Below are positions 1 through 64,000 of a stretch of 64,000 nt of DNA, one piece after another. This DNA comes from Hemiscyllium ocellatum (taxonomy: Eukaryota), in contig NC_083442.1 in NCBI RefSeq assembly GCF_020745735.1, forward strand, positions 36,366,072 through 36,430,071, read 5' to 3'. A program made the translations under genes and the position numbers. Under the pieces are notes generated by a model, which saw only the letters and a program-made list of their open reading frames with translations, did no database searches and was not told where the DNA came from. Position 1 is the first letter of the stretch, and each line of letters opens with the position of its first letter.

Positions 1-235
1 GTAGAGTGGGTTTAATTTTAATGTGGCTTCATATGGGAAACTCTCTAGCTGCCTTAACATTTTGCTGATACTGTTTAGAAATTCTGCTGATTCTTTTGGT
101 TGCTCTTGAGATTATTGTTGCTGTAAAAAAAACATGCCTGAACCGTTTGAATATTGGGAGTGAGACCGTTTGCTGTGATGTCTTAATTTAGATATGGATG
201 TATTCAAGCTAAAACTGTTTTACTCTGTATTCCAG

Positions 236-406
236 TCTCCCCTGTTCCTGCTGTTCCTGGACTGTGTTTGGCAGCTACTGCAACAATTTCCAGCTGCATT
301 TGAGTTCACTGAAACCTATCTGACTGTCGTATATGATAGCTTGCGGATTCCCTTGTTTGGCACGTTCCTTTTCAACAGCCCATATCAGCAGATGCAGCAA
401 AGTCAG
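236..406 (+). CDS. MTMR10: MTMR10 internal exon (171 nt)
   Basis: tccag|TCT...AGTCAG|gtgggt; SPLFLLFLD...QQMQQSQ. Confidence 0.93.
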
Positions 407-3400
407 GTGGGTGCACAAGTTTTTCCTCTCCTCAAATTTCTGACTGTTAGGGTACAGATTGACCTCTACTCAAATTGCTGGCTGTTGGAGGGCCTTCTCA
501 AGTTGCTGATTATTAGGTTGCAGTTTCATCCTCAAGAGGTTAGAGAAGACGTTGTTGGGGCCCTGGCTGATATTTTTGCATCATTAGCCATTAGTGACGG
601 AAAACTGGAGGGTAGTGAATGTGCTCTTATTCAAGAAAGGCTGCAAAGGAAAATGTGGGAACTATAGACCAGTAGCCTAACATCTGTGGTAGGTTAGTTA
701 CTTGAAAAGATTCAAAGATATATATACGTTTGGAAAGACAGGTTTGATTAGGAGTAGTCATCATGGCTTTGTGAGTGGGATCATATCTCACAAATTTAAG
801 AATTTTTTGAAGTAATCAGGAAGGTTGATGAGGGGAGGGCAGTAGACCTAGTCTATGTGGATTTCAGTAAGGCCTTTGATATGATTCCACATGGTAGGCT
901 GCTCTGGAAGGTTAGAACGCATGGAATCCAGGGGAGCTGGCAAATTGGCTAGATGTAGGAAGCAGAGGGTAATAGTGGAAGAATCCTTATTGGACTGGAG
1001 GCCTGTGACTAGTGAACTGCCTCGGGTTGGTGCTGGGCCCATTGCTGTTCATTATCTATACCACTGATTTGGATGAAAATGTGTAAGGCATGAATAGTAA
1101 GTTTGCAAATGACAGTAATATAGGAGGTATCATGGACAGTGAGGAAGGTTATCAGAAATTGCAGCAGGGCCTTGATCAGCTGGGGAAATGTGTCGAGAAA
1201 TGGCAAATGGACTTTAATATAGGTAAGGGTGAGGTCTTGCATTTTGAAAAGTCAATGGCAGGAGTTTCATGGTGAATAGTAGGTGTAAGAAGTAGTATAA
1301 CAGGAAACCAACAGGGAGTATGGAGTCAAGTAGAAAGTTAAGCAGCAGGTTAGCATGTGTGCAGGATTTAAGACAGACTAGGAATGAAGCAAAAAGGAAG
1401 GATAAGTTAGGTAGAGGTGATGGAAATCATGAGGGTAAGCAAACTAGCATTAGGGTAAATGCTCGAAGCATTTGAAACAAAGCAGATGAATTAACAGCAC
1501 AAATCATCATAAATGATTATAATGTGGTAGGTATCACAGAGATGTGGTTTCAGGGGGTTCAGGACTGGCAGTTAAACATCCAAGGATTTGCAACTTATCA
1601 AAAAGACAGGGAGGTGGACAAAGGGGGTGGGGTTGCCCTATTAGTTAAGAATGAAATTAAATCTTTGGTATTAAATGATATAGGGTCAGATGATGTGGAG
1701 TCTATGTGGGTGGAGTTGAGGAACCACAAAGGCAAAAAACCATAGTGGGGATTATGTACAGACGTCTTAACAGTGGTCAGGGCCAGGGGTGCAAGATGTA
1801 CCAGAAAATAGATAGGGCATGTCAGAAAGATCAGGTCACGGTGATCGTGGGGGACTTCAATATGCAAATGGACTGGGTGAATAATATTGCCAGTGGATCC
1901 AAAGAAAGGGAATTCATGGAATGCTTACAGGGTGACTTTTTGGAACAGCTTATGATGGAGCCCAAAAGGGAGCAGGCTATTCCGGACTAAGTGCTATGTA
2001 ACAAGCCAGACTTTTATAAAAGATCTTAAAGTCAGGGGACACTTAGGAGGCAGCGATCATAATATGGTAGAGTTCAGTCTGCAGTTCGAAAGAGGGAAGG
2101 CAAAATTGGGCTTAATGTTGTTACAGTTAAATAAAGGTAATGAGAGAGGGACATGAGAGAGGAACCGACAAAAACTGACTGGAAGCAGAGCCTAGTGGAG
2201 AAGGCAGTAGAACAACAATGGCAGGAGTTTCTGGGTGTAATTGAAGGCACAATACAGAGGTACATCCCAAAGAAAAGAAAGATTACCCGTCGGCACAACA
2301 TCATGGGCTGAAGGGCCTGTTCTGTGCTGTACTGTTCTATGTTCTAACTTAATAAATACTTAGTGTCAGTCTTCACAGTGGAAGATGTGAGTAATGTCCC
2401 AACAATTAAGGAGAGTCAAGGGGCAGAGTTGAGTATGGTGGCCATTACAAAAGAAAGTGCTAGAAAAGCTAAAAGGTCTAAAAACAGATAAATCTCCTGG
2501 CCCAGATGGGCTACATCCTAGAGTTAAGGGAGGTGGCTGAAGAAATAACGAAGGCGTTGGTTGTAATCTTTCAAAAACCACTGGTGTCAGGGAAAGTCCC
2601 AGATGAGTGGAAAATCGCTGTTGTAAGCCCCTTGTTCAAGAAAGGATCAAGACAAAAGATGGAAAGTTATAAGCCGATTAGCCTAATCTCAGTTGCTGGT
2701 AAAATTCTAGAATCCATTGTTAAGGATGAGATTTCTAAATTCTTGGAAGTGCAGAGTTGAATTAGGACAATAAGGATTTAATAAGGGGAGGTCATACCTG
2801 GCAGACCTGTTAGAATTCTTTGAAGAGGTAACAAATAGGTTAGACCAGAGAAACCCAGTGAATGTTATCTATCTAGACTTCCAAAAGGCCTTTGATAAGA
2901 TGCCTCATGGGAGCCCTGCTGAGCAAGGTGAGGGCCCATGGTGTTCCAGGTGAGCTATTGGCATGGATTGAGGATTGGCTGTCTGACAGAAGGCAGAGAG
3001 TTGGGATAAAAGGTTCTTTTTTGGAATGGCAGCTAGTGACAAGTGGTGTCCTGCAGCATTCAGTGTTGAGGATGCAGCTGTTCGCTTTATATATGGATGA
3101 AGAGACTGGCGGCATTCTGGCGAAGTTCGCCGATGATACACAGTTAGATGGACAGGCAGGTAGTTCTGAGGAGGTGGGGAGGCTGCAGAAAGATTTAGAC
3201 AGTTTAGGAGAAAGGTCCAAGAAATGGCTGATGAAATTCAATGTGAGCAAATGCGAGGTCTTGCACTTCAGAAAAAAGAACACAGGAAAAGACTATTTTA
3301 TAAACTGAAGAAAATTCATAAAGCCAAAGTACAAAGGGATCTGGGAGTGCTAGTACTGGATTCTCTAAAGGTTGACTTACAGGTTGAGTCTGTGGTTAAG

Positions 3401-6400
3401 AAAGCAAATGTAATGTTTCAAGAGGGTTGGAATGTGAAAGCAGTGAGGTGGTACTATGACTTCATAAAACTCTGGTTAGGCCGCTTTTAGAATACTATGT
3501 CCAGTTTTGGGCCCCACACCTCAGGAAGGACACACTGGCACTGGTGCGTGTCCAGCGGAGATTCACACGGATGATCCCTGGAATGATAGGCCTAACATAC
3601 GATGGGTGGCTGAGGATCCTGGGATTGTATTCATTGGAGTTCAGAAGGTTGAGGGGAGATCTAATAGAAACTTACAAGATAACACAAGGCTTAGAAAAGG
3701 TGGATGCTGGGAAATTGTTTCTGTCAGGTGGCGATACTAGGACTCGTGGGCACAGCCTTAGAATTAGAGGGGGTCAATTTAGAATGGAAGTGAGGATACA
3801 TTTCTTCAGCCAGAAAGTGGTGGGCCTGTGGAATTCACCACAGTACAGTGGAGGCCGGGATGTTAAATGTCTTCAAGACAGAGATTAATAAATTCTTAAT
3901 CTTGCAAGGAATTAAGAGATACAGGGAGAGTGTGGGTAAGTGGCATTGAAATGTCCATCAGCCATGATTGAATGGCAAGAGTGGACTCGAAGGGCCGAAT
4001 GGCCTTACTTCCACTCCTATGTCTTATGGTCTTAACAGAGGGACCTTGGAGTTCAAGTGCATGGTAGTCTGAAAATGGAGTCACGGGTAGACAGGGCAGT
4101 GAAGAAGGCTTTTGGCACACTGCCCTTCATTTAGGGCATTAAGTGTAGAAGTTGGGAAGTTATGTTGCAGAGTTGTACAGGATGTTGGTGAGGCTGCACT
4201 TTGCTGTAGGAAGGATGTTATTAAAATGGAAAGAGTGCAGAAGAAATTTGTAAGGATGTTGCCAGGACTCGGGAGCCTGAGTTATAGGGAGAAGTTGGAC
4301 AAGCTAGGACATTTGTATTTTGAGCGTAGGAGGCCGAGGGAGACTCTTATAGAAATGTGTAAGATCTTGAGAGGCATGGATAAGCTGAATGCACTCAGTC
4401 TTGTTTCCAGTGTTGGAGAATCAAGGACTAGTGGGCATCAATTTAAAGTTAGAGGGAAAAGAATAAAAGGGAACCTGAGGGGCAACTCTTTTTGCACGTA
4501 TGTGTAATAAGCTGCCAGCAGAAGTGGTTAAGGCAGGTACAGTAACAACAGTTAAAAAGCATTTGGACAAATACATGGATAAGAAAGGTTTAAAAGGATA
4601 TGTGCCAAGTGCAGGGAAATGGGATTAACATGGATGGACATTTTAGTCAGGATGGACCAGTTTGGGCCAAAGGGCCTATCTCTGTGCTATAGGACTCTAT
4701 GACTCGAAGTTACTGACTTTTGGAGAGCTATTTGCTCTCTCCTCAAGATGCTGACTGTTGGGAGTAGTTTGTGCTCTTCTCAAGGTTCTGACTTGGAGAA
4801 GAGTTCCCCTATCAAATTGCTGATTGTTGAGATAGAGCTTGCCCTCTCCTCTGCTGACTGGTGGCATACAGTTTGCATTCTCGTCAGATTGGTGACTGTT
4901 GAGGTACAGTTCTCTTCTCCTTGAGTTCCTGATTAATGGAATACAGTTTGCCCTGTTCTCCAAATCACTGACTGTCGTGGAACAATTCTCTTCTCAAGTT
5001 TATATAATCTCTAAACAATATACACCAAATGACCATGTCTGTAATGTTATACTGGTGATTTAATTTTAATTTAATTTCCTTCTCTGACTAACTGCAGGAT
5101 TTTGCCACTAACGGGAACCTGCACTGTGAAGGGAAAAGTATTGAACTACCCCCTGTCTGGGACTGGTTTCTTCAGTTCACAGCTAAAGATCTAACGCTGT
5201 TCAATAATCCTCTATACATTGGCAAAAGTGTGACCTGTGTGCAGAATGGGACAGTCAAATCTTTCAAAAGAGCAAAGGTGAGTGAGCCTGAGATTAGCTA
5301 TTGTAGCTTGACTATTTGTTTTTAAATGTTATCTTGAGACTCGGGTACAATTAGCTCTTTGCTCCATTCTGCCCTCTGTCTGATAACCAGAGAAGGAGGG
5401 GTGTCTTCAATGTTGGTAACATGAGATGGTCCAACCCAGCTATTAGTATAAACGTTATCAGGTTAGCGTGAGAATCCCAAGAACTCCAGTTCCTTCCTCA
5501 GTAATGCTTATAGTTGATCTGTGCTAAGAGTAAAATCATACTGTAGGACAAGGCCAGAGCTGGAATACATGCAAGCTGCAGTCAAAGTGGGTCCTTGCTT
5601 GGGTATTAATGCTTGTAAATTGTATGAAGAAGAAAAAACCATAATATGCCTTGATTTTAAGGCTGTGAGGAAAGGAACTATGTAGTAGGATCTCGAGAGA
5701 TGAAAGTTGCAGTAACATAGGAAGAGATTAGAGAGGGGCTGACTATGAGGACTTTGCATGTTATCCAACACTGTGCTGTGAATAATGAAAACAGCAGAAG
5801 CAGTTTGTTCATTTTATTACTTCTTTCTTGCCAGAAGAATTCCTCCTCCTCCTCCATCTATTCAGTATACACGATGAAGAATGGAAAGCTTAGTGACCAG
5901 CATGACTTCTTCCCGCGCCGGAACTCATTACAACGACCGAGCCCTGATTTAGTGCAGCTTAATGAGAGCCACGATCGCAATATGGAGCGTTACTTCAGGG
6001 ACTGGTACTCAAAGCCCTTGGACTTGCATGGAATCATTCTGCCGCATCTCAGCAGTGCACATACCCAGCTCTGGAAGCAGTGTTATTTACGCTGGATCCC
6101 TGAGGCACAGATCACCAATGGAGGATTCATCTCTGCCTTTCATAAGATCTCGATATTGGCAGATGACATTGAAACTCTGCAGCAGCGTGTTCGCCAGTAT
6201 TGGTGCGACCCCTGCCTAACCAGCTTTCCCGACTCCTACAGTCATAGAATGTATTTCCAGGCCAAAGATTTCAGTGAAGTACCTGGGACACTTGACTGTT
6301 TTTCTTCTTCTTTTCCCTTCTCCCCTGTTGGGAACCTCTGTCGACGAAGTATTCTGGGAACTCCCCTAAGCAAATTCCTACTCACTGGTGCCAAAACATG

Positions 6401-6434
6401 GCCTTCTACAGAAACGCTGGCCAATGATGAGTGA
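236..6434 (+). CDS. MTMR10: Myotubularin-related protein 10, 3' part: join(236..406,5098..5277,5835..6434); upstream exons lie outside the window
   Basis: All junctions are GT/AG and phase 0. Peptides SPLFLLFLDCVWQLLQQFPAAFEF, VWDWFLQFTAKDLTLFNNPLYIGK and FPFSPVGNLCRRSILGTPLSKFL...STETLANDE* match the vertebrate MTMR10 C-terminus as I recall it. Convergent with FAN1, as in mammals. Confidence 0.95.
536..4706 (+). mobile_element. Outer CR1 LINE (degenerate ORF2), split into 536-1303 and 4033-4706 by a second CR1
   Basis: RT motifs YVDFSKAFD and SKFANDS. The sequence resumes after the TAACAG duplication and ends in a CTATGACT tail. Confidence 0.85.
1304..4032 (+). mobile_element. Inner CR1 LINE (EN + RT, decayed)
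   Basis: VGITEMW, VGDFN, KFADDT, TRGHSLRI; TCTTATGG tail; 6-bp TSD TAACAG (1298-1303 / 4033-4038). Confidence 0.9.
4712..5000. repeat. Degenerate ~32-bp minisatellite, also present at ~410-535
   Basis: Recurrent CTGACTGTTG...CAGTTTG...TTCTCAAG. Confidence 0.7.
5098..5277 (+). CDS. MTMR10: MTMR10 penultimate exon (180 nt), not in the ORF track
   Basis: ctgcag|GAT...GCAAAG|gtgagt; DFATNGNLHCEGKSIELPPVWDWFLQFTAKD...KSFKRAK. Confidence 0.93.
5835..6434 (+). CDS. MTMR10: MTMR10 last coding exon
   Basis: ttgccag|AAG AAT... to TGA; in frame with ORF 5745..6434. Confidence 0.94.
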   Translation, partial: KNSSSSSIYSVYTMKNGKLSDQHDFFPRRNSLQRPSPDLVQLNESHDRNMERYFRDWYSKPLDLHGIILPHLSSAHTQLWKQCYLRWIPEAQITNGGFISAFHKISILADDIETLQQRVRQYWCDPCLTSFPDSYSHRMYFQAKDFSEVPGTLDCFSSSFPFSPVGNLCRRSILGTPLSKFLLTGAKTWPSTETLANDE

Positions 6435-9400
6435 AGGTCCCTGGATTGGGAACATTGAGGCATCAGCATCCCATCAAAGGCTAAAAGCTAAACCGAATCA
6501 AACTGAACGCTGCTGTCTGACACTGAGTATTGAATATGCAAAATAGTAGAAATTTGCACGGATATTTTTAAGAGGGTAAGCACTCGACGTAAACACATTA
6601 CAGTTCCAAGAGGCTTTTTAAAACATACTTTATATTGAAGAAACCTTTGGTGTTTTCTCAAAGCAATTGCAACCATAAGCTGCCACTCATTGCCTACTTT
6701 GTGTTCAAAGTGGATTAGACACTGGTGTTTTTTCTCTGGGACCAGTCTGATGAGCTGAAACTCTGCCGACTGTATGACCCTGACGTATTGACAATGTGAC
6801 AGCAGAAACATTGCACTAATTGTAATCTCACTGGGTGCCTTAAGTGTTCCTCAGCACTTTCACCTTAATGGCCAAGTGTGCCTAAAGAGTTTATAAAAAT
6901 TCCAATAATTTTTTAAAAAGGTTTTCCAGAATAAATTATTTTTTGTACATTTAAAAAATAGATAATTTCTGACCAGCTTTGAATCCAGCTGACAACATGG
7001 TGAACGTTGAGATCTTGGGGTTGACCATGACCATATGATGGAGAAATATATTGTCCAAGGAATATAAAGTTTTTTTTTTCTGTGATGTGCTCAGTGGAGA
7101 GGATCCTTCACACTAGAATTATTGAATTTGCTCTGTGACACTGAGCATCTCCCTGCTGCCCAGTTACTACTTCAAGAAACATCACATAGGCCTTTCAAAT
7201 TAGTATAACTAAGACTTCGTCCAGGGAATGTAGATCATTTAGCATTGAACCTAGTCAATTTGGAATATTTTAATTCCTTCCATCCTGTGTATTCTGGTGA
7301 CTTGTGTTCAGTGTTGTAACGCTGCTGCTATCAGATTCTCTGCCAAATGAATCAGAAATCTACCTTTGCTTGGATTTCATTCTCTGCTTCTGAAGGGGCT
7401 GTCTCTTGCTAGGATGCAGTTCCTGCAGGTGCTGATTCTCACTGTCATGTCTGAACAAACTGCAGGACATATGTAGATCTTGGCTCGAAGATCATTTCTT
7501 TCAGACATTTCTTGGTAATTCGATTTTTGGCAGCATATTCCAATTGTCAGCTGCCATGCATATAAAGCAGTTGCTGGATGGGAGCAGTAGGAAGTGCTAA
7601 TGCCTACAACAATACAACTGAGGACTTAGAACTGCCTGATGGTGGGAACTGTAACCTGTCAGTAATATACTCTATTGTCTTTCGGTAAAATTCCTCTCCT
7701 CCAAGTGCCGGATGTTGTAATCTGAACTGTGATTAATTTATGTCTAATTTTGTTGTAATCACATAAAGCAGCTATATTTTCTAATGTCATATTGGGCCAG
7801 TGTGTGTGGGGATCCTGACATAAGCCTACTGCCATTGCAACTGACCATAGCTGACACAAACTGTTCATTTATCAATTTGGAGTAGGCTGAAATTCTGAAC
7901 TCACAGGAAGTTGGTGACTAGTTCTTTTAAAAACATGTGCTTATGAAAGTGAGATCACTATAACTTTGTAACATTTTTGCAGAACTACCAACAGTTTGAT
8001 CTGCAATGACTTCAGTTTTGTTTTTAATTTCCACTGAAGATTCAAGATGGCTGGCCAATTTTTATGCAAAAGGCTGAAGGAAATTTGAGTCTAATGGCAC
8101 CTGCATTTGCAGTTACCCTCAGTAAAGCTAACTTGAAACTTTCCAATTGTCATTATTCATATAAAGATGTGTCATCTACACATTGCTGAATGGGAAAGCT
8201 GTAGAATCTGAGCTGATAAGACTGAGAGGAAGGATCTGAAAGCTCATCTTTTCTTAATGAGCTGTCACTTCTGCATGTCTCCAGTTTGGAATGAACCCTG
8301 GGTTTTGCAGATTCCCATTGACTACCCTATAGCTTAAATTGCACAAGTTCTTTTGGAGGGGGAGGCAGAGGAGGTGGCACCAGCCATCTTGGGTAGCAGT
8401 TCTTTGTTTGAGTTTTGTAATCTAGAGATAGAGAATTATTAAGAGAACTTTAAAGAGAGATGAAAATGTAAGATTTATCTGGCAAGTCTGTCGCTTTATG
8501 AAAGTTCAGTGCAAGTTAATGCATTGGGTGACTTTTGTCTGAAGGGGCTGTCCACACGTTAACTGTCTATCTGCTTGGTGACTTGCTATGTATTTCCAGT
8601 TTGCACTTTTTCTCTACTGCTGAGTCTGTTTTACACCTACCAGCTTTTAAATTTTTGAGCAAGCAGGTGCATTATTGGAAAAATATTTTTATCACAGTCT
8701 GATGGCTCTTGTAATTATTCATTATGATTTCTGAACTCTTAACAGTGGCTCAGTAACTCGTGACATCACGTTCTTAGACTTCTCAAGAATTTCATTCCCA
8801 GAAGTAAGTAAAGAACCTAATGCTGGAAAACTTCAGCACCTATAAGAAATTGGCAGGTACAAAGATGTTCCCCATCTTTCCTGATATACAGTAGATAAGT
8901 GAGAAAGGCACTTGCTGGGCATTAATGGATGTACAGGTTTGATGACAAACCTGAATGGATGAGCTTGTTTAAGTTTGCCTTCATATTTTAGAAAAATAAT
9001 TTTATTTTTTAATCACAATGATTTATCTTTTTAGTCTGTTTGGGGTTTAAACCTAGTGCTGAGTTGTGTTTTCTGGTTAGTCTTTTTCCTGGTTGATATG
9101 ATCTAGCTATGCACATTTCCCAGGCTTGCTTTAAATTGCAGGGATGTGATATATGATTGTATCCTTGTTTCCAATACAGTCCTTTGTTAATAACATGTCC
9201 AGTTTGAGCATTCTGTCACAGGCAAGTGATGCAAAATGGCCAGAAACTTCCAAATAGGGAATGTTAACAGTTAAGCTTCTGCAACAGTTTAATTTGTTAT
9301 TTACAAAACTCTTATTTTGAATTAGTGTTTTAAACTCCAGGATCCTGAGCCTTTTAAACAAGGGAATTATTCACGAATGCTTTGTTTTAGGTCAAACCCT

Positions 9401-9727
9401 TAATGCTAAAAATGATGGAACCAGAAACTGCACAGATCCTTAGGAAGTAGAATGACTGATTCAAATCATTTTTAGTAATAGTGTTCAATAGAGGATGTTT
9501 TTTCTTTTTTGCATTTTCCAACCCATTCTTGATGGGATGTATTGCTTTTCTTTGCTTGGTTATTCCTGTGTTCTATTTATTCAGCACCTGTTTTTTAAAA
9601 ATTTGATTCCAGGTTTAGCAGGTGTTGCTGTCAGCAGGTGCTGGAAGGGGAGGGCTGGGTTTCAGCTGCTGTGCACTGTGTGCATGATGTATTTCTAAAC
9701 CTGTATTTGTTCATCCTGTGTGCCTCT

Positions 9728-9733
9728 AATAAA
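9728..9733 (+). terminator. Candidate distal poly(A) signal of MTMR10 (others at 6930 and 10246)
   Basis: AATAAA preceded by TGTA and followed by GT-rich sequence, near the end of a largely TE-free 3.3-kb tract. Confidence 0.5.
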
Positions 9734-10654
9734 TACTTTGGTGTAAATGTTCCTTAACTTGCTGGGCTACAGTCTGTTATTTTATAGAGACCAATTTGCA
9801 TCTTTTAACAAGAGAACATTTGAAAGGAAGAATACAAAATGCTCCACCATTCAGTATGATCTTGGCTGATGAAACACTCATTCTTTGAAATTCAGGCAAA
9901 CAGTGCCTGTATTCTCATCATTATGGCAATAATACATTTTCTGAGAAGACTGCCAACTGTATTCCTAGTTGTGGTGTACCTGAGCTTTTATACAATTAAG
10001 CAAGACTCTCCACTTTTGTAATATTCTATTAGCCATCTTCATAGCTTACTGCACTAAATTATCCTGAAGCTCGTTACATATTCCAACATAGCTTTAACAA
10101 ACTTGGAAATAATAAATTAGTGTTGCTCCTTTTCTGTTTTTGTCAGTGTTGAGTTTACTCAATATGAAAACTTTACATAGTACTGAAACTTTCCTCAGTC
10201 AACACACAGGCCATGTACCACAGAAGCTAGTCAATACTGGAACATAATAAATATTTAATGTATTTTGAAAATACATTTCCAGAGCTGCTTGTACAACTAT
10301 TAAAACTTGTATACAAGTTAACAATGCAAATGATGGAAACTAGAAATAAAAACAAGCTTCTGTAAATAGAGAAACAATCTACTTCCTGATGTCTTGCTTT
10401 GTAATATCAATATTAAAAAGTGCATGTTCTTTCTATGAGCAGTTTGGCAACAGGAGTACAAATTGGTGAAGAGTTGGGCTATTTTAAGAGTATCATAGAC
10501 AGCAGCAACATTAGTGAGTGACTGAAACTAGCTGTCTTCCAGTGTCACATCCATATAGCTATTTCCAGCTGGGTGTATCACTGCAGGGAGCGATGTAGCA
10601 GGGTTGTCCTCCTGGTCTGTAGCTTGAGTGAGACCTTGGGTTATGAAATTGGCA

Positions 10655-10792
10655 TTAACTGAGCTGGTGGCTCCGTGCACCGACTGCATTGACATGGCAA
10701 ACTTCAACGTCAGCCTCAAGTCGTTGCAGCTGGTCCAGCCACACCATCTGTTTGTGAGAGAGTTGGTCACTTGGACCTTTCACTTCTGCAAG
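10655..10792 (-). CDS. FAN1: FAN1 exon 13 (catalytic ExK, stop)
   Basis: [45 protein letters not shown]. Confidence 0.95.
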
Positions 10793-13700
10793 CTGGAAAC
10801 CAGAGAAAATTGACAGCTTTTAAAGCAAGGCAGTCACTTCAGAGAAGAGAAACAGTGTATATTCAGGTTTTGTAGTGTGTAAAGATGCAGGATGCATTCG
10901 CATAGATAGTGTCTCACTTCTACTCACCTTGTACTGGCAGCTGTGGCTGTTCCATACAACAAGATCAGGGAGACCCGCTCGGCCATTCCTCAAATCTTTG
11001 GCCAGAATCCTACAAATACCACTTAGGAATGGACCACCCAGACAGCTTACCAGGCTCTGAAAAACCCATACATGTCAAAGGAGACAGTCAATAGTTGTCC
11101 TTTCACTGAAATTGCAACTGAATACAGAGGAACCTCGATTATCCAAATATCAATTATCCGAAGAGGACCTTCGGGACGGGGGCTTGCGCAAGATATGCTG
11201 CTGCCTAGTCTCCAGAACCGGGAGCAGACTTATCAGAAAGCTCCGAGCCCCAAAGGAAAACTATTAACTGAATAATCAATTATCAGAACGAAATAGTGCC
11301 TGCCCACCTCTTTCAGATAATCCCGGTTCCTCTGTAATAGGTAAAGAAACTGTAATCCTACCATAGTAAATACAGATGCTGTATACCTGAGTCTGCTGAA
11401 GCGAGCTGAAGATTTCCCAGTTAACTAATGTGGCATTTATGTCTCTGTGACCATTCCATACATCAGCGATGAGCGTGCAGAGGGTCTCTTTGGATGCATT
11501 TTGCAGAAAGTTTACCCGTGACTCAATGCATTCCCTCCGTTGCTGATAAAAACAATCAGTGTAGAGATCCAGAGGACATGACTAAACACAAAGACATGTT
11601 ATTATTTCTGTACACAGCAATTTCCAGGTGGGAAACTCATTATTCAATTTGCTTTTTGCAACATTTGACCAGTAGAATGGTAATGACAATCATGAAAGAA
11701 ATCAATGTAATGGAGGGAAAGTTTGATGAAGGTGTCAAGGTTATGATAGGATTGAATGAGCCAGACACACAGGTTCCTAATGGCTGACGATACAAGATCC
11801 AGGTGACACTGAATTAAGTTTTGGGCATGAGGTACACAGTGGACGTGAGGAAGAACATCATTATACAGTGACACTTTACAGATACCTGATAGGGATTTCG
11901 GAAAACATCCGGGATTCCAGACTGAAAGATAATGTCCCAGAAGAGAAGTCCAAAGAGTGTTAAGAATGTGGTTCCTTCACCATGTATTCCTGTAAGAGAA
12001 AGAAAATGATAGATCATCACACAGCCTTTACTGTCAGAAACTCGAGCAGATTAAGTGCAGTGATTACCCTGATCAAAACCTTGCTGCCGATAGTAGGCCA
12101 GAGAAACCTCCTCCACTGAACAGATAATGGTATCGCAAGGCTCCCCTTGGCCCAAACTTGGTCCTTCACTGGTGTTCTCCATTAGGAATAAAGCATTGCC
12201 CATCCCTGGGCATGACCTGCCCTTTATCGTCACCTAGAAAGAAAATTACAATCAGGTGGGATCCACTTCCAATCCTTGACTTGCCTGAAATCATTTACAG
12301 GATAATGCAAGAGTCCCCTGAATGAAGAAAACACTGGAATTGTGAGGGATGCACAGGAAGACCAATTACAATTAAGCCTCATCTCAAAGGATACAATCAG
12401 CCATGGGAGAAGGCAGGAGAATAGGGTTGAGAAATATATCAGGTATGATTGAATGGTGGAGCAGACCGCTGGGCCAATGGTCTAATTCTGCTCCAATGTC
12501 TTATAGTCTACGACCATATAGTTCCTTTGGAAGTTCTGATGAGGAAGATTCTTGTAAACAATTATGTGGGGCAGGTGGCCAAGTAACTGGCATTTGTGGT
12601 CAGGTATCCAGCTAGTGTCAGTGATTTCAGGAGTGGAGCTCAGCAAACTGGGACCAATCCTCTATCAGGTTAGGCGGAGGAAGGAGATCTGGTTTCCTTG
12701 TGAAATGAAGCAGCAGCTGTTATTGCATCTTACAATGGAGGGTCAGATTTTGTATCGGTTTTGCACCAATACCTAGTCAGGCCTTTGCTCACAACTTCAT
12801 GGAAATAACATAAATCAATAAAATGATTTCAACAAACTATTTATGTCAGACGAAGACAAAGAAAGTGGGTCAATAACTTGGGGCTGTGACATCCTTAGAG
12901 ACACTCACATGTGGCACATCCTGTACTCTCACTATTGGCAGATTCTGAAGAAGGTGACACCATTTCTTGCAGCTTGGGGAGTCACGAATCCGTACTGCTC
13001 GTTGATATAAAGCCAGCCGATGGCTCATGTGAACACAGTCATCATCCAACCCTTTCCGCAAACAGTGGATTGCCTGGAAGTCAAAATCATATGAAGAAAC
13101 CACTGTAACAGAATAATCTGAGGAGATCATTAGTCAGCTGAGTACAAATCAACTTTCACTGCCTATTTAAAACTTTGACATTTCTCAACCAGGTTACCGA
13201 CCCTAGTTAGTTATCAAAACTTGTTTATTATGTAATAAAGCACACCAGAATTGGAGCATTGGGTTCAATTCCCGCCACTGTGTGAAAAATGGATGGATAT
13301 CTTGTCATAGATCAATTAGAACTAGGGTCTGTCCTGTCATAGCAACATGCTCATGTATACAAGTAGTTGGCAAAGATATCAAACATCATAACTTTAAAGC
13401 AATCTCAATTACTTGATCAGTCTGCTTCAGATGCTGATGGAGATTCAGACTCAGTCGATTCCACCAGTGGCCACGGCTGTTTGGACAATAGATGCTTTGT
13501 TCCAAAAGACTTTGCAGTTCCTCCACTGCTTCCTGAGAACAGGATTCAAAAACATAATGGTATCAGCAGCTTCAATCACTACATTATATTAATTAAGTTA
13601 AACTAAACCAACCAATGCCACTGTTTCCAATTCTGAATGCCCATACAAGATCCCTAGGCCTTGCAGTTAGGGGATCTTGTGTGGGCATTCAGAATTGGAA

Positions 13701-16700
13701 ACATTTAAAAAGGTTTAAAAATAAAAATGTATTTGTGGGATGTGGGCATTGCTGGCCAGCCAGCATTTATTGTCCACCCCTAGTTGCCCTTTTGAACTGC
13801 TGCAATCCACCTGCTGTGAGTCAACCCAGAATGCCATTGGGGAGAGAAATCCAAGATTCTGACCCAGTGACAGTGAAAAGACAGTGACATATTTCCAAGT
13901 CAGGGCGGTGACCGGCTTGGAGAGGAATTTGTAGGTGGTGGTATTCCTATAAGACCATAAGATATAGGAGTGGAAGTAAGACCATTTGTCCATCGAGTCC
14001 ACTCCTATGTATCTACTGTTTTGTCCTTCTAGATGAAAGTGATTATAGGTTTGGAATCTGTCTGAGGATCTTCCGTGAATTTCTGCAGTGCATCTTGTAG
14101 ATAGTACACACTGCTGCTATTGAGCGTCAGTGGTGGAGGGAGTGAACGTTTGTGGGTCTAGTGCCAATCAAGCAGGCTGCTTTGTCCTGGATGGTGTCAA
14201 GGTTCTTGAGTATTGTTAGAGCTGCACTCATCACGTGCTATGAAGTATTCCATCACATTCCTGACTTGTGTGTTGTGGATGATGGAATGCAGCCTTGACA
14301 TCAAGGGCTCGCACTCTCACCTCTAGAACTCAGCTCTTTTGTCCATATTTGAACAAAGGCTGTAATGAGGTCAGGAGCTGAGTGACCCAGGTGGAACCCA
14401 AACTGGTGTCACAGAGCAGGTTATAGAATCAGAGATGTATAGCATGGAAACAGCCTCTTCAGTCCAACTCGTCCATGCCAACCAGATATCCTAATCTTAG
14501 AACCCCTACAGATTAATCTAGTCCCATTTGCCAGCATTTGGCCCATTTCCATCTAAACCTTTCCTATTCATATATCCATCCAGATGCTTCTAAATGTTCT
14601 AATTGTATTAGTCTTCACCACTTCCTCTGGCAGCTCATTCCATACAAGCACCACCCTCTGCATGAAAAAGTTGCTTAGGTTCCTTTTAAATCTTTCCCCA
14701 CACAACTTAAACTCATTTCCTCTACTTTCGGACTCCGCTACCCTGGAGGAAAGACCTTGGCTATTCACTCCATCTATGCCCCGCATGAATTTATAAACTT
14801 CTGTAAGGTCACCCCTCAGTCTCCAATGCTCTGGGGAAAAATAGCTCCAACCTATTCACCCTCTCCCTATAACCCAAACCCTTCAATCTCAGCCACATGC
14901 TTGTACATCTTTTCTGAACCCTTTCAAGTTTCCTAAAGCAGGGAGGCCAGAATTCGACATGTCCAAAAGTGTCCTAACCAATGTCCTATACAGCTGTAAC
15001 ATGACCTCAAACTCCTATACTTAATGCACTGACCAACAAAGGCAAATATACTATCTTGTCAACTTTTGACCCTACTTTCAAGAAATTATGAAGCTGCATT
15101 CCAAGGTCTCTTTGTTCAGCACCACTCCTCAGGCTCTTACCTATAACTGTATAAGTCCTACCCATTCAAAATGTAGCACCTCAGATTTATCTAAATTAAA
15201 CTCCATCTGCCACTCCTTGGCCCATCTGCTCAAATCTCGTTGTACACTGAGGCAACCTTCTTGGCTGTCCACTACCCCGCCAATTTGGTGTCACGCTGAA
15301 CAGGTGCTGCTTGATAGCACTCTTGATGACATTTTCCATCATCTTCCTGATGATCCAGAGTAGACTGATTGGACAGTAATTAGCTGGGTTGGATTTGTCC
15401 TGCTTTTTATGTACAGTATACCCTTGGGCAACTTTCTAACATTGTTGGGTACATGCCAGTGTTGTAACAATAGTGGAACAGCTTGGGTTGGGGAGCAGCT
15501 AGATTGCTGTTCTTGGCATTGAATTACTATGGTCTTATCAGGCTTCTACATTTCTTTACCTCATACATGTGCAGTCGTTGTAAAATTTCAACCCCATAGG
15601 TTCTGATCCGTGTGTAGACCCAGCCTGTAGTGAAACGTCGCAGATACACTGGGAGCTGCTGGTGAAACCTAAAATTAAGGAACATTTGTCACTTACTGTA
15701 AGATGAAAAAGAAACACTTACCAAGTAAACACCTGAACATTCAGTTTGACTAAAACACCAAGGTTCTGGATTTTTCTTTGTGCTTTCAGTTTCAAACCAG
15801 TTTGCTATTGTAGACTTTGGTCAGTTGACTCAGTCACTGCAGGATCCAGATTCACAGACAGGTACAGTAGGGAGAATAAAAATATATACTGGGGCAGGAA
15901 GTATGAATATTAACATGACAGTGTAGAGTGAGCTGTACTCTGTACCTAATATGTACTGTCTTGGTCCTGGGAGTGTTTGACAGGGCAGCGTAAAGGACAG
16001 AGAGCTTTACTTTCTTTTTTAAAAGATTAGATGGATCTTAACTCTGTACCGAGCTTTATGCTGTCCCTGTCCTGAAGTGTTTTATGGTGACATTGCTGAC
16101 TGCTTTAATTTCAGTTAAAAGGAGTAGAAGGAGCATTACTCTACATCTAACCCCATGTTGTCCCTGCCTGGGAGTGTTTCATGGAGTCAGTGTAGAGGGA
16201 GATTTACTTTCAGTTTAAAAGAGTAAAGACATTTTTACTTTAAATGACAGTGGGCTTGAGTAAGCCCATGCTATCCCTGTTCTGGAAGTGATTGATGAGG
16301 TCAATGTAAAGAGAGCTTTACTTTTAGTTTAAAAGACTAGAATAAGTTTTATTCTGTATCTAACCCTATGCTATTCCTGTCCTAGAACTTGTGATGCGAG
16401 TTATCCAAATTTGTACTGCTTGCTAATGATTTTGCACTACATTCAGCCATCTAAACTCCATACTGAATTCAAAATCTGTACTAACAAAGACCTCAAGCCA
16501 ACTCTAGCTTGGCAACTTGCCATACTGCCTCACGAAACATATACCCTCACACTTCAAACTCCAGCCTTTCCTTGGATTACTGTTTTCACTTAACATTTGG
16601 TAATTCTTATGTCATACTTTCTCTTCACTTCTTCTGTTTCTTACGTCACGCTCTCTCTGTTGTCCTTGTGAAATATTCTAGGGTTATTTGCTGAATTAGA

Positions 16701-19700
16701 GATTTGGGAGGTGCAGCACTAACAAGAAAGAATGCGTTGTTCCCATGAAACTGCTGGCCAGGAGATAGTCCCCACACTGTGCAATCCTGCTCTTTACCTG
16801 ATGTCACTGTTCTCCAGCTGGCTCCATTTCTCCTTGGCGGTTTTACAAATCTGGAGAGCATCACTCCAAAACCCACTGGTCATCGCGGTGATTACCTCGG
16901 CCAGTGATTGCACGGCTTCATTATATCTATCAGAGACAGTCAACACACCTATTAGGGAGCAGATGAGCACCTTTGGATATGGAGTCTATGATGGAGCAAA
17001 CTGACTGTGCCAGTCAGAAAAGTGTTTGAATAAATGCAGAGTAGTAATTCTACATTGAAGTCAAAACCACAGTCAGCATAATGCTGTACAACCGCCATGG
17101 GGAGCTTTGCACACCCTAACACCCATTCACTCAACAACATGTCCAACCCCTCTACCTATTCCACCTATAATTGATCTGGCTAGACATAGAAGCAATTCCT
17201 AGCTTGGGTGGGTTTGCCATTAACTGTATGGATGCTGCAGTTAGAGTGGATCAAGATGTAGCATCACCTGAGCAGGTCATCTCTGTGTTGGAATATTTTC
17301 TTCTCCCTCAGCACAGTGTAACTAGGGAAGGTGACATGACCCATGTTGACCATGAGCACAGTGGACAGCTGATTCTGGCCAGCACAGGCTGCTTCCTCTT
17401 CATCTGTGTAGTCCGTCAGATTGAAAAGTAGTAATAGCCGTGAGAACACGGCACGGGCTGGAGCAGCAACTTTCACACAATTTCCGACCATCTTCTTCAC
17501 CCTGACAACACACATCGTTGTTAAACAAAAGCCATTGAGTTAGGCAGGATTTAAATTTTAAGTACACAGTCATAGAGTTCTACAGCATGGAAAAAGAGCC
17601 TTTGATCCAACTCGTTCACACCAACCAGATATCCTAAACTGATCTAGTCCAATTTGCCAGCATTTGGCCCATATCCCTTAAACCCTTCATATTTATATAC
17701 CCATCCAGATGCCTTTTAATATTGTAATTGTACCCACCTCCACCATTTCCTCTGGCAGCTCATTCCATACACACTACCCTTAGCCTATTCAGCTTCTCCA
17801 TATAGCTCAATCTCTCTAATCTCAGGAACATCCTTGCAAATCTTTTCTGAAACCTTTCAAGTTTAACAACATTTTTCCTTGAGCAAAGAGACCAGAATGT
17901 ATATGCTAAAAGTGGCCTCACCAATGTTCTGTACAAAGTCATTTCAGCTAACTGGTCTCTGTTTATGCTGCACATCAGCCTTGTCTCAGCTTTCTTCATC
18001 AACTTTTATCAGCTCATACTTTCGTTCCTTAGTGCTTATTCTACTTTTCAATGAACATACTGACTTTAAAAGAGCAAAGAGAGCACACAGGCCCCACAGC
18101 ATTGACAGTACCATCAGTTATCATGTAGTCCCTCCCTAACTGCTACCCGTCAAGAGTCTGCACACTGTCCCAGTCCAAAAACCTCCCACAATTAGAAACT
18201 TTGCCTTTGCCCTCCTCTACAACCCAAATCCCTCAACCTCCTAGACCAGATTCACTTCCCCCTTGCTTTATCCCTCCCTGGAGCAGAGACACCCCCATCC
18301 TATTGCTTTTACTTGCCCCCTCACTGGGGCATGGGCTCCACTCTGCTCTAACATGCAGCTGGTATAAAGTTAAATGGTGTCTTTTGAAAGACCTGTTGAG
18401 AATGGCGAGGCCAGGACTCGATGGCTTCTGATTGCAGCTGAAGATTGATTGTTGCTTCGCCAAATGTAGCAGAGACTCCAATATTTCTGCCCTCTGACCC
18501 TGGGATCGCAGGTGGAAGCTTCTCGCCATTAGTTTGAGTTCAGGAGCAGATAGCAGGTTCAGGGCCTCTGAGACATTGCATAAATCTGACTCTGGGAAGG
18601 TGAAAAGATCATTGTCAGTGTATAACACACTGGGACCCAGGATAGTATGGGCCAGGAATGCCTGGGGAATGGGGGATAAACAATGTAAATAGGGGACAGT
18701 TGCTGCCTCCCCCGGGACCCTGAGCTTAGCCCAAATTGAATGTTTACTGCAGCAACACCATTGGTTTCACATGTATATGGCACAGCATCTGAAGAACAGC
18801 AAAAGGCCCTAAGATTTTACTGGAGAGTGGCAAAGGTTAGTAACAGATCAAATAAAGAAGCAGGCCCTTTCCTGGTGAAGGGTGTATGCCCAAAATGCCA
18901 ATTCTCCTGCTCCTCAGATGCTACCTGACCTGCTGTGCTTTTCCAGCACCACACTCTTGCCGCAGGCACTGAGTGAATAGAAGAAATTTACCAACGGTTG
19001 AGGTTTAAGAAAGTTTGTCAGATGCAGGGTAGAAAGTCTAAGATGGTGGCCAAATGAATTGGTGAGGGTCACAGCATGCTGCAGTCATGGAGATGGAAAA
19101 AGATTCTATATTCATTAACACCGCTATCTTCAATTTGCTGATTAAAATCTACCCTCCTCATGGGAGTCCATACCTGTCAGTAACAAGCCTGCAAGGCTCA
19201 GTTCCTTAATGGTGGGGGTCAGATCCAGACCAATATCAGGATAATTCAGTTTAGTCACTTTCAACCAATTCAACTTCCGTTGAAAGAGTCGCACATAGAG
19301 CTTTTGGCCAGTTGCTGTGGATAAAATGAAGCACTCAGTAAGTAGAGCAAGTAAACAGTAACATGAGTTAAGGACATTCTTTTATGTCAGCTGCCAGTTT
19401 TTACTTTTTTGATACTTTTCCTTTTGTTTTCATGCAGGAGGACATCACTGGCTAGGCCAGCATTTATTGCCCAAACTTAAGGGTCAACCACATTGCCATG
19501 GGTCCAGAGGCACATTTAGAGTCATAGAGATGTACAGCACAGAAACAGACCCTTCAGTGCAACTCGTCTATGCCATCAGATATCCTAAATTAATCTAGTC
19601 CCATTTGCCAACATTTGGCCGATACCCTTTGAAACCCTTCCTATTCATATACCCATCCAGATGCCTTTTAGATGTTGTAATTGTACCAGCCTCCACCAAT

Positions 19701-21960
19701 TCCTCTGACAGCTCATTTCATATATCCACCACCCTCTGTGTGAAAAGGGTTTTAAATGTTTCTCCCCACTTAGGCCAGACCAAATAAGGAGAGACAGGCA
19801 GAAGGCTAGAAGAACACAGCAAGCCAGGCAGCATCAGGAGGTGGAGAAGTCGACATTTTGGGTGTAATCCTTCTTCAGGACTGAGGGGTGGGTGTGGGAC
19901 AAGCTGCAAATAAAGGGGGTGGCAGTGGCAGGGTGGTGAAGTGGAGATAGGTGAAGACAGGTAGAGGATATAATCTGCTTGGTCAATAGGAGGAATGAAT
20001 CCAGTTGGTGGCAGTGAGTTGTGGAAGAGTTGGGGAGGTGCTGGGAAGGGAGATTATTTGAAATTGGAGAACTGAATGTTGAGTCCTCCAGGCTGTGGAC
20101 CGCCCAAGTAGAAGGGGTTTTTAGATTACTTACAGTGTGGAAACAGGCCCTTCGGCCCAACAAGTCCACACCGACCCGCCGAAGCGCAACCCACCCATAC
20201 CCTTACATTTACCCCTTACCTAACACTACGGGCAATTTAGCATGGCCAATTCACCTGACCTGCACATCTTTGGACTGTGGGAGGAAACCGGAGCACCCGG
20301 AGGAAACCCACGCAGACACGGGGAGAATGTGCAAACTCCACACAGTCAGTCGCCTGAGTCGGGAATTGAACCCGGGTCTCTGGTGCTGTGAGGCAGCAGT
20401 GCTAACCACTGTGCCACCGTGCCGCCCTAAATTGGGTTGTTCCTCCAATTTCCATCTCTGGTGACAGCCTTCAGATGGACATTTAGTACAAGCCCACATC
20501 CACAAATAACTGCCTGGAGTACACCTCCTCCCCAGTATCCTACAAGAACTCCACCCCATTCTCCCAAGTCCTCCGCCTCTACTGCATCTGCTCTGATGAA
20601 GAGACAGTCCACGCGCCAGCATCTCACGTCTACCTATTTCGCGTAATGTGCGTCTCCTCCATCTGTCATCCAGACAGCCCTCCATCGCACCATCTACATT
20701 CTCCGTTCCATTGCTCTAAGTCCCGCACAATGCAATAAAGAGTCTCCCTCATCCTCACCTGCCACTGCAACAGTCTCTGCATCCAACGCATCATCCTTAA
20801 ACACTTCTGCCAAATCCAACTAGACCCCATCACCAAGAACATCTTCCCCTCTCTGCTCAAGACATTTGAATTATGATTCCAATAACACAACAGCCAAGAT
20901 CCTTTGGCTCTGGAGTGGTACGCAGGGATGTTGTTGTTGATTGTTCTCCAAAAAAAAAGCAGCAAGTGGGCTTCCTATCAAATCTCAAAGAATTCTAGGC
21001 GAAGTAGGTTCCACCACCCCCACAATGACTCCTGAGTCAGAGACAGGCTCTAGTTCTATTCATACAACAACACATTGAGCCTTGGGAGGCCTGACCACTC
21101 CACCTGGTCTGGATCACTCAGTGCTCTGCTCTCCTGAGACCAGCAGGAGCTGCCCGAATGGACTTGGCCACAATTTACTGCCAGCTCAGTGCCTCTGTCT
21201 AATCACCTGAGAGTTTCTGGAAAGTTCCTAGCCAGTAATTATCATCTTCATTGAAAAGCTCTTTATCTTCACTCGCCAGAACCGCTTCCATCACCAGCAG
21301 GAAATTGCTCAGGTAATAAGGGACGGGAGGCCTGCCCTTCCCCGGACCCGCTCCCTCCCCGGGGGCGGGGGCCGGGGCCGCTCCCTCCCCGGGGGCAGAG
21401 TCAGGGTCCGCTCCCTCCCCGGGGGCGGGGGCCGGGGCCGCTCCCTCCCCGGGGGCAGAGTCAGGGTCCGCTCCCTCCCCGGGGGCGGGGGCCGGGGCCG
21501 CTCCCTCCCCGGGGGCAGAGTCAGGGTCCGCTCCCTCCCCGGGGGCAGGGGCCGGGGCCGGGGCCGCTCCCTCCCCGGGGGCGGGGGCCGGGGCCGCTCC
21601 CTCCCCGGGGGCAGAGTCAGGGTCCGCTCCCTCCCCGGGGGCGGGGGCCGGGGCCGCTCCCTCCCCGGGGGCAGGGGCAGGGTCAGGGTCAGGGTCAAGG
21701 GCCGGGGCCGCTCCCTCCCCGGGGGCAGGGGCAGGGTCAGGGTCAGGGTCAAGGGCCGGGGCCGCTCCCTCCCGGGGGGCGGGGGCCGCTCTCCGATGCC
21801 GCCTCGAGAGTCTGCATGGAAGGCGGCCGCTTCTGCTGTCAGCGCCGCGGGCACCAGTCCGTGTTTCTGGCGGGGCCGGGGCCGGGGGCGGGGGGTTCAG
21901 GCCGCCCCGAGCTCGGAGAGAAAGGCGGGAGCACGGCCTCTTCGGGACAGGGGACAACAT
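10655..21960 (-). CDS. FAN1: Fanconi-associated nuclease 1, 13 coding exons, 2583 nt / 860 aa: complement(join(10655..10792,10928..11056,11387..11581,11886..11989,12068..12233,12909..13073,13413..13532,15560..15668,16798..16926,17268..17501,18393..18591,19174..19314,21207..21960))
   Basis: All introns GT-AG and phases consistent. Motifs [24 protein letters not shown]-region [11 protein letters not shown]-region [17 protein letters not shown] and GIHGEG are present. The VRR-nuc PD-(D/E)xK motif is intact (GLPDLVVWN...LAEVKGP). Confidence 0.96.
10928..11056 (-). CDS. FAN1: FAN1 exon 12 (catalytic PD)
   Basis: [43 protein letters not shown]. Confidence 0.95.
11125..11334. mobile_element. Tc1/pogo(Tigger)-type MITE in a FAN1 intron
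   Basis: TA|CAGAGGAACCTCGATTATC ... GATAATCCCGGTTCCTCTG|TA terminal inverted repeats with TA TSD. Confidence 0.85.
11387..11581 (-). CDS. FAN1: FAN1 exon 11
   Basis: [23 protein letters not shown]...[14 protein letters not shown]. Confidence 0.93.
11886..11989 (-). CDS. FAN1: FAN1 exon 10
   Basis: [35 protein letters not shown]. Confidence 0.95.
12068..12233 (-). CDS. FAN1: FAN1 exon 9
   Basis: VTIKGRSCP...[19 protein letters not shown]. Confidence 0.94.
12909..13073 (-). CDS. FAN1: FAN1 exon 8
   Basis: AIHCLRKGL...[20 protein letters not shown]...VQDVPH. Confidence 0.94.
13413..13532 (-). CDS. FAN1: FAN1 exon 7
   Basis: [40 protein letters not shown]. Confidence 0.94.
13715..15495 (-). 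mobile_element. L2/CR1-clade LINE fragment interrupted by a CR1 (14424-15290, -)
   Basis: Same family as 42760-43560, 51290-52650 and 61262-62075. The nested CR1 gives ORF 14568..14786. Confidence 0.8.
15560..15668 (-). CDS. FAN1: FAN1 exon 6
   Basis: [36 protein letters not shown]. Confidence 0.94.
15915..16385. repeat. Degenerate tandem repeat (~65-90 bp units)
   Basis: Recurrent GACAGTGTAGAGGGAGCTTTACTCTGTATCTAACCC...TGCTGTCCCTGTCCTGGGAGTGTTT. Confidence 0.75.
16798..16926 (-). CDS. FAN1: FAN1 exon 5
   Basis: [43 protein letters not shown]. Confidence 0.9.
17268..17501 (-). CDS. FAN1: FAN1 exon 4
   Basis: VKKMVG...[11 protein letters not shown]...HRDDLLR. Confidence 0.94.
17566..17945 (-). 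mobile_element. CR1 3' fragment
   Basis: [10 protein letters not shown]...[12 protein letters not shown] plus CR1 tail. Confidence 0.8.
18393..18591 (-). CDS. FAN1: FAN1 exon 3 (SAP region)
   Basis: [20 protein letters not shown]...GLAILNR. Confidence 0.93.
19174..19314 (-). CDS. FAN1: FAN1 exon 2 (141 nt)
   Basis: [47 protein letters not shown]; cag/gt boundaries. Confidence 0.94.
19785..20860. mobile_element. Penelope-like element fragments in inverted arrangement, interrupted by an HE1 SINE
   Basis: pLTR with hammerhead motif at 19849-19882 (-). The plus-strand RT C-terminal fragment resembles part of the PLE at 46613-48393. Confidence 0.7.
20121..20426 (-). mobile_element. HE1 V-SINE (tRNA-derived), apparently young full-length copy
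   Basis: GGCGGCACGGTGGCACAGTGGTTAGCAC (A box), GGTTCAATTCC (B box), V-domain TGTGTGGAGTTTGCACATTCTCCCCGTGTCTGCGTGGGTTTCC, LINE-like tail; CpGs retained. Confidence 0.9.
21207..21960 (-). CDS. FAN1: FAN1 coding exon 1 (contains coding VNTR)
   Basis: gtc[12 protein letters not shown]...[10 protein letters not shown]...FQKLS g|gtgat. An in-frame ATG at 21999 is possible but overlaps the CCAAT cluster. Confidence 0.85.
21345..21790. repeat. Coding GC-rich minisatellite, ~30-bp units
   Basis: Core CCGCTCCCTCCCCGGGGG followed by CGGGGGCCGGGG, CAGAGTCAGGGT or (TCAGGG)n variants; encodes [10 protein letters not shown] / [10 protein letters not shown]. Confidence 0.95.
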
Positions 21961-21964
21961 GACA

Positions 21965-22215
21965 GCAGAGGTCCCGCCTTTAGCAGGCCGACCAATCATA
22001 GCCCAGATTGGACCCACCCTTCACAGACCAACCAATCACAACCTGGTCCCGGCCCTTCGCTGCGCCAACCAATCAGATTGCAAGAATTGGCCCATGGTCA
22101 CGGTGCGGGAGCCTATTGGCATTTCTCTGGTGACCCAGCATTAAAACTAAATCAGAAACAGCCCAATAAACATTTGCATTGAATCACGATCGAGTATTTT
22201 TGCGCTGCGTACGAT
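21965..22215 (-). promoter_or_regulatory. FAN1 CpG-rich promoter with seven CCAAT boxes and a GC box
   Basis: CCAAT/ATTGG at 21992, 22007, 22032, 22069, 22086, 22115 and 22163; CCCGCC at 21973; CpG-rich. Confidence 0.75.
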
Positions 22216-22221
22216 GTTTAT

Positions 22222-22526
22222 AGATTAGATTCCCTACAGTGTGGAAACAGGCCCTTCAGCCCAACAAGTCCACATTGACCCTTCAAAGAGTAACCTACCC
22301 AAACCCATTTCCCTCTGACTAATGCACCTAACACTGTGGGGAATTTAGCATTGCCAATTCACCTAACCTGCATATCTTTGGACTATGGGAGAAAACCAGA
22401 GCACCCAGAGGAAACCTACTTAGACGCAGGGAGAACGTGCAAACTCCACACACACAGTTGCCCGAGGCCAGAATTGAACCTAGGTGCCTGGTGCTGAAAG
22501 GCAGCTATGCTAACCACTGAGCCACC
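22222..22526 (-). mobile_element. HE1 V-SINE between the MPHOSPH10 poly(A) site and the FAN1 promoter
   Basis: Homologous to 20121-20426. Confidence 0.85.
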
Positions 22527-22648
22527 TATACTTTTAGAGCTTTTGTTTACTCTTGATATTTTGTGTTTACTGCAACCAGCAAAGGTATTATCCAACATTT
22601 GTGACACAGGTGAATAAGAGACCTCCACACAGCATAAAAGAAAACTCT

Positions 22649-22654
22649 TTTATT
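22649..22654 (-). terminator. Poly(A) signal AATAAA of MPHOSPH10
   Basis: About 100 nt after the stop, followed by U/GU-rich sequence on the minus strand. Confidence 0.7.
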
Positions 22655-22751
22655 TAGAAACGGTCATGTTTTAAAATAAAGATGATTCTGGAATGCTCTT
22701 ATGTACAGGATGCAGGTAAGTATCTGTGTAAAGGAGTTGAAGGGCATGGTG

Positions 22752-22901
22752 TTAAAGTTTCAGCTTGCTTGTCGATAGCGCTCTTGGTTTGTTTTGCTTG
22801 TTGGCTTTCATCTTGGCTTCTCTCAGATCAGCTTTCACTTGATCTTGTAACTGGGAGAAAAAGGCCTTTGACGAGCGTAGAGTTTTGTCTTTCCCTTCAT
22901 C
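22752..22901 (-). CDS. MPHOSPH10: MPHOSPH10 exon 11 (stop)
   Basis: [23 protein letters not shown]...STSKLKL*. Confidence 0.93.
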   Translation of the reverse strand, partial: DEGKDKTLRSSKAFFSQLQDQVKADLREAKMKANKQNKPRALSTSKLKL

Positions 22902-25900
22902 CTTTTAAATGGTTAAAAACAAAATTAGGTATAATAGAAATTTTAGCTTTCTGACACCACCCCTGCAATACAGTGAATTATATGGGAAATCAAAGGCAAG
23001 AAGATTACAAAATTCTCCACAGTGCTGCATATAAAGTCTACTGCAATAAACTGGGGGCTCCTTTTTGGGGTACTGATGTTTCAGGCAGTATCAAAAGGAG
23101 AGACTTTAATAAAGTAGATAACATGGTAAATGATCATTAAGTGATAAGATATATACAAAACTTAGAGGTACTACAAAGACGTATGATATAATTGAATTGA
23201 ACTAAGCATGAGAGAGAATGTTGGAAATACACAAGTCAAAAAGGATAGGCTAGCCATTCAGAGGCTTCTATACAATGACTCAATAATAAAATTAAACTAT
23301 CTTTTCTCTCAGATGGTGACAGAACTGCTGTGTATTTTCTTCAGGAGGGATATGGGCCGGGGTGTTGACAGGTGGGACTAGATTGGGTTGGGATATCTGG
23401 TCGTCATGGATGGGATGGACCAAAAGGTCTGTTTCCATGCTGTACATCTCTATGACTCTAAGTGCTTCTCTGAAACTGCTGTACAGAGATTTTGTGCGTG
23501 AATGGATACAAATTGAATGACATGAATTTAGAGAATGCTGAAGGAACTCAAAAGGTTTGGCAGAATCTGTGGAGTAAAACGGAGTTAACTGGAGTTAATA
23601 TTTCAAATTAGAATAACTTTTTCCTGAATTTATTTCAGATTTACAGCATCCACAGTATTTTGCTTTTACTCTAATGGAAAGAATGTTTGAAATTTCGATG
23701 TAGTACATGGAAGGAAACTGGTCTGAACATTCTGTAAAGGAAACATTTGCTGTGAATAGGAATAATGGAACTTGTGTAATTATATGCCAGAGGAAGCAAC
23801 CATTGAAAGGACATAAAACGTGGTAAAATTAACTTAATCTCTCCATTTCCCATTCAGTGAGACACACATTAAACATCACACCGCTGCCTACACCGGACAT
23901 TAATCAACCCATAACAGTGCTCACCTTCAGCAGAGTTGCCTTTCCTTCCCAGGTCAATTTTCTCAATTTTTCAGCATTCTTTTCCTTCACTTGTTTATTA
24001 CTCAGCTTCACATTCAACTTCTCCACCACTTTCTGACGTGCTTCCTTCTCCTTCAGTCGGAGACGCTTCAGTTTCTTCTTCTTCCTTCTCTCTCGTTTCT
24101 TGTCCGTTGCTGTCTTTTCTGTGGCTCCCTGGATCTCCCCAGCTCGGCCCTTCTCCTGCAATTATCAGGCCAGACAGCACAAAAATAAACCAGTGTTCTT
24201 GCAAAAACTCTTCAGCCTCCTGTCATCACACTCTCTCTCAGCCTCACTGATGCTGTGACGCTGCATCATAGCCAATCAAATGTGTTGAATCTGAACTACG
24301 AGTAGCTTTGTAGTCAGCATGATCATGATCCCGTTCTTATCCATGGTATCACCAATATAGCCAAAAGTAGAAGTCCAAGCTTGAGTTCACCTTTAAAATC
24401 ATAAGCGTAGAGGCTCACATTGCAACCCTTTTCTCACGGTTATCAATTAAAATGGATTGGGCAAAGTGGGTCTCAGTGCCATTCCAGGGAAAGCCTTAGA
24501 ACTGTTGGGCTTTATCCTATCTCCCTCTTTTACCTCTTACCTTGATTTCTTCTGGTGCTAGCAGAGTGGCATCACTAACATTCACAGGTGCCACCTCCTC
24601 CATACAAATAGAAGGCAGGTTAGAGACCACCTTCACTTCAGGCATGGGCTGGCAAAAGAAAAAAAACTTCTGTTAAAAGCTGACCCCACTGGCACAGTTT
24701 AAACATTTTGTTCTTCCTCTCCAATTGACAGCCAAGGTGATTTAGTTCAATGGTTAGTGAGAGCTGCTTATTGCATGGGTGTTCGCAGTGACTGACTTTT
24801 CCTCTGGATGTGGCAGATATTGATTTTTACACCACACAAATCCCAGTCAGAGTGCTATGGGGTGATGTAAACCTGCCCCTAGGACAAATGTGACAGGATC
24901 ACAAATAGACTGCACCTAGATAGCAAGTGTAGTCAATTACACTAATCACAAGATTTAAATATCAAAAAAAAAAGTCAGTGGTTGAATTGTAGACATTTAT
25001 CTTTTGGTGTCTGAATCCAAAACTTTCAATTCTACCCCAGCACTGAGGGAGTGTGTGCTTGTTATTTTAGTAGTTTTGTTTGAGAGTTCTCTCTCCTGAA
25101 GACCTGAAATTAGTATGCTATAGATCTCAGAAATTGCTTGCATGGTCACCCACATCCAGTGATCATTCTTACGGTGAACCTTAAATGAGGGATATCCAAC
25201 CCTGTATTCCAGCAGAGGTCAGAGCAGGTGATGGGGACTGAAGCACATTGTGGTTCACCTTTGGTTTCACCTAGTTGGAATCAGTTAAATCAACATGGTA
25301 CAGAAATGCAGCTGATCTGATTGTTCCAGCAGCCCCAGATAGTGAATATCATATATCAAACAATGCATCAGAGGAAATGACTATCCAGTGGGTGCTACTA
25401 TAGTCTGGAAGTAGACACAGGCCATATACATAGTGGTACAGTCATGCAGACCAGGCTTGACTCTAATTTTGCGTTTCTTTTACTCACCGGTTTGGGTGTG
25501 AAATGGAAGTTTGAAAGTGCATCCAGTTTAAGGAAAAGGGAATCCATCAACCTCTGGATCTCAGCATGCTGCACATTTTCCTCCACTTCAGATATTTGCT
25601 GCGATTGCAAGAGTTTAATTAAAAGTCTGTCACATATGTATTCTCAGCTAATGTAATCTCTCACACCAAAATGGTCTAGCCTGTGATCTCAGTTTACTCA
25701 CAATGTCCTCACTTGCACCGGGATGGCAGGTCCTGACGGTGCTCACTCTCACCGGGGGAGATCAATACCTAAAAAGGTGCTGACTTTTATGGAGACAGTT
25801 TCATTGGAATCATTTCTGTCTATTACACACATGAACACTTAGGTATGGTGAGACCAATCAGAAAACTCTGTTTCTTCATTCTTTCATAGGATGTGGGTAT

Positions 25901-28196
25901 CAGTTGGAATGGTTGTTGCCCATCTCTCATTGTCCTTGAACTGAGCAGGTTCCTGACTATTTTAGAAGCAGTTAAGAGTCAAACACATTGCTGTGTTTCT
26001 GGGGTCACTTGTCAGCCAGTCAGATAAGTATGACAGATTTCCTTCCCCAAATGACAGTTGGGAACCAGATGGAATTTTATAACCGCTCATGGCAGTTGTC
26101 TTGGTCACCATACCTCAAACTAATTAATGTGAATTTTACAAGTTTCCATTATGAGATCTGAACCTATGTCTCCAGGTTATCAGTTAATAATGCTTGACAT
26201 CAACACTGAGCCAGGTACTGTGTCCTGTTTCAAGTTTTCCTGTGTCTAACATAGATATTAAAAACTGAACTCCTCTTCAAATTCAATTAACCCAAAGGTT
26301 TGTGATTATCCAAGATTATTACCTGAGTTTGCTTTAAATATTCCTGCTCATAAACTTCAGCCAGGCTCAGTTTGCTTTTCTCATGGTCCAAGGTGAGTCT
26401 CTTTTTATATTCAAAGGCCTCTTCTTTTGGTCTTTCCTTACGTACAACATCATCCCAAGCCTGTAACACATGGCACATGATGCTTATCCATCAATACCTG
26501 ATTGCTGTACATTAAATAGTTGCCAATTAAGAACTTATAAAAGAAAACGGTGCAGAGAACCAAACCCAACCAATTACCCCATGGCTGTCCATCATTCAGG
26601 AACAACATTGTGGAAAATTGATTGTTTGAAGGAGACTAAATGTACCAATTCCAAACATTCATCTCATCAATCTTAGTTGAAGCAGAAAATGCTGAACATT
26701 CATATGAATTCACAAAGCAAAGTGGGACTGAACATTTGAGAGGGGAATCTCCTGTCACAGCTCCAGGTCCTGTCAATATGTGGACCATATTCCTTCCTTC
26801 ACACTCTCACTAGCCCACTGGTCCCCCTAATACTTGTTCTAGGATTTTGATATTCAGCATTGCTTCACCTTAGGTCCACAGAAGATGTTACCTAGTAAGG
26901 TAACGAAACGTCTGGAAATGAACCTACATCCAAAACCTCAACCCAAGCTACAAATCTTCTCAAAACTCGCTAAGGATTTTGATATTTCTGATTGGTGGAC
27001 AGATATTTTATCCCTGAACATACAGGCTTCTCTCTGGACTGATTTTCCACATTTGCATTTTCCTTTTTTCTTACCTCATCTTTAACTACAGCAAGGAGTG
27101 TTAAATTATTACACCAAATGTCAGCCACATAACAAAACATTCCTTTCCAACAATGGTGAGAAACATCTTCCATTATGGCACATTGTTCTGACGTTGAGTT
27201 TAAGATCATGGGCTCACCTTTGATTCTCTGACAAATGAAATAATTTAATTTGTATTGGTTTTTGCTGTCCTGTTAATAATTTTGAACAGCTCTATGAACA
27301 CCTTCTCCATCTCTCTGCTCTTGCAAATTAAGTGTCATATTTGAATTAATTACACAAACATGCCACCCACATCTCAGGGTGAGAAACGTCAATGTTTACT
27401 TGGGCAACTGCAGCATTTAAAGCATACTTCATCAGAAATTTTACATATATGTGAAACATTAATCCCACTTCAAATACTCCACTTCCATTCTTAAAATTTT
27501 ATTAATTTATTCTATTATTTACATTTTCAGTTTGTGTTTTCCACATTGTTGTACAGGTGGTTCTCCTATAATGCATGTTTATTAAAGGTGATTTATCCGT
27601 AACATGATTTGTGAATTGCCAACTTTTTTTTAAATAAAGCACTAGGTGTCACAGTGTGCGCAAGACTGAGATCTGTGTTGGTATCACGTGATCAGTTGGC
27701 TTGTGCATTTCTCAAAGAGCTTCGTGAAAGGTATTATGACATGTTTGTGCGAGTGGATTTGAAAAAGCATTGCTAAAATGTCTCTACAGTCTGAGGACAA
27801 GAAGCTGGGAGCATCCTGTTAATCTAAAAACTTAAGGAGTTGAGATTAGAGAGTTGAAATTTCACTTGAATTGACTAACCGTAAAAGGAGTGTTGAGGGA
27901 TAGCTTGAAACTTGGCTTTATTGTTTGTATGAAGAGCTTTTTAATTTTTTTTTGTTTAAAAAATATGTTTAGATGTTAAAGAATATCTGTAGACTCAAGT
28001 GAATCTTGTTTCAGTGACTAATCATTATAACCAACTGCAAAATAATACCAGTACAGGGGCTTGGACATGGTCAGACTCAGGAAATACTGCACAGTGAGCG
28101 AGTAAGCTGTGAAGAAGAGATTCAGGGTTAGTCAGGGTCAGTTGGTAGCGAGGAGGAGAGTGAGCAGGGAAGATGTTACAGGAAATAGTGGGTACA

Positions 28197-28268
<72 letters not shown>

Positions 28269-31200
28269 CAGGTATGAAAGTGAAGATGGTGGCAATTCAC
28301 TGGCCGAGTGGAGAAGATCGTTGATCTTCTTTCTACATTCTGTGCATTCCTTCAGTTGATCGAGACTGCACTGGCCTGATCCAGGTTGGCATGGTTTCAG
28401 TAGAATGGCATCCTCTGTTGGTCTGGGAGATACCTGACTCTGTATTACCCCATCCCCATCAGCAGCATCTCCATGCTCACAAAGAGAGGCATGAATTTTC
28501 CACTATCTGCCACATTTAGGCCCAATGTCAGAAACTATACAGGGCAGTTTCGGACTGACAGCTCTTGTCTGGGTGCACCACAGATGTTGGTCAATTCTGG
28601 GATATCCAGGAAGTGGTCAGTTGTTTTGGTAATGGCACATGGGATGACGGTGCTAGAATGTGAGAGAGGAGCACCAAAGGGCAAGGTAGGTAATAAATCA
28701 AGCAGGTTTTGTAAAATAAGTTGATAGACTTTGTGAAACCCTCCAAAATACTTGACAAACTGACACTTAGTGAAAGAAATTAAGATTCAGCCCATGATCT
28801 ATCAAGGCAGGTTTCATTCTGGATCTGACTTGTGCAGTGTTATTATTGGATGGGATCTGAAGATCGGTGAGAATGCAGTGCAGCCAGCAGGTATAAATGC
28901 CAAACAGTTGAAGAGTCTGATGAACTGAACTATACAGTACCATACAACAGCTCAAAATTTACTTAGATTGTGCTATTGTTTGGGTTAGGCGAACTACTAC
29001 TTTTGTTTAGATTTTTACTCATATTTTTGGTGGTTCGCTCCAATCCTGTTTCTCGCCATAACCCCATTATTTCTATTGCATGATTTTCTATAACAGTGTT
29101 GCTTGGGAATGCAACTACAGTATCATAGCAGAACTACCTGTACTGTTAATCTACTTTGCTGTTATTTTATGTTTGATTTAAATAGAACCATTTTGTATTG
29201 GTGGCACTCCAGCAGTTGAAACGTGAACAAATCATACTTGGTATGCACAAGCTGCCTGTGCAATTAGGCACCAATATTCACAGTTAAAACGTTCCAAACC
29301 ATTAGTTGCTAGTCACACCATGCTATATGGCACAAACGACTAGCTCTAACTTCACAAATGTTTGCTGACAGTACCTAGGGAAAATCGACAAGCCGGACAG
29401 AAACGTTGATCCAGGAGGTACTACAAAGACTTCCACTGACCTGGTCTTTAATCCTCTGAATAATAACATCCTCCAGTTTAAGTGTTGTCTCCTCAGTGAT
29501 AACTGGAGCTGAGAATAGATATGAAAAAGAGCGCAAACTCAATATAAAGTTAACTACAACACAGCTCAACATTTCAGGTCAACAATTCATCATCAGATTT
29601 ATGAACTTTGATGAAAGGTTGCTGACCTAAAACAGTTTTGCTTGGCATACATGCTATTTGACCTGCTGTGCATTTTCAATTTCAGATTTCCAGCATCAAC
29701 AGTAATTATTTTTCAATAACATAGTTAAGTTTTGCCCATAAAGAGACACATGAATGTAAACATGCTAACAACATAATTATGTTTGAATGAGCACCCTCCC
29801 AGTCCCCATCATTTCAAAGTTATTGTGTGGAGGTAAGGCTTACCTTTCCTAACTGCATGGTCAAACTGGAGGTCCTCCTCCAGCAGGCTGTTCTCTGGTC
29901 GTTTCTGGGCATTGACCTCTCCCAGAAGCTGCCAAGGCTTCTGCTCCAAGGCAGACATTTCCAGTTGTTGGATTTGAGCATTCAGCTATAGGAAACAAAA
30001 CAACACAATGCTGGTTACCTGCGAATTACATTATGTGTTGGTCACAGGTTGGAGATGAGTAATTCTACCTTAACATTTCACATTGACAGGACAGTAAGCA
30101 GCAATCTGTATTCTAACTGTATACCATCCTTCGGTTCCTTTAGCCACTAATCTGAACATCACGCTTCAATTACTAACTCCACAACCTCCAAACCCAGAGT
30201 AAACATGATTGTGTTATTCTCTGTCCAGATATCTTGATGGTTAATCTCAAAGGCACTTCCTTCAATCAGACATAACAGTTTGCTTGTATCTACTCTTTCC
30301 AATTTTTCCAAACTTTTAAACACCATTTCATAACTTTAAATATTTAAATCTGCAAAATACTGCGGATGCTGAAAATCTGAAATTAAAACAGAAAACATTG
30401 AAAATACTCAACAGATCAGGCAGCATCTATGGAGAGAAAAACACCTGATTTCTGAAACACTTATGTTACCCCAAAAATTTAAAATCATATCTAAATCCCT
30501 TCACATTTTATCCCCATAACTACACACAGCCCACCACCAGCACTAATACCTTTAGCCACACATGCCCCAAGCTACAGAATTTTGCTCCAAAGTTTCCCAT
30601 CTCAAACCTGGATAACCTGGGAAAGGGTTAGCTCACTCAAGGACAAAGTAAGGGATCTACGCACGGAGCCAGAAGAGGTAGGTGAGGTCCTAAACAAATA
30701 CGTTGTGTTGGTATTCACCAAAGAAAAAGAATTGATGGAGGATGATGTCAGGGAAGGGAGTGTCAAATTTCTAAGCCAAGTTGCTACTAAAAAGGAAGAG
30801 GTATTGTGCGTTCTAAAAAATATTAAAGTAGATAAATCCCCAGGTCCTGCTGAGATCAATCCCAGAATTTTGAGGAAGGCGAGAGATCAAATTGCTGGAG
30901 CACTGACAACCTTTGTGGCCACAGGTGAGGTCCCAGACGACTGGAGAAGAGCCAATTGCCCTATTAATAAATGGAATAGAGAATTGTGACTAGTTGTGTT
31001 CCACAGAGATCAGTGCTGGGACCTCTGTTGTTCGTGGACTATATAAGTAATTTGGAGGAATATGTAGCTGGTCTAATTAGTAAGTTAGTGAATGATGCAA
31101 AGAAAGGCTTGGAAGGCTGAAGGGCCTGTTCCTGTGCTGTATTGTTCTTTCTTCTCAGCTCTCTGACAAAACTATTGCTCATCTTCCTAATAACTCCTTT

Positions 31201-34200
31201 GTGGAATCAATGTCAAGATCTTGTGTTGTACACAGGGGATACTTTTCAGGGCTTTCTTTGAGCCGAAATGTTGTGCTGGATATTGTGCCCTGTATGTGTT
31301 CATTGTAATTCCAATAATCACCTTTTCTTGCCGCTTCTCAAAGGTTGACTTTGTCTCTTCTGGTTTGTTTCCTCCTGTCACACAGGCTAATTCTTTTCCA
31401 TCACTGTCATCTGGCAGGTTAAAGCGAACTTTCTGATTTGCCCCTTTGGCCTCTTGGGCACACTCCGACTCAGCCATCTCCTCCTGGTTTCTGGATCACA
31501 GAAAGGAACCCACAATAATGCAATATTAATTAATAAATACACTTCAGTTTGTAAAAAGAATATGTCTACTTTCAATGGATAGATCAATAGAGAGACAGTT
31601 GCAGGCATTTAAGGGGTTATTGCTGAATACTCAGAATATTCCTACTATTAAAAAAAATTAAGGGATGTCTCCCCATCTGTTGGTAACTAAAATGCTTAGA
31701 GAAAGCATGAAACTCAAGGAAAACAAAAATACCTGTGCAATGATAAGTGACAGGTCAGATGATTCATCAGAATATAAAGAATGGTGAGAATTTCTAGTTA
31801 TTTAAAAAGGAAAAAAAAAGTAAACTGAGTGTTGGTCCTCTACAAATTGGGAGTTAATCGTAGACAATAATGAAACGGCAGATGAAACAAACTCTGGCAA
31901 TAAGTCATCTGGAACGAAGGAAACAGATAAATTACGTTTATATTCCTATGTAATGAAGAGGATGAGAGATGGTCCTGTTGAGAGGTTTTATATTCCACCT
32001 ATGGCACACCAAACTATTGGCCAAAAAGCGCTGTTTCTGCCAGTCATTTAAACTGTCAGAGGTTGAGGTTGGAGTGGGAGTTTAGAGTCAACAATTGGAG
32101 AACTGAGCCCAGTGCGATATGGCTTTTTAGGCCTCAAAACATACTCGTCTGTTTCTTCCTCCGGCTCAAATTCTTCTGCATCTGGTTCCTCTTCTGCCTC
32201 AACACTTTCTTTCTCCTCATCGTTGTCTTTCACCATGGGATTCTCATCCTCAACTGGGTCAAAGAAATCCTTGTACTGTAGGTTTCTGGAACTCTTCAAA
32301 CAACAAAAATCAGTAAAAATTTGACTCTGGTTTCATCTTACAATATGACTGTCCATAATGTGCAACACTCAGCATAGATAGCAAGTGAGACAGGGTGGGA
32401 GAGGGAGTCAGAGTGAAGGAGACAGATGTAGGGACTGAGAGAGGGAGCCAGATGTGAGGACCTTCATGAAAGGGAAATCAGGAAGGCTATTGGAACATTG
32501 GCCCTTATTCCAAAGGAGTTGGAAAGTTTTACTGCAACTATGCAGGGTGCTGATGAGACCACATCTAAAGTATTTAGAACAATTTTGGTCTCCTTACTTA
32601 AGGAAAGGCATCATTTCATTGGAGGCAGTTCAGAGAAGGCTCAATAGGACAGTCCTTAGTACAGAGGGATTGTTGTATGAGCAAACGTTGAACAGGTTTG
32701 GACTTCTATTCTTTTAATGTCATTCTTGTGAATTCCAATCTCTTTGAGGTGTATTAGAACCTTAGTGGGTTTGACAGGGTAAACATTGCAAGGTTTCCTT
32801 TCATAAGGAATAGGAACAGGAGTAAGGATCAGTGGTGCTGGAAGAGCACAGCAGTTCAGGCAGCATCCAACGAGCAGCGAAATCAACGTTTCGGGCAAAA
32901 GCCCTTCATCAAGAATAAAGGAACAGGAGTAGACAGCTCAGACCCTTGAGCCTGCTCTACCATTCAATGGGATCATGGTTGATCTGACACTCATCATTTT
33001 CCTGCATTTTCCCCATAATCTTAAGATTCTTGGTCAGGAGTGGACTCAATCTACCTCAGTCTTAAATAATCAAAAGAACTCTGCTCCCACAGTTCTCTAT
33101 TGCGACTTCCAAAAACTCTCAACCCCCAGAAGAAATTTCTCTTTCTCCCAGTCTTAAATTGGTGCTTCATTATTCTAAGACTATGCCGTTTGGTCCTAGA
33201 CTCTCCCATAAGGGGAAATATCCTCAGCATTTACCTTGCTGTTGAGGAGCAGGGGAGGCCAGGTATGTTAAGGAGCAGAGGTCAGGGATATCATCGAGAA
33301 GGGGGGTTCAGGTAGCAAGTATCAGTGCTGTTACGGAGCAGGGGTTAGAGAGCAGAGGTCAGTGCTGTTAGGGGTGGGGCTTCTCTCTATCATGAAACAG
33401 GGTTCAAGGTCATCATTCAGTGAGGCAGAACACTGTGGTAATGTTGTTACCTTTCTTTTCATCTTTATTTTGGGGACAAGTTCTTCATCTTCAGAGGGAA
33501 TATCTTCAAAATAATGAATTTCATCATCATCTTTCTGCATCTCTTCTTCCTTCTCAAATTTCTCTAAAAAATTTTCCATTTCTGCAAGTCTAAAAAATTT
33601 ATCATCTATTTCAGAGCTGCCAGTAAATCTCGAGCTCTTTCCCTGGACTTTAGTCTTTTTCTCAACTTCATCAATATCAAAGTTAAGTTCAGAGTCTTCA
33701 TCACTAAGATTTTCAGTTTCTGAACCTTTTTCAAAGTCTTTTCTCTTTATCATCTGTTTTTTTAACTCTCCCCGTTTTCCATCATTGCCCTTTGTTGTCT
33801 CATCTTGTTTTGTAAACTCATTTTCAAACTTTTCCTTAGGATTGTCAAGCTCTACATTTTCTGTTTCAATCAGCCTGATAATAGCAGCCTGCTGCAAAAA
33901 TGCCACTGTATCTTTGAAATAGTTTAAGACTGAATTGTTCTGCAGTTCGATCTCCTGCCAGATCTGCTCTTCATCAAACTGTTCCACAATCAGCTCCTTC
34001 AGTGGACTTCCAGCAGGCAAACCTGCCTCTTGAGCTTTCTGTAAATCATATAGCTCCTTAGTGAGAAGAGTGAGGTCTGATGCCAAGCCATCCTGCACAC
34101 TAGGAGATGGAAGGGATAATGTTAAATCCACAATCTCACCCTCACAAACTGCCCTCAACACTCTCTCCGTCCCACACCCCAACCCTGCCCTCTTCATTAC

Positions 34201-34937
34201 CCCCCCATCCCCTCCTTACCCTTCTCCCTGTCCATACCCCCCTCACCTCCCCCAACCCAACACAGTCCTGACCCCACTGTCCTGTCCTTACCTTGTCTCC
34301 CCTCTCTGCCTGCACCTTACCCCTCTCTCCTGCCCTATTCCCCTCTCCATCAGATTGACATTCCTTCTCTTGCTTTCCCATTCTCTTTCATCCAGCAAGG
34401 TTCCTTTTCCAACCCTCCTGTTCACCCCTTTCCTCATTCTTCTCCCCGTCCTCCTCCTCCTCCTTCCATTCCTTGTCCTCCTTCCTGCCCCTTCCCTAGT
34501 CTCCTTTCTCCTCCCATCCACCCTCCATGTACTAGTCACACTCCTCCTTCACACACCCTCTTTACCTCACCCGTCCCTTCCTTCTTCCTGCCCCTCCTCC
34601 TACCACCCCAACTACTCGTCCCCACAGTGCCCTTGGCCCCCCTGCCACACCCTCCACCGCCATCCCCCCCCTCTTCCACATCCACCCCCGCCGCCCCTCC
34701 CTCCCACGCCGTCCCCCGCCATACTCCCCCTCCCACGCCATACTCCCCCTCCCACGCCGTCCCCCACACCCCCCGTCCCCCTCTCTCCCACGTACCCCCC
34801 CCCGCCGTCCCTCTCCCACACACTACCCCCCACCCCGTCCCTCTCCCCTCCTCCCGCGGGTGCCGGTACCTCAGGAGCCGTTCGGGCTGTTCCACCGCGC
34901 GCTCCAACCGTCGCACGCACTCCGCCAGCGCCGCCAT
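22752..34937 (-). CDS. MPHOSPH10: U3 snoRNP protein MPP10, 11 exons, 1983 nt / 660 aa: complement(join(22752..22901,23925..24155,24541..24648,25488..25598,26323..26460,29441..29508,29844..29985,31322..31490,32145..32293,33451..34099,34870..34937))
   Basis: GT-AG introns with consistent phases. Motifs [50 protein letters not shown] and [13 protein letters not shown]...KLKL* are present. Confidence 0.96.
23925..24155 (-). CDS. MPHOSPH10: MPHOSPH10 exon 10
   Basis: [10 protein letters not shown]...[12 protein letters not shown]...GKATLLK|gtgag. Confidence 0.93.
24541..24648 (-). CDS. MPHOSPH10: MPHOSPH10 exon 9
   Basis: [36 protein letters not shown]. Confidence 0.94.
25488..25598 (-). CDS. 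MPHOSPH10: MPHOSPH10 exon 8
   Basis: [37 protein letters not shown]. Confidence 0.93.
25880..26200 (-). mobile_element. SacSINE1-like (Deu-domain) SINE, decayed
   Basis: Homologous to 45417-45760. Confidence 0.65.
26323..26460 (-). CDS. MPHOSPH10: MPHOSPH10 exon 7
   Basis: [13 protein letters not shown]...[19 protein letters not shown]. Confidence 0.94.
27554..29140. mobile_element. Non-autonomous Tc1/pogo-type DNA transposon (1.6 kb)
   Basis: TA|CAGGTGGTTCTCCTATAA ... TCATAGCAGAACTACCTG|TA imperfect TIRs with TA TSD. Confidence 0.7.
28202..28266. repeat. (GA)n microsatellite
   Basis: About 32 perfect GA units. Confidence 0.98.
29441..29508 (-). CDS. MPHOSPH10: MPHOSPH10 exon 6
   Basis: [23 protein letters not shown]. 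Confidence 0.94.
29844..29985 (-). CDS. MPHOSPH10: MPHOSPH10 exon 5
   Basis: [24 protein letters not shown]...FDHAVRK. Confidence 0.94.
30620..31150 (+). mobile_element. CR1 ORF2 fragments with internal deletions
   Basis: [28 protein letters not shown]1 tail. Confidence 0.75.
31322..31490 (-). CDS. MPHOSPH10: MPHOSPH10 exon 4
   Basis: NQEEMAE...KVRFNLPDD...[10 protein letters not shown]. Confidence 0.9.
32145..32293 (-). CDS. MPHOSPH10: MPHOSPH10 exon 3
   Basis: [15 protein letters not shown]...EETD; AAG acceptor. Confidence 0.88.
33451..34099 (-). CDS. MPHOSPH10: MPHOSPH10 exon 2
   Basis: [18 protein letters not shown]...[16 protein letters not shown]...KMKRK|gt. Confidence 0.93.
34130..34860. 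repeat. Polypyrimidine, C-rich low-complexity MPHOSPH10 intron 1
   Basis: Strong C/T skew on the plus strand; repeats of CCCCTCCCACGCC. Confidence 0.85.
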
Positions 34938-35110
34938 CTTGTCCCTGAAGCCCCTCCTCCCTCCGCTCTCTGAGGCCGCTTTCGCGCCGCCTTTCAAATA
35001 CATGTATCTTTGAGTCTCGCTGCTTCAGTAATTCGGGACGCCGGACTGAGGAAGTTCAACATCAAAGTCCGAGGTATCAGGCAGAGCCCGAGGATCCCGG
35101 GGTAGGGAGA
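34850..35110. promoter_or_regulatory. MPHOSPH10 CpG-island promoter
   Basis: High CpG density; YY1-type CCGCCATCTT overlapping the start codon (34931-34940); ETS-like GGAAGT near 35050. Confidence 0.7.
34870..34937 (-). CDS. MPHOSPH10: MPHOSPH10 exon 1
   Basis: aagATGGCGGCG [22 protein letters not shown] ag|gtac. Confidence 0.88.
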
Positions 35111-35399
35111 GGTTCGAACAGACTCAGTTCCAGGGAGATAACCGTCAGATTGTCCCATTCCTATTCAATTCCCTCAATCCTCGCTAAAGGATGGAGGCAG
35201 CTCTCAGAAGGAAAGGTGAAGATAATCTCTCCCATACCGCGATACTGAAGGATCTGCCCTCAGCCTGTCTGAGAAGGTGACATCCTCAAGACTGCGGTGA
35301 GCTAACAACCTGCACCTAAACTTCCAAAAAAAACCCCACAAGAATGGCTATTAATAATAGTCAACCTTGTAAGAGTTCATTGTTGATCTTCTTCAAGAA

Positions 35400-36515
35400 T
35401 AAGAGGGTTGTTTTTCAGACTGGAGGCCTGTGACCAGTGGAGTGCCACAAGGATCGGTGCTGGGTCCACTACTTTTCATCATTTATGTAAATAATTTGGA
35501 TATGAGCATCGGGGTACAGTTAGTAAGTTTGCTGATGACACCAAAATTAGGAGCGCACTCCGAAAGCTAGTGTGCTTCCAATTAAATCTGTTGGACTATA
35601 ACCTAGTGTTGTGTGATTTTTAACTTTGGACACCAAAATTGGAGGTGTAGTGGACAGCGAAGAAGGTTACCTTGAGTCCAACAGGATCTGGACCAGATGG
35701 GCCAATGGGCTGAGAAATGGCAAATGGAACTTAATTTAGATAAATGCGAGGTGCTGCATTTTGGGAAAGCAAATCTTAGCAGGACTTATACACTTAATGG
35801 TAAGATCCTAGAGAGTGTTGCTGAACAAAGAGACCTTGGAGTGCAGGTTCATAATTCCTCGAAAATGGAGTCACAGGTGGATAGGATAGTGAAGAAGGTG
35901 TTTGGTATGCATTCTTTTATTGGTCAGAGTGTTGAGTACAGGAGTTGGGAGGTCATGTTGCAGCTGTACAGGACATTGGTTAGGCCACTGTTAGGATACT
36001 GTGTGCAATTCTGCTCTCCTTCCCATCAGAAAGATGTTGTTAAACTTGAAAGGGTTCAGAAAAGATTTACAAGAAGGTTGCCAGGGTTGGAGGATTTGAG
36101 CTATAGGGAGAGGTTGAATTGACTAGGGCTGTTTTCCCTGGAGCTTCGGATGCTGAGGTGTATAAAATCATGAGGGGCATGGATAGGATAAATAAACAAA
36201 CCCCCCTGGGGTGGGGAAGTCCAGAACTAGATGGCATAGGTTTGGGGTGAGAGGGGAAAGATATAAAAGAAACCTAAGGGGCAACTTTTTCATGCAGAGG
36301 GTGATACGTGTATGGAATAAACTGCCAGAGGAAGTGGTGGAACCTAGTACAATTGCAACATATAAAAAGCATCTGGATGGGTGTATGAATAGGAAGAGTT
36401 TGGAGAGATATGGGCCGGGTGCTGGTAGGTGGGACTAGATTGAGTTGGGATATCTGGTCAGCATCGACGAGTTGAACCGAAGGGTCTGTTTCCGTGCTGT
36501 ACATCTCTATGACCA
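35400..36515 (+). mobile_element. CR1 3' region
   Basis: [19 protein letters not shown] 35697..36122. Confidence 0.9.
35549..35628 (+). mobile_element. 80-bp Penelope pLTR insertion with 12-bp TSD inside the CR1
   Basis: GACACCAAAATT at 35537-35548 and 35629-35640. The insert matches the PLE ends at 36790-36870 and 53820-53905. Confidence 0.85.
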
Positions 36516-36519
36516 GTCT

Positions 36520-36905
36520 GACTCAAGATTGGAATACATTCAGACTCTCACCTCACACCGTTAATGCATTGTCTAAGCTGAGATGTCACTTTTTAAAATA
36601 AAATCTTAAGTTATCTCAGGAATGTGACTTCTGGGATTTACATATTAATGAATCAAAACCTGCAACCCATTCTAAAAGATGAAAGACTGAGTAGCAATCT
36701 AGGTTTGTTCAATATATTGCATCAGTGTATAACACTATGACCTTTTGCTATAAATTCTATGTCCTATGATCCTACTCTACTAGCTGCTGACGAAGGAACA
36801 GTACTCTGAAAGCTTGTACTTCCAAATAAACCTGTTGGGAATAACCTGGTATCATGTGATTTTTAATTTTGTCCACCCCAGTCCAACACCAGCACTTCCA
36901 CATTT
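36520..36905 (+). mobile_element. Penelope family-B 3' end / pLTR
   Basis: CTGACGA...GAAAGCTT followed by CCAAATAAACCTGTTGG...GATTTTTAA. Confidence 0.7.
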
Positions 36906-37029
36906 TCACTGTTTGGAATTAACAGTGATGAGTTTGAATTGGAAATTCCTAAAATTTGGTGATAAATAAAATTAGGAAGTGGAGATAAACTGGTTTAAAA
37001 AATACAAATGCTGTTGGGAATAAAATTTA

Positions 37030-37870
37030 ACGAGGAGCAAACAACTGCAGATGCTGGAATCTGAACTGGAAACAAAACGTGCTGGAGATAACAGTGGGTC
37101 AGGCAACATCCATGGAGAGAAAACAAGCTGATGTCATAGTTGAGGGTATGGTCACCAACCTGTGTGTTTGGTGTTTAGTGGCCAGTTGGTGTTCATGGAT
37201 GAGGATTGCTAGTTGTCTCCCTGTTTGTCCTATTTAGTGTTTCATGTAGTCTTGACATGGAATCTTGTATATTATGTTTGTCTTCCACATGATGGGTATA
37301 GGGTCTTTTGTTATCGTGAGTTGTGTGAGTATGACTGTCGGTTTATAGGCTGTCATGAACCCAAGTGGCTGGAGAAATCTGGTTGACAGTTCTGAGACTT
37401 GTTTTATATAAGGTAGCGTGGCTAGTGAATTAGGCCGTGGCCTGTCCTCATCACGTTGTTTCACTGTTAGGCATCTGCGAATGAAGTAGCAGGGATAGCC
37501 GTTCTTAGTGAATACTTTGCGGTGGTGTTCTTCTTCTCTTTGTGGGTCGGGACTGCTGCAGTGTATTGTAGCCCTTTTTAATAGACTCCTAATGCAACTT
37601 CACTTGTGTGTGTTTAGGTGTTCAGGATCTGGTCCAAGTGTGTGGCTCTTGTATACACTGTCATGGTGCATTCACCATTGTGTTTTTTCTACCATCACAT
37701 CCAGGAACGGGAGTTGATTGTTGGTTTGCTCCTCTCTCATAAATCTGATCCCTGTGTGTATGGTCTTGATAATTCAGTGTGTGTTCTTAATTTCTGTTCT
37801 CTTAATCATAACAAGAGTATTGTCCACACATCTGATCCAGAGTTTGGGTTGGATCACATCACCTAAGTTC
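37030..37870 (-). mobile_element. Penelope-like element fragment (RT C-terminus + GIY-YIG)
   Basis: TLPYIKQVSE...TNIIYKIPCQDYMKH*IGQTGRQL. Confidence 0.8.
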
Positions 37871-39071
37871 ACCTGATCAAACATTGAGTTGAATGACAAT
37901 GGTAATCCTACATTCTACATTGTTTTTTCATTGAAAAATCAAAAGGACTGTGAGGAAAGTAACTTTCCAACTTGTGGTCTAAATTTTTGACCTTTAGAAT
38001 TTGCGCTCCATGTATATATTATTTCCCATCCAAAGCGGATTTGTTAAAGCATTTGTCTTTTGTCTAATTGAGTATTTGTGTATTTGAGGTTTTGAAGACG
38101 TATAGGTTAAGTTCTAAAAATTAGAACTCCTTTCTTTTTACTTTTCTTGTTAAAGTTAAGTATTTTAAAATATAGTTTTTCTTCATAACTGAAGGAAGCT
38201 GATGTGAATTGCTTTTATTGGGAGTAGCAGTTAATCAGGAACACTAGTCATTTTGGTGTTTTCATTGGGACTTTATACATGTATACATTTTGTGACACCT
38301 TGTGCAAAAGTAAAGCATGATTATCAGTGCACTGTTCCCAGTTAAGTTGTGATAGTTAAATTGTAAGAATGGTAGGACAAGTCATATGTCATGGCCATAG
38401 CAAATAGGATATTTCTGGATGTCAGTTTGACCCAGGGCAAACACATTTGCAGTATTTGTTTGTGGCGCAAGGAGCTTTGACTCAGAGTTATGAAATGGAA
38501 GAATGAGCTACTGATAATGGCATTATGGTACAGGAAGCCATTCAAGTGGGGATAGCAAAAAAAGAATGTACATTATTAAGGCATAGTATAGTGATGGGGA
38601 TTGACAACTTATTGTGAAGCAAAGAGTGAGAGTTCAATCAGTTGTTTTGTCTGCCTGGTGTCAAGGTTTGGCTCATCAGTTCAGGGTTGGCGAGGAGATT
38701 TCAGACAAAGAAAGATCCCTTTGTTACGGTCCACGTGGGATAAGGAAGGAAGTATGAAAGAACTAAGTACCAAATGAAGAAGTCAAGTCACAAAGGTAAT
38801 AATCTCTGGGATATTACCTGAGTCACATCCAAATTAATGTAGGGCGAGTAAGAGTACAAAAATGGATACATGGCTCAAACACTGGTGTGGTATAAGAGGC
38901 ACTGACCACCACAACTGGGAAAGCGGGACTTATCGTTTGGACAGTTTACACCTGAACTGTGTTGAAACTGGTGATTTACCAAGCAACATAATTAGCAAAG
39001 TAAAAAGGGCTTTAAACTAAATCAGGGTAATAGATCAAATTTGGGAAGATGTGGCAAATCAACAAGTAGTG

Positions 39072-39685
39072 TGTTATGGACCAGACCAAACCCCCTCAAA
39101 ATATTCAGAAGATAGTTTAGACCCAAACGTTTTCTTATTTTAAAAGGTAAATGTAAAAGGTGTTGTGTTCCAGATGCAATTTGATTGGTCAAACTACTGG
39201 ATTTAACACAAAATGCACTTTATTCATCCGCTATAGTTAAAATACAAGAAAAGAAAGAATAATTTGGAATAATTTAACTTTATTGGAAAACTTAATAGAA
39301 TAGATACAGTAACTATTACTAATTAACTGTTTTAATATAGAAACATCCCATAAACACACCCTTGGCAAAAGACAAATTCAGAACCAAAATTGTCTGTCTT
39401 GCAACTTCTGTAGCAGGCAGCAAACCCCTCAGCTTTGGTTGTAATCAAGAGAAGGACAAAAAAAACTTCCACTTTTGACCCCAACAGCAACTGCTGAAAA
39501 GTAAACTATAGATCCTGGTTCGGTGGGTGTTTGACCATGCCCATTCAGGCTGCTTCTGTTGTTCCAACTTTAAAAAAACACTAAAGGCTTCACAAGTTGT
39601 TTATCTTCTCATAGACTGCAGAATACCTGTTTCTCTCAAAGAAACCGGGACAAAACACATCTCTTAAAGCCACAGAATCATTACA
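39072..39685 (-). mobile_element. Probable solo LTR
   Basis: TGTTAT...ATTACA termini, minus-strand AATAAA (plus-strand TTTATT near 39218); no clear TSD. Confidence 0.5.
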
Positions 39686-40260
39686 ACAGGTACTTTGCAT
39701 TATTCTTCACGCTGGAAAACACCAGTAGTTTCAAGAGAGTCAGGAGGCATAAGTGAGTATAGAGGTTCTGACTCTGAGTGCTCTTGCTTCCTCCCACAAT
39801 CCAAAGATACACAGGTTAAGCCATGCTAAATTGCCTCATAGTGTCCCGGGATGTTCAGGCTAGGTGGTTTAACCACAGTAAATGTAAGGCACATCGGGAT
39901 AAGGTGGAATGTAGTTCAGAGGGTTGGTGCAAACTTGATGGGCTGAACGGTCTAATTATGCTCATATATCTTATGGTAGGCGGAAATGTGGAGTAGTGAG
40001 ATCAGCCATGAAGTTACTGAATGGCAGAGCTGGTTCAAGGGGCTGAGTGGCCTACTCCTGCTCCGAATTAATTATTTCATGTTGGAATCGAAAACTCAGA
40101 TTTGAATGAGTTTAACTACTGTAGCATTGTCTGTCACCTGCGGTCCTTGCATTTGCTCAGTCGAGATGAGAAAGTAAAATTCCAGTCTAACTTGACAATT
40201 CCCAGCTCCCCAACCGTGATGAAATTATTCAGTGTCCTGGGTAGGGCATTAATATTATAC

Positions 40261-40430
40261 AGAGTCGAGAGTGTGGTGCTGGAAAAGCACAGCCGCTCAA
40301 GGCAGTATCGGAGGAGCAGGAGAATCGACGTTTCGAGTACTGTATAGGCTTTTCATCAGGATTTCTTGACGAAGGGCCAGCACCACACTTTCGACTCTGA
40401 TCTCCAGCATCCGCAGTCCTCATTTTCTCC
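40261..40430. mobile_element. Fold-back Penelope pLTR (head-to-head copies)
   Basis: AGAGTCGAGAGTGTGGTGCTGG (40261) pairs with CCAGCACCACACTTTCGACTCT (~40378); hammerhead core inside. Confidence 0.75.
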
Positions 40431-42759
40431 CATTATTATTATACATACAGGATCTTGGGTACCAATATTGCTGCTATCTACTGCACTCGGCGCTCCACAA
40501 TCTGAGTGTGAAGTATTAGTTTGTATTCAGCTTGCTGGGTGCCGCTACGTGTCTGTCCTATTCAGAGTGCGGGGTTAGCGGGGTGCTGCCTATTCAGGGT
40601 CAGGGGTTCTCGGGAACACAAAGGAACAGAGGCTGGGAGCCGGTACCGAGTGTGGGACAGGTAGGTAAGAAGCAGCCGTATCACTCCTCGGGAGGGAAGT
40701 GCAGCCTGGCCCAGCTGCCAAGCTGTTTTTTTTCCCCTCGACCTTCCAAGGAAAAATTGACGATGGTGTCGGGTGGAAAGGCTCATGCTGCAATGAGCTG
40801 GTGCCGAGGCTGCACAGTCTCAGCATCTCAGGGAAGCTGCTTAAAGGCACAGGCACACAGATGGAAGGGTTGATAGATTTTTGCCAACGTGAAAATAGAC
40901 AATTGTTTTACAGCCAGGAAACCGTTTTGAATCTCATGTGTCGGTGTTACAAGAGCCGCTTCGAAGGTGGTTCATGTTCATTGTAGCTGTAGGTGGGGGT
41001 CTGGCCACGGATGGGGTAATTTTGGGGTAATGGTGAGCCCAATAATAGCTCCCAACCATGCTTAGGCACACTGTTTCCCTATGGAATGGACTGTCAGGCG
41101 CTCTGGAGAGGGGTTGCTGTGAGGGGCTGGTAGTCTGATGGTGATGACTGGCATCGGGGGCGGGGTGGGGGGTAAGGGTGGGGCTGATCGACTGCAGTTG
41201 AGGGGCCTTGGTGAAGGGATTGGGGATTTGGTTTAACGACTTGCTGTTCAAAGCTTATTGGAAACGGTCCACGTGAATGTGCCAGAAAAAGAGAGAGCCA
41301 GGGCCTGTTTATGGTCGGCAGAATGTTATGGCTTTTGGAAATGATGCTGCATTGATGATTGTATTTTCTATGACACTGTATCACAGCCTTTGTGATTAGA
41401 AGGGAGATTTTTCTTACCTCTCAATGGTGAATCTGTACCAATTGAGGTTCTTGCCACCCAGAGATGAGTGAGTTCTTTAAGGGTCCAAACAGTTCTGATG
41501 TACTGGCCTCAACACACAAACATACTAATAGGAGCAGAAGTAGGCCATTAGCTCCTTGAACCTGCTCCACTGTTCAATAAGATCATGGCATGTCTGATTA
41601 CGATGTTATTGCCCCTTGAAGGTTTGGTGTAGACTCGATGGACTGAATGGCTTCTTTCCACACTGTAGGTATTCTATAACTCTATTCTAAAAATAGTATA
41701 ATGGCATATTTCTTAAAAATGCATTAAGTAAATAAATGTTGATGTCTTGAGAGACCCGATTGTGCTTACGTGATGAAGACAAGAGGTTAGCCTGCAGGTG
41801 TAGCAAGCAATTAGGAAATCCAAAAGCATGCTGTCTTTTATTACAAGAGATTTGAAGTACAACAGTAAGGAAGCCTTGTTGTACAGATCCTTTGCGCTGT
41901 TTTGGTCTCCTTATCTGCGGAATGATAAAGTTACATTCGGTGATTGAGATTGAGATCATTCTTTCTTGACCAAATGATATTCGTTTGTACTGTCTCATTT
42001 GGTGGTTTCTCCACTTTGAGCATGAACCCATATCATTCTCTAATTTCTGAAATGTCTTTCCTCATAGCCTCCCTGATTTTTCCTTGAACTGTGAAACCCA
42101 TCCCCTGCTCTTTTGATTATAATACCACAAAACTGGAGGCCATCCCAACTTCAAAAATAATAATAACAAAAATGGAATACTATAGATGCTGGAGATCTGA
42201 ATTAAAACCGAAAGTGCTGAAGAAACACAGCAGATCTGACCATGTTTATGGAGATAGAAACCACATCGACATTTCTCATTCAGTATGACTTTGGAAGAAT
42301 GTTAACTCTGTTTCTCATTTCACAGATCCTTTCAGACGTGCTGCGTTTCTCTAGAATTTTCTGTTCAAAAGTAATAACTTGCATTTAGGTAGTACCTTTA
42401 AGATGTTAGAATGTCCCAGGTTCATTTGACAATGAGGATGAGAATTTTAATTCTGGGTTGAACCAAAAGCCATTGCAGGTCAGTAAATTGATGGGTGAAT
42501 TACACTTAGTTTGGGGTGAATCACAAGCAACTCTGTTTTGGATGATTTCCAACATAAGAAGGTTGTTCATATGTCTCCAACATATTTCCAACATATTGTG
42601 GGAAGCTGAATGTATCGGAATACTGAAATTTCAAGAGCAACATTAGCATGTAATTTTTTAACTTAATTGTTTTTGAGAAGTGGGTACTTTTATTTTACTC
42701 ATTTGTGGGATGTGGGTTCGCTGGCTGGCCTGGTCTTCCTGCCATCATAAAATCAGAAG

Positions 42760-43560
42760 TGAGGATGTTTGCGATGATTGCACAATGTTCAATGTCATTC
42801 ATGACTCCTCAGTTCCTGAAGTAGTCCATGTTTAAATGCAACAAAGTCTGGACAATATCCCAGGATTGGGCTGACAAGTGACGAATAACAATTGCGCCAC
42901 ACAAATGCCAGACTGTGATCATCACCAATAAGAGACAATCTAACCACCATCTCTTGACATACAATGGTGTTACCATCTCTAAATCCTGGGAGTCACCAGT
43001 GACTAGCAACTCAACTGGAATTGCCAAATGAACATAGTGGCTACAAGAGCAGGTCAAAGCCTAGGAATACTGCAGCGAGTAACTTACCTCCTGAACCCCA
43101 ACCCCACCAAAGCTTATCCATCATCTACAAGGCACAAGTCAGGAGTATGATTGAATACTATCTACTTGCCTGGATGGGTGCAGCTCCAACAACTCTCAAG
43201 AAGTTTGATACCAACCAGGACGAAGCAATCTGCTTGATTTGTTCTATGTCCACAAGCATCCACTCCCTCCACCACTGACACTCGGGAACAGCAGTTTATA
43301 CAATCTACAAATGTTCACTGCAGAAAATCACCAAAGACGGCACCTTCCAAACCCATGACCATTTCCATCGAGAAGGATATGTTCAGCAGATACATGGGAA
43401 TGTGACCACCTTCAAGTTTCCCTCCAAACCACTGACAACTCTGATCTGGAAATATATTGCTGTTCCACCACTGTTGCTGGGCCGAAATCCTGGAATTCCC
43501 TCTCTAATGGTATTGTAGGTCAAGCAACAGTAGGTGGACTGCAGCAATTCAAGAAAGCAG
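42760..43560 (+). mobile_element. L2/CR1-clade LINE 3' fragment
   Basis: IYKAQVRSMIEYYLLAWMGAAPTTLKK. Confidence 0.8.
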
Positions 43561-44695
43561 ATGAGAACTAGGAAGAGAACATGGCACCCAAGATAGTGCA
43601 GAGGATTCTTCAACTGCAATTACTTAAGAATGGAAGCAGGTGAGAACAGTCCCATCCAACTGGCTAAATGTGGAGCGTGCTAAGGGAAAGTTTGCAGACT
43701 GCTTGATTAGGGCAGGGAGGAATAGTTTCTTTTTCTCATAGTAAAACTTGTGATTGTTTGTGAGTTTGATAAGGGTCCTTCCTAGCCTTCATGCCAGCAG
43801 GTATTGTTCACAGAGCCATCCTCCTTGGGAACAACCTTCTGTCATCACCCACCACTCCAAATAAGTTAATCCTGACCTTTACATCTTCACAGTGCAGACG
43901 GGGAATGAGAGAGTTCTCTGGTCACTCTGTTCTTCTCTGTCTTCCCTCACATCACTGTGCACCTCCTTCTCTCCATCGTCACTGTGTGTGTGTATCTCTC
44001 TCATCACTGTGAACTTGCAAAACGGTGAACGGGAAATGATAGTGGCTGTAAGATCTTTTTTGTTTGAGGTTTATTTCAATGCTGGAGCTGATTTTCCTCT
44101 TTCTTGGAGTAGTAATTATTGTTTTATAAGCTGTTGCTTTGTTTTTGGAACTTTGAAAATAAAAATCAAAACAATGGTACTTTAAATGGGAGAAAAGAGA
44201 ACAGGAGACACCATGAGAGTTTGGTTAAAAAACTGCTGTAGAGTTCAGAAAAAAATGAACAGTGAACTTTCACTCACTCACTGGTTATGAAGTCACAAGC
44301 ATTTCTGGACATAGGTTTTAAATTTTATAAAACATAAGTTTTAATTGTTGTTTGTAAATCTACAATAGGGTGTAAGGTGAGGGTTTTTAAAATATGTTTT
44401 CGTAAGATCTGTCTCTTGATTATATTTTTGTAAAATATAAAATATAAGTGCTAAGTTACCCTAGAGCAGGGTTTTTAAAGCAGTAAAACAGAAGTATTTT
44501 CTGGGCCTGTAGATTGCTAAGGTGCAGAAATGGCCTTTGGTAGAGTGATATGCTCTTCTTGTTGGGTCTACGAGATTGAAATTCTTCGTAATGTTACTGA
44601 TGATTATGTCTACAGGAAGTGTTTGGCTGCAAATCCTATAAGATCCCACGGATCGATTAGAGCAGCAGTTAGAGGCAATTTATAGGAGCCAGGGC

Positions 44696-45257
44696 CATAA
44701 GGTTCTTTTACTCTTGAGATTCTTACACACTTGATGCAACTGCAACACACCCAACTTCTATGAACAGGCAACTAAATTTATTAAGCACAGTACAGTACAA
44801 GCTTTCTGGAGGAACCTTTAACATGCACTTTGTAGAACTTACTGGGTTGTGGCAAAAGCTGTCACTAAACAAAGGAAGCAGTCTTTCCTTTATACAAAAC
44901 TCTTAACATCACAGTTAGTACTGCCCACAACACAAACCCCAGCCATCCTCTCATAGTTACATGCCACTCAAGTTACAATGCAGTGACCATCCCGCCTCCA
45001 GAAACAATGCAATGCAAATCATCCCTTAATGGTCAAATCTGTTGTAAATCGTTTTTGTAACTATAGAGGAGTAGTCAAATTCCAACTGTCATGTTCTTAT
45101 TGATTTCTGGATGAAAACGTAAATCATCCCTGAATTGCAAGGAAGTGGCCATGTAAACCTCCCATATTCCACCTATAAGACAAAGACTCACCACCTTACC
45201 CCCAGGGCATTCAATTTCTTGCAGGTTAGTGGAGCAAATTAACTCTTTAATATCTCA
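44696..45257 (-). mobile_element. Insertion in CR1 ORF1, probable solo LTR
   Basis: Interrupts colinear CR1 ORF1; minus-strand TATA and AATAAA; ends ...TCTCA. Confidence 0.5.
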
Positions 45258-45416
45258 GGGGGTGTGATGAATGGCAGTTTCAAGAAGTTAGGAAAACTGC
45301 AGTTACAGTCAGGTAGATGGGTTACTTCCAGGAAAGGTAGGTGGGATAGGCAGGCAATGCAGGAGTCTCTTGTGGCTATCCCCATCTCAAACAAATGCTG
45401 TTTCTTTGGGAATGTT

Positions 45417-45760
45417 TTTTCTTTATTCATTCATGGGTTGAGGATGTCGCTGGCTAGGCAGCATTTACTGCTCATCTCTAATTGTCCAGAGGGCAGATAA
45501 GGTCAACTACATTGTTATGGATCTGGAGTCATATAGGCCAGACCAGGTAAGGATGGCAGTTTCCTTCTCTAAAGGATATTCATGAACCAGATGGGTTTTC
45601 ACATATTTGGCAATGGATTCATTAGATTCTTAATTCCAAATATTTATTGGATTCAAATTCCACCATCTGTCATGGTGGGATTCAAACCCCTGTTCCCAGA
45701 ATGTTACCTGGGTCTGGATTAACAGTCCAGCGATAATACCACTGGGTCATTGCTTCCCCC
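45417..45760 (-). mobile_element. SacSINE1-like tRNA/Deu-domain SINE
   Basis: tRNA-like head GGGGAAGCAATGACCCAGTGGTATTATCGCTGGACTG...GGTTTGAATCCC, central AAAACCCATCTGGTTCA...TTACCTGGTCTGGCCTA, LINE-like tail. Confidence 0.75.
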
Positions 45761-46612
45761 TACCAGGATGATGGACTCTCTGGGAACGTAGCACTGACAG
45801 CTAGGTTTCTGGTACTGAGACTGACTACTGTAATGAGGGGTATGTAAGGTTCTAAGTAATTGATTGTGATGGGGGACTGTCTAGTCAGAGGCAGAGACAG
45901 ACATTTTTGCGGCTGACCGCGAAATATCAGCATGGCATGCTGCCTCCCTGGTGCCAAGGTCGAGGATGTCTCAGAAGAGGTGCAAGATATTCTCAAAGGG
46001 GAGAATGACTAGCAGGGTGTTCTTGAACATGGTAGTACCAACAACACATGAAGAGAAAAGGATGAGATTCTGAGGAAAAATATAGGAAATTAGGTAAGGG
46101 GTTTAAAAAGTAGGTCCTCAAGGATAGTAATATCTGGATTACTCCCGGTGCCACATGCTAGTGAGGGTAGGAATAGGAGGATAGAGCAAATGAATGCATA
46201 CCTGAGGAACTGGTGCAGGGGAAAAGGATGAACATTTTTAGGTCATTGGAATCTCTTCTGGGATAGAGGTGACTGTATAAGGAGGACGGGTTGCACCTGA
46301 ATGAAAAGGGGTTTAATGTGTTATCGGGGAGATTTTCTATTCGGGAGGCTTTAAACTAGTGGAGGGGGGATGAGGGAGGGACGATCCAAGGAGATAGTAA
46401 GAAAAGAGATGAGTCTAAGGCAGGTACAGTTGAGAAAACAGTCAAGGCAGACAGGAGCAAGGCAGAGAATGAGTTTGGACTGATAAACTACATTGAAATA
46501 AATGTAATAGGACAGATGAACTCCGGGCCTGGGTGGGAACATGGGACTGAGATAGCATAGCTATTACAGAGACGTGGCTCAGGAATGGACTGGACTGGCT
46601 GCTCTATATTCT

Positions 46613-48393
46613 AGATTAGAGTGGTGCTGGAAAAGCAGGTCAGACAGCATCTGAGGAGTAGGAAAATCGAATTATTGGGCAAAAACCCTTCATCAGGAAT
46701 AGAGGCAGGGTGCCTGCAGAGTGGGGAGATAAATGAGAGGGGGGTGGGGGTGGGCAGAAAGTAGCAGAGTACAATAGGTGAATGGGGGTGGGGATGGAGG
46801 TGATAGGTCAGAGAGGAGGGTGGAGTGGATAGGTGGAAAGGAAGATAGGCAGGTAGGACAGGTCATGATGGCGGTGCTGTGCTGGGGTGAGGATGGGAAG
46901 GGGAAATGAGGAAACTGGTGAAATCCACATTGATGCTATGGGGTTGAAGTGTTCCGAGGCGAAAGATGAGGCGTTCTTCCTCCAAGCGTCAGGTGGTGAG
47001 GGAGCGGCAGTGGAGGAGGTCCAGGACCTGCATGTCCTCGGCAGAGTGGGATGGGGAGTTGAAATATTGGGCCACAAGGTGGTGGGGTTGATTGGTCTGA
47101 GTGTCCCAGAGATGTTCCCTAAAGCGCTCTGCTAGGAGGCGTCCAGTCTCCCCAATGTAGAGGAGACTGCATTGGGAGCAACAGATACAATAAATGATAT
47201 TGGTGGATGTGCAGGTAAAACATTGGATGTGGAAGTTCCTTTGGGGCCTTGGATGGAGGTGAGGGAGGAGGTGTGGGCACAGGTTTTGCAATTCCTGTGG
47301 TAGCAGGGAAGGGTGCCAGGAAGGGAGGGTGGGTTGTTGGGGGGTGTGGACCTGACCAGGTAGTCACGGAGGGAACGGTCTTTGCGGAAAGGGGTGGGGA
47401 GGGAAATATATCCCTGGTGGTGGGGTCCATTTGGAGGTGGCAGAAATGTCATCAGATGATGTGGTTTATGTGAAGGTTGGTAGGGTGGAAGGTGAGCACC
47501 GGGGGAGTTCTGTCCTTCTTACAGTTGGAGGGGTGGAATTTGAGGGCAGAGGTAGGAGATATGGACGATATGCATTGCAGGGCATCTTTAACCACATGGG
47601 AAGAGAAATTGCGATCTCTAAAGAAGGAGGCCATCTGGTGTGTTCTGTGGTGGAACTGGTCCTCCTGGGAGCAGATACAGTGGAGGTGGAGGAATTGGGA
47701 ATATGGGATGGCATCTTTGTAGGAGGTAAGGTGGGAAGAGGTGCAATCCAGGTAGCTGTGGGAGTTGGTGGGTTTGTAAAAAATGTCACTGTCAAGTTGA
47801 TCATCATTAATGGAGATGAAGAGGTCCAGGAATGGGAGGGAGATGTCAGAGATGGTCCAGATGAATTTAAGGTCAGAGTGGAATGTGTTGGTAAAGTTGG
47901 TGAATTGCTCAACCTCCTCGCGGGAGCACGAGGTGGCGCCAATGCAGTCATCAATATAGCGGAGGAAGAGGTGGGCAGTGGTGCCGGTGTAACTACGGAA
48001 GATGGACTGTTCTACGTAGCCAACAAAGAGACAGACATAACTGGGGCCCATACGGGTGCCCATGGCTACCCCTTTGATCTGGAGAAAGTGGGAGGATTCA
48101 AAGGAGAAATTGTTAAGGGTGAGGACCGGTTCAGCCAAACGAATGAGAGTGTCAGTGGAAGGGTACTGTTGGGGACGTTGTGAGAGGAAGAAACTGAGGG
48201 CTTGGAGGCCCTGGTCATGGTGGATGGAGGTATAGAGGGATTGGATATCCCTGATGAAGGTGAGGCATGGGGGCTGGGAAACGGAAGTCTTCGAGGAGGT
48301 GGAGGGCGTGGGTGGTATCTCGAATGTATGTGGGCAGTTTCTGGACTGGGGGGATAGGACAGTGTCAAGGTAGGTAGAGATGAGTTCAGTGGG
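46613..48393 (-). mobile_element. Penelope-like element (RT + GIY-YIG + pLTR), 5'-truncated
   Basis: QIKGVAMGTRMGPSY, FLRYIDD, IIYCICCSQCSLLYIGETGR; 12-bp TSD GCTCTATATTCT (46601-46612 / 48394-48405). Confidence 0.92.
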
Positions 48394-51289
48394 GCTCTAT
48401 ATTCTCGGCTATAGATGCTCTCGGAACAATGGAAAGGGCGGGGGTGTGGCAAGAAAGTCAGAGGAGTGGCATCTTTGGTTAGGAATAACATTATGGCTGT
48501 ACTTGGAGGATATTCTGGAAAATGTGTCCATTAAGTTGTTTGGTGGAACTTTGAAAGAAAAAAAATGGATGATCATCTTTTTGGGATTGTACTATAGACT
48601 CTGCAGTAGTCGAGTGGGAAATTGAGAAACAAATTTATAAAGAGATCTCAGTTATCTGTAAGAATAGTAGAGTTCAAATGGTAGGGGATTTTAACTTTCC
48701 AAACATAGACTGGGACTGCCATAGTGTTAAGGGCTTGGATGGGGAGGAATTTAAGTATATATAAGAACATTTTTCTTATTCAGTATGTGGATGTACCTAC
48801 GAGAGAAGAAACAAAACTTGACCTTCTGTTGTGAAATAACGTAGGGCAAGTGACAGTTGTTCAGCAGGGGACCACTTTGGGGCCAGTGACTATAATTTGG
48901 TTTGTTTTAAAATAGTTATGGAAAAGGATAGACCAGATCTAAAAGTCAAAGTTCTAAATTAGAAGAAGGCTAATTTTGATGGTATTAGGCAAGAACTTAC
49001 CAAAGTTGATTGGGGATGGATGTTCACAGTTTGGAAGGTGGGAGGCCTTCAAAAATGACATAATGAGAACCCAGAGACAGTATGTTCCTGTTAATGCAAA
49101 AGGCAAGGTTGATGCTGAATGGAATGCTGGATGACTAGAGAAATTGAGGCTCTCATCAAGAAAAAGAAGGAAATATATATCTGGTATAGTCAACAGGGAT
49201 CGAGTGAGTCCCTCAAGAGTATGAGGGCAATAGGAGCATACTTAAGTGGGAAATCAGGAGCACAAATAGGGTTAAGGAGCATCCAACGAGATTCCACAAA
49301 TAATTTAAGGACAAAAGAGTAACTAGTGAGAGAACATGCCCCCTTTAAAAACCAACAAGATCTCCTACGTGTGGAATCACAGCAGATAGGTAAGATACTA
49401 AACAAGTATTTCAGTCAGCATTTACTGTGGAAAAGGATATGGAAGCTGGAGAAATAAATAGTGATGTCTTGGAAAGTGTTCATATTACAGAGGAGGAGAT
49501 GCTAGAAATCTTAACATGCGTAGCAGTGGAGAAATCTCCATGATCTGATCAGGTGTACCCTAGAACTTTGTGGGAAGCTAGATGAGTGATTGCTAGGCCT
49601 CTTGCTGAGATATTTGTATCTTCAATAGCCATGGGTGAGATGGTAGAAGATTGGAGGTTGGCTGTGGTGTTGCCATTACTTAAGGGTAGTAAGGAAAAGC
49701 CAGGGAACTCTAGACAGGTGTTCCTAACATCAGAGATGTGTAAGTTGTTGGAAGGGGTTCTGAATGACAGAATTTAGATGTATTTGGAAAGGCAAGGTTT
49801 GATTAGGGATTGTCAGAATGGTGGTGGTGTGGGAAATCATGTCTGACTAACTTGACTGAGTTATTTGAAGAAGTGATGAAGACTATTTGAAGGCAGAGCG
49901 GTGGACATGATCTATATGGACTTCAGCAAGATGTTTGACTAGGTCCCCCTTAGTAGACTGGTTTGCAAGGTTACATCACGTGGAATCTAGGGAGAGCCAG
50001 CCATTTGTATACAAAATTGGCTTGAAGGTAGGAGCCAGGTGGTGGTGGTGTTGGTGGAGGTGGAGGGTTACATTTTTGACTGGAGGATTATGACCAGTGG
50101 TGTGTCGCAAGGATCGGTGCTGGGTCCACTGCTTTTGTCATTTATATAAATGATTTGAATGTGAACATAAGATGTATAGTTCGTAAATTTGCAGATGACA
50201 CCAAAATTGATGGTGTAATGGACAGTGAAGAAGATTACCTCTGAGTACAACAGGACTTTGCTCAGATGGGTGAAAGGGCTGAGGAGTGGCAGATCGAGTT
50301 TAATTTAGATAATTGTGACGTACTGCATTTTGGAAAGGCAAATCAGGACAGAACTTATACACTCATTAGTAAGGTCCTGGGGAGTATTTCCGAACAAAGA
50401 GACTTTGAGGTGTCGGTTTGTCGTTCCTTGAAAATAGGATTGCAGATAGTAAAGTAGGTGTTTGGTATGGTTGCCTTTATTGGTCAGTGCATTAAGTATA
50501 GGAGTTGGGAGGCTATGATACAGGATATTGGTTAGGCCACTTTTGGAATACTGCATTCAATTCTGGTCTCCCTGCTGTCAGAAGATGTTGTGAAACTTGT
50601 GATGTTACTAGGGTTGGAGGGTTTGAGCTATAGGGAAAAGTCTCAGCCTATTCAGCCTCTCCTTATAACTCCAAACCTTCCAGCCTCAGTTACTCTTTGT
50701 AAATACTCTTTGTACCCTTTCCAATTTAATAACATCCTTCTAAAGCAGGGCAACCAAAATTGTACACAGAACGCCAAATGTGCCCTGGCCAATGTTTTGT
50801 ACAGCTTTAATATGATGTCTCAACTCCTGTACTCTGTGCTCTGACTGACAAAAGCAAGCGTGTCAAACGCTGCCTACACCACTTTGTCTACCTGGGACAC
50901 CACTTTCAGGGAACTACGTAAGTGTGTCCCTGGCTCTGCCTGTATGACAACACTCCCCAAAGCCCTACCATTAACTATCTAAGTCCTGCCCTGGTTATCT
51001 TATCGAAAGGTAACATTGCATTTATCTGCATTAAATTCCATCTGCCATACCTAGATCCACTAGCTCAGTTGTACTCTTAGATCTTCTTCTTCAATGTTCA
51101 GTATACCATCGACTTTGGTGGCAGCACTGACACCAAGTTCCTTTGACAGATAGATCCAAAAAAGTATTGATTTTTGTAACACTGAGTCCTGCCACACTCA
51201 GTTGTGAATGGTGGTAGAAAATTAAAAATTTCACTGGAGATGGAAACTCTACAAATATCCCCATCGTAAATAACAAGGAAGCAAGGCAC

Positions 51290-52650
51290 ATCAGTGGAAA
51301 AGATAAAGCTGAAGCATTGGCAACAATCTTCAGCCAAAAGTGTCGAGTGATGATTAATCTCAGCCTTCTCCAGAGGTCCTCAGCATCACCAATGCCAGTT
51401 TACAGCAAAATTTGATTCACTTCACGCAATAGTAAGAAACAGTTGATGTAACCAGATAGGGCCCATAGCCTGTGTGCTGTTAATATTCTGGCAATAGTAC
51501 TAAAGATGTGCTTCAGAATTTACTTGTTCTTGCCAAGCTGTTCCACTACAGTTTAAACATTGGCATCGACTGGACAATGTTGAAAATTGCCCAGTTATGT
51601 CCCTTACACAAGAAGCAGGACAAATCCAAACTGGTTAATTACTGCCCCATCAATCTACTCTTGACCACAAGGAAAGTGATGGAATATGTCATCATTAGTG
51701 CCTGCTCGGTAATAAGCTGCTTACTCGCATTAAGTCTGGGTTCTATCCAAAACCAGTCAGATCCTGACCTCATTACAGCCTTGGTCCAAGGATGGATGCA
51801 AGAGTTGGACTTCAGAGATGATACGAGTGACTGCTTTTGACATCAATGCCTCTTTTGACAAACTGTAGCATCAAAGAGCCTGAACAAAACTGGAGACAGT
51901 GGGAATGAGGGAATGAAAACTCTCCATTGTTTGGACTCATACCTGACACATAGGAAGTTGATTGTGGTTCTTGGAGGTCAGTCGTCTCAGTTTCAGAATA
52001 TCTCTGCAGGAGTTCCTCAGTGACTTTCCTTCCATCATAAGGTCTTAAGTGGTAGTGTTTGATGGTGATTCCCCAATGTTCAGCACTATTCACGACTCCT
52101 CAGATACTGAAGCAGTCCGTGTTCAAATGCAGCAAGGCTTGGACTGTATTCCTTGAGCTGACAAGTGGCAAGTAACATTCGTATTGCATAAGTGCCAGGC
52201 AGTAACCATCTCCAACATGAGAAAATCTAATCATTGCCCCAAAGCATTCAATAGCATTACTGTCACTGAGTCTCCCATTATCAGGATCCAAGAGTTATCA
52301 CTGACTGAAACTGAACTGGACCAGACAATTATCTGTGGTGACTACAAGAGCACGTCAAAGGCTAGTAGTCCTGCAGGTAGTAACTCACATCCTGACTCTC
52401 CAAAGCCTATCCATCATCTACATGGCACAAGTCATGAGTGTGATGGAATAGTGGGGAGTATTCCAGTTGGTTAAGTCAGCTCAAACAACACTCAAGGACA
52501 AAGCAATTGCTTAATTGGCAACACTTCCACTATCTTCAACATTAACTCTTTTCACAAATGGGTGGGTCTACGGTAGGAGCAGCGTGAATCATCTACCAGA
52601 GGCACTGTAGCAACTCCGACTGGCTCCCCCAAAAGCGCCTTCCAAATCCA
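51290..52650 (+). mobile_element. L2/CR1-clade LINE ORF2 fragment
   Basis: KIAQLCPLHKKQDKSKLVNYCPINLL; AGVPQ. Confidence 0.75.
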
Positions 52651-52696
52651 CCCAAAACGCGAGTGAACAGGAAATTGACACATTTAATCTGGTGTC

Positions 52697-53075
52697 TAGA
52701 TTAGAATGGTGCTGGAAAAGCACAGCTGTTCAGGCAGCATCCGAGGAGCAGTAATATCGACGTTTCGGGCAAAAGCCCTTCATCAGGAATACAGGCAGAG
52801 AGCCTGAAGGGTGGAGAGATAAATGAGAGGAGGATGGGGGTGGGGAGAAAGTAGCATAGAGTACAATAGGTGAGTGAAGGAGGGGATGAAGGTGATAGGT
52901 TTGGGGGGGGTGGAGTGGATAGGTGGAAAAGAAGATAGGCAGATAGGACGAGTCATGGAGACAGTGCTGAGCTGGAAGTTTGGAACTGGATTGAGGTGGG
53001 GGAAGGGGAAATGAGGAAACTGTTGAAGTCCACATTGATGCCCTGGGGTTGAAGTGTTCTGAGGCAGAAGATGAG
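52697..53075 (-). mobile_element. Penelope 3' end / pLTR with an intact hammerhead core
   Basis: Homologous to 46613-46990. Confidence 0.85.
52755..52790 (-). ncRNA. Minimal type I hammerhead ribozyme motif (PLE-type)
   Basis: CUGAUGA-A-GGGC UUUU GCCC-GAAACGUC: conserved core, 4-bp stem II, palindromic ACGU in place of stem III; stem I is only 2 bp in this copy. Confidence 0.7.
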
Positions 53076-53341
53076 GAACCAGGTCCTGTGTTTGGACTTG
53101 GTTACAGGCGTTGAGGCTTGTATATTCCTGGTGCCCACCTGGGGAAGTTTGAGGAATTTTCATTGACATCCTGAATTGTCAGGTCAAATTTTGAGACTTG
53201 AAACCTTGATTAAAACATGTTTCTGTAATCCTTTGTTACTCAGTCAGCGATTTCTACTTTAAGATTAAGTTATCAAGGAGCTTTTACAATTTAATTATGG
53301 AAATTTTAGGTGATGTATGTGCACCGGGTAGTGGTGACCAT

Positions 53342-53728
53342 GTAGAGATTAGAGTGGTACTGGAAGAGCACAACAGGTCAGGCATCATCTGAGGAGCAGG
53401 AAAATCAATAGGCAGGAGCCCTTCATCAGGAATGAGGCTGGAAGCCTTGGGGGTGGAGAAAATAAATGGGAGGGGTGGGGCTGGGGAGAAGGTAGTTAAG
53501 AGTGCAATAGGTGGATGGAGGAAGGGGTGAAGGTGATAGATCGGAGAGGTGAGTGGAGCAGGGCAGAGATGAGAGAGTGAGAGTGAGAGTGACTCACTGA
53601 CATCTTTGTAGAGAGAGGAGGGGAACTTCTTCAAGGTAGGCATCCTTGCAAGAGGATTTGCAGCAAGGTTGAAATCAACTAGGTGAAAGTGAGGACTGCA
53701 GATTCTGGAGATTGGAGTAGAGCTTAGA
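53342..53728 (-). mobile_element. Non-autonomous mini-Penelope monomer (~375 nt), copy 1
   Basis: Terminal redundancy GTAGAG(A/C)TTAGA; probable ORF start MPTLKKF fused to a pLTR with hammerhead motif. Confidence 0.7.
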
Positions 53729-53789
53729 AGGTGATAAGTTAGAAAGTAGGGTGGAGCGGATTTCAAGGATACCTACCTTAAAGAAGTCA

Positions 53790-55073
53790 TGATTTGGGGG
53801 TGCTGGTTTTGGACTGGAGTGTACAAAGTTAAAAATCACACAACACCAGGTTATAGTCCAACAGGTTTAATTGGAAACACGCTGGCTTTCGGAGCGTCGC
53901 TCCTTCATCAGGTGGTAGTGGAGGGCTCAATCCTAACACACAGAATTTATAGCAAAAATTTACAGTGTGATGTAACTGAAATTATACATTGAAAAATTGA
54001 TTGTCTGTTAAGCCTTTCATCTGTTAGAATACCGTGATAGTTTCACTTCTTTCATGTGTAAATCACAAAACCTTTTTTTAAAAAGTCGCATTCTCAGGTT
54101 AGCCATTAACAATGGTGATAGCTAGACAATATGTTGAAGGTGTTGGCCCTCTGTACTTTCTGTCTATGCCATGATGTTTAGGTTGATTTTAATCTAAAAA
54201 GTGAGATAACGGAGTTTTATATGAATTCATGCAGTTCTTGAGCAAAGTGTAATGTAACCCAGCAAGTACAAATTCACCCCACAAAATATATGTGTGTATG
54301 TGGGTCTTTATCTGTCTGTGTGTGTGTATGTGTCTGTCTGCGTTGGGGGTTGTGAGTACGAGAAAGTGAAAGTGTATGTGTGTGCGTGTAGTGAGTGCAG
54401 AATGTCGTAAGTCTGTGAGGGGGTGCATGTGGGAGTGTGGGTATCTGGGTGCATGTCTGTGTATATGTGTGTCCGTGTGTGTGTATAGTGCAATGGTGGT
54501 CACCTGCAATGTGACATGAACCAAAGGTCCCGGTTGAGTCCCTCCCTATGGGTACCGAACTTGGCTATCAGCCTCTGCTCGGCCACTTTTCTCTGCTGCC
54601 TGTCCCGAAGTTCACCTTGGAGGATGGTCACCCAAAGTCCGAGATCGAATGTCCTGGACCACTGAAGTGTTCCCCAACTGGGAAGGAACACTCCTGTCTG
54701 TTGATTGTTGTGTGGTGCCCATTCATCCGTTGTTGTAGCCTTTGCTCGGTTTCCCCAATGTACCATGCCTCCGGACATCCTGGCCTGCAACGTATAAGAA
54801 AGACAATGATGGCTGAGTCACATGAGTACCTGCCATGAACAAGGTGGGAGGTGTCCCCACGCGTAATGGTGGTATCTATGTCCACACTCTGACACGTCTT
54901 GTAGTGCCTACCATGACAGGGTTGTATGGACTTGTCCTGAGAGCCGGGCAGCTTGCTACAAACAACGATCTGTTTGAGATTTGGCGGTTGTTTAAAGGCA
55001 AATAGTGGAGGTGTGGGGAAGGTCTTGGTGAGGTGCTCATCCTCATTGATAATATGTGATTTTTAACTTTGTA
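53790..55073 (-). mobile_element. Penelope family-B element (GIY-YIG + pLTR, short inverted end)
   Basis: GRYSCDSAIIVFLIRCRPGCPEAWYIGETEQRLQQRMNGH; hammerhead motif CTGATGA-AGGAGC GAC GCTCC-GAAAG at ~53886-53915; (CA)-rich UTR. Confidence 0.85.
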
Positions 55074-55074
55074 T

Positions 55075-55467
55075 CTTGAAGAAGTTCTCCTCCTCTCTCT
55101 ACAAAGATTTCAGTGAGTCTCTCTCTCTCTCTCTGTCTCTCTGTCTCTCTCTCTCTCTCTCTCACTGCAACTCCCAGGTCATCTCCTCTGCCCTGAAGCT
55201 CTTCACTTCCTTCCCACCTATCCACTCTACCTTCCACTCTGAACCATCACATTTACCAATTCCTCCATCCACCTATTGCACTCTCAACTACCCCCCCACC
55301 CCCCAATTTATCTCTCTACCACTAAGGCTTCCAGCTTCATTCCTGGTGAAGGGCTCCTGCCCGAAACTTAGATTTTCTTGCTCCTCTGATGCTGCCTGAC
55401 CTGTTGTATTTATCCAGCACCACTCTAATCTCTAATCTCCAGCATCTGCAGTCCTCACTTTCACCTA
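55075..55467 (+). mobile_element. Non-autonomous mini-Penelope, copy 2 (permuted, inverted relative to copy 1)
   Basis: Homologous to 53342-53728. Confidence 0.7.
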
Positions 55468-55849
55468 TTGATGGCCATGTGCCACAGTGTGCTAGATGAT
55501 GATTTCTTGGTCTTTCTAAGCTTCAAGATTGGTAGGAGCAGTTATTTCATCTTTAGTGCAACTAGTTGCCAAACACTCTGTGAAAGCTTAACAAAGTTAG
55601 ATTCTGCAATAATTTCCTGCTGGTAATTTCTGATTAAAGTGGCTTACCGTCTCCATGAGAGCATCAGGCACAAGCCAGGAAACCTGAAGGGAAGCAGCTT
55701 TGTAAAGGATACCCATCATTCTGCCAGGGCTAATACTTGCAGATAACTGAGAGAACTAATAATAGAGATTTCTGTATCGATATGTTCTTATCATTATTTC
55801 TGCTGTTTATAGTCTGTTAACACTGCATTGTAAGTAGCAGGTTATGTGA

Positions 55850-56740
55850 TGGAGCATTCACGTTATACTGCATGAACATTTGAGAACGATAACAGTGGTT
55901 CAGATTAAATACATAGAACATGTGTTCCCACCTGATGGAAAATAGAACTTGGACATATTCTAATGAGGCAACACATGGAAAGCAGCACGATAATGAGACA
56001 CAGCTTGGGCGAGAGAAGCTATATTGAGCCAAAGCTGTAATGAGCCAGGGCATGAGCGAATTGCAACTGTAGTGAGCCAGGGGCATGGGTGAGAGAGGTT
56101 GTAACAAAAGACCACATGGATAAACAGTACCATAAAGAGACTGGATGCAGGAGGGAGTTAGCAATGTAACATTGAGAACTGGAGATATTGTAATGAGATA
56201 ACATATGTGAGATTCACTGTAATGAAGCAAGATGTGGACAAACCATGCTGTAATGAGAACAGGCAACAGGTGGCGACAGGAAACATGGCAAGAGGAAATA
56301 ATGAGATGGGGCATGGGTGAGTGACTCCGTAATGAGATGGGGAGTGGGTGAGAGAGGCTTTTAATGGGACATCACATGAGTAAATAGTACCATAAAGAAA
56401 TAGAGTACAGGTGGCAGCTAACAATTGTAAAATTGTGAACTGGAGACATTGTAATGAGATAGTATATGTGAGATTCACTGTAATGAAACAGAAGCAAAGC
56501 TGTAATGCAACAGAACATGGTAAGTGACATTAAAGTGAGACTGGGCATGAGCAAGAACCACAGGAAATAGACGACAGAGCAGCAATGATACAAGGCATTG
56601 ATGAGAGGCAGCATGAAGGGACTGGATGTGAATTAAAGACCTTATACTGAGTCAACTGTGAGTGATCGGCAATAATGAGATGGGATGTGAATGACAATGT
56701 GAAGAGACAAGGCGCGGGTGAGCGTCACTGTGATGCAATA
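55850..56740. repeat. Degenerate ~30-bp minisatellite with a ~260-bp higher-order duplication
   Basis: Recurrent CTGTAATGAG...GGGCATGGGTGAG; 56086-56230 resembles 56346-56490. Confidence 0.7.
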
Positions 56741-57274
56741 GGGCCTTTGTCTTTCTCTTGAAGTGCTGAAGCATTTTCCAGTTGGGTGCAAGTCTGGTCA
56801 GTCCCAAGTGCCTGCAATAGGTCCTCGGAGAGTCAGTTCAACTATAACGGCAAAAGGAGATCATTCAGCTCTTTGAGCCTTCTCCACCATTAGAATTAAC
56901 GAACAAGGGCACAAGTCTCTCGGAAGTTCAACATTTTGCAGTGTCTCACCATTTACAAAATATTTGTATTTCTAATTTTCCTAGCGAAGTGGTTAATTTC
57001 TGATTTCTCCAAATGATGCTCCATCTGCTAAATGTTTGCCATTCATTTAATCTCCCCAACCCAGTGAAGCATCTTTGCCTTCTCCTCATAGCTCTCACTT
57101 GTGCTGAGTTTTGTCTCACTGTAAACTTGGAAATATTACATTTAATCTCCATTTCCAAATCATTGGTGTGGATTGTGAATAGCTAGGTCCAAGCACAGTT
57201 CCTTGTTGTACCCTACTAGTCATGATCTAACAACCTGAAAATGATCATTTTGTTCCTAGTCTATATTTTCTGTC

Positions 57275-57649
57275 TCTAAGATCTCATGATTTCCTAGTGA
57301 GAGTCCAAGTCTGGTGGTAGATTCAGGTAATCTTTATTGTGACACAATTTGGTTGTAGCTTCAGATCTTAATAGCAAAAAGTTTCTAAATAGCTTTATAC
57401 AACTCAAGCTCATGTGCGCACCCCCCTTTGTATACTATTGGTCAGCAGAGCTGAGTTATCCAACTGGATGTTTGGTACAGCATTTTATACAGCAATTTGC
57501 CTCAGCAATTTACTTGCCGTCGTGTCCTGATTGGACTGTTCTGATGCTCAAAGTTTAACTGTTGGGAGTAACTTTAATTTACTTAGCCCAGTGGACATTC
57601 TGCCACCCTCAGTAATTTCAATATACAATAGCTTGTGTATTCACTATCA
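57275..57649 (-). repeat. ERV 3' LTR (~375 bp)
   Basis: Begins TG after the purine-rich AAGGGAGAATCAAAGCAGGGAT. Contains CCAAT, TATAAA and AATAAA (57333-57338). Homologous to 63828-64000. Confidence 0.85.
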
Positions 57650-57681
57650 ATCCCTGCTTTGATTCTCCCTTAAAATAAATC

Positions 57682-58830
57682 TCAAAACACACCAGCAAAA
57701 GTTGGCTTAGACGTAGTGCAGAAAAGATCTGCCAGAAATGCCAAAGTGTTTCGCCTGCAGAGAAGCAGCTGCGGCCATTGTTGGTAGCAACATTTAACTA
57801 AGAAAACAAATAATATGAAATGAAAATAGCTACAACTTGCAACATTATACCCTGCACCGGTGATGTCCCCCAGTAAACCCAGCCAACCAGTTGTCCAGCT
57901 CCACAAGGTGGGAGATGGAAGCTGTTTTAGTTTGTCCGTTTCTTTTATGATATGTGCTGCCAAGTTGGTGATCCCTTTTTGGAGTTGGAATATAAGTACA
58001 GTATTCTGCCCCAATTAGTGCACTAGTGCCACCCTTTTGGCCAGTACCCAGTCGAGGGCCATTCTGTTCTGCAGTACTGATTTATGGATGGCTACCATTT
58101 CAGTGCTTATTTTGTTCAAAACGTCTGAAGTATCATTAGTCACCTGTTCTAGGACGTATTGATGGATTCCTTCACCAGTTTCGCAGTCTCGTATCAGGTG
58201 ACCAAGATAGCAAAGAATCTTGCTGTCTCTGTAATGGCCCTTTTAAATCTTTGTCAGTGGTAGAGCAAATGAGTGATGAACAAAGAGAAAAACATAACTC
58301 AAATTACATTTATTGTATCCCATCTCCTGCCCTCTTATATGGATTTTACATAAGACTATCAGGAAGGATATGTCTCTCATTCCAGAGATGTTTCTAAGGG
58401 TCAAGAAAGCAGTGTTGTAATTAGGCTGATACAACCTCTGAAAGGCAATCAGATTGTAACCTGTTGTCTCTTTCTGCTCTGGGGGGTCAGTCATGCACGC
58501 CCAATACACCCCTTCCCTGTGCCAGTCATGTTGGATCCTCTAAGGTGATGTTCTTGCGAGTTACCTGTTCTGCCATTTTGGGTGTATTAAAAGGGGTGGG
58601 TCTTAAAAGGATGCTCTCTTTTGAGTAAGTGGGTATGTGGGAGCACACCCAACAACTGGAAATACTAGGTTGTTTGGCGTAAGCATAGGACATATACGAA
58701 AAAATATTCACATTTAATTCCCTTTTCCTTCATCTCTCTTCTGGTGTAGGAAATTGGCAAATTACTAGTAAGCAAACACTCATAATACACACAGTTAGCA
58801 ATATAATAATTCCTGTTTTGGATCAAACGT
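57682..58830 (-). pseudogene. env: ERV env (gamma-type, frameshifted, short SU)
   Basis: SSCWVCSH; furin site RFKR/AITE; ISD VLQNRMALDWVLA; decayed CX6CC (TSALIGAEYC); hydrophobic TM. Confidence 0.88.
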
Positions 58831-58859
58831 TATAGTCCTTTATCAAGCTTCAATTTCAC

Positions 58860-61260
58860 TCACTGGTGTAATGTGTGTAGTATCCATGCTTTCTTGCCTC
58901 AGACTTTTGCTGCTTGGGTAGTCAGCAACACTTGGTAGAGTCCTTCCCACTTGGCTCGCATGGTTCCTTATGCATAAACCCAAGCTCCCGAGACAATATC
59001 ATGACCTCCCCCTGGTAGATCACCACAGCCTGCAGATATCTGTTGGGAAGCAGAACTGACAGCATTGGTCAGGTCTTGACAATATTTCAACAGTGCGTCA
59101 CACATCAAGTGGCAATCAGCTTTCCATAAATCAGTGGTTCCTGACAGTGTTATGGGCCTTCCGATTATAACCTCAAATCAATTTAGACCCATACTTCTAC
59201 TCTGGTTTGCCCTGATACTGCATATAGGACCATGGTAATGCCTGGAGCCAGGGTATTCCCTTCTGATGATATTTGGCAAGTTGTTGTTTCACCATTTGTT
59301 TTGTTTGTTTCGCTTTATGATATGAAAGTCAGTGGAGTTGTTGACAGTGAGGAAGGTTGTGGCAGGTTACAGTGGGATATAGATAAGCTGCAGAGCTGGG
59401 CAGAAAGGTGGCAAATGGAGTTCAATGTAGGTAAGTGTGAAGTGATTCACTTTGATAAGAGTAACAAGAAGATGGGGTACTGGGCTAATGGTCGGATACT
59501 TGGTAGTATGGATGAGCAGAGGGATCTTGGTGTCCATGTATACAGATCTCTGAAAGTTGCCACCCAGGTAAATAGTGCTGTGAAGAAGGCATATGGCGTA
59601 CTGGCTTTTATTGGTAGAGGAATTGAGTTCCGGAGTCCTGAGGTCATGTTGCAGTTGTATAAGACTCTGGTGCGGCCGCATCTGGAGTATTGTGTGCAGT
59701 TTTGGTCGCCATACTATAGGAAGGATGTGGAGGCACTGGAATGGGTGCAGAGGAGGTTTACCAGGATGTTGCCTGGTATGGTAGGAAGATCGTATGAGGA
59801 AAGGATGAGGCACTTGGGGTTGTTTTCATTGGAGAAAAGAAGGTTTAGGGGTGACTTGATAGAGGTGTACAAGATGATTAGGGGTTTAAATAGGGTTGAC
59901 CATGAGAACCTTTTTCCACATATGGAGTCAGCTATTACGAGGGGGCATAGCTTTAAATTAATGGGTGGTAGGTATAGGACAGATGTTGGGGGTAGATTCT
60001 TTACTCAGCGAGTCGTGAGTTCATGGAATGCCCTGCCAGTAGCAGTGGTGAACTCTCCCTCTTTATGGGCATTTAACGGGCATTGGATAGGTATATGGAG
60101 GATAGTGGGCTAGTGTAGGTTAGGTGGGCTTGGATCGGCGCAACATGGAGGGCCAAAGGGCTGTATTTTTCTATGTTGTATGTTTGCCCTGATGATTGTG
60201 GGTGACTGGGGCAGTGGAAATCCCATTCGAAGTTCAGTAACCTGGCAGACAGCACCCATGATTCATGTCCCTTGGCCAGTGTCTATACTGATTGGGACTC
60301 CACACTGGGGAATGTAATCCTTGCATAAAACTTTAGCTGTGTGCTTGGCTGTGGCCCATTGAGTTGGAGCAGCCTCTATCCACCTGGAGAATTTATCGAC
60401 AACAACCAGAACATCCGTATATCCCTGACATGGTGGGAGAGATATATAGTTGACCTGTAAGTGCTAGAATGGACCCGCAGGAGCAGGAGGCCTCAGTTAA
60501 GGCATTGCTGTGATGGGTCTGGGGTTATTCTTTTGGCAAGTCCCACAGTGGTCTGCTACCAAGTGGGCATGTATTATTAAAATCCCTAACCCACTAGCTT
60601 TTTTGGAATCCTGCCATCATCTGTTGTGGAGCTAAATGCCCCCATGTGTGAATCTGTTGTGCCAAAAAGGACATCAATGGTTGCAGGACAACAGGTTTGT
60701 TGATATCACTTTGCCTCCAGACACCATCTTCATACAGTTTAATTTCTGTCTCAGTCCATGTTCCCTTTTCCTTTCGGGAGCATTGGCTTTGCATTGCTGC
60801 TAAATCTTGTGTCAAGGATCTGAGCATTTCCAGTTTGCACATTGCACTTTTGGGTGCCTACATTGTGAAGCTGCCTCCCTGGTTACCTGGTCCACCATGA
60901 CGCTGCAGTGTGCTTCCACAGTATTTTGTTTTGTGTATGCTTTACATTTCAGGATGGAGACTTCTTGGGGTAATTGTACGGCTTCTCCTAGGTTTTGGAC
61001 TTCGTTCCCATTTGGATAGGGGTACCACCAATGGTGAGGAATCTCCTCTTGTGCTGCAGTTAACTTGTGTGGATGAAGTTCTATGAATACTGGACATGTT
61101 CTTTTTATGTTTAGGCCTTCTCTCCTAGCCCTGCGAGCTGTTCGCACCTTACCATTCAAAGGTAAAGTAACATTGAGGCAGGCAGGTCAATTCTGTCCCC
61201 GTGTCCAGGAGACAGTCTATATCTTGCTTGCCCACCCTCCATAAGTATATGTTATATATA
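58860..61260 (-). pseudogene. pol: ERV pro-pol remnant (protease, RNase H C-terminus, integrase; CR1 inserted)
   Basis: CLLDTGTELT; EAVQLPQEVSILKCKAYT; HTWGH...CGTC; LVVVDKFSRWIEA; HPQSSGQ; KWEGLYQVLLTT. Confidence 0.88.
59317..60183 (+). mobile_element. Young CR1 3' fragment inserted into ERV integrase
   Basis: Uninterrupted CR1 ORF2 C-terminus within ORF 59232..60113; splits HPQSSGQ from the downstream integrase sequence. Confidence 0.9.
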
Positions 61261-61261
61261 A

Positions 61262-62075
61262 TTGTCCATCTCATTGCCAAATGCAACAAGATCTGGACAA
61301 TATCCAGGCTTGGCCTGACAAGTGGCAAGTAACATTTGCACCACACAAATGTCAGACAATGACCATCACCAATAAGAGACACTCTAACCACTGGCCATGA
61401 TTTTCAACAGTATTCCATCACTGAATCTCCCACTGTCAACATCCTTGGGATTACATTGACCAGAAACTCAACTGAACTCACCAGATAAACACAGTGGCTA
61501 CAAGAGCAGGTCAGAGACTAGGAATACTATAGCGAGTAACTTGCCTCCTGACACCCCAAAGTGTTTCCACAGGACACAAGTCAGGAATGTGATGGAATAT
61601 TCCCCACTTGCCTGGATGGGTGCAGCTCCAACAATACTCGAGAAGCTTCACACAATCCAGGACAAAGCAACCCTGCTTGATTGGCATATTCAATTCCCTC
61701 CACCACTGGTGCTCAGTAGCAGCAGTGTGTACTATCTACAAGATGTACTGCAGAAATTAACCAAAGATCAGACAGCACCTTCAAAACCCATGACCACTTC
61801 TATGTAGAAGGACAAGGGCAGCAAGTACTTGGGAACATCACCACCTGCAAGTTCCCCTCCAAGCCACTCATTATCCTGACATGGAAATATACTGCCGTTC
61901 CTTCACAGTCGTTGGGTCAAAATCTTGGAATTCCCTCTCTACTGGCATTGTGGGTCAACCCACAGCAAGTGGACTGCAGTGATTCAAGAAGGCAGCTCAC
62001 CACTGCCTTCTCAAGGGCAAATAGAGATGGGCTATCAATGCTGATCAGCCAACGATGTCCAGATCCTACAAATGA
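61262..62075 (+). mobile_element. L2/CR1-clade LINE fragment inserted between ERV gag and pro
   Basis: [19 protein letters not shown]; same family as 42760-43560. Confidence 0.85.
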
Positions 62076-62079
62076 ATTT

Positions 62080-63568
62080 TGTATTAGTGCAAGGAGAGGG
62101 TGAGGCCGGGCTCTGTTTTTTTTGTCAAATTAAGCAACTCTTTTTGAGGAGGGGCCTGTTCTCTGGGGGTTGTTCTCCAGACCTCCCTGTCCTTGGCTCT
62201 CTGTTTTGCCCTTCATGTGTTAGCCCAATGTCCCTCTTTTCTGTAATAGTGACACTTCCTAGGAAGTCTTCGTGGTAATTGCTTGTCCGGTTCTCTGAAT
62301 TTCCCTCCTGCGATCTGCGTGGTCCGACCTTTAGCTCCTATGTCCAATTGGTTGCATGGGTCTACCAGTTCTGCATGAGTTATTCCTATTCGGTCCCAGT
62401 CTGGCAGTGTTATCTACGTCTTGGATAACTCTGGCTTTTGTCCCACTACAAAAGCGGCTTTCAGGACACCAATGGTATTCGGGTCCCTCATTACTTATTC
62501 CCGAGTGTTCTAACTAAAAAAGTTTTAAAACGCTTGTTGTATTCCAACACATCTTCCGTTCTTTTCAGTTGACAGGCTGCAATCTTTTCCCAGGCCGTCT
62601 TTACAGGACTGGAATCCGTAACCATTGTTTGATCATTCCCCATCCGGTCTCAATCTTTTGTTCATTGTCCCTGAGGACCTCTTGTAACCTCCTACCCAAT
62701 CTCCTCCCCTCTCAGTTAGGTACCATCACGATCGGGATCTATGCTCCGCCCAACGGGTGGAGACTATCGATATCTTTTAAACATTCCACTTGTTCCCATG
62801 CTTTCAACCTTCCTTTTTAAGGGGGTAGTTTTTTTTAGACTATTTATCAATTTTCTCAGGATCCACTCGTTTGTGATAAAGTTTGGCATATCAATGTGAG
62901 ACTGTGACTACCCCATTGCTATTCTTTTATTTCTTCAGATTTAACTTTAGCTCATGTTGTTTTCAAGGGGGCGAGTCTCTGGATACCTTCTTCACAAGAG
63001 TCACTGGAGAATTCCAAATCTGTTTCTAAACCCACCTAGTGTCTCTGCACTTTCAGCTAATCACTTGTTAGTTGACTTAAGAAAGGGTACCCCAGCCAAG
63101 ATCTAGTGCATTTTCCCCTTGTCTACTAATTATGTTACTAGTTCTTTATATGATTGCTTCTTGTACCATTTAATTTCAAACTCTAAATTTTCATTTTTAA
63201 GTACCCATTTTTCTATCTCAAGTTTTGTTCTTTGTAGTCCTTCGCAAATTGCTGCCAGTTGGCTCTTGGTATTGGTCAAATCTCGCTTGTTTGGGAAAGC
63301 ATACCTGTCTCATGATGACCAGGGACTACCCGACTCATTCTTTCTCCATCATATGGGTTGTTTTACCTCAGACCCTTCTGATGTCGTCCAGGGACCTCTG
63401 TCCCATGGAGGTACCGTGCTCCTGTCTGATCTCAGTACAGGCCTTGAGTAAGCCAGATTGTTGCTCTATGTAGTCTTTTAGGTTTTGGAGAATTTCATCT
63501 GAAAAATCAATTGGGGCCTGCCTGCTTTTAATAGTAGAAGGTAACTGGCTGGTCTTATCGTCTGCCAT
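62080..63568 (-). pseudogene. gag: ERV gag (disrupted)
   Basis: ATG at 63568 after the leader; MHR-like CQLKRTEDVLEYNKRFKTF near 62520-62575. Confidence 0.7.
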
Positions 63569-63805
63569 TGTACGGGTTCTTTACGGGTCTCGAGCCATAC
63601 GCTTTCAGCTGGGTCGGTGACTAATTGTAGTCTCTGCTGATATCAGGGTGTTCTGTAAAAACGGGGCCTAAAGCCGTCTGCTACTCAGGAGAGTTTCGAG
63701 GTTGCAAGGGGGAAGAGACTGAATCCAGACAATTTACTGAGAAGTTTTACCTTAGGGAGCTGATGTAGGTCTGTTGTCCGGGATTTAACCCTTTATTCCT
63801 CCAGC

Positions 63806-63824
63806 AATCCTGCCGACTGTGCCA
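63806..63824 (-). promoter_or_regulatory. Primer-binding site, tRNA-Ser
   Basis: TGGCACAGTCGGCAGGATT versus the complement of the vertebrate tRNA-Ser 3' end, TGGCGTAGTCGGCAGGATT (2 mismatches; tRNA sequence recalled). Confidence 0.85.
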
Positions 63825-63827
63825 AAT

Positions 63828-64000
63828 TGTAAGATCTCATGATTTCTTTGTGAGAGTCTGAGGCTGATGGTAGATTCAGGCAACCTTTATTGTGGCACAT
63901 ATTGGTTACAGCTTCACATCTTCATGGCAAAAAGGCGTGCAAAAATTTTCTAATTAGCTTCTTTTATACAGCTCAAGAGCATAGTGCACATCCCCTTTGT
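63828..64000 (-). repeat. ERV 5' LTR (runs off the window)
   Basis: Ends ...ATCTTACA three nt before the PBS. Confidence 0.88.

What the first reader, a model, noticed from the sequence alone, without database searches (positions are those of the whole stretch)
21790..21960. FAN1 apparently lacks the UBZ4 zinc finger, PIP box and SPYF MLH1 box, yet keeps an intact nuclease
Seen: exon 1 is one open frame. It runs from a basic NLS-like [10 protein letters not shown] through only about 30 Pro/Gly-rich residues to [11 protein letters not shown], then the repeat, then PYYL. I see no CxxC...HLD...C and no SPYF in this stretch, while SAP, TPR and PD-ExK exons are intact. Known (from recall): human FAN1 carries NLS, PIP, UBZ4, SPYF and the MLH1 motif LASKLSR in this same first coding exon. 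UBZ4 binds ubiquitinated FANCD2, and bacterial and fission-yeast FAN1 lack it. Inference: about 100 aa were lost in this lineage, [10 protein letters not shown] is the surviving MLH1 motif, and this is a natural vertebrate FAN1 uncoupled from FANCD2-ubiquitin recruitment.
Basis: partly seen in the sequence, partly recalled or inferred. Interest (0 to 1): 0.8.

Follow-up and report, generated by a model that had tools for sequence, protein, structure and literature searches.

The report
Shark FAN1 lacks its ubiquitin-binding finger
The DNA-repair nuclease FAN1 of this epaulette shark, like that of every shark, ray, skate and chimaera checked, has an intact catalytic body but has lost the zinc finger and most short docking motifs that tie human FAN1 to ubiquitinated FANCD2/PCNA, MLH1 and the cell cycle, which makes cartilaginous fishes a natural experiment on what those motifs are for.

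Summary
Window 21790-21960 (minus strand) encodes residues 1-57 of FAN1. It matches RefSeq FAN1 of Hemiscyllium ocellatum 100% over 13 coding exons (21960 to 10658).

- **What exon 1 holds:** a basic [10 protein letters not shown] motif, a 29-residue Pro/Gly-rich linker, [12 protein letters not shown], an in-frame 30-bp minisatellite, then PYYL.
- **What is missing:** no UBZ4 zinc finger, PIP box, SPYF (MIP) box or KEN box. A regex and my own profile HMMs found none in any of six frames of the 64 kb. The same HMMs hit paddlefish exon 1 at E 1e-22 and 7e-21.
- **How widespread:** the same stripped N-terminus is seen in 14 chondrichthyan species, including the chimaera Callorhinchus. A cap-proximal skate mRNA contig agrees. 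Hagfish, amphioxus, echinoderm, cnidarian and bony-vertebrate FAN1 keep UBZ4. The loss is therefore class-wide and dates to the chondrichthyan stem.
- **Orthology:** synteny Mpp10-FAN1-MTMR10 and an identical count of 13 coding exons show orthology and an intra-exonic loss.
- **What survives:** only the N-terminal basic motif and the KLSRR core of the MLH1 MIM.
- **Extra change:** most elasmobranchs have Gln at the position of human Arg507, a PCNA contact.

Uncoupling from ubiquitin-FANCD2 is a strong inference but was not tested. I found no paper describing this. An earlier scan note on this window covers only the minisatellite.

The parts
21208..21960 (-). FAN1 first coding exon (residues 1-251), GC 0.75
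   Evidence: Exact match to RefSeq isoform X1 (P0253); GC content
21958..21960 (-). Start codon. An in-frame stop lies 19 codons upstream at 22018-22020
21913..21942 (-). N-terminal basic motif [10 protein letters not shown] (NLS-like). It matches KRPRRSLSL of bony vertebrates
21790..21825 (-). [12 protein letters not shown], the surviving core of the MLH1-interacting motif (MIM; LxxxL plus SRR). L51, S52 and R53 are invariant in 13 chondrichthyan sequences
   Evidence: MIM definition from PMC13473659 and PMC8324060
21348..21786 (-). In-frame coding minisatellite (30-bp unit and higher-order 54-, 156- and 216-bp units) encoding [10 protein letters not shown]-type repeats. It serves as a spacer between the MIM core and PYYL
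21310..21321 (-). PYYL, the start of the conserved FAN1 body (human residue ~373)
21992..22167 (.). Cluster of seven CCAAT/ATTGG boxes just upstream of the ATG in a GC-rich island: the likely FAN1 promoter
   Evidence: the promoter role is inferred
19175..19315 (-). Exon 2 (aa 252-298), FAN1_HTH
18392..18592 (-). Exon 3 (aa 299-365), SAP subdomain. Codon 18449-18451 (CAA, Gln346) aligns with human Arg507
17267..17500 (-). Exon 4 (aa 366-443)
16797..16925 (-). Exon 5 (aa 444-486). It is skipped in RefSeq isoform X3
15560..15667 (-). Exon 6 (aa 487-522)
13413..13532 (-). Exon 7 (aa 523-562)
12906..13073 (-). Exon 8 (aa 563-618), end of the TPR domain
12066..12230 (-). Exon 9 (aa 619-673)
11886..11987 (-). 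Exon 10 (aa 674-707)
11387..11581 (-). Exon 11 (aa 708-772)
10928..11056 (-). Exon 12 (aa 773-815), VRR_NUC with the PD of PD-(D/E)XK
10658..10792 (-). Exon 13 (aa 816-860), VRR_NUC with EVK, followed by the stop codon

Best explanation
This is the orthologous, expressed FAN1 gene of the epaulette shark. Its N-terminal regulatory tail was remodelled inside the first coding exon in the common ancestor of cartilaginous fishes. The PIP box, UBZ4 finger, SPYF/MIP box, KEN box and the long disordered linker were deleted or overwritten by GC-rich, repeat-prone sequence. The HTH-SAP-TPR-VRR_NUC body stayed under strong constraint.

Two short islands survive: an N-terminal basic motif (probably nuclear import) and the LxxxLSRR core of the MLH1 MIM.

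Inferred mechanism: chondrichthyan FAN1 works as a 'bare' structure-specific nuclease. It would be recruited by DNA-structure recognition (SAP/TPR) and whatever PCNA or MLH1 contact remains. It would not be retained by ubiquitinated FANCD2 or PCNA, would not compete at the CDK-regulated MIP/S2 site with MSH3 for MLH1, and would not be degraded through the KEN box by APC/C-Cdh1.
For: **Identity.** RefSeq isoform X1 maps at 100% to 13 exons.

**Absence of the motifs.** Regex and HMM scans are negative in the window and in the Callorhinchus, Pristis and Stegostoma loci, with a paddlefish positive control.

**Class-wide pattern.** Fourteen chondrichthyan species lack PIP, UBZ, MIP and KEN. Thirteen of the 14 keep KLSR[RK].

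**Ancestral presence.** Hagfish, amphioxus, echinoderm and Nematostella FAN1 carry UBZ4. Hagfish and amphioxus also carry SPYF. Review PMC7990447 says PIP and UBZ are conserved in multicellular eukaryotes.

**Orthology and mode of loss.**
- Mpp10-FAN1-MTMR10 synteny holds in the window, Callorhinchus, Pristis and Stegostoma; Mpp10-FAN1 holds in paddlefish.
- All have 13 coding exons.
- The paddlefish first coding exon encodes aa 1-431 (1293 nt, GC 0.46). The chondrichthyan ones are 483-954 nt with GC 0.72-0.76.

**No room for an upstream exon.** The Mpp10 stop is at ~22755 and its polyA signal at ~22649. A SINE, then CCAAT boxes, then an in-frame stop lie 19 codons before the ATG.

**Transcript evidence.**
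- A 2450-nt skate RNA contig encodes the full 705-aa UBZ-less protein. It begins with adapter plus ...ACATGGG (a template-switch oligo end, from my knowledge) 19 nt before the ATG.
- Run X1 holds 0.80 of exon-1 words but 0.53 of the 1.3-kb stretch that includes the flanks. DNA runs show the reverse, 0.74 against 0.87.

**Intact body.** E 8e-242 to human FAN1, with catalytic motifs kept.

**Tolerability.** Human UBZ mutants still rescue mitomycin C sensitivity (PMC7990447).

**Pathway partners.** fancd2, ube2t and mlh1 transcripts are reported in elasmobranchs (10.1101/2025.04.20.649719).
Against: - There is no direct read-level transcript evidence for this shark. My only read-laying run was consumed by a filter error, and X1/X2 are only guessed to be RNA.
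- All chondrichthyan proteins except the skate contig are automatic gene models.
- A UBZ-bearing second FAN1 elsewhere in chondrichthyan genomes was excluded only indirectly. No such protein appears among the top 120 hits.
- The functional consequences (ubiquitin, PCNA, MLH1, Cdh1) are all inferred from human work.
- The MIM core could be conserved for another reason, for example as a basic NLS. Its L155-equivalent is not Leu in lamniforms, Mustelus, skates or Callorhinchus.
- The MIM-only HMM beats composition-matched shuffles clearly in only about 9-10 of 14 species.
Confidence: 0.85

Rival explanations
1. Assembly or annotation artefact: the GC-rich exon 1 is collapsed, or an upstream coding exon with PIP/UBZ/SPYF was missed, and the real protein is conventional.
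For: Exon 1 is 75% GC with a 440-bp minisatellite. DNA short-read contigs hold only 0.74 of its words. All three frames are open across the repeat. An older Callorhinchus model skipped this region altogether.
Against: - Fourteen independent assemblies give the same architecture with different repeat content.
- The window has no N.
- UBZ regex and HMM scans are negative across 64 kb and three other loci.
- The upstream gene ends about 700 bp before the ATG, and an in-frame stop precedes the ATG.
- A skate mRNA contig starts 19 nt before its ATG.
- The exon count equals that of paddlefish.
- A repeat collapse cannot remove unique sequence lying between the basic motif and the MIM core, which are only 29 residues apart.
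Confidence: 0.04
2. The tail is reduced, but the lost functions are supplied elsewhere: by a second FAN1 paralogue, by a partner protein with its own UBZ, or by cryptic motifs in the repeat region. Under this reading FAN1 is not really uncoupled from FANCD2 or PCNA ubiquitin signalling.
For: The FA pathway genes fancd2 and ube2t are expressed in elasmobranchs. The retained KLSRR island could still tether FAN1 to MLH1 complexes. A lack of evidence is not evidence of absence for adaptor-mediated recruitment.
Against: - Each chondrichthyan species shows one FAN1 locus, and no UBZ-bearing chondrichthyan protein is among the top 120 hits.
- No PIP-like, UBZ-like or KEN motif occurs in any chondrichthyan N-terminus.
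- Most elasmobranchs have also replaced the Arg507-equivalent PCNA contact with Gln. This points to a general loosening of these couplings rather than to compensation.
Confidence: 0.1

Closest known systems
Human FAN1 (KIAA1018/MTMR15), for example PDB 9GY0, 4RI8
   Same: The body is orthologous. Shark residues 204-860 align with human 364-1017 (chain residues 368-1021 of 9gy0_A, 4-residue offset) at E 8e-242, covering HTH, SAP, TPR and VRR_NUC with PD...EVK. It lies tail-to-tail with MTMR10; the human arrangement is from my memory. The N-terminal KRPR..LSL motif and the LxxxLSR core of the MIM are shared.
   Different: No PIP box, UBZ4, SPYF/MIP box or KEN box, and no R145-I150 strand of the extended MIM. 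The tail is 213 aa, mostly minisatellite, against about 372 aa. Gln replaces Arg507.
Paddlefish (Polyodon) and other bony-vertebrate FAN1
   Same: Same Mpp10-FAN1 neighbourhood, same count of 13 coding exons, and the same exon boundary after ...QLS.
   Different: The paddlefish first coding exon is 1293 nt with GC 0.46 and encodes all N-terminal motifs. The shark exon is 753 nt with GC 0.75 and keeps two of them.
UBZ-less FAN1 of Schizosaccharomyces pombe and bacteria (for example Pseudomonas aeruginosa, PDB 4R89)
   Same: A FAN1 nuclease that works without a ubiquitin-binding finger. The review states that S. pombe Fan1 lacks UBZ and PIP yet repairs crosslinks. The bacterial homologue matches only the C-terminal part.
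   Different: Those organisms have no Fanconi anaemia pathway. Cartilaginous fishes express fancd2 and ube2t and descend from an ancestor that had the UBZ. This is therefore a secondary loss in a vertebrate.
Engineered human UBZ mutants (C44A/C47A, M50R)
   Same: Expected phenocopy: loss of FANCD2 co-localisation and focus retention, with crosslink resistance preserved (PMC7990447).
   Different: These are point mutants in an otherwise complete tail. The shark protein has in addition lost PIP, MIP and KEN.

Membership tests
FAN1 (Fanconi-associated nuclease 1) orthologue group | C-terminal VRR_NUC domain with the PD-(D/E)XK catalytic motif | tested here: met
   Pfam PF08774 on exons 12 and 13. 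PDLVVW at residue 802 and EVKGP at 818 align to the human catalytic motifs.
FAN1 (Fanconi-associated nuclease 1) orthologue group | HTH, SAP and TPR domains in the order found in FAN1 | tested here: met
   PF21169 at 1.2e-15 and PF21170 at 1.6e-07. PF21315 falls below its cutoff on the single exons, but is precomputed for the full protein. End-to-end alignment to human FAN1.
FAN1 (Fanconi-associated nuclease 1) orthologue group | Orthologous genomic position | tested here: met
   Mpp10 lies upstream on the same strand and MTMR10 is convergent downstream in the window, Callorhinchus, Pristis and Stegostoma. Mpp10 lies upstream in paddlefish.
Metazoan-type FAN1 N-terminal regulatory tail | RAD18-like UBZ4 zinc finger (C-x2-C-x11-H-x3-4-C) | tested here: not met
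   The regex and the PIP-UBZ HMM are negative in six frames of the window and in three other chondrichthyan loci. The positive control scores E 1.2e-22. The finger is absent from 14 chondrichthyan species.
Metazoan-type FAN1 N-terminal regulatory tail | Non-canonical PIP box preceding the UBZ (SI.SFFN type) | tested here: not met
Metazoan-type FAN1 N-terminal regulatory tail | MIP box SPYF (MLH1 S2-site ligand) | tested here: not met
Metazoan-type FAN1 N-terminal regulatory tail | MIM (LxxxL with L152, L155, L159 and the upstream strand R145-I150) | tested here: inconclusive
   The core L-P-C-R-L-S-R-R is present. L, S and R are invariant in 13 sequences. L152, I150 and R145 equivalents are absent. 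The HMM score exceeds 199 of 200 shuffles for this shark but is low in absolute terms. Binding was not tested.
Metazoan-type FAN1 N-terminal regulatory tail | KEN box (Cdh1 degron) | tested here: not met
   No KEN occurs in any chondrichthyan N-terminus. It is present at about residues 194-225 in bony vertebrates.

The most novel reading that the evidence does not exclude
For more than 400 million years (my dating, from the holocephalan-elasmobranch split) a whole vertebrate class has run FAN1 without four couplings: ubiquitin-FANCD2/PCNA reading, the PIP box, the CDK-gated MLH1 S2-site box and the Cdh1 degron. In most elasmobranchs the Arg507 PCNA contact is gone too, while the Fanconi pathway and MLH1 are kept. 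That would make these couplings osteichthyan-retained refinements rather than vertebrate essentials. Shark FAN1 would then be a ready-made separation-of-function allele for work on repeat instability and crosslink repair.
Probability: 0.5. Interest if true: 0.7.

Novelty: new variant of a known kind. Interest (0 to 1): 0.6.

Why it matters
FAN1 is a leading genetic modifier of Huntington's disease onset. Its protective effect in human cells depends on exactly the modules missing here: SPYF/MIP and MIM binding of MLH1, and PCNA activation through Arg507. The role of its UBZ finger in crosslink repair is disputed.

Cartilaginous fishes lost the finger, the PIP box, the MIP box and the KEN box long ago, yet keep the nuclease under strong constraint. 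This bears on two points:
- It is evolutionary evidence that these modules are dispensable for the core function.
- It offers natural proteins for swap and complementation experiments.

The pattern also shows which tail elements are the most indispensable: the N-terminal basic motif and the KLSRR core.

The proteins are already in RefSeq. I found no paper that mentions the loss, in three full-text searches.

Tried and rejected
- **The search for homologous proteins with the exon-1 ORF.** It returned nothing. Low-complexity words saturate the candidate list, and full-length FAN1 falls outside the length window.
- **The look-up of encoding contigs for Carcharodon isoform X2.** The protein is not on record.
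- **The search of earlier findings for FANCD2, FANCI, MLH1 and Fanconi in this genome.** No notes.
- **Complex prediction.** Not run. The pair worth testing (shark MIM peptide with the MLH1 C-terminal domain) needs an MLH1 sequence that no tool result supplied, and I did not type one from memory.
- **Exon loss as the mechanism.** Rejected, because the exon count equals that of paddlefish and all the motifs lie in one exon there.
- **A weak PIP-UBZ HMM hit at 17311-17415 (E 0.043).** It is an off-frame CPLC inside exon 4 and is chance.
- **An acceptor site between the upstream stop and the ATG.** Considered; only a poor AAAG with no pyrimidine tract is present.
Full report
**1. What is in the sequence**

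The finding lies on the minus strand. An ORF runs from 22017 to 21199. Its first ATG is at 21960, 19 codons after an in-frame stop at 22018-22020.

From that ATG the protein reads as follows:
- MLSPVP, then [10 protein letters not shown] (residues 7-16, 21913-21942).
- A 29-residue Pro/Gly/Ala/Arg-rich linker.
- [12 protein letters not shown] (residues 46-57, 21790-21825).
- An in-frame minisatellite at 21348-21786, with periods of 30, 54, 156 and 216 bp, all multiples of three.
- PYYL (residues 214-217, 21310-21321).
- A CAG|GTGATT splice donor at about 21208.

**2. Identity of the gene**

Downstream open segments hit Pfam FAN1_HTH, Fan1_SAP, FAN1_TPR and VRR_NUC.

A phmmer search with one exon found FAN1 proteins. 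A second search, seeded with the sawfish protein, returned named FAN1 proteins from many species. Among them, RefSeq 'fanconi-associated nuclease 1' of Hemiscyllium ocellatum (isoforms X1-X3) has an N-terminus identical to the window ORF.

Isoform X1 (860 aa) maps with 100% identity to 13 coding exons from 21960 to 10658. Residues 204-860 align with human FAN1 364-1017 (chain residues 368-1021 of 9gy0_A, which carries a 4-residue offset) at E 8e-242. The catalytic PDLVVW and EVKGP motifs are conserved.

**3. Are UBZ4, PIP and SPYF really absent, or hidden?**

*Motif scans*
- A six-frame regex for C-x2-C-x(6-16)-H-x(2-5)-C found only four hits in 64 kb. All are chance hits in unrelated contexts.
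I searched all stop-to-stop segments of the window and of the Callorhinchus, Pristis, Stegostoma and paddlefish loci.
- Paddlefish exon 1 scored E 1.2e-22 and 7.4e-21.
- Nothing in the window or the three chondrichthyan loci scored better than E 0.04. The best hit is an off-frame CPLC inside exon 4.

*No room for an upstream exon*
- The gene upstream on the same strand is MPHOSPH10/Mpp10. Its exons run from 34215 to 22755, with a polyA signal at about 22649.
- Between it and the ATG lie a tRNA-derived SINE (about 22200-22520) and seven CCAAT/ATTGG boxes at 21992-22167. These look like the promoter.

*Assembly quality*
- The window has no N.

**4. Comparative evidence**

I tabulated the N-termini of 14 chondrichthyan species:
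- Sharks: Hemiscyllium, Stegostoma, Heterodontus, Carcharodon, Cetorhinus, Mustelus, Pristiophorus.
- Batoids: Pristis, Hypanus, Mobula, Amblyraja, Rhinoraja, Narcine.
- Chimaera: Callorhinchus.

The results:
- None has a PIP box, UBZ4, SPYF or KEN.
- Tail length to PYYL is 44-281 aa, against 356-426 aa in bony vertebrates.
- Thirteen of the 14 keep KLSR[RK]; Narcine does not.
- Most keep the N-terminal KRPRx(2-3)LSLRARR motif.
- An alignment of 13 tails shows two conserved islands in otherwise free-running sequence. L51, S52 and R53 (numbered as in this shark) are invariant.

Outgroups keep the finger. These are hagfish, amphioxus, a starfish, a sea cucumber, sea urchins and Nematostella. Hagfish and amphioxus also have SPYF. 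The review PMC7990447 states that PIP and UBZ are conserved in multicellular eukaryotes and absent in fission yeast.

The parsimonious reading is one loss on the chondrichthyan stem, before holocephalans and elasmobranchs split.

**5. Orthology and mode of loss**

The neighbours are the same across species. Mpp10-FAN1-MTMR10, with MTMR10 convergent, is found in the window, Callorhinchus, Pristis and Stegostoma. Mpp10-FAN1 is found in paddlefish.

All five genes have 13 coding exons.
- In paddlefish the first coding exon encodes residues 1-431. It carries every N-terminal motif and is 1293 nt with GC 0.46.
- In the four chondrichthyans the first coding exon is 483-954 nt with GC 0.72-0.76.

The loss is therefore intra-exonic. 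It was a deletion or overwriting within one exon that became a GC-rich, minisatellite-prone island. No exon was lost.

The repeat units differ by lineage ([10 protein letters not shown] here, others in rays and the chimaera). The spacer is therefore evolving by local expansion.

**6. Transcript evidence**

I have no read-level view for this shark. Two indirect lines remain.

*Skate mRNA contig.* A 2450-nt contig from a public run (SRR11241631) encodes the whole 705-aa skate FAN1 without introns. It begins with a Nextera adapter tail followed by ...ACATGGG. I recognise these from memory as the adapter and the 3' end of a SMART template-switch oligo, which marks the mRNA 5' end. The real sequence starts 19 nt before the ATG of MPPPKLKRPR.... 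That leaves no space for an upstream coding exon in a skate.

*Word shares in sequencing runs.*
- Run X1, guessed to be RNA and from a sample of the same organism, holds 0.80 of exon-1 words but only 0.53 of a 1.3-kb stretch that adds intron and upstream DNA.
- Four DNA runs show the reverse, 0.74 against 0.87.
- This fits an expressed exon 1 as assembled, but it is only suggestive.

**7. Is RLPCRLSRR the MLH1 motif?**

In human FAN1 the MIM is residues 152-163. L155 and L159 are critical (LxxxL) and L152 contributes. An upstream strand (R145, V147-I150) raises affinity strongly. The MIM binds a site on MLH1 (S3) distinct from the S2 site that SPYF uses. MIP and MIM together bind about 40-fold tighter than either alone (PMC8324060; PMC13473659).

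For the homology:
- The shark sequence keeps L-x-x-x-L-S-R-R at the same relative place, after the basic motif and before PYYL.
- KLSRRH is identical in several sharks and rays, a sauropsid and a mammal.

Against a fully working MIM:
- The L152, I150 and R145 equivalents are missing.
- In lamniforms, Mustelus, skates and Callorhinchus the L155 position is not Leu.
- A MIM-only HMM scores the real tails above all or nearly all of 200 composition-matched shuffles in about 9-10 of 14 species (199 of 200 for this shark). The absolute scores are small.

I conclude that this is the homologous remnant of the MIM. Its MLH1 binding, if any, should be weak and limited to the S3 site. A role as a basic nuclear-import signal cannot be excluded.

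**8. An extra difference noticed**

Human Arg507 makes the salt bridge to PCNA Asp232. It is needed for PCNA-stimulated cleavage, and R507H hastens Huntington's onset (PMC12078661).

The aligned residue here is Gln346 (codon 18449-18451). The distribution is as follows:
- Ten of 13 elasmobranch species with a matched motif have Gln. The other three are Pristiophorus (Lys), Mobula (Arg) and Hypanus (the Arg is shifted by one position).
- Callorhinchus has Arg.
- Among 110 bony-vertebrate or hagfish sequences with a matched motif, 104 have Arg, 4 have Pro and 2 have Lys.

Elasmobranch FAN1 thus lacks both the N-terminal PIP box and this internal PCNA contact.

**9. Mechanism**

*Shown*
- The protein is an intact HTH-SAP-TPR-VRR_NUC nuclease. 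Its short tail consists of a basic motif, a MIM core and a low-complexity spacer.

*Inferred from human data*
- It has no direct reading of ubiquitin on FANCD2 or PCNA. It should therefore show no UBZ-dependent focus retention or fork restraint.
- It has no CDK-regulated MIP binding and no competition with MSH3 for the MLH1 S2 site.
- It has no KEN-mediated degradation.
- Recruitment should rest on DNA-structure recognition, as in fission yeast and bacterial FAN1.

The loss is plausible biologically. Human UBZ mutants still rescue mitomycin C sensitivity. The Fanconi pathway itself is not gone, since fancd2, ube2t and mlh1 transcripts are reported in sharks and rays.

**10. Novelty**

The proteins are in RefSeq, so the sequences are not new. 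Three full-text searches (FAN1 with shark, FAN1 with elasmobranch, chondrichthyan or Callorhinchus terms, and FANCD2 with shark) returned no paper that discusses FAN1 in cartilaginous fishes. UBZ-less FAN1 is known from fungi and bacteria. A secondary, class-wide loss in vertebrates appears not to have been described.

I rate it a new variant of a known kind. It is of moderate-to-good interest to the FAN1, Huntington's and Fanconi fields.

The scan's earlier notes near this place cover only the minisatellite, not this finding.

Noticed in passing
window 18449-18451 (minus strand): Gln346 aligns with human FAN1 Arg507, the PCNA Asp232 contact whose R507H variant hastens Huntington's onset. Ten of 13 elasmobranch species with a matched motif have Gln; the other three have Lys (Pristiophorus), Arg (Mobula) or an Arg shifted by one position (Hypanus). 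Callorhinchus and 104 of 110 other vertebrate sequences have Arg.
   Followed up: partly
window 22755-34215 (minus strand): MPHOSPH10/Mpp10 gene directly upstream of FAN1 on the same strand, with its polyA signal at about 22649. This neighbourhood is conserved in Callorhinchus, Pristis, Stegostoma and paddlefish.
   Followed up: partly
window 194-6434 (plus strand): The last exons of an MTMR10-like gene (myotubularin-related and 3-PAP-type sequence), convergent with FAN1 as in the other chondrichthyan loci.
   Followed up: partly
window 21992-22167: Seven CCAAT/ATTGG boxes, three of them ACCAATCA about 37 bp apart, immediately upstream of the FAN1 ATG. This looks like an NF-Y-type TATA-less promoter.
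   Followed up: no
window 22200-22520 and about 20229-20400: Copies of a tRNA-derived SINE, one between the Mpp10 3' end and the FAN1 promoter and one in FAN1 intron 1. They give near-identical spurious ORFs.
   Followed up: no
window 21348-21786; P0129, P0002, P0122, P0124, P0239: The spacer between the MIM core and PYYL is a coding tandem repeat in many chondrichthyans, but with lineage-specific units and copy numbers. Stegostoma has about 200 aa of it, and Callorhinchus has a GDTAR-type repeat. All three frames are open across the array in the window.
   Followed up: partly
P0016 (Chanos chanos), P0025 (Solemya velum) and several invertebrate representatives: Other annotated FAN1 proteins lack a UBZ4 match. 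Some keep a PIP-like ...SMFK motif. These may be independent losses or truncated gene models.
   Followed up: no
P0004 vs P0239 (Callorhinchus milii): An older 646-aa gene model joins the basic motif directly to ...EDRELF and skips the GC-rich part of exon 1. The newer 767-aa model restores it. This shows how the region misleads annotation.
   Followed up: yes
window 16797-16925 and about 12066: RefSeq isoform X3 skips exon 5 (43 aa). Isoform X2 lacks FDQG at the end of exon 9, through an alternative donor.
   Followed up: no
L001:1-42: The skate FAN1 RNA contig retains library adapter and template-switch oligo sequence at its 5' end. This is useful as a cap-proximal marker, and it is also a reminder that Logan contigs can carry adapters.
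   Followed up: yes
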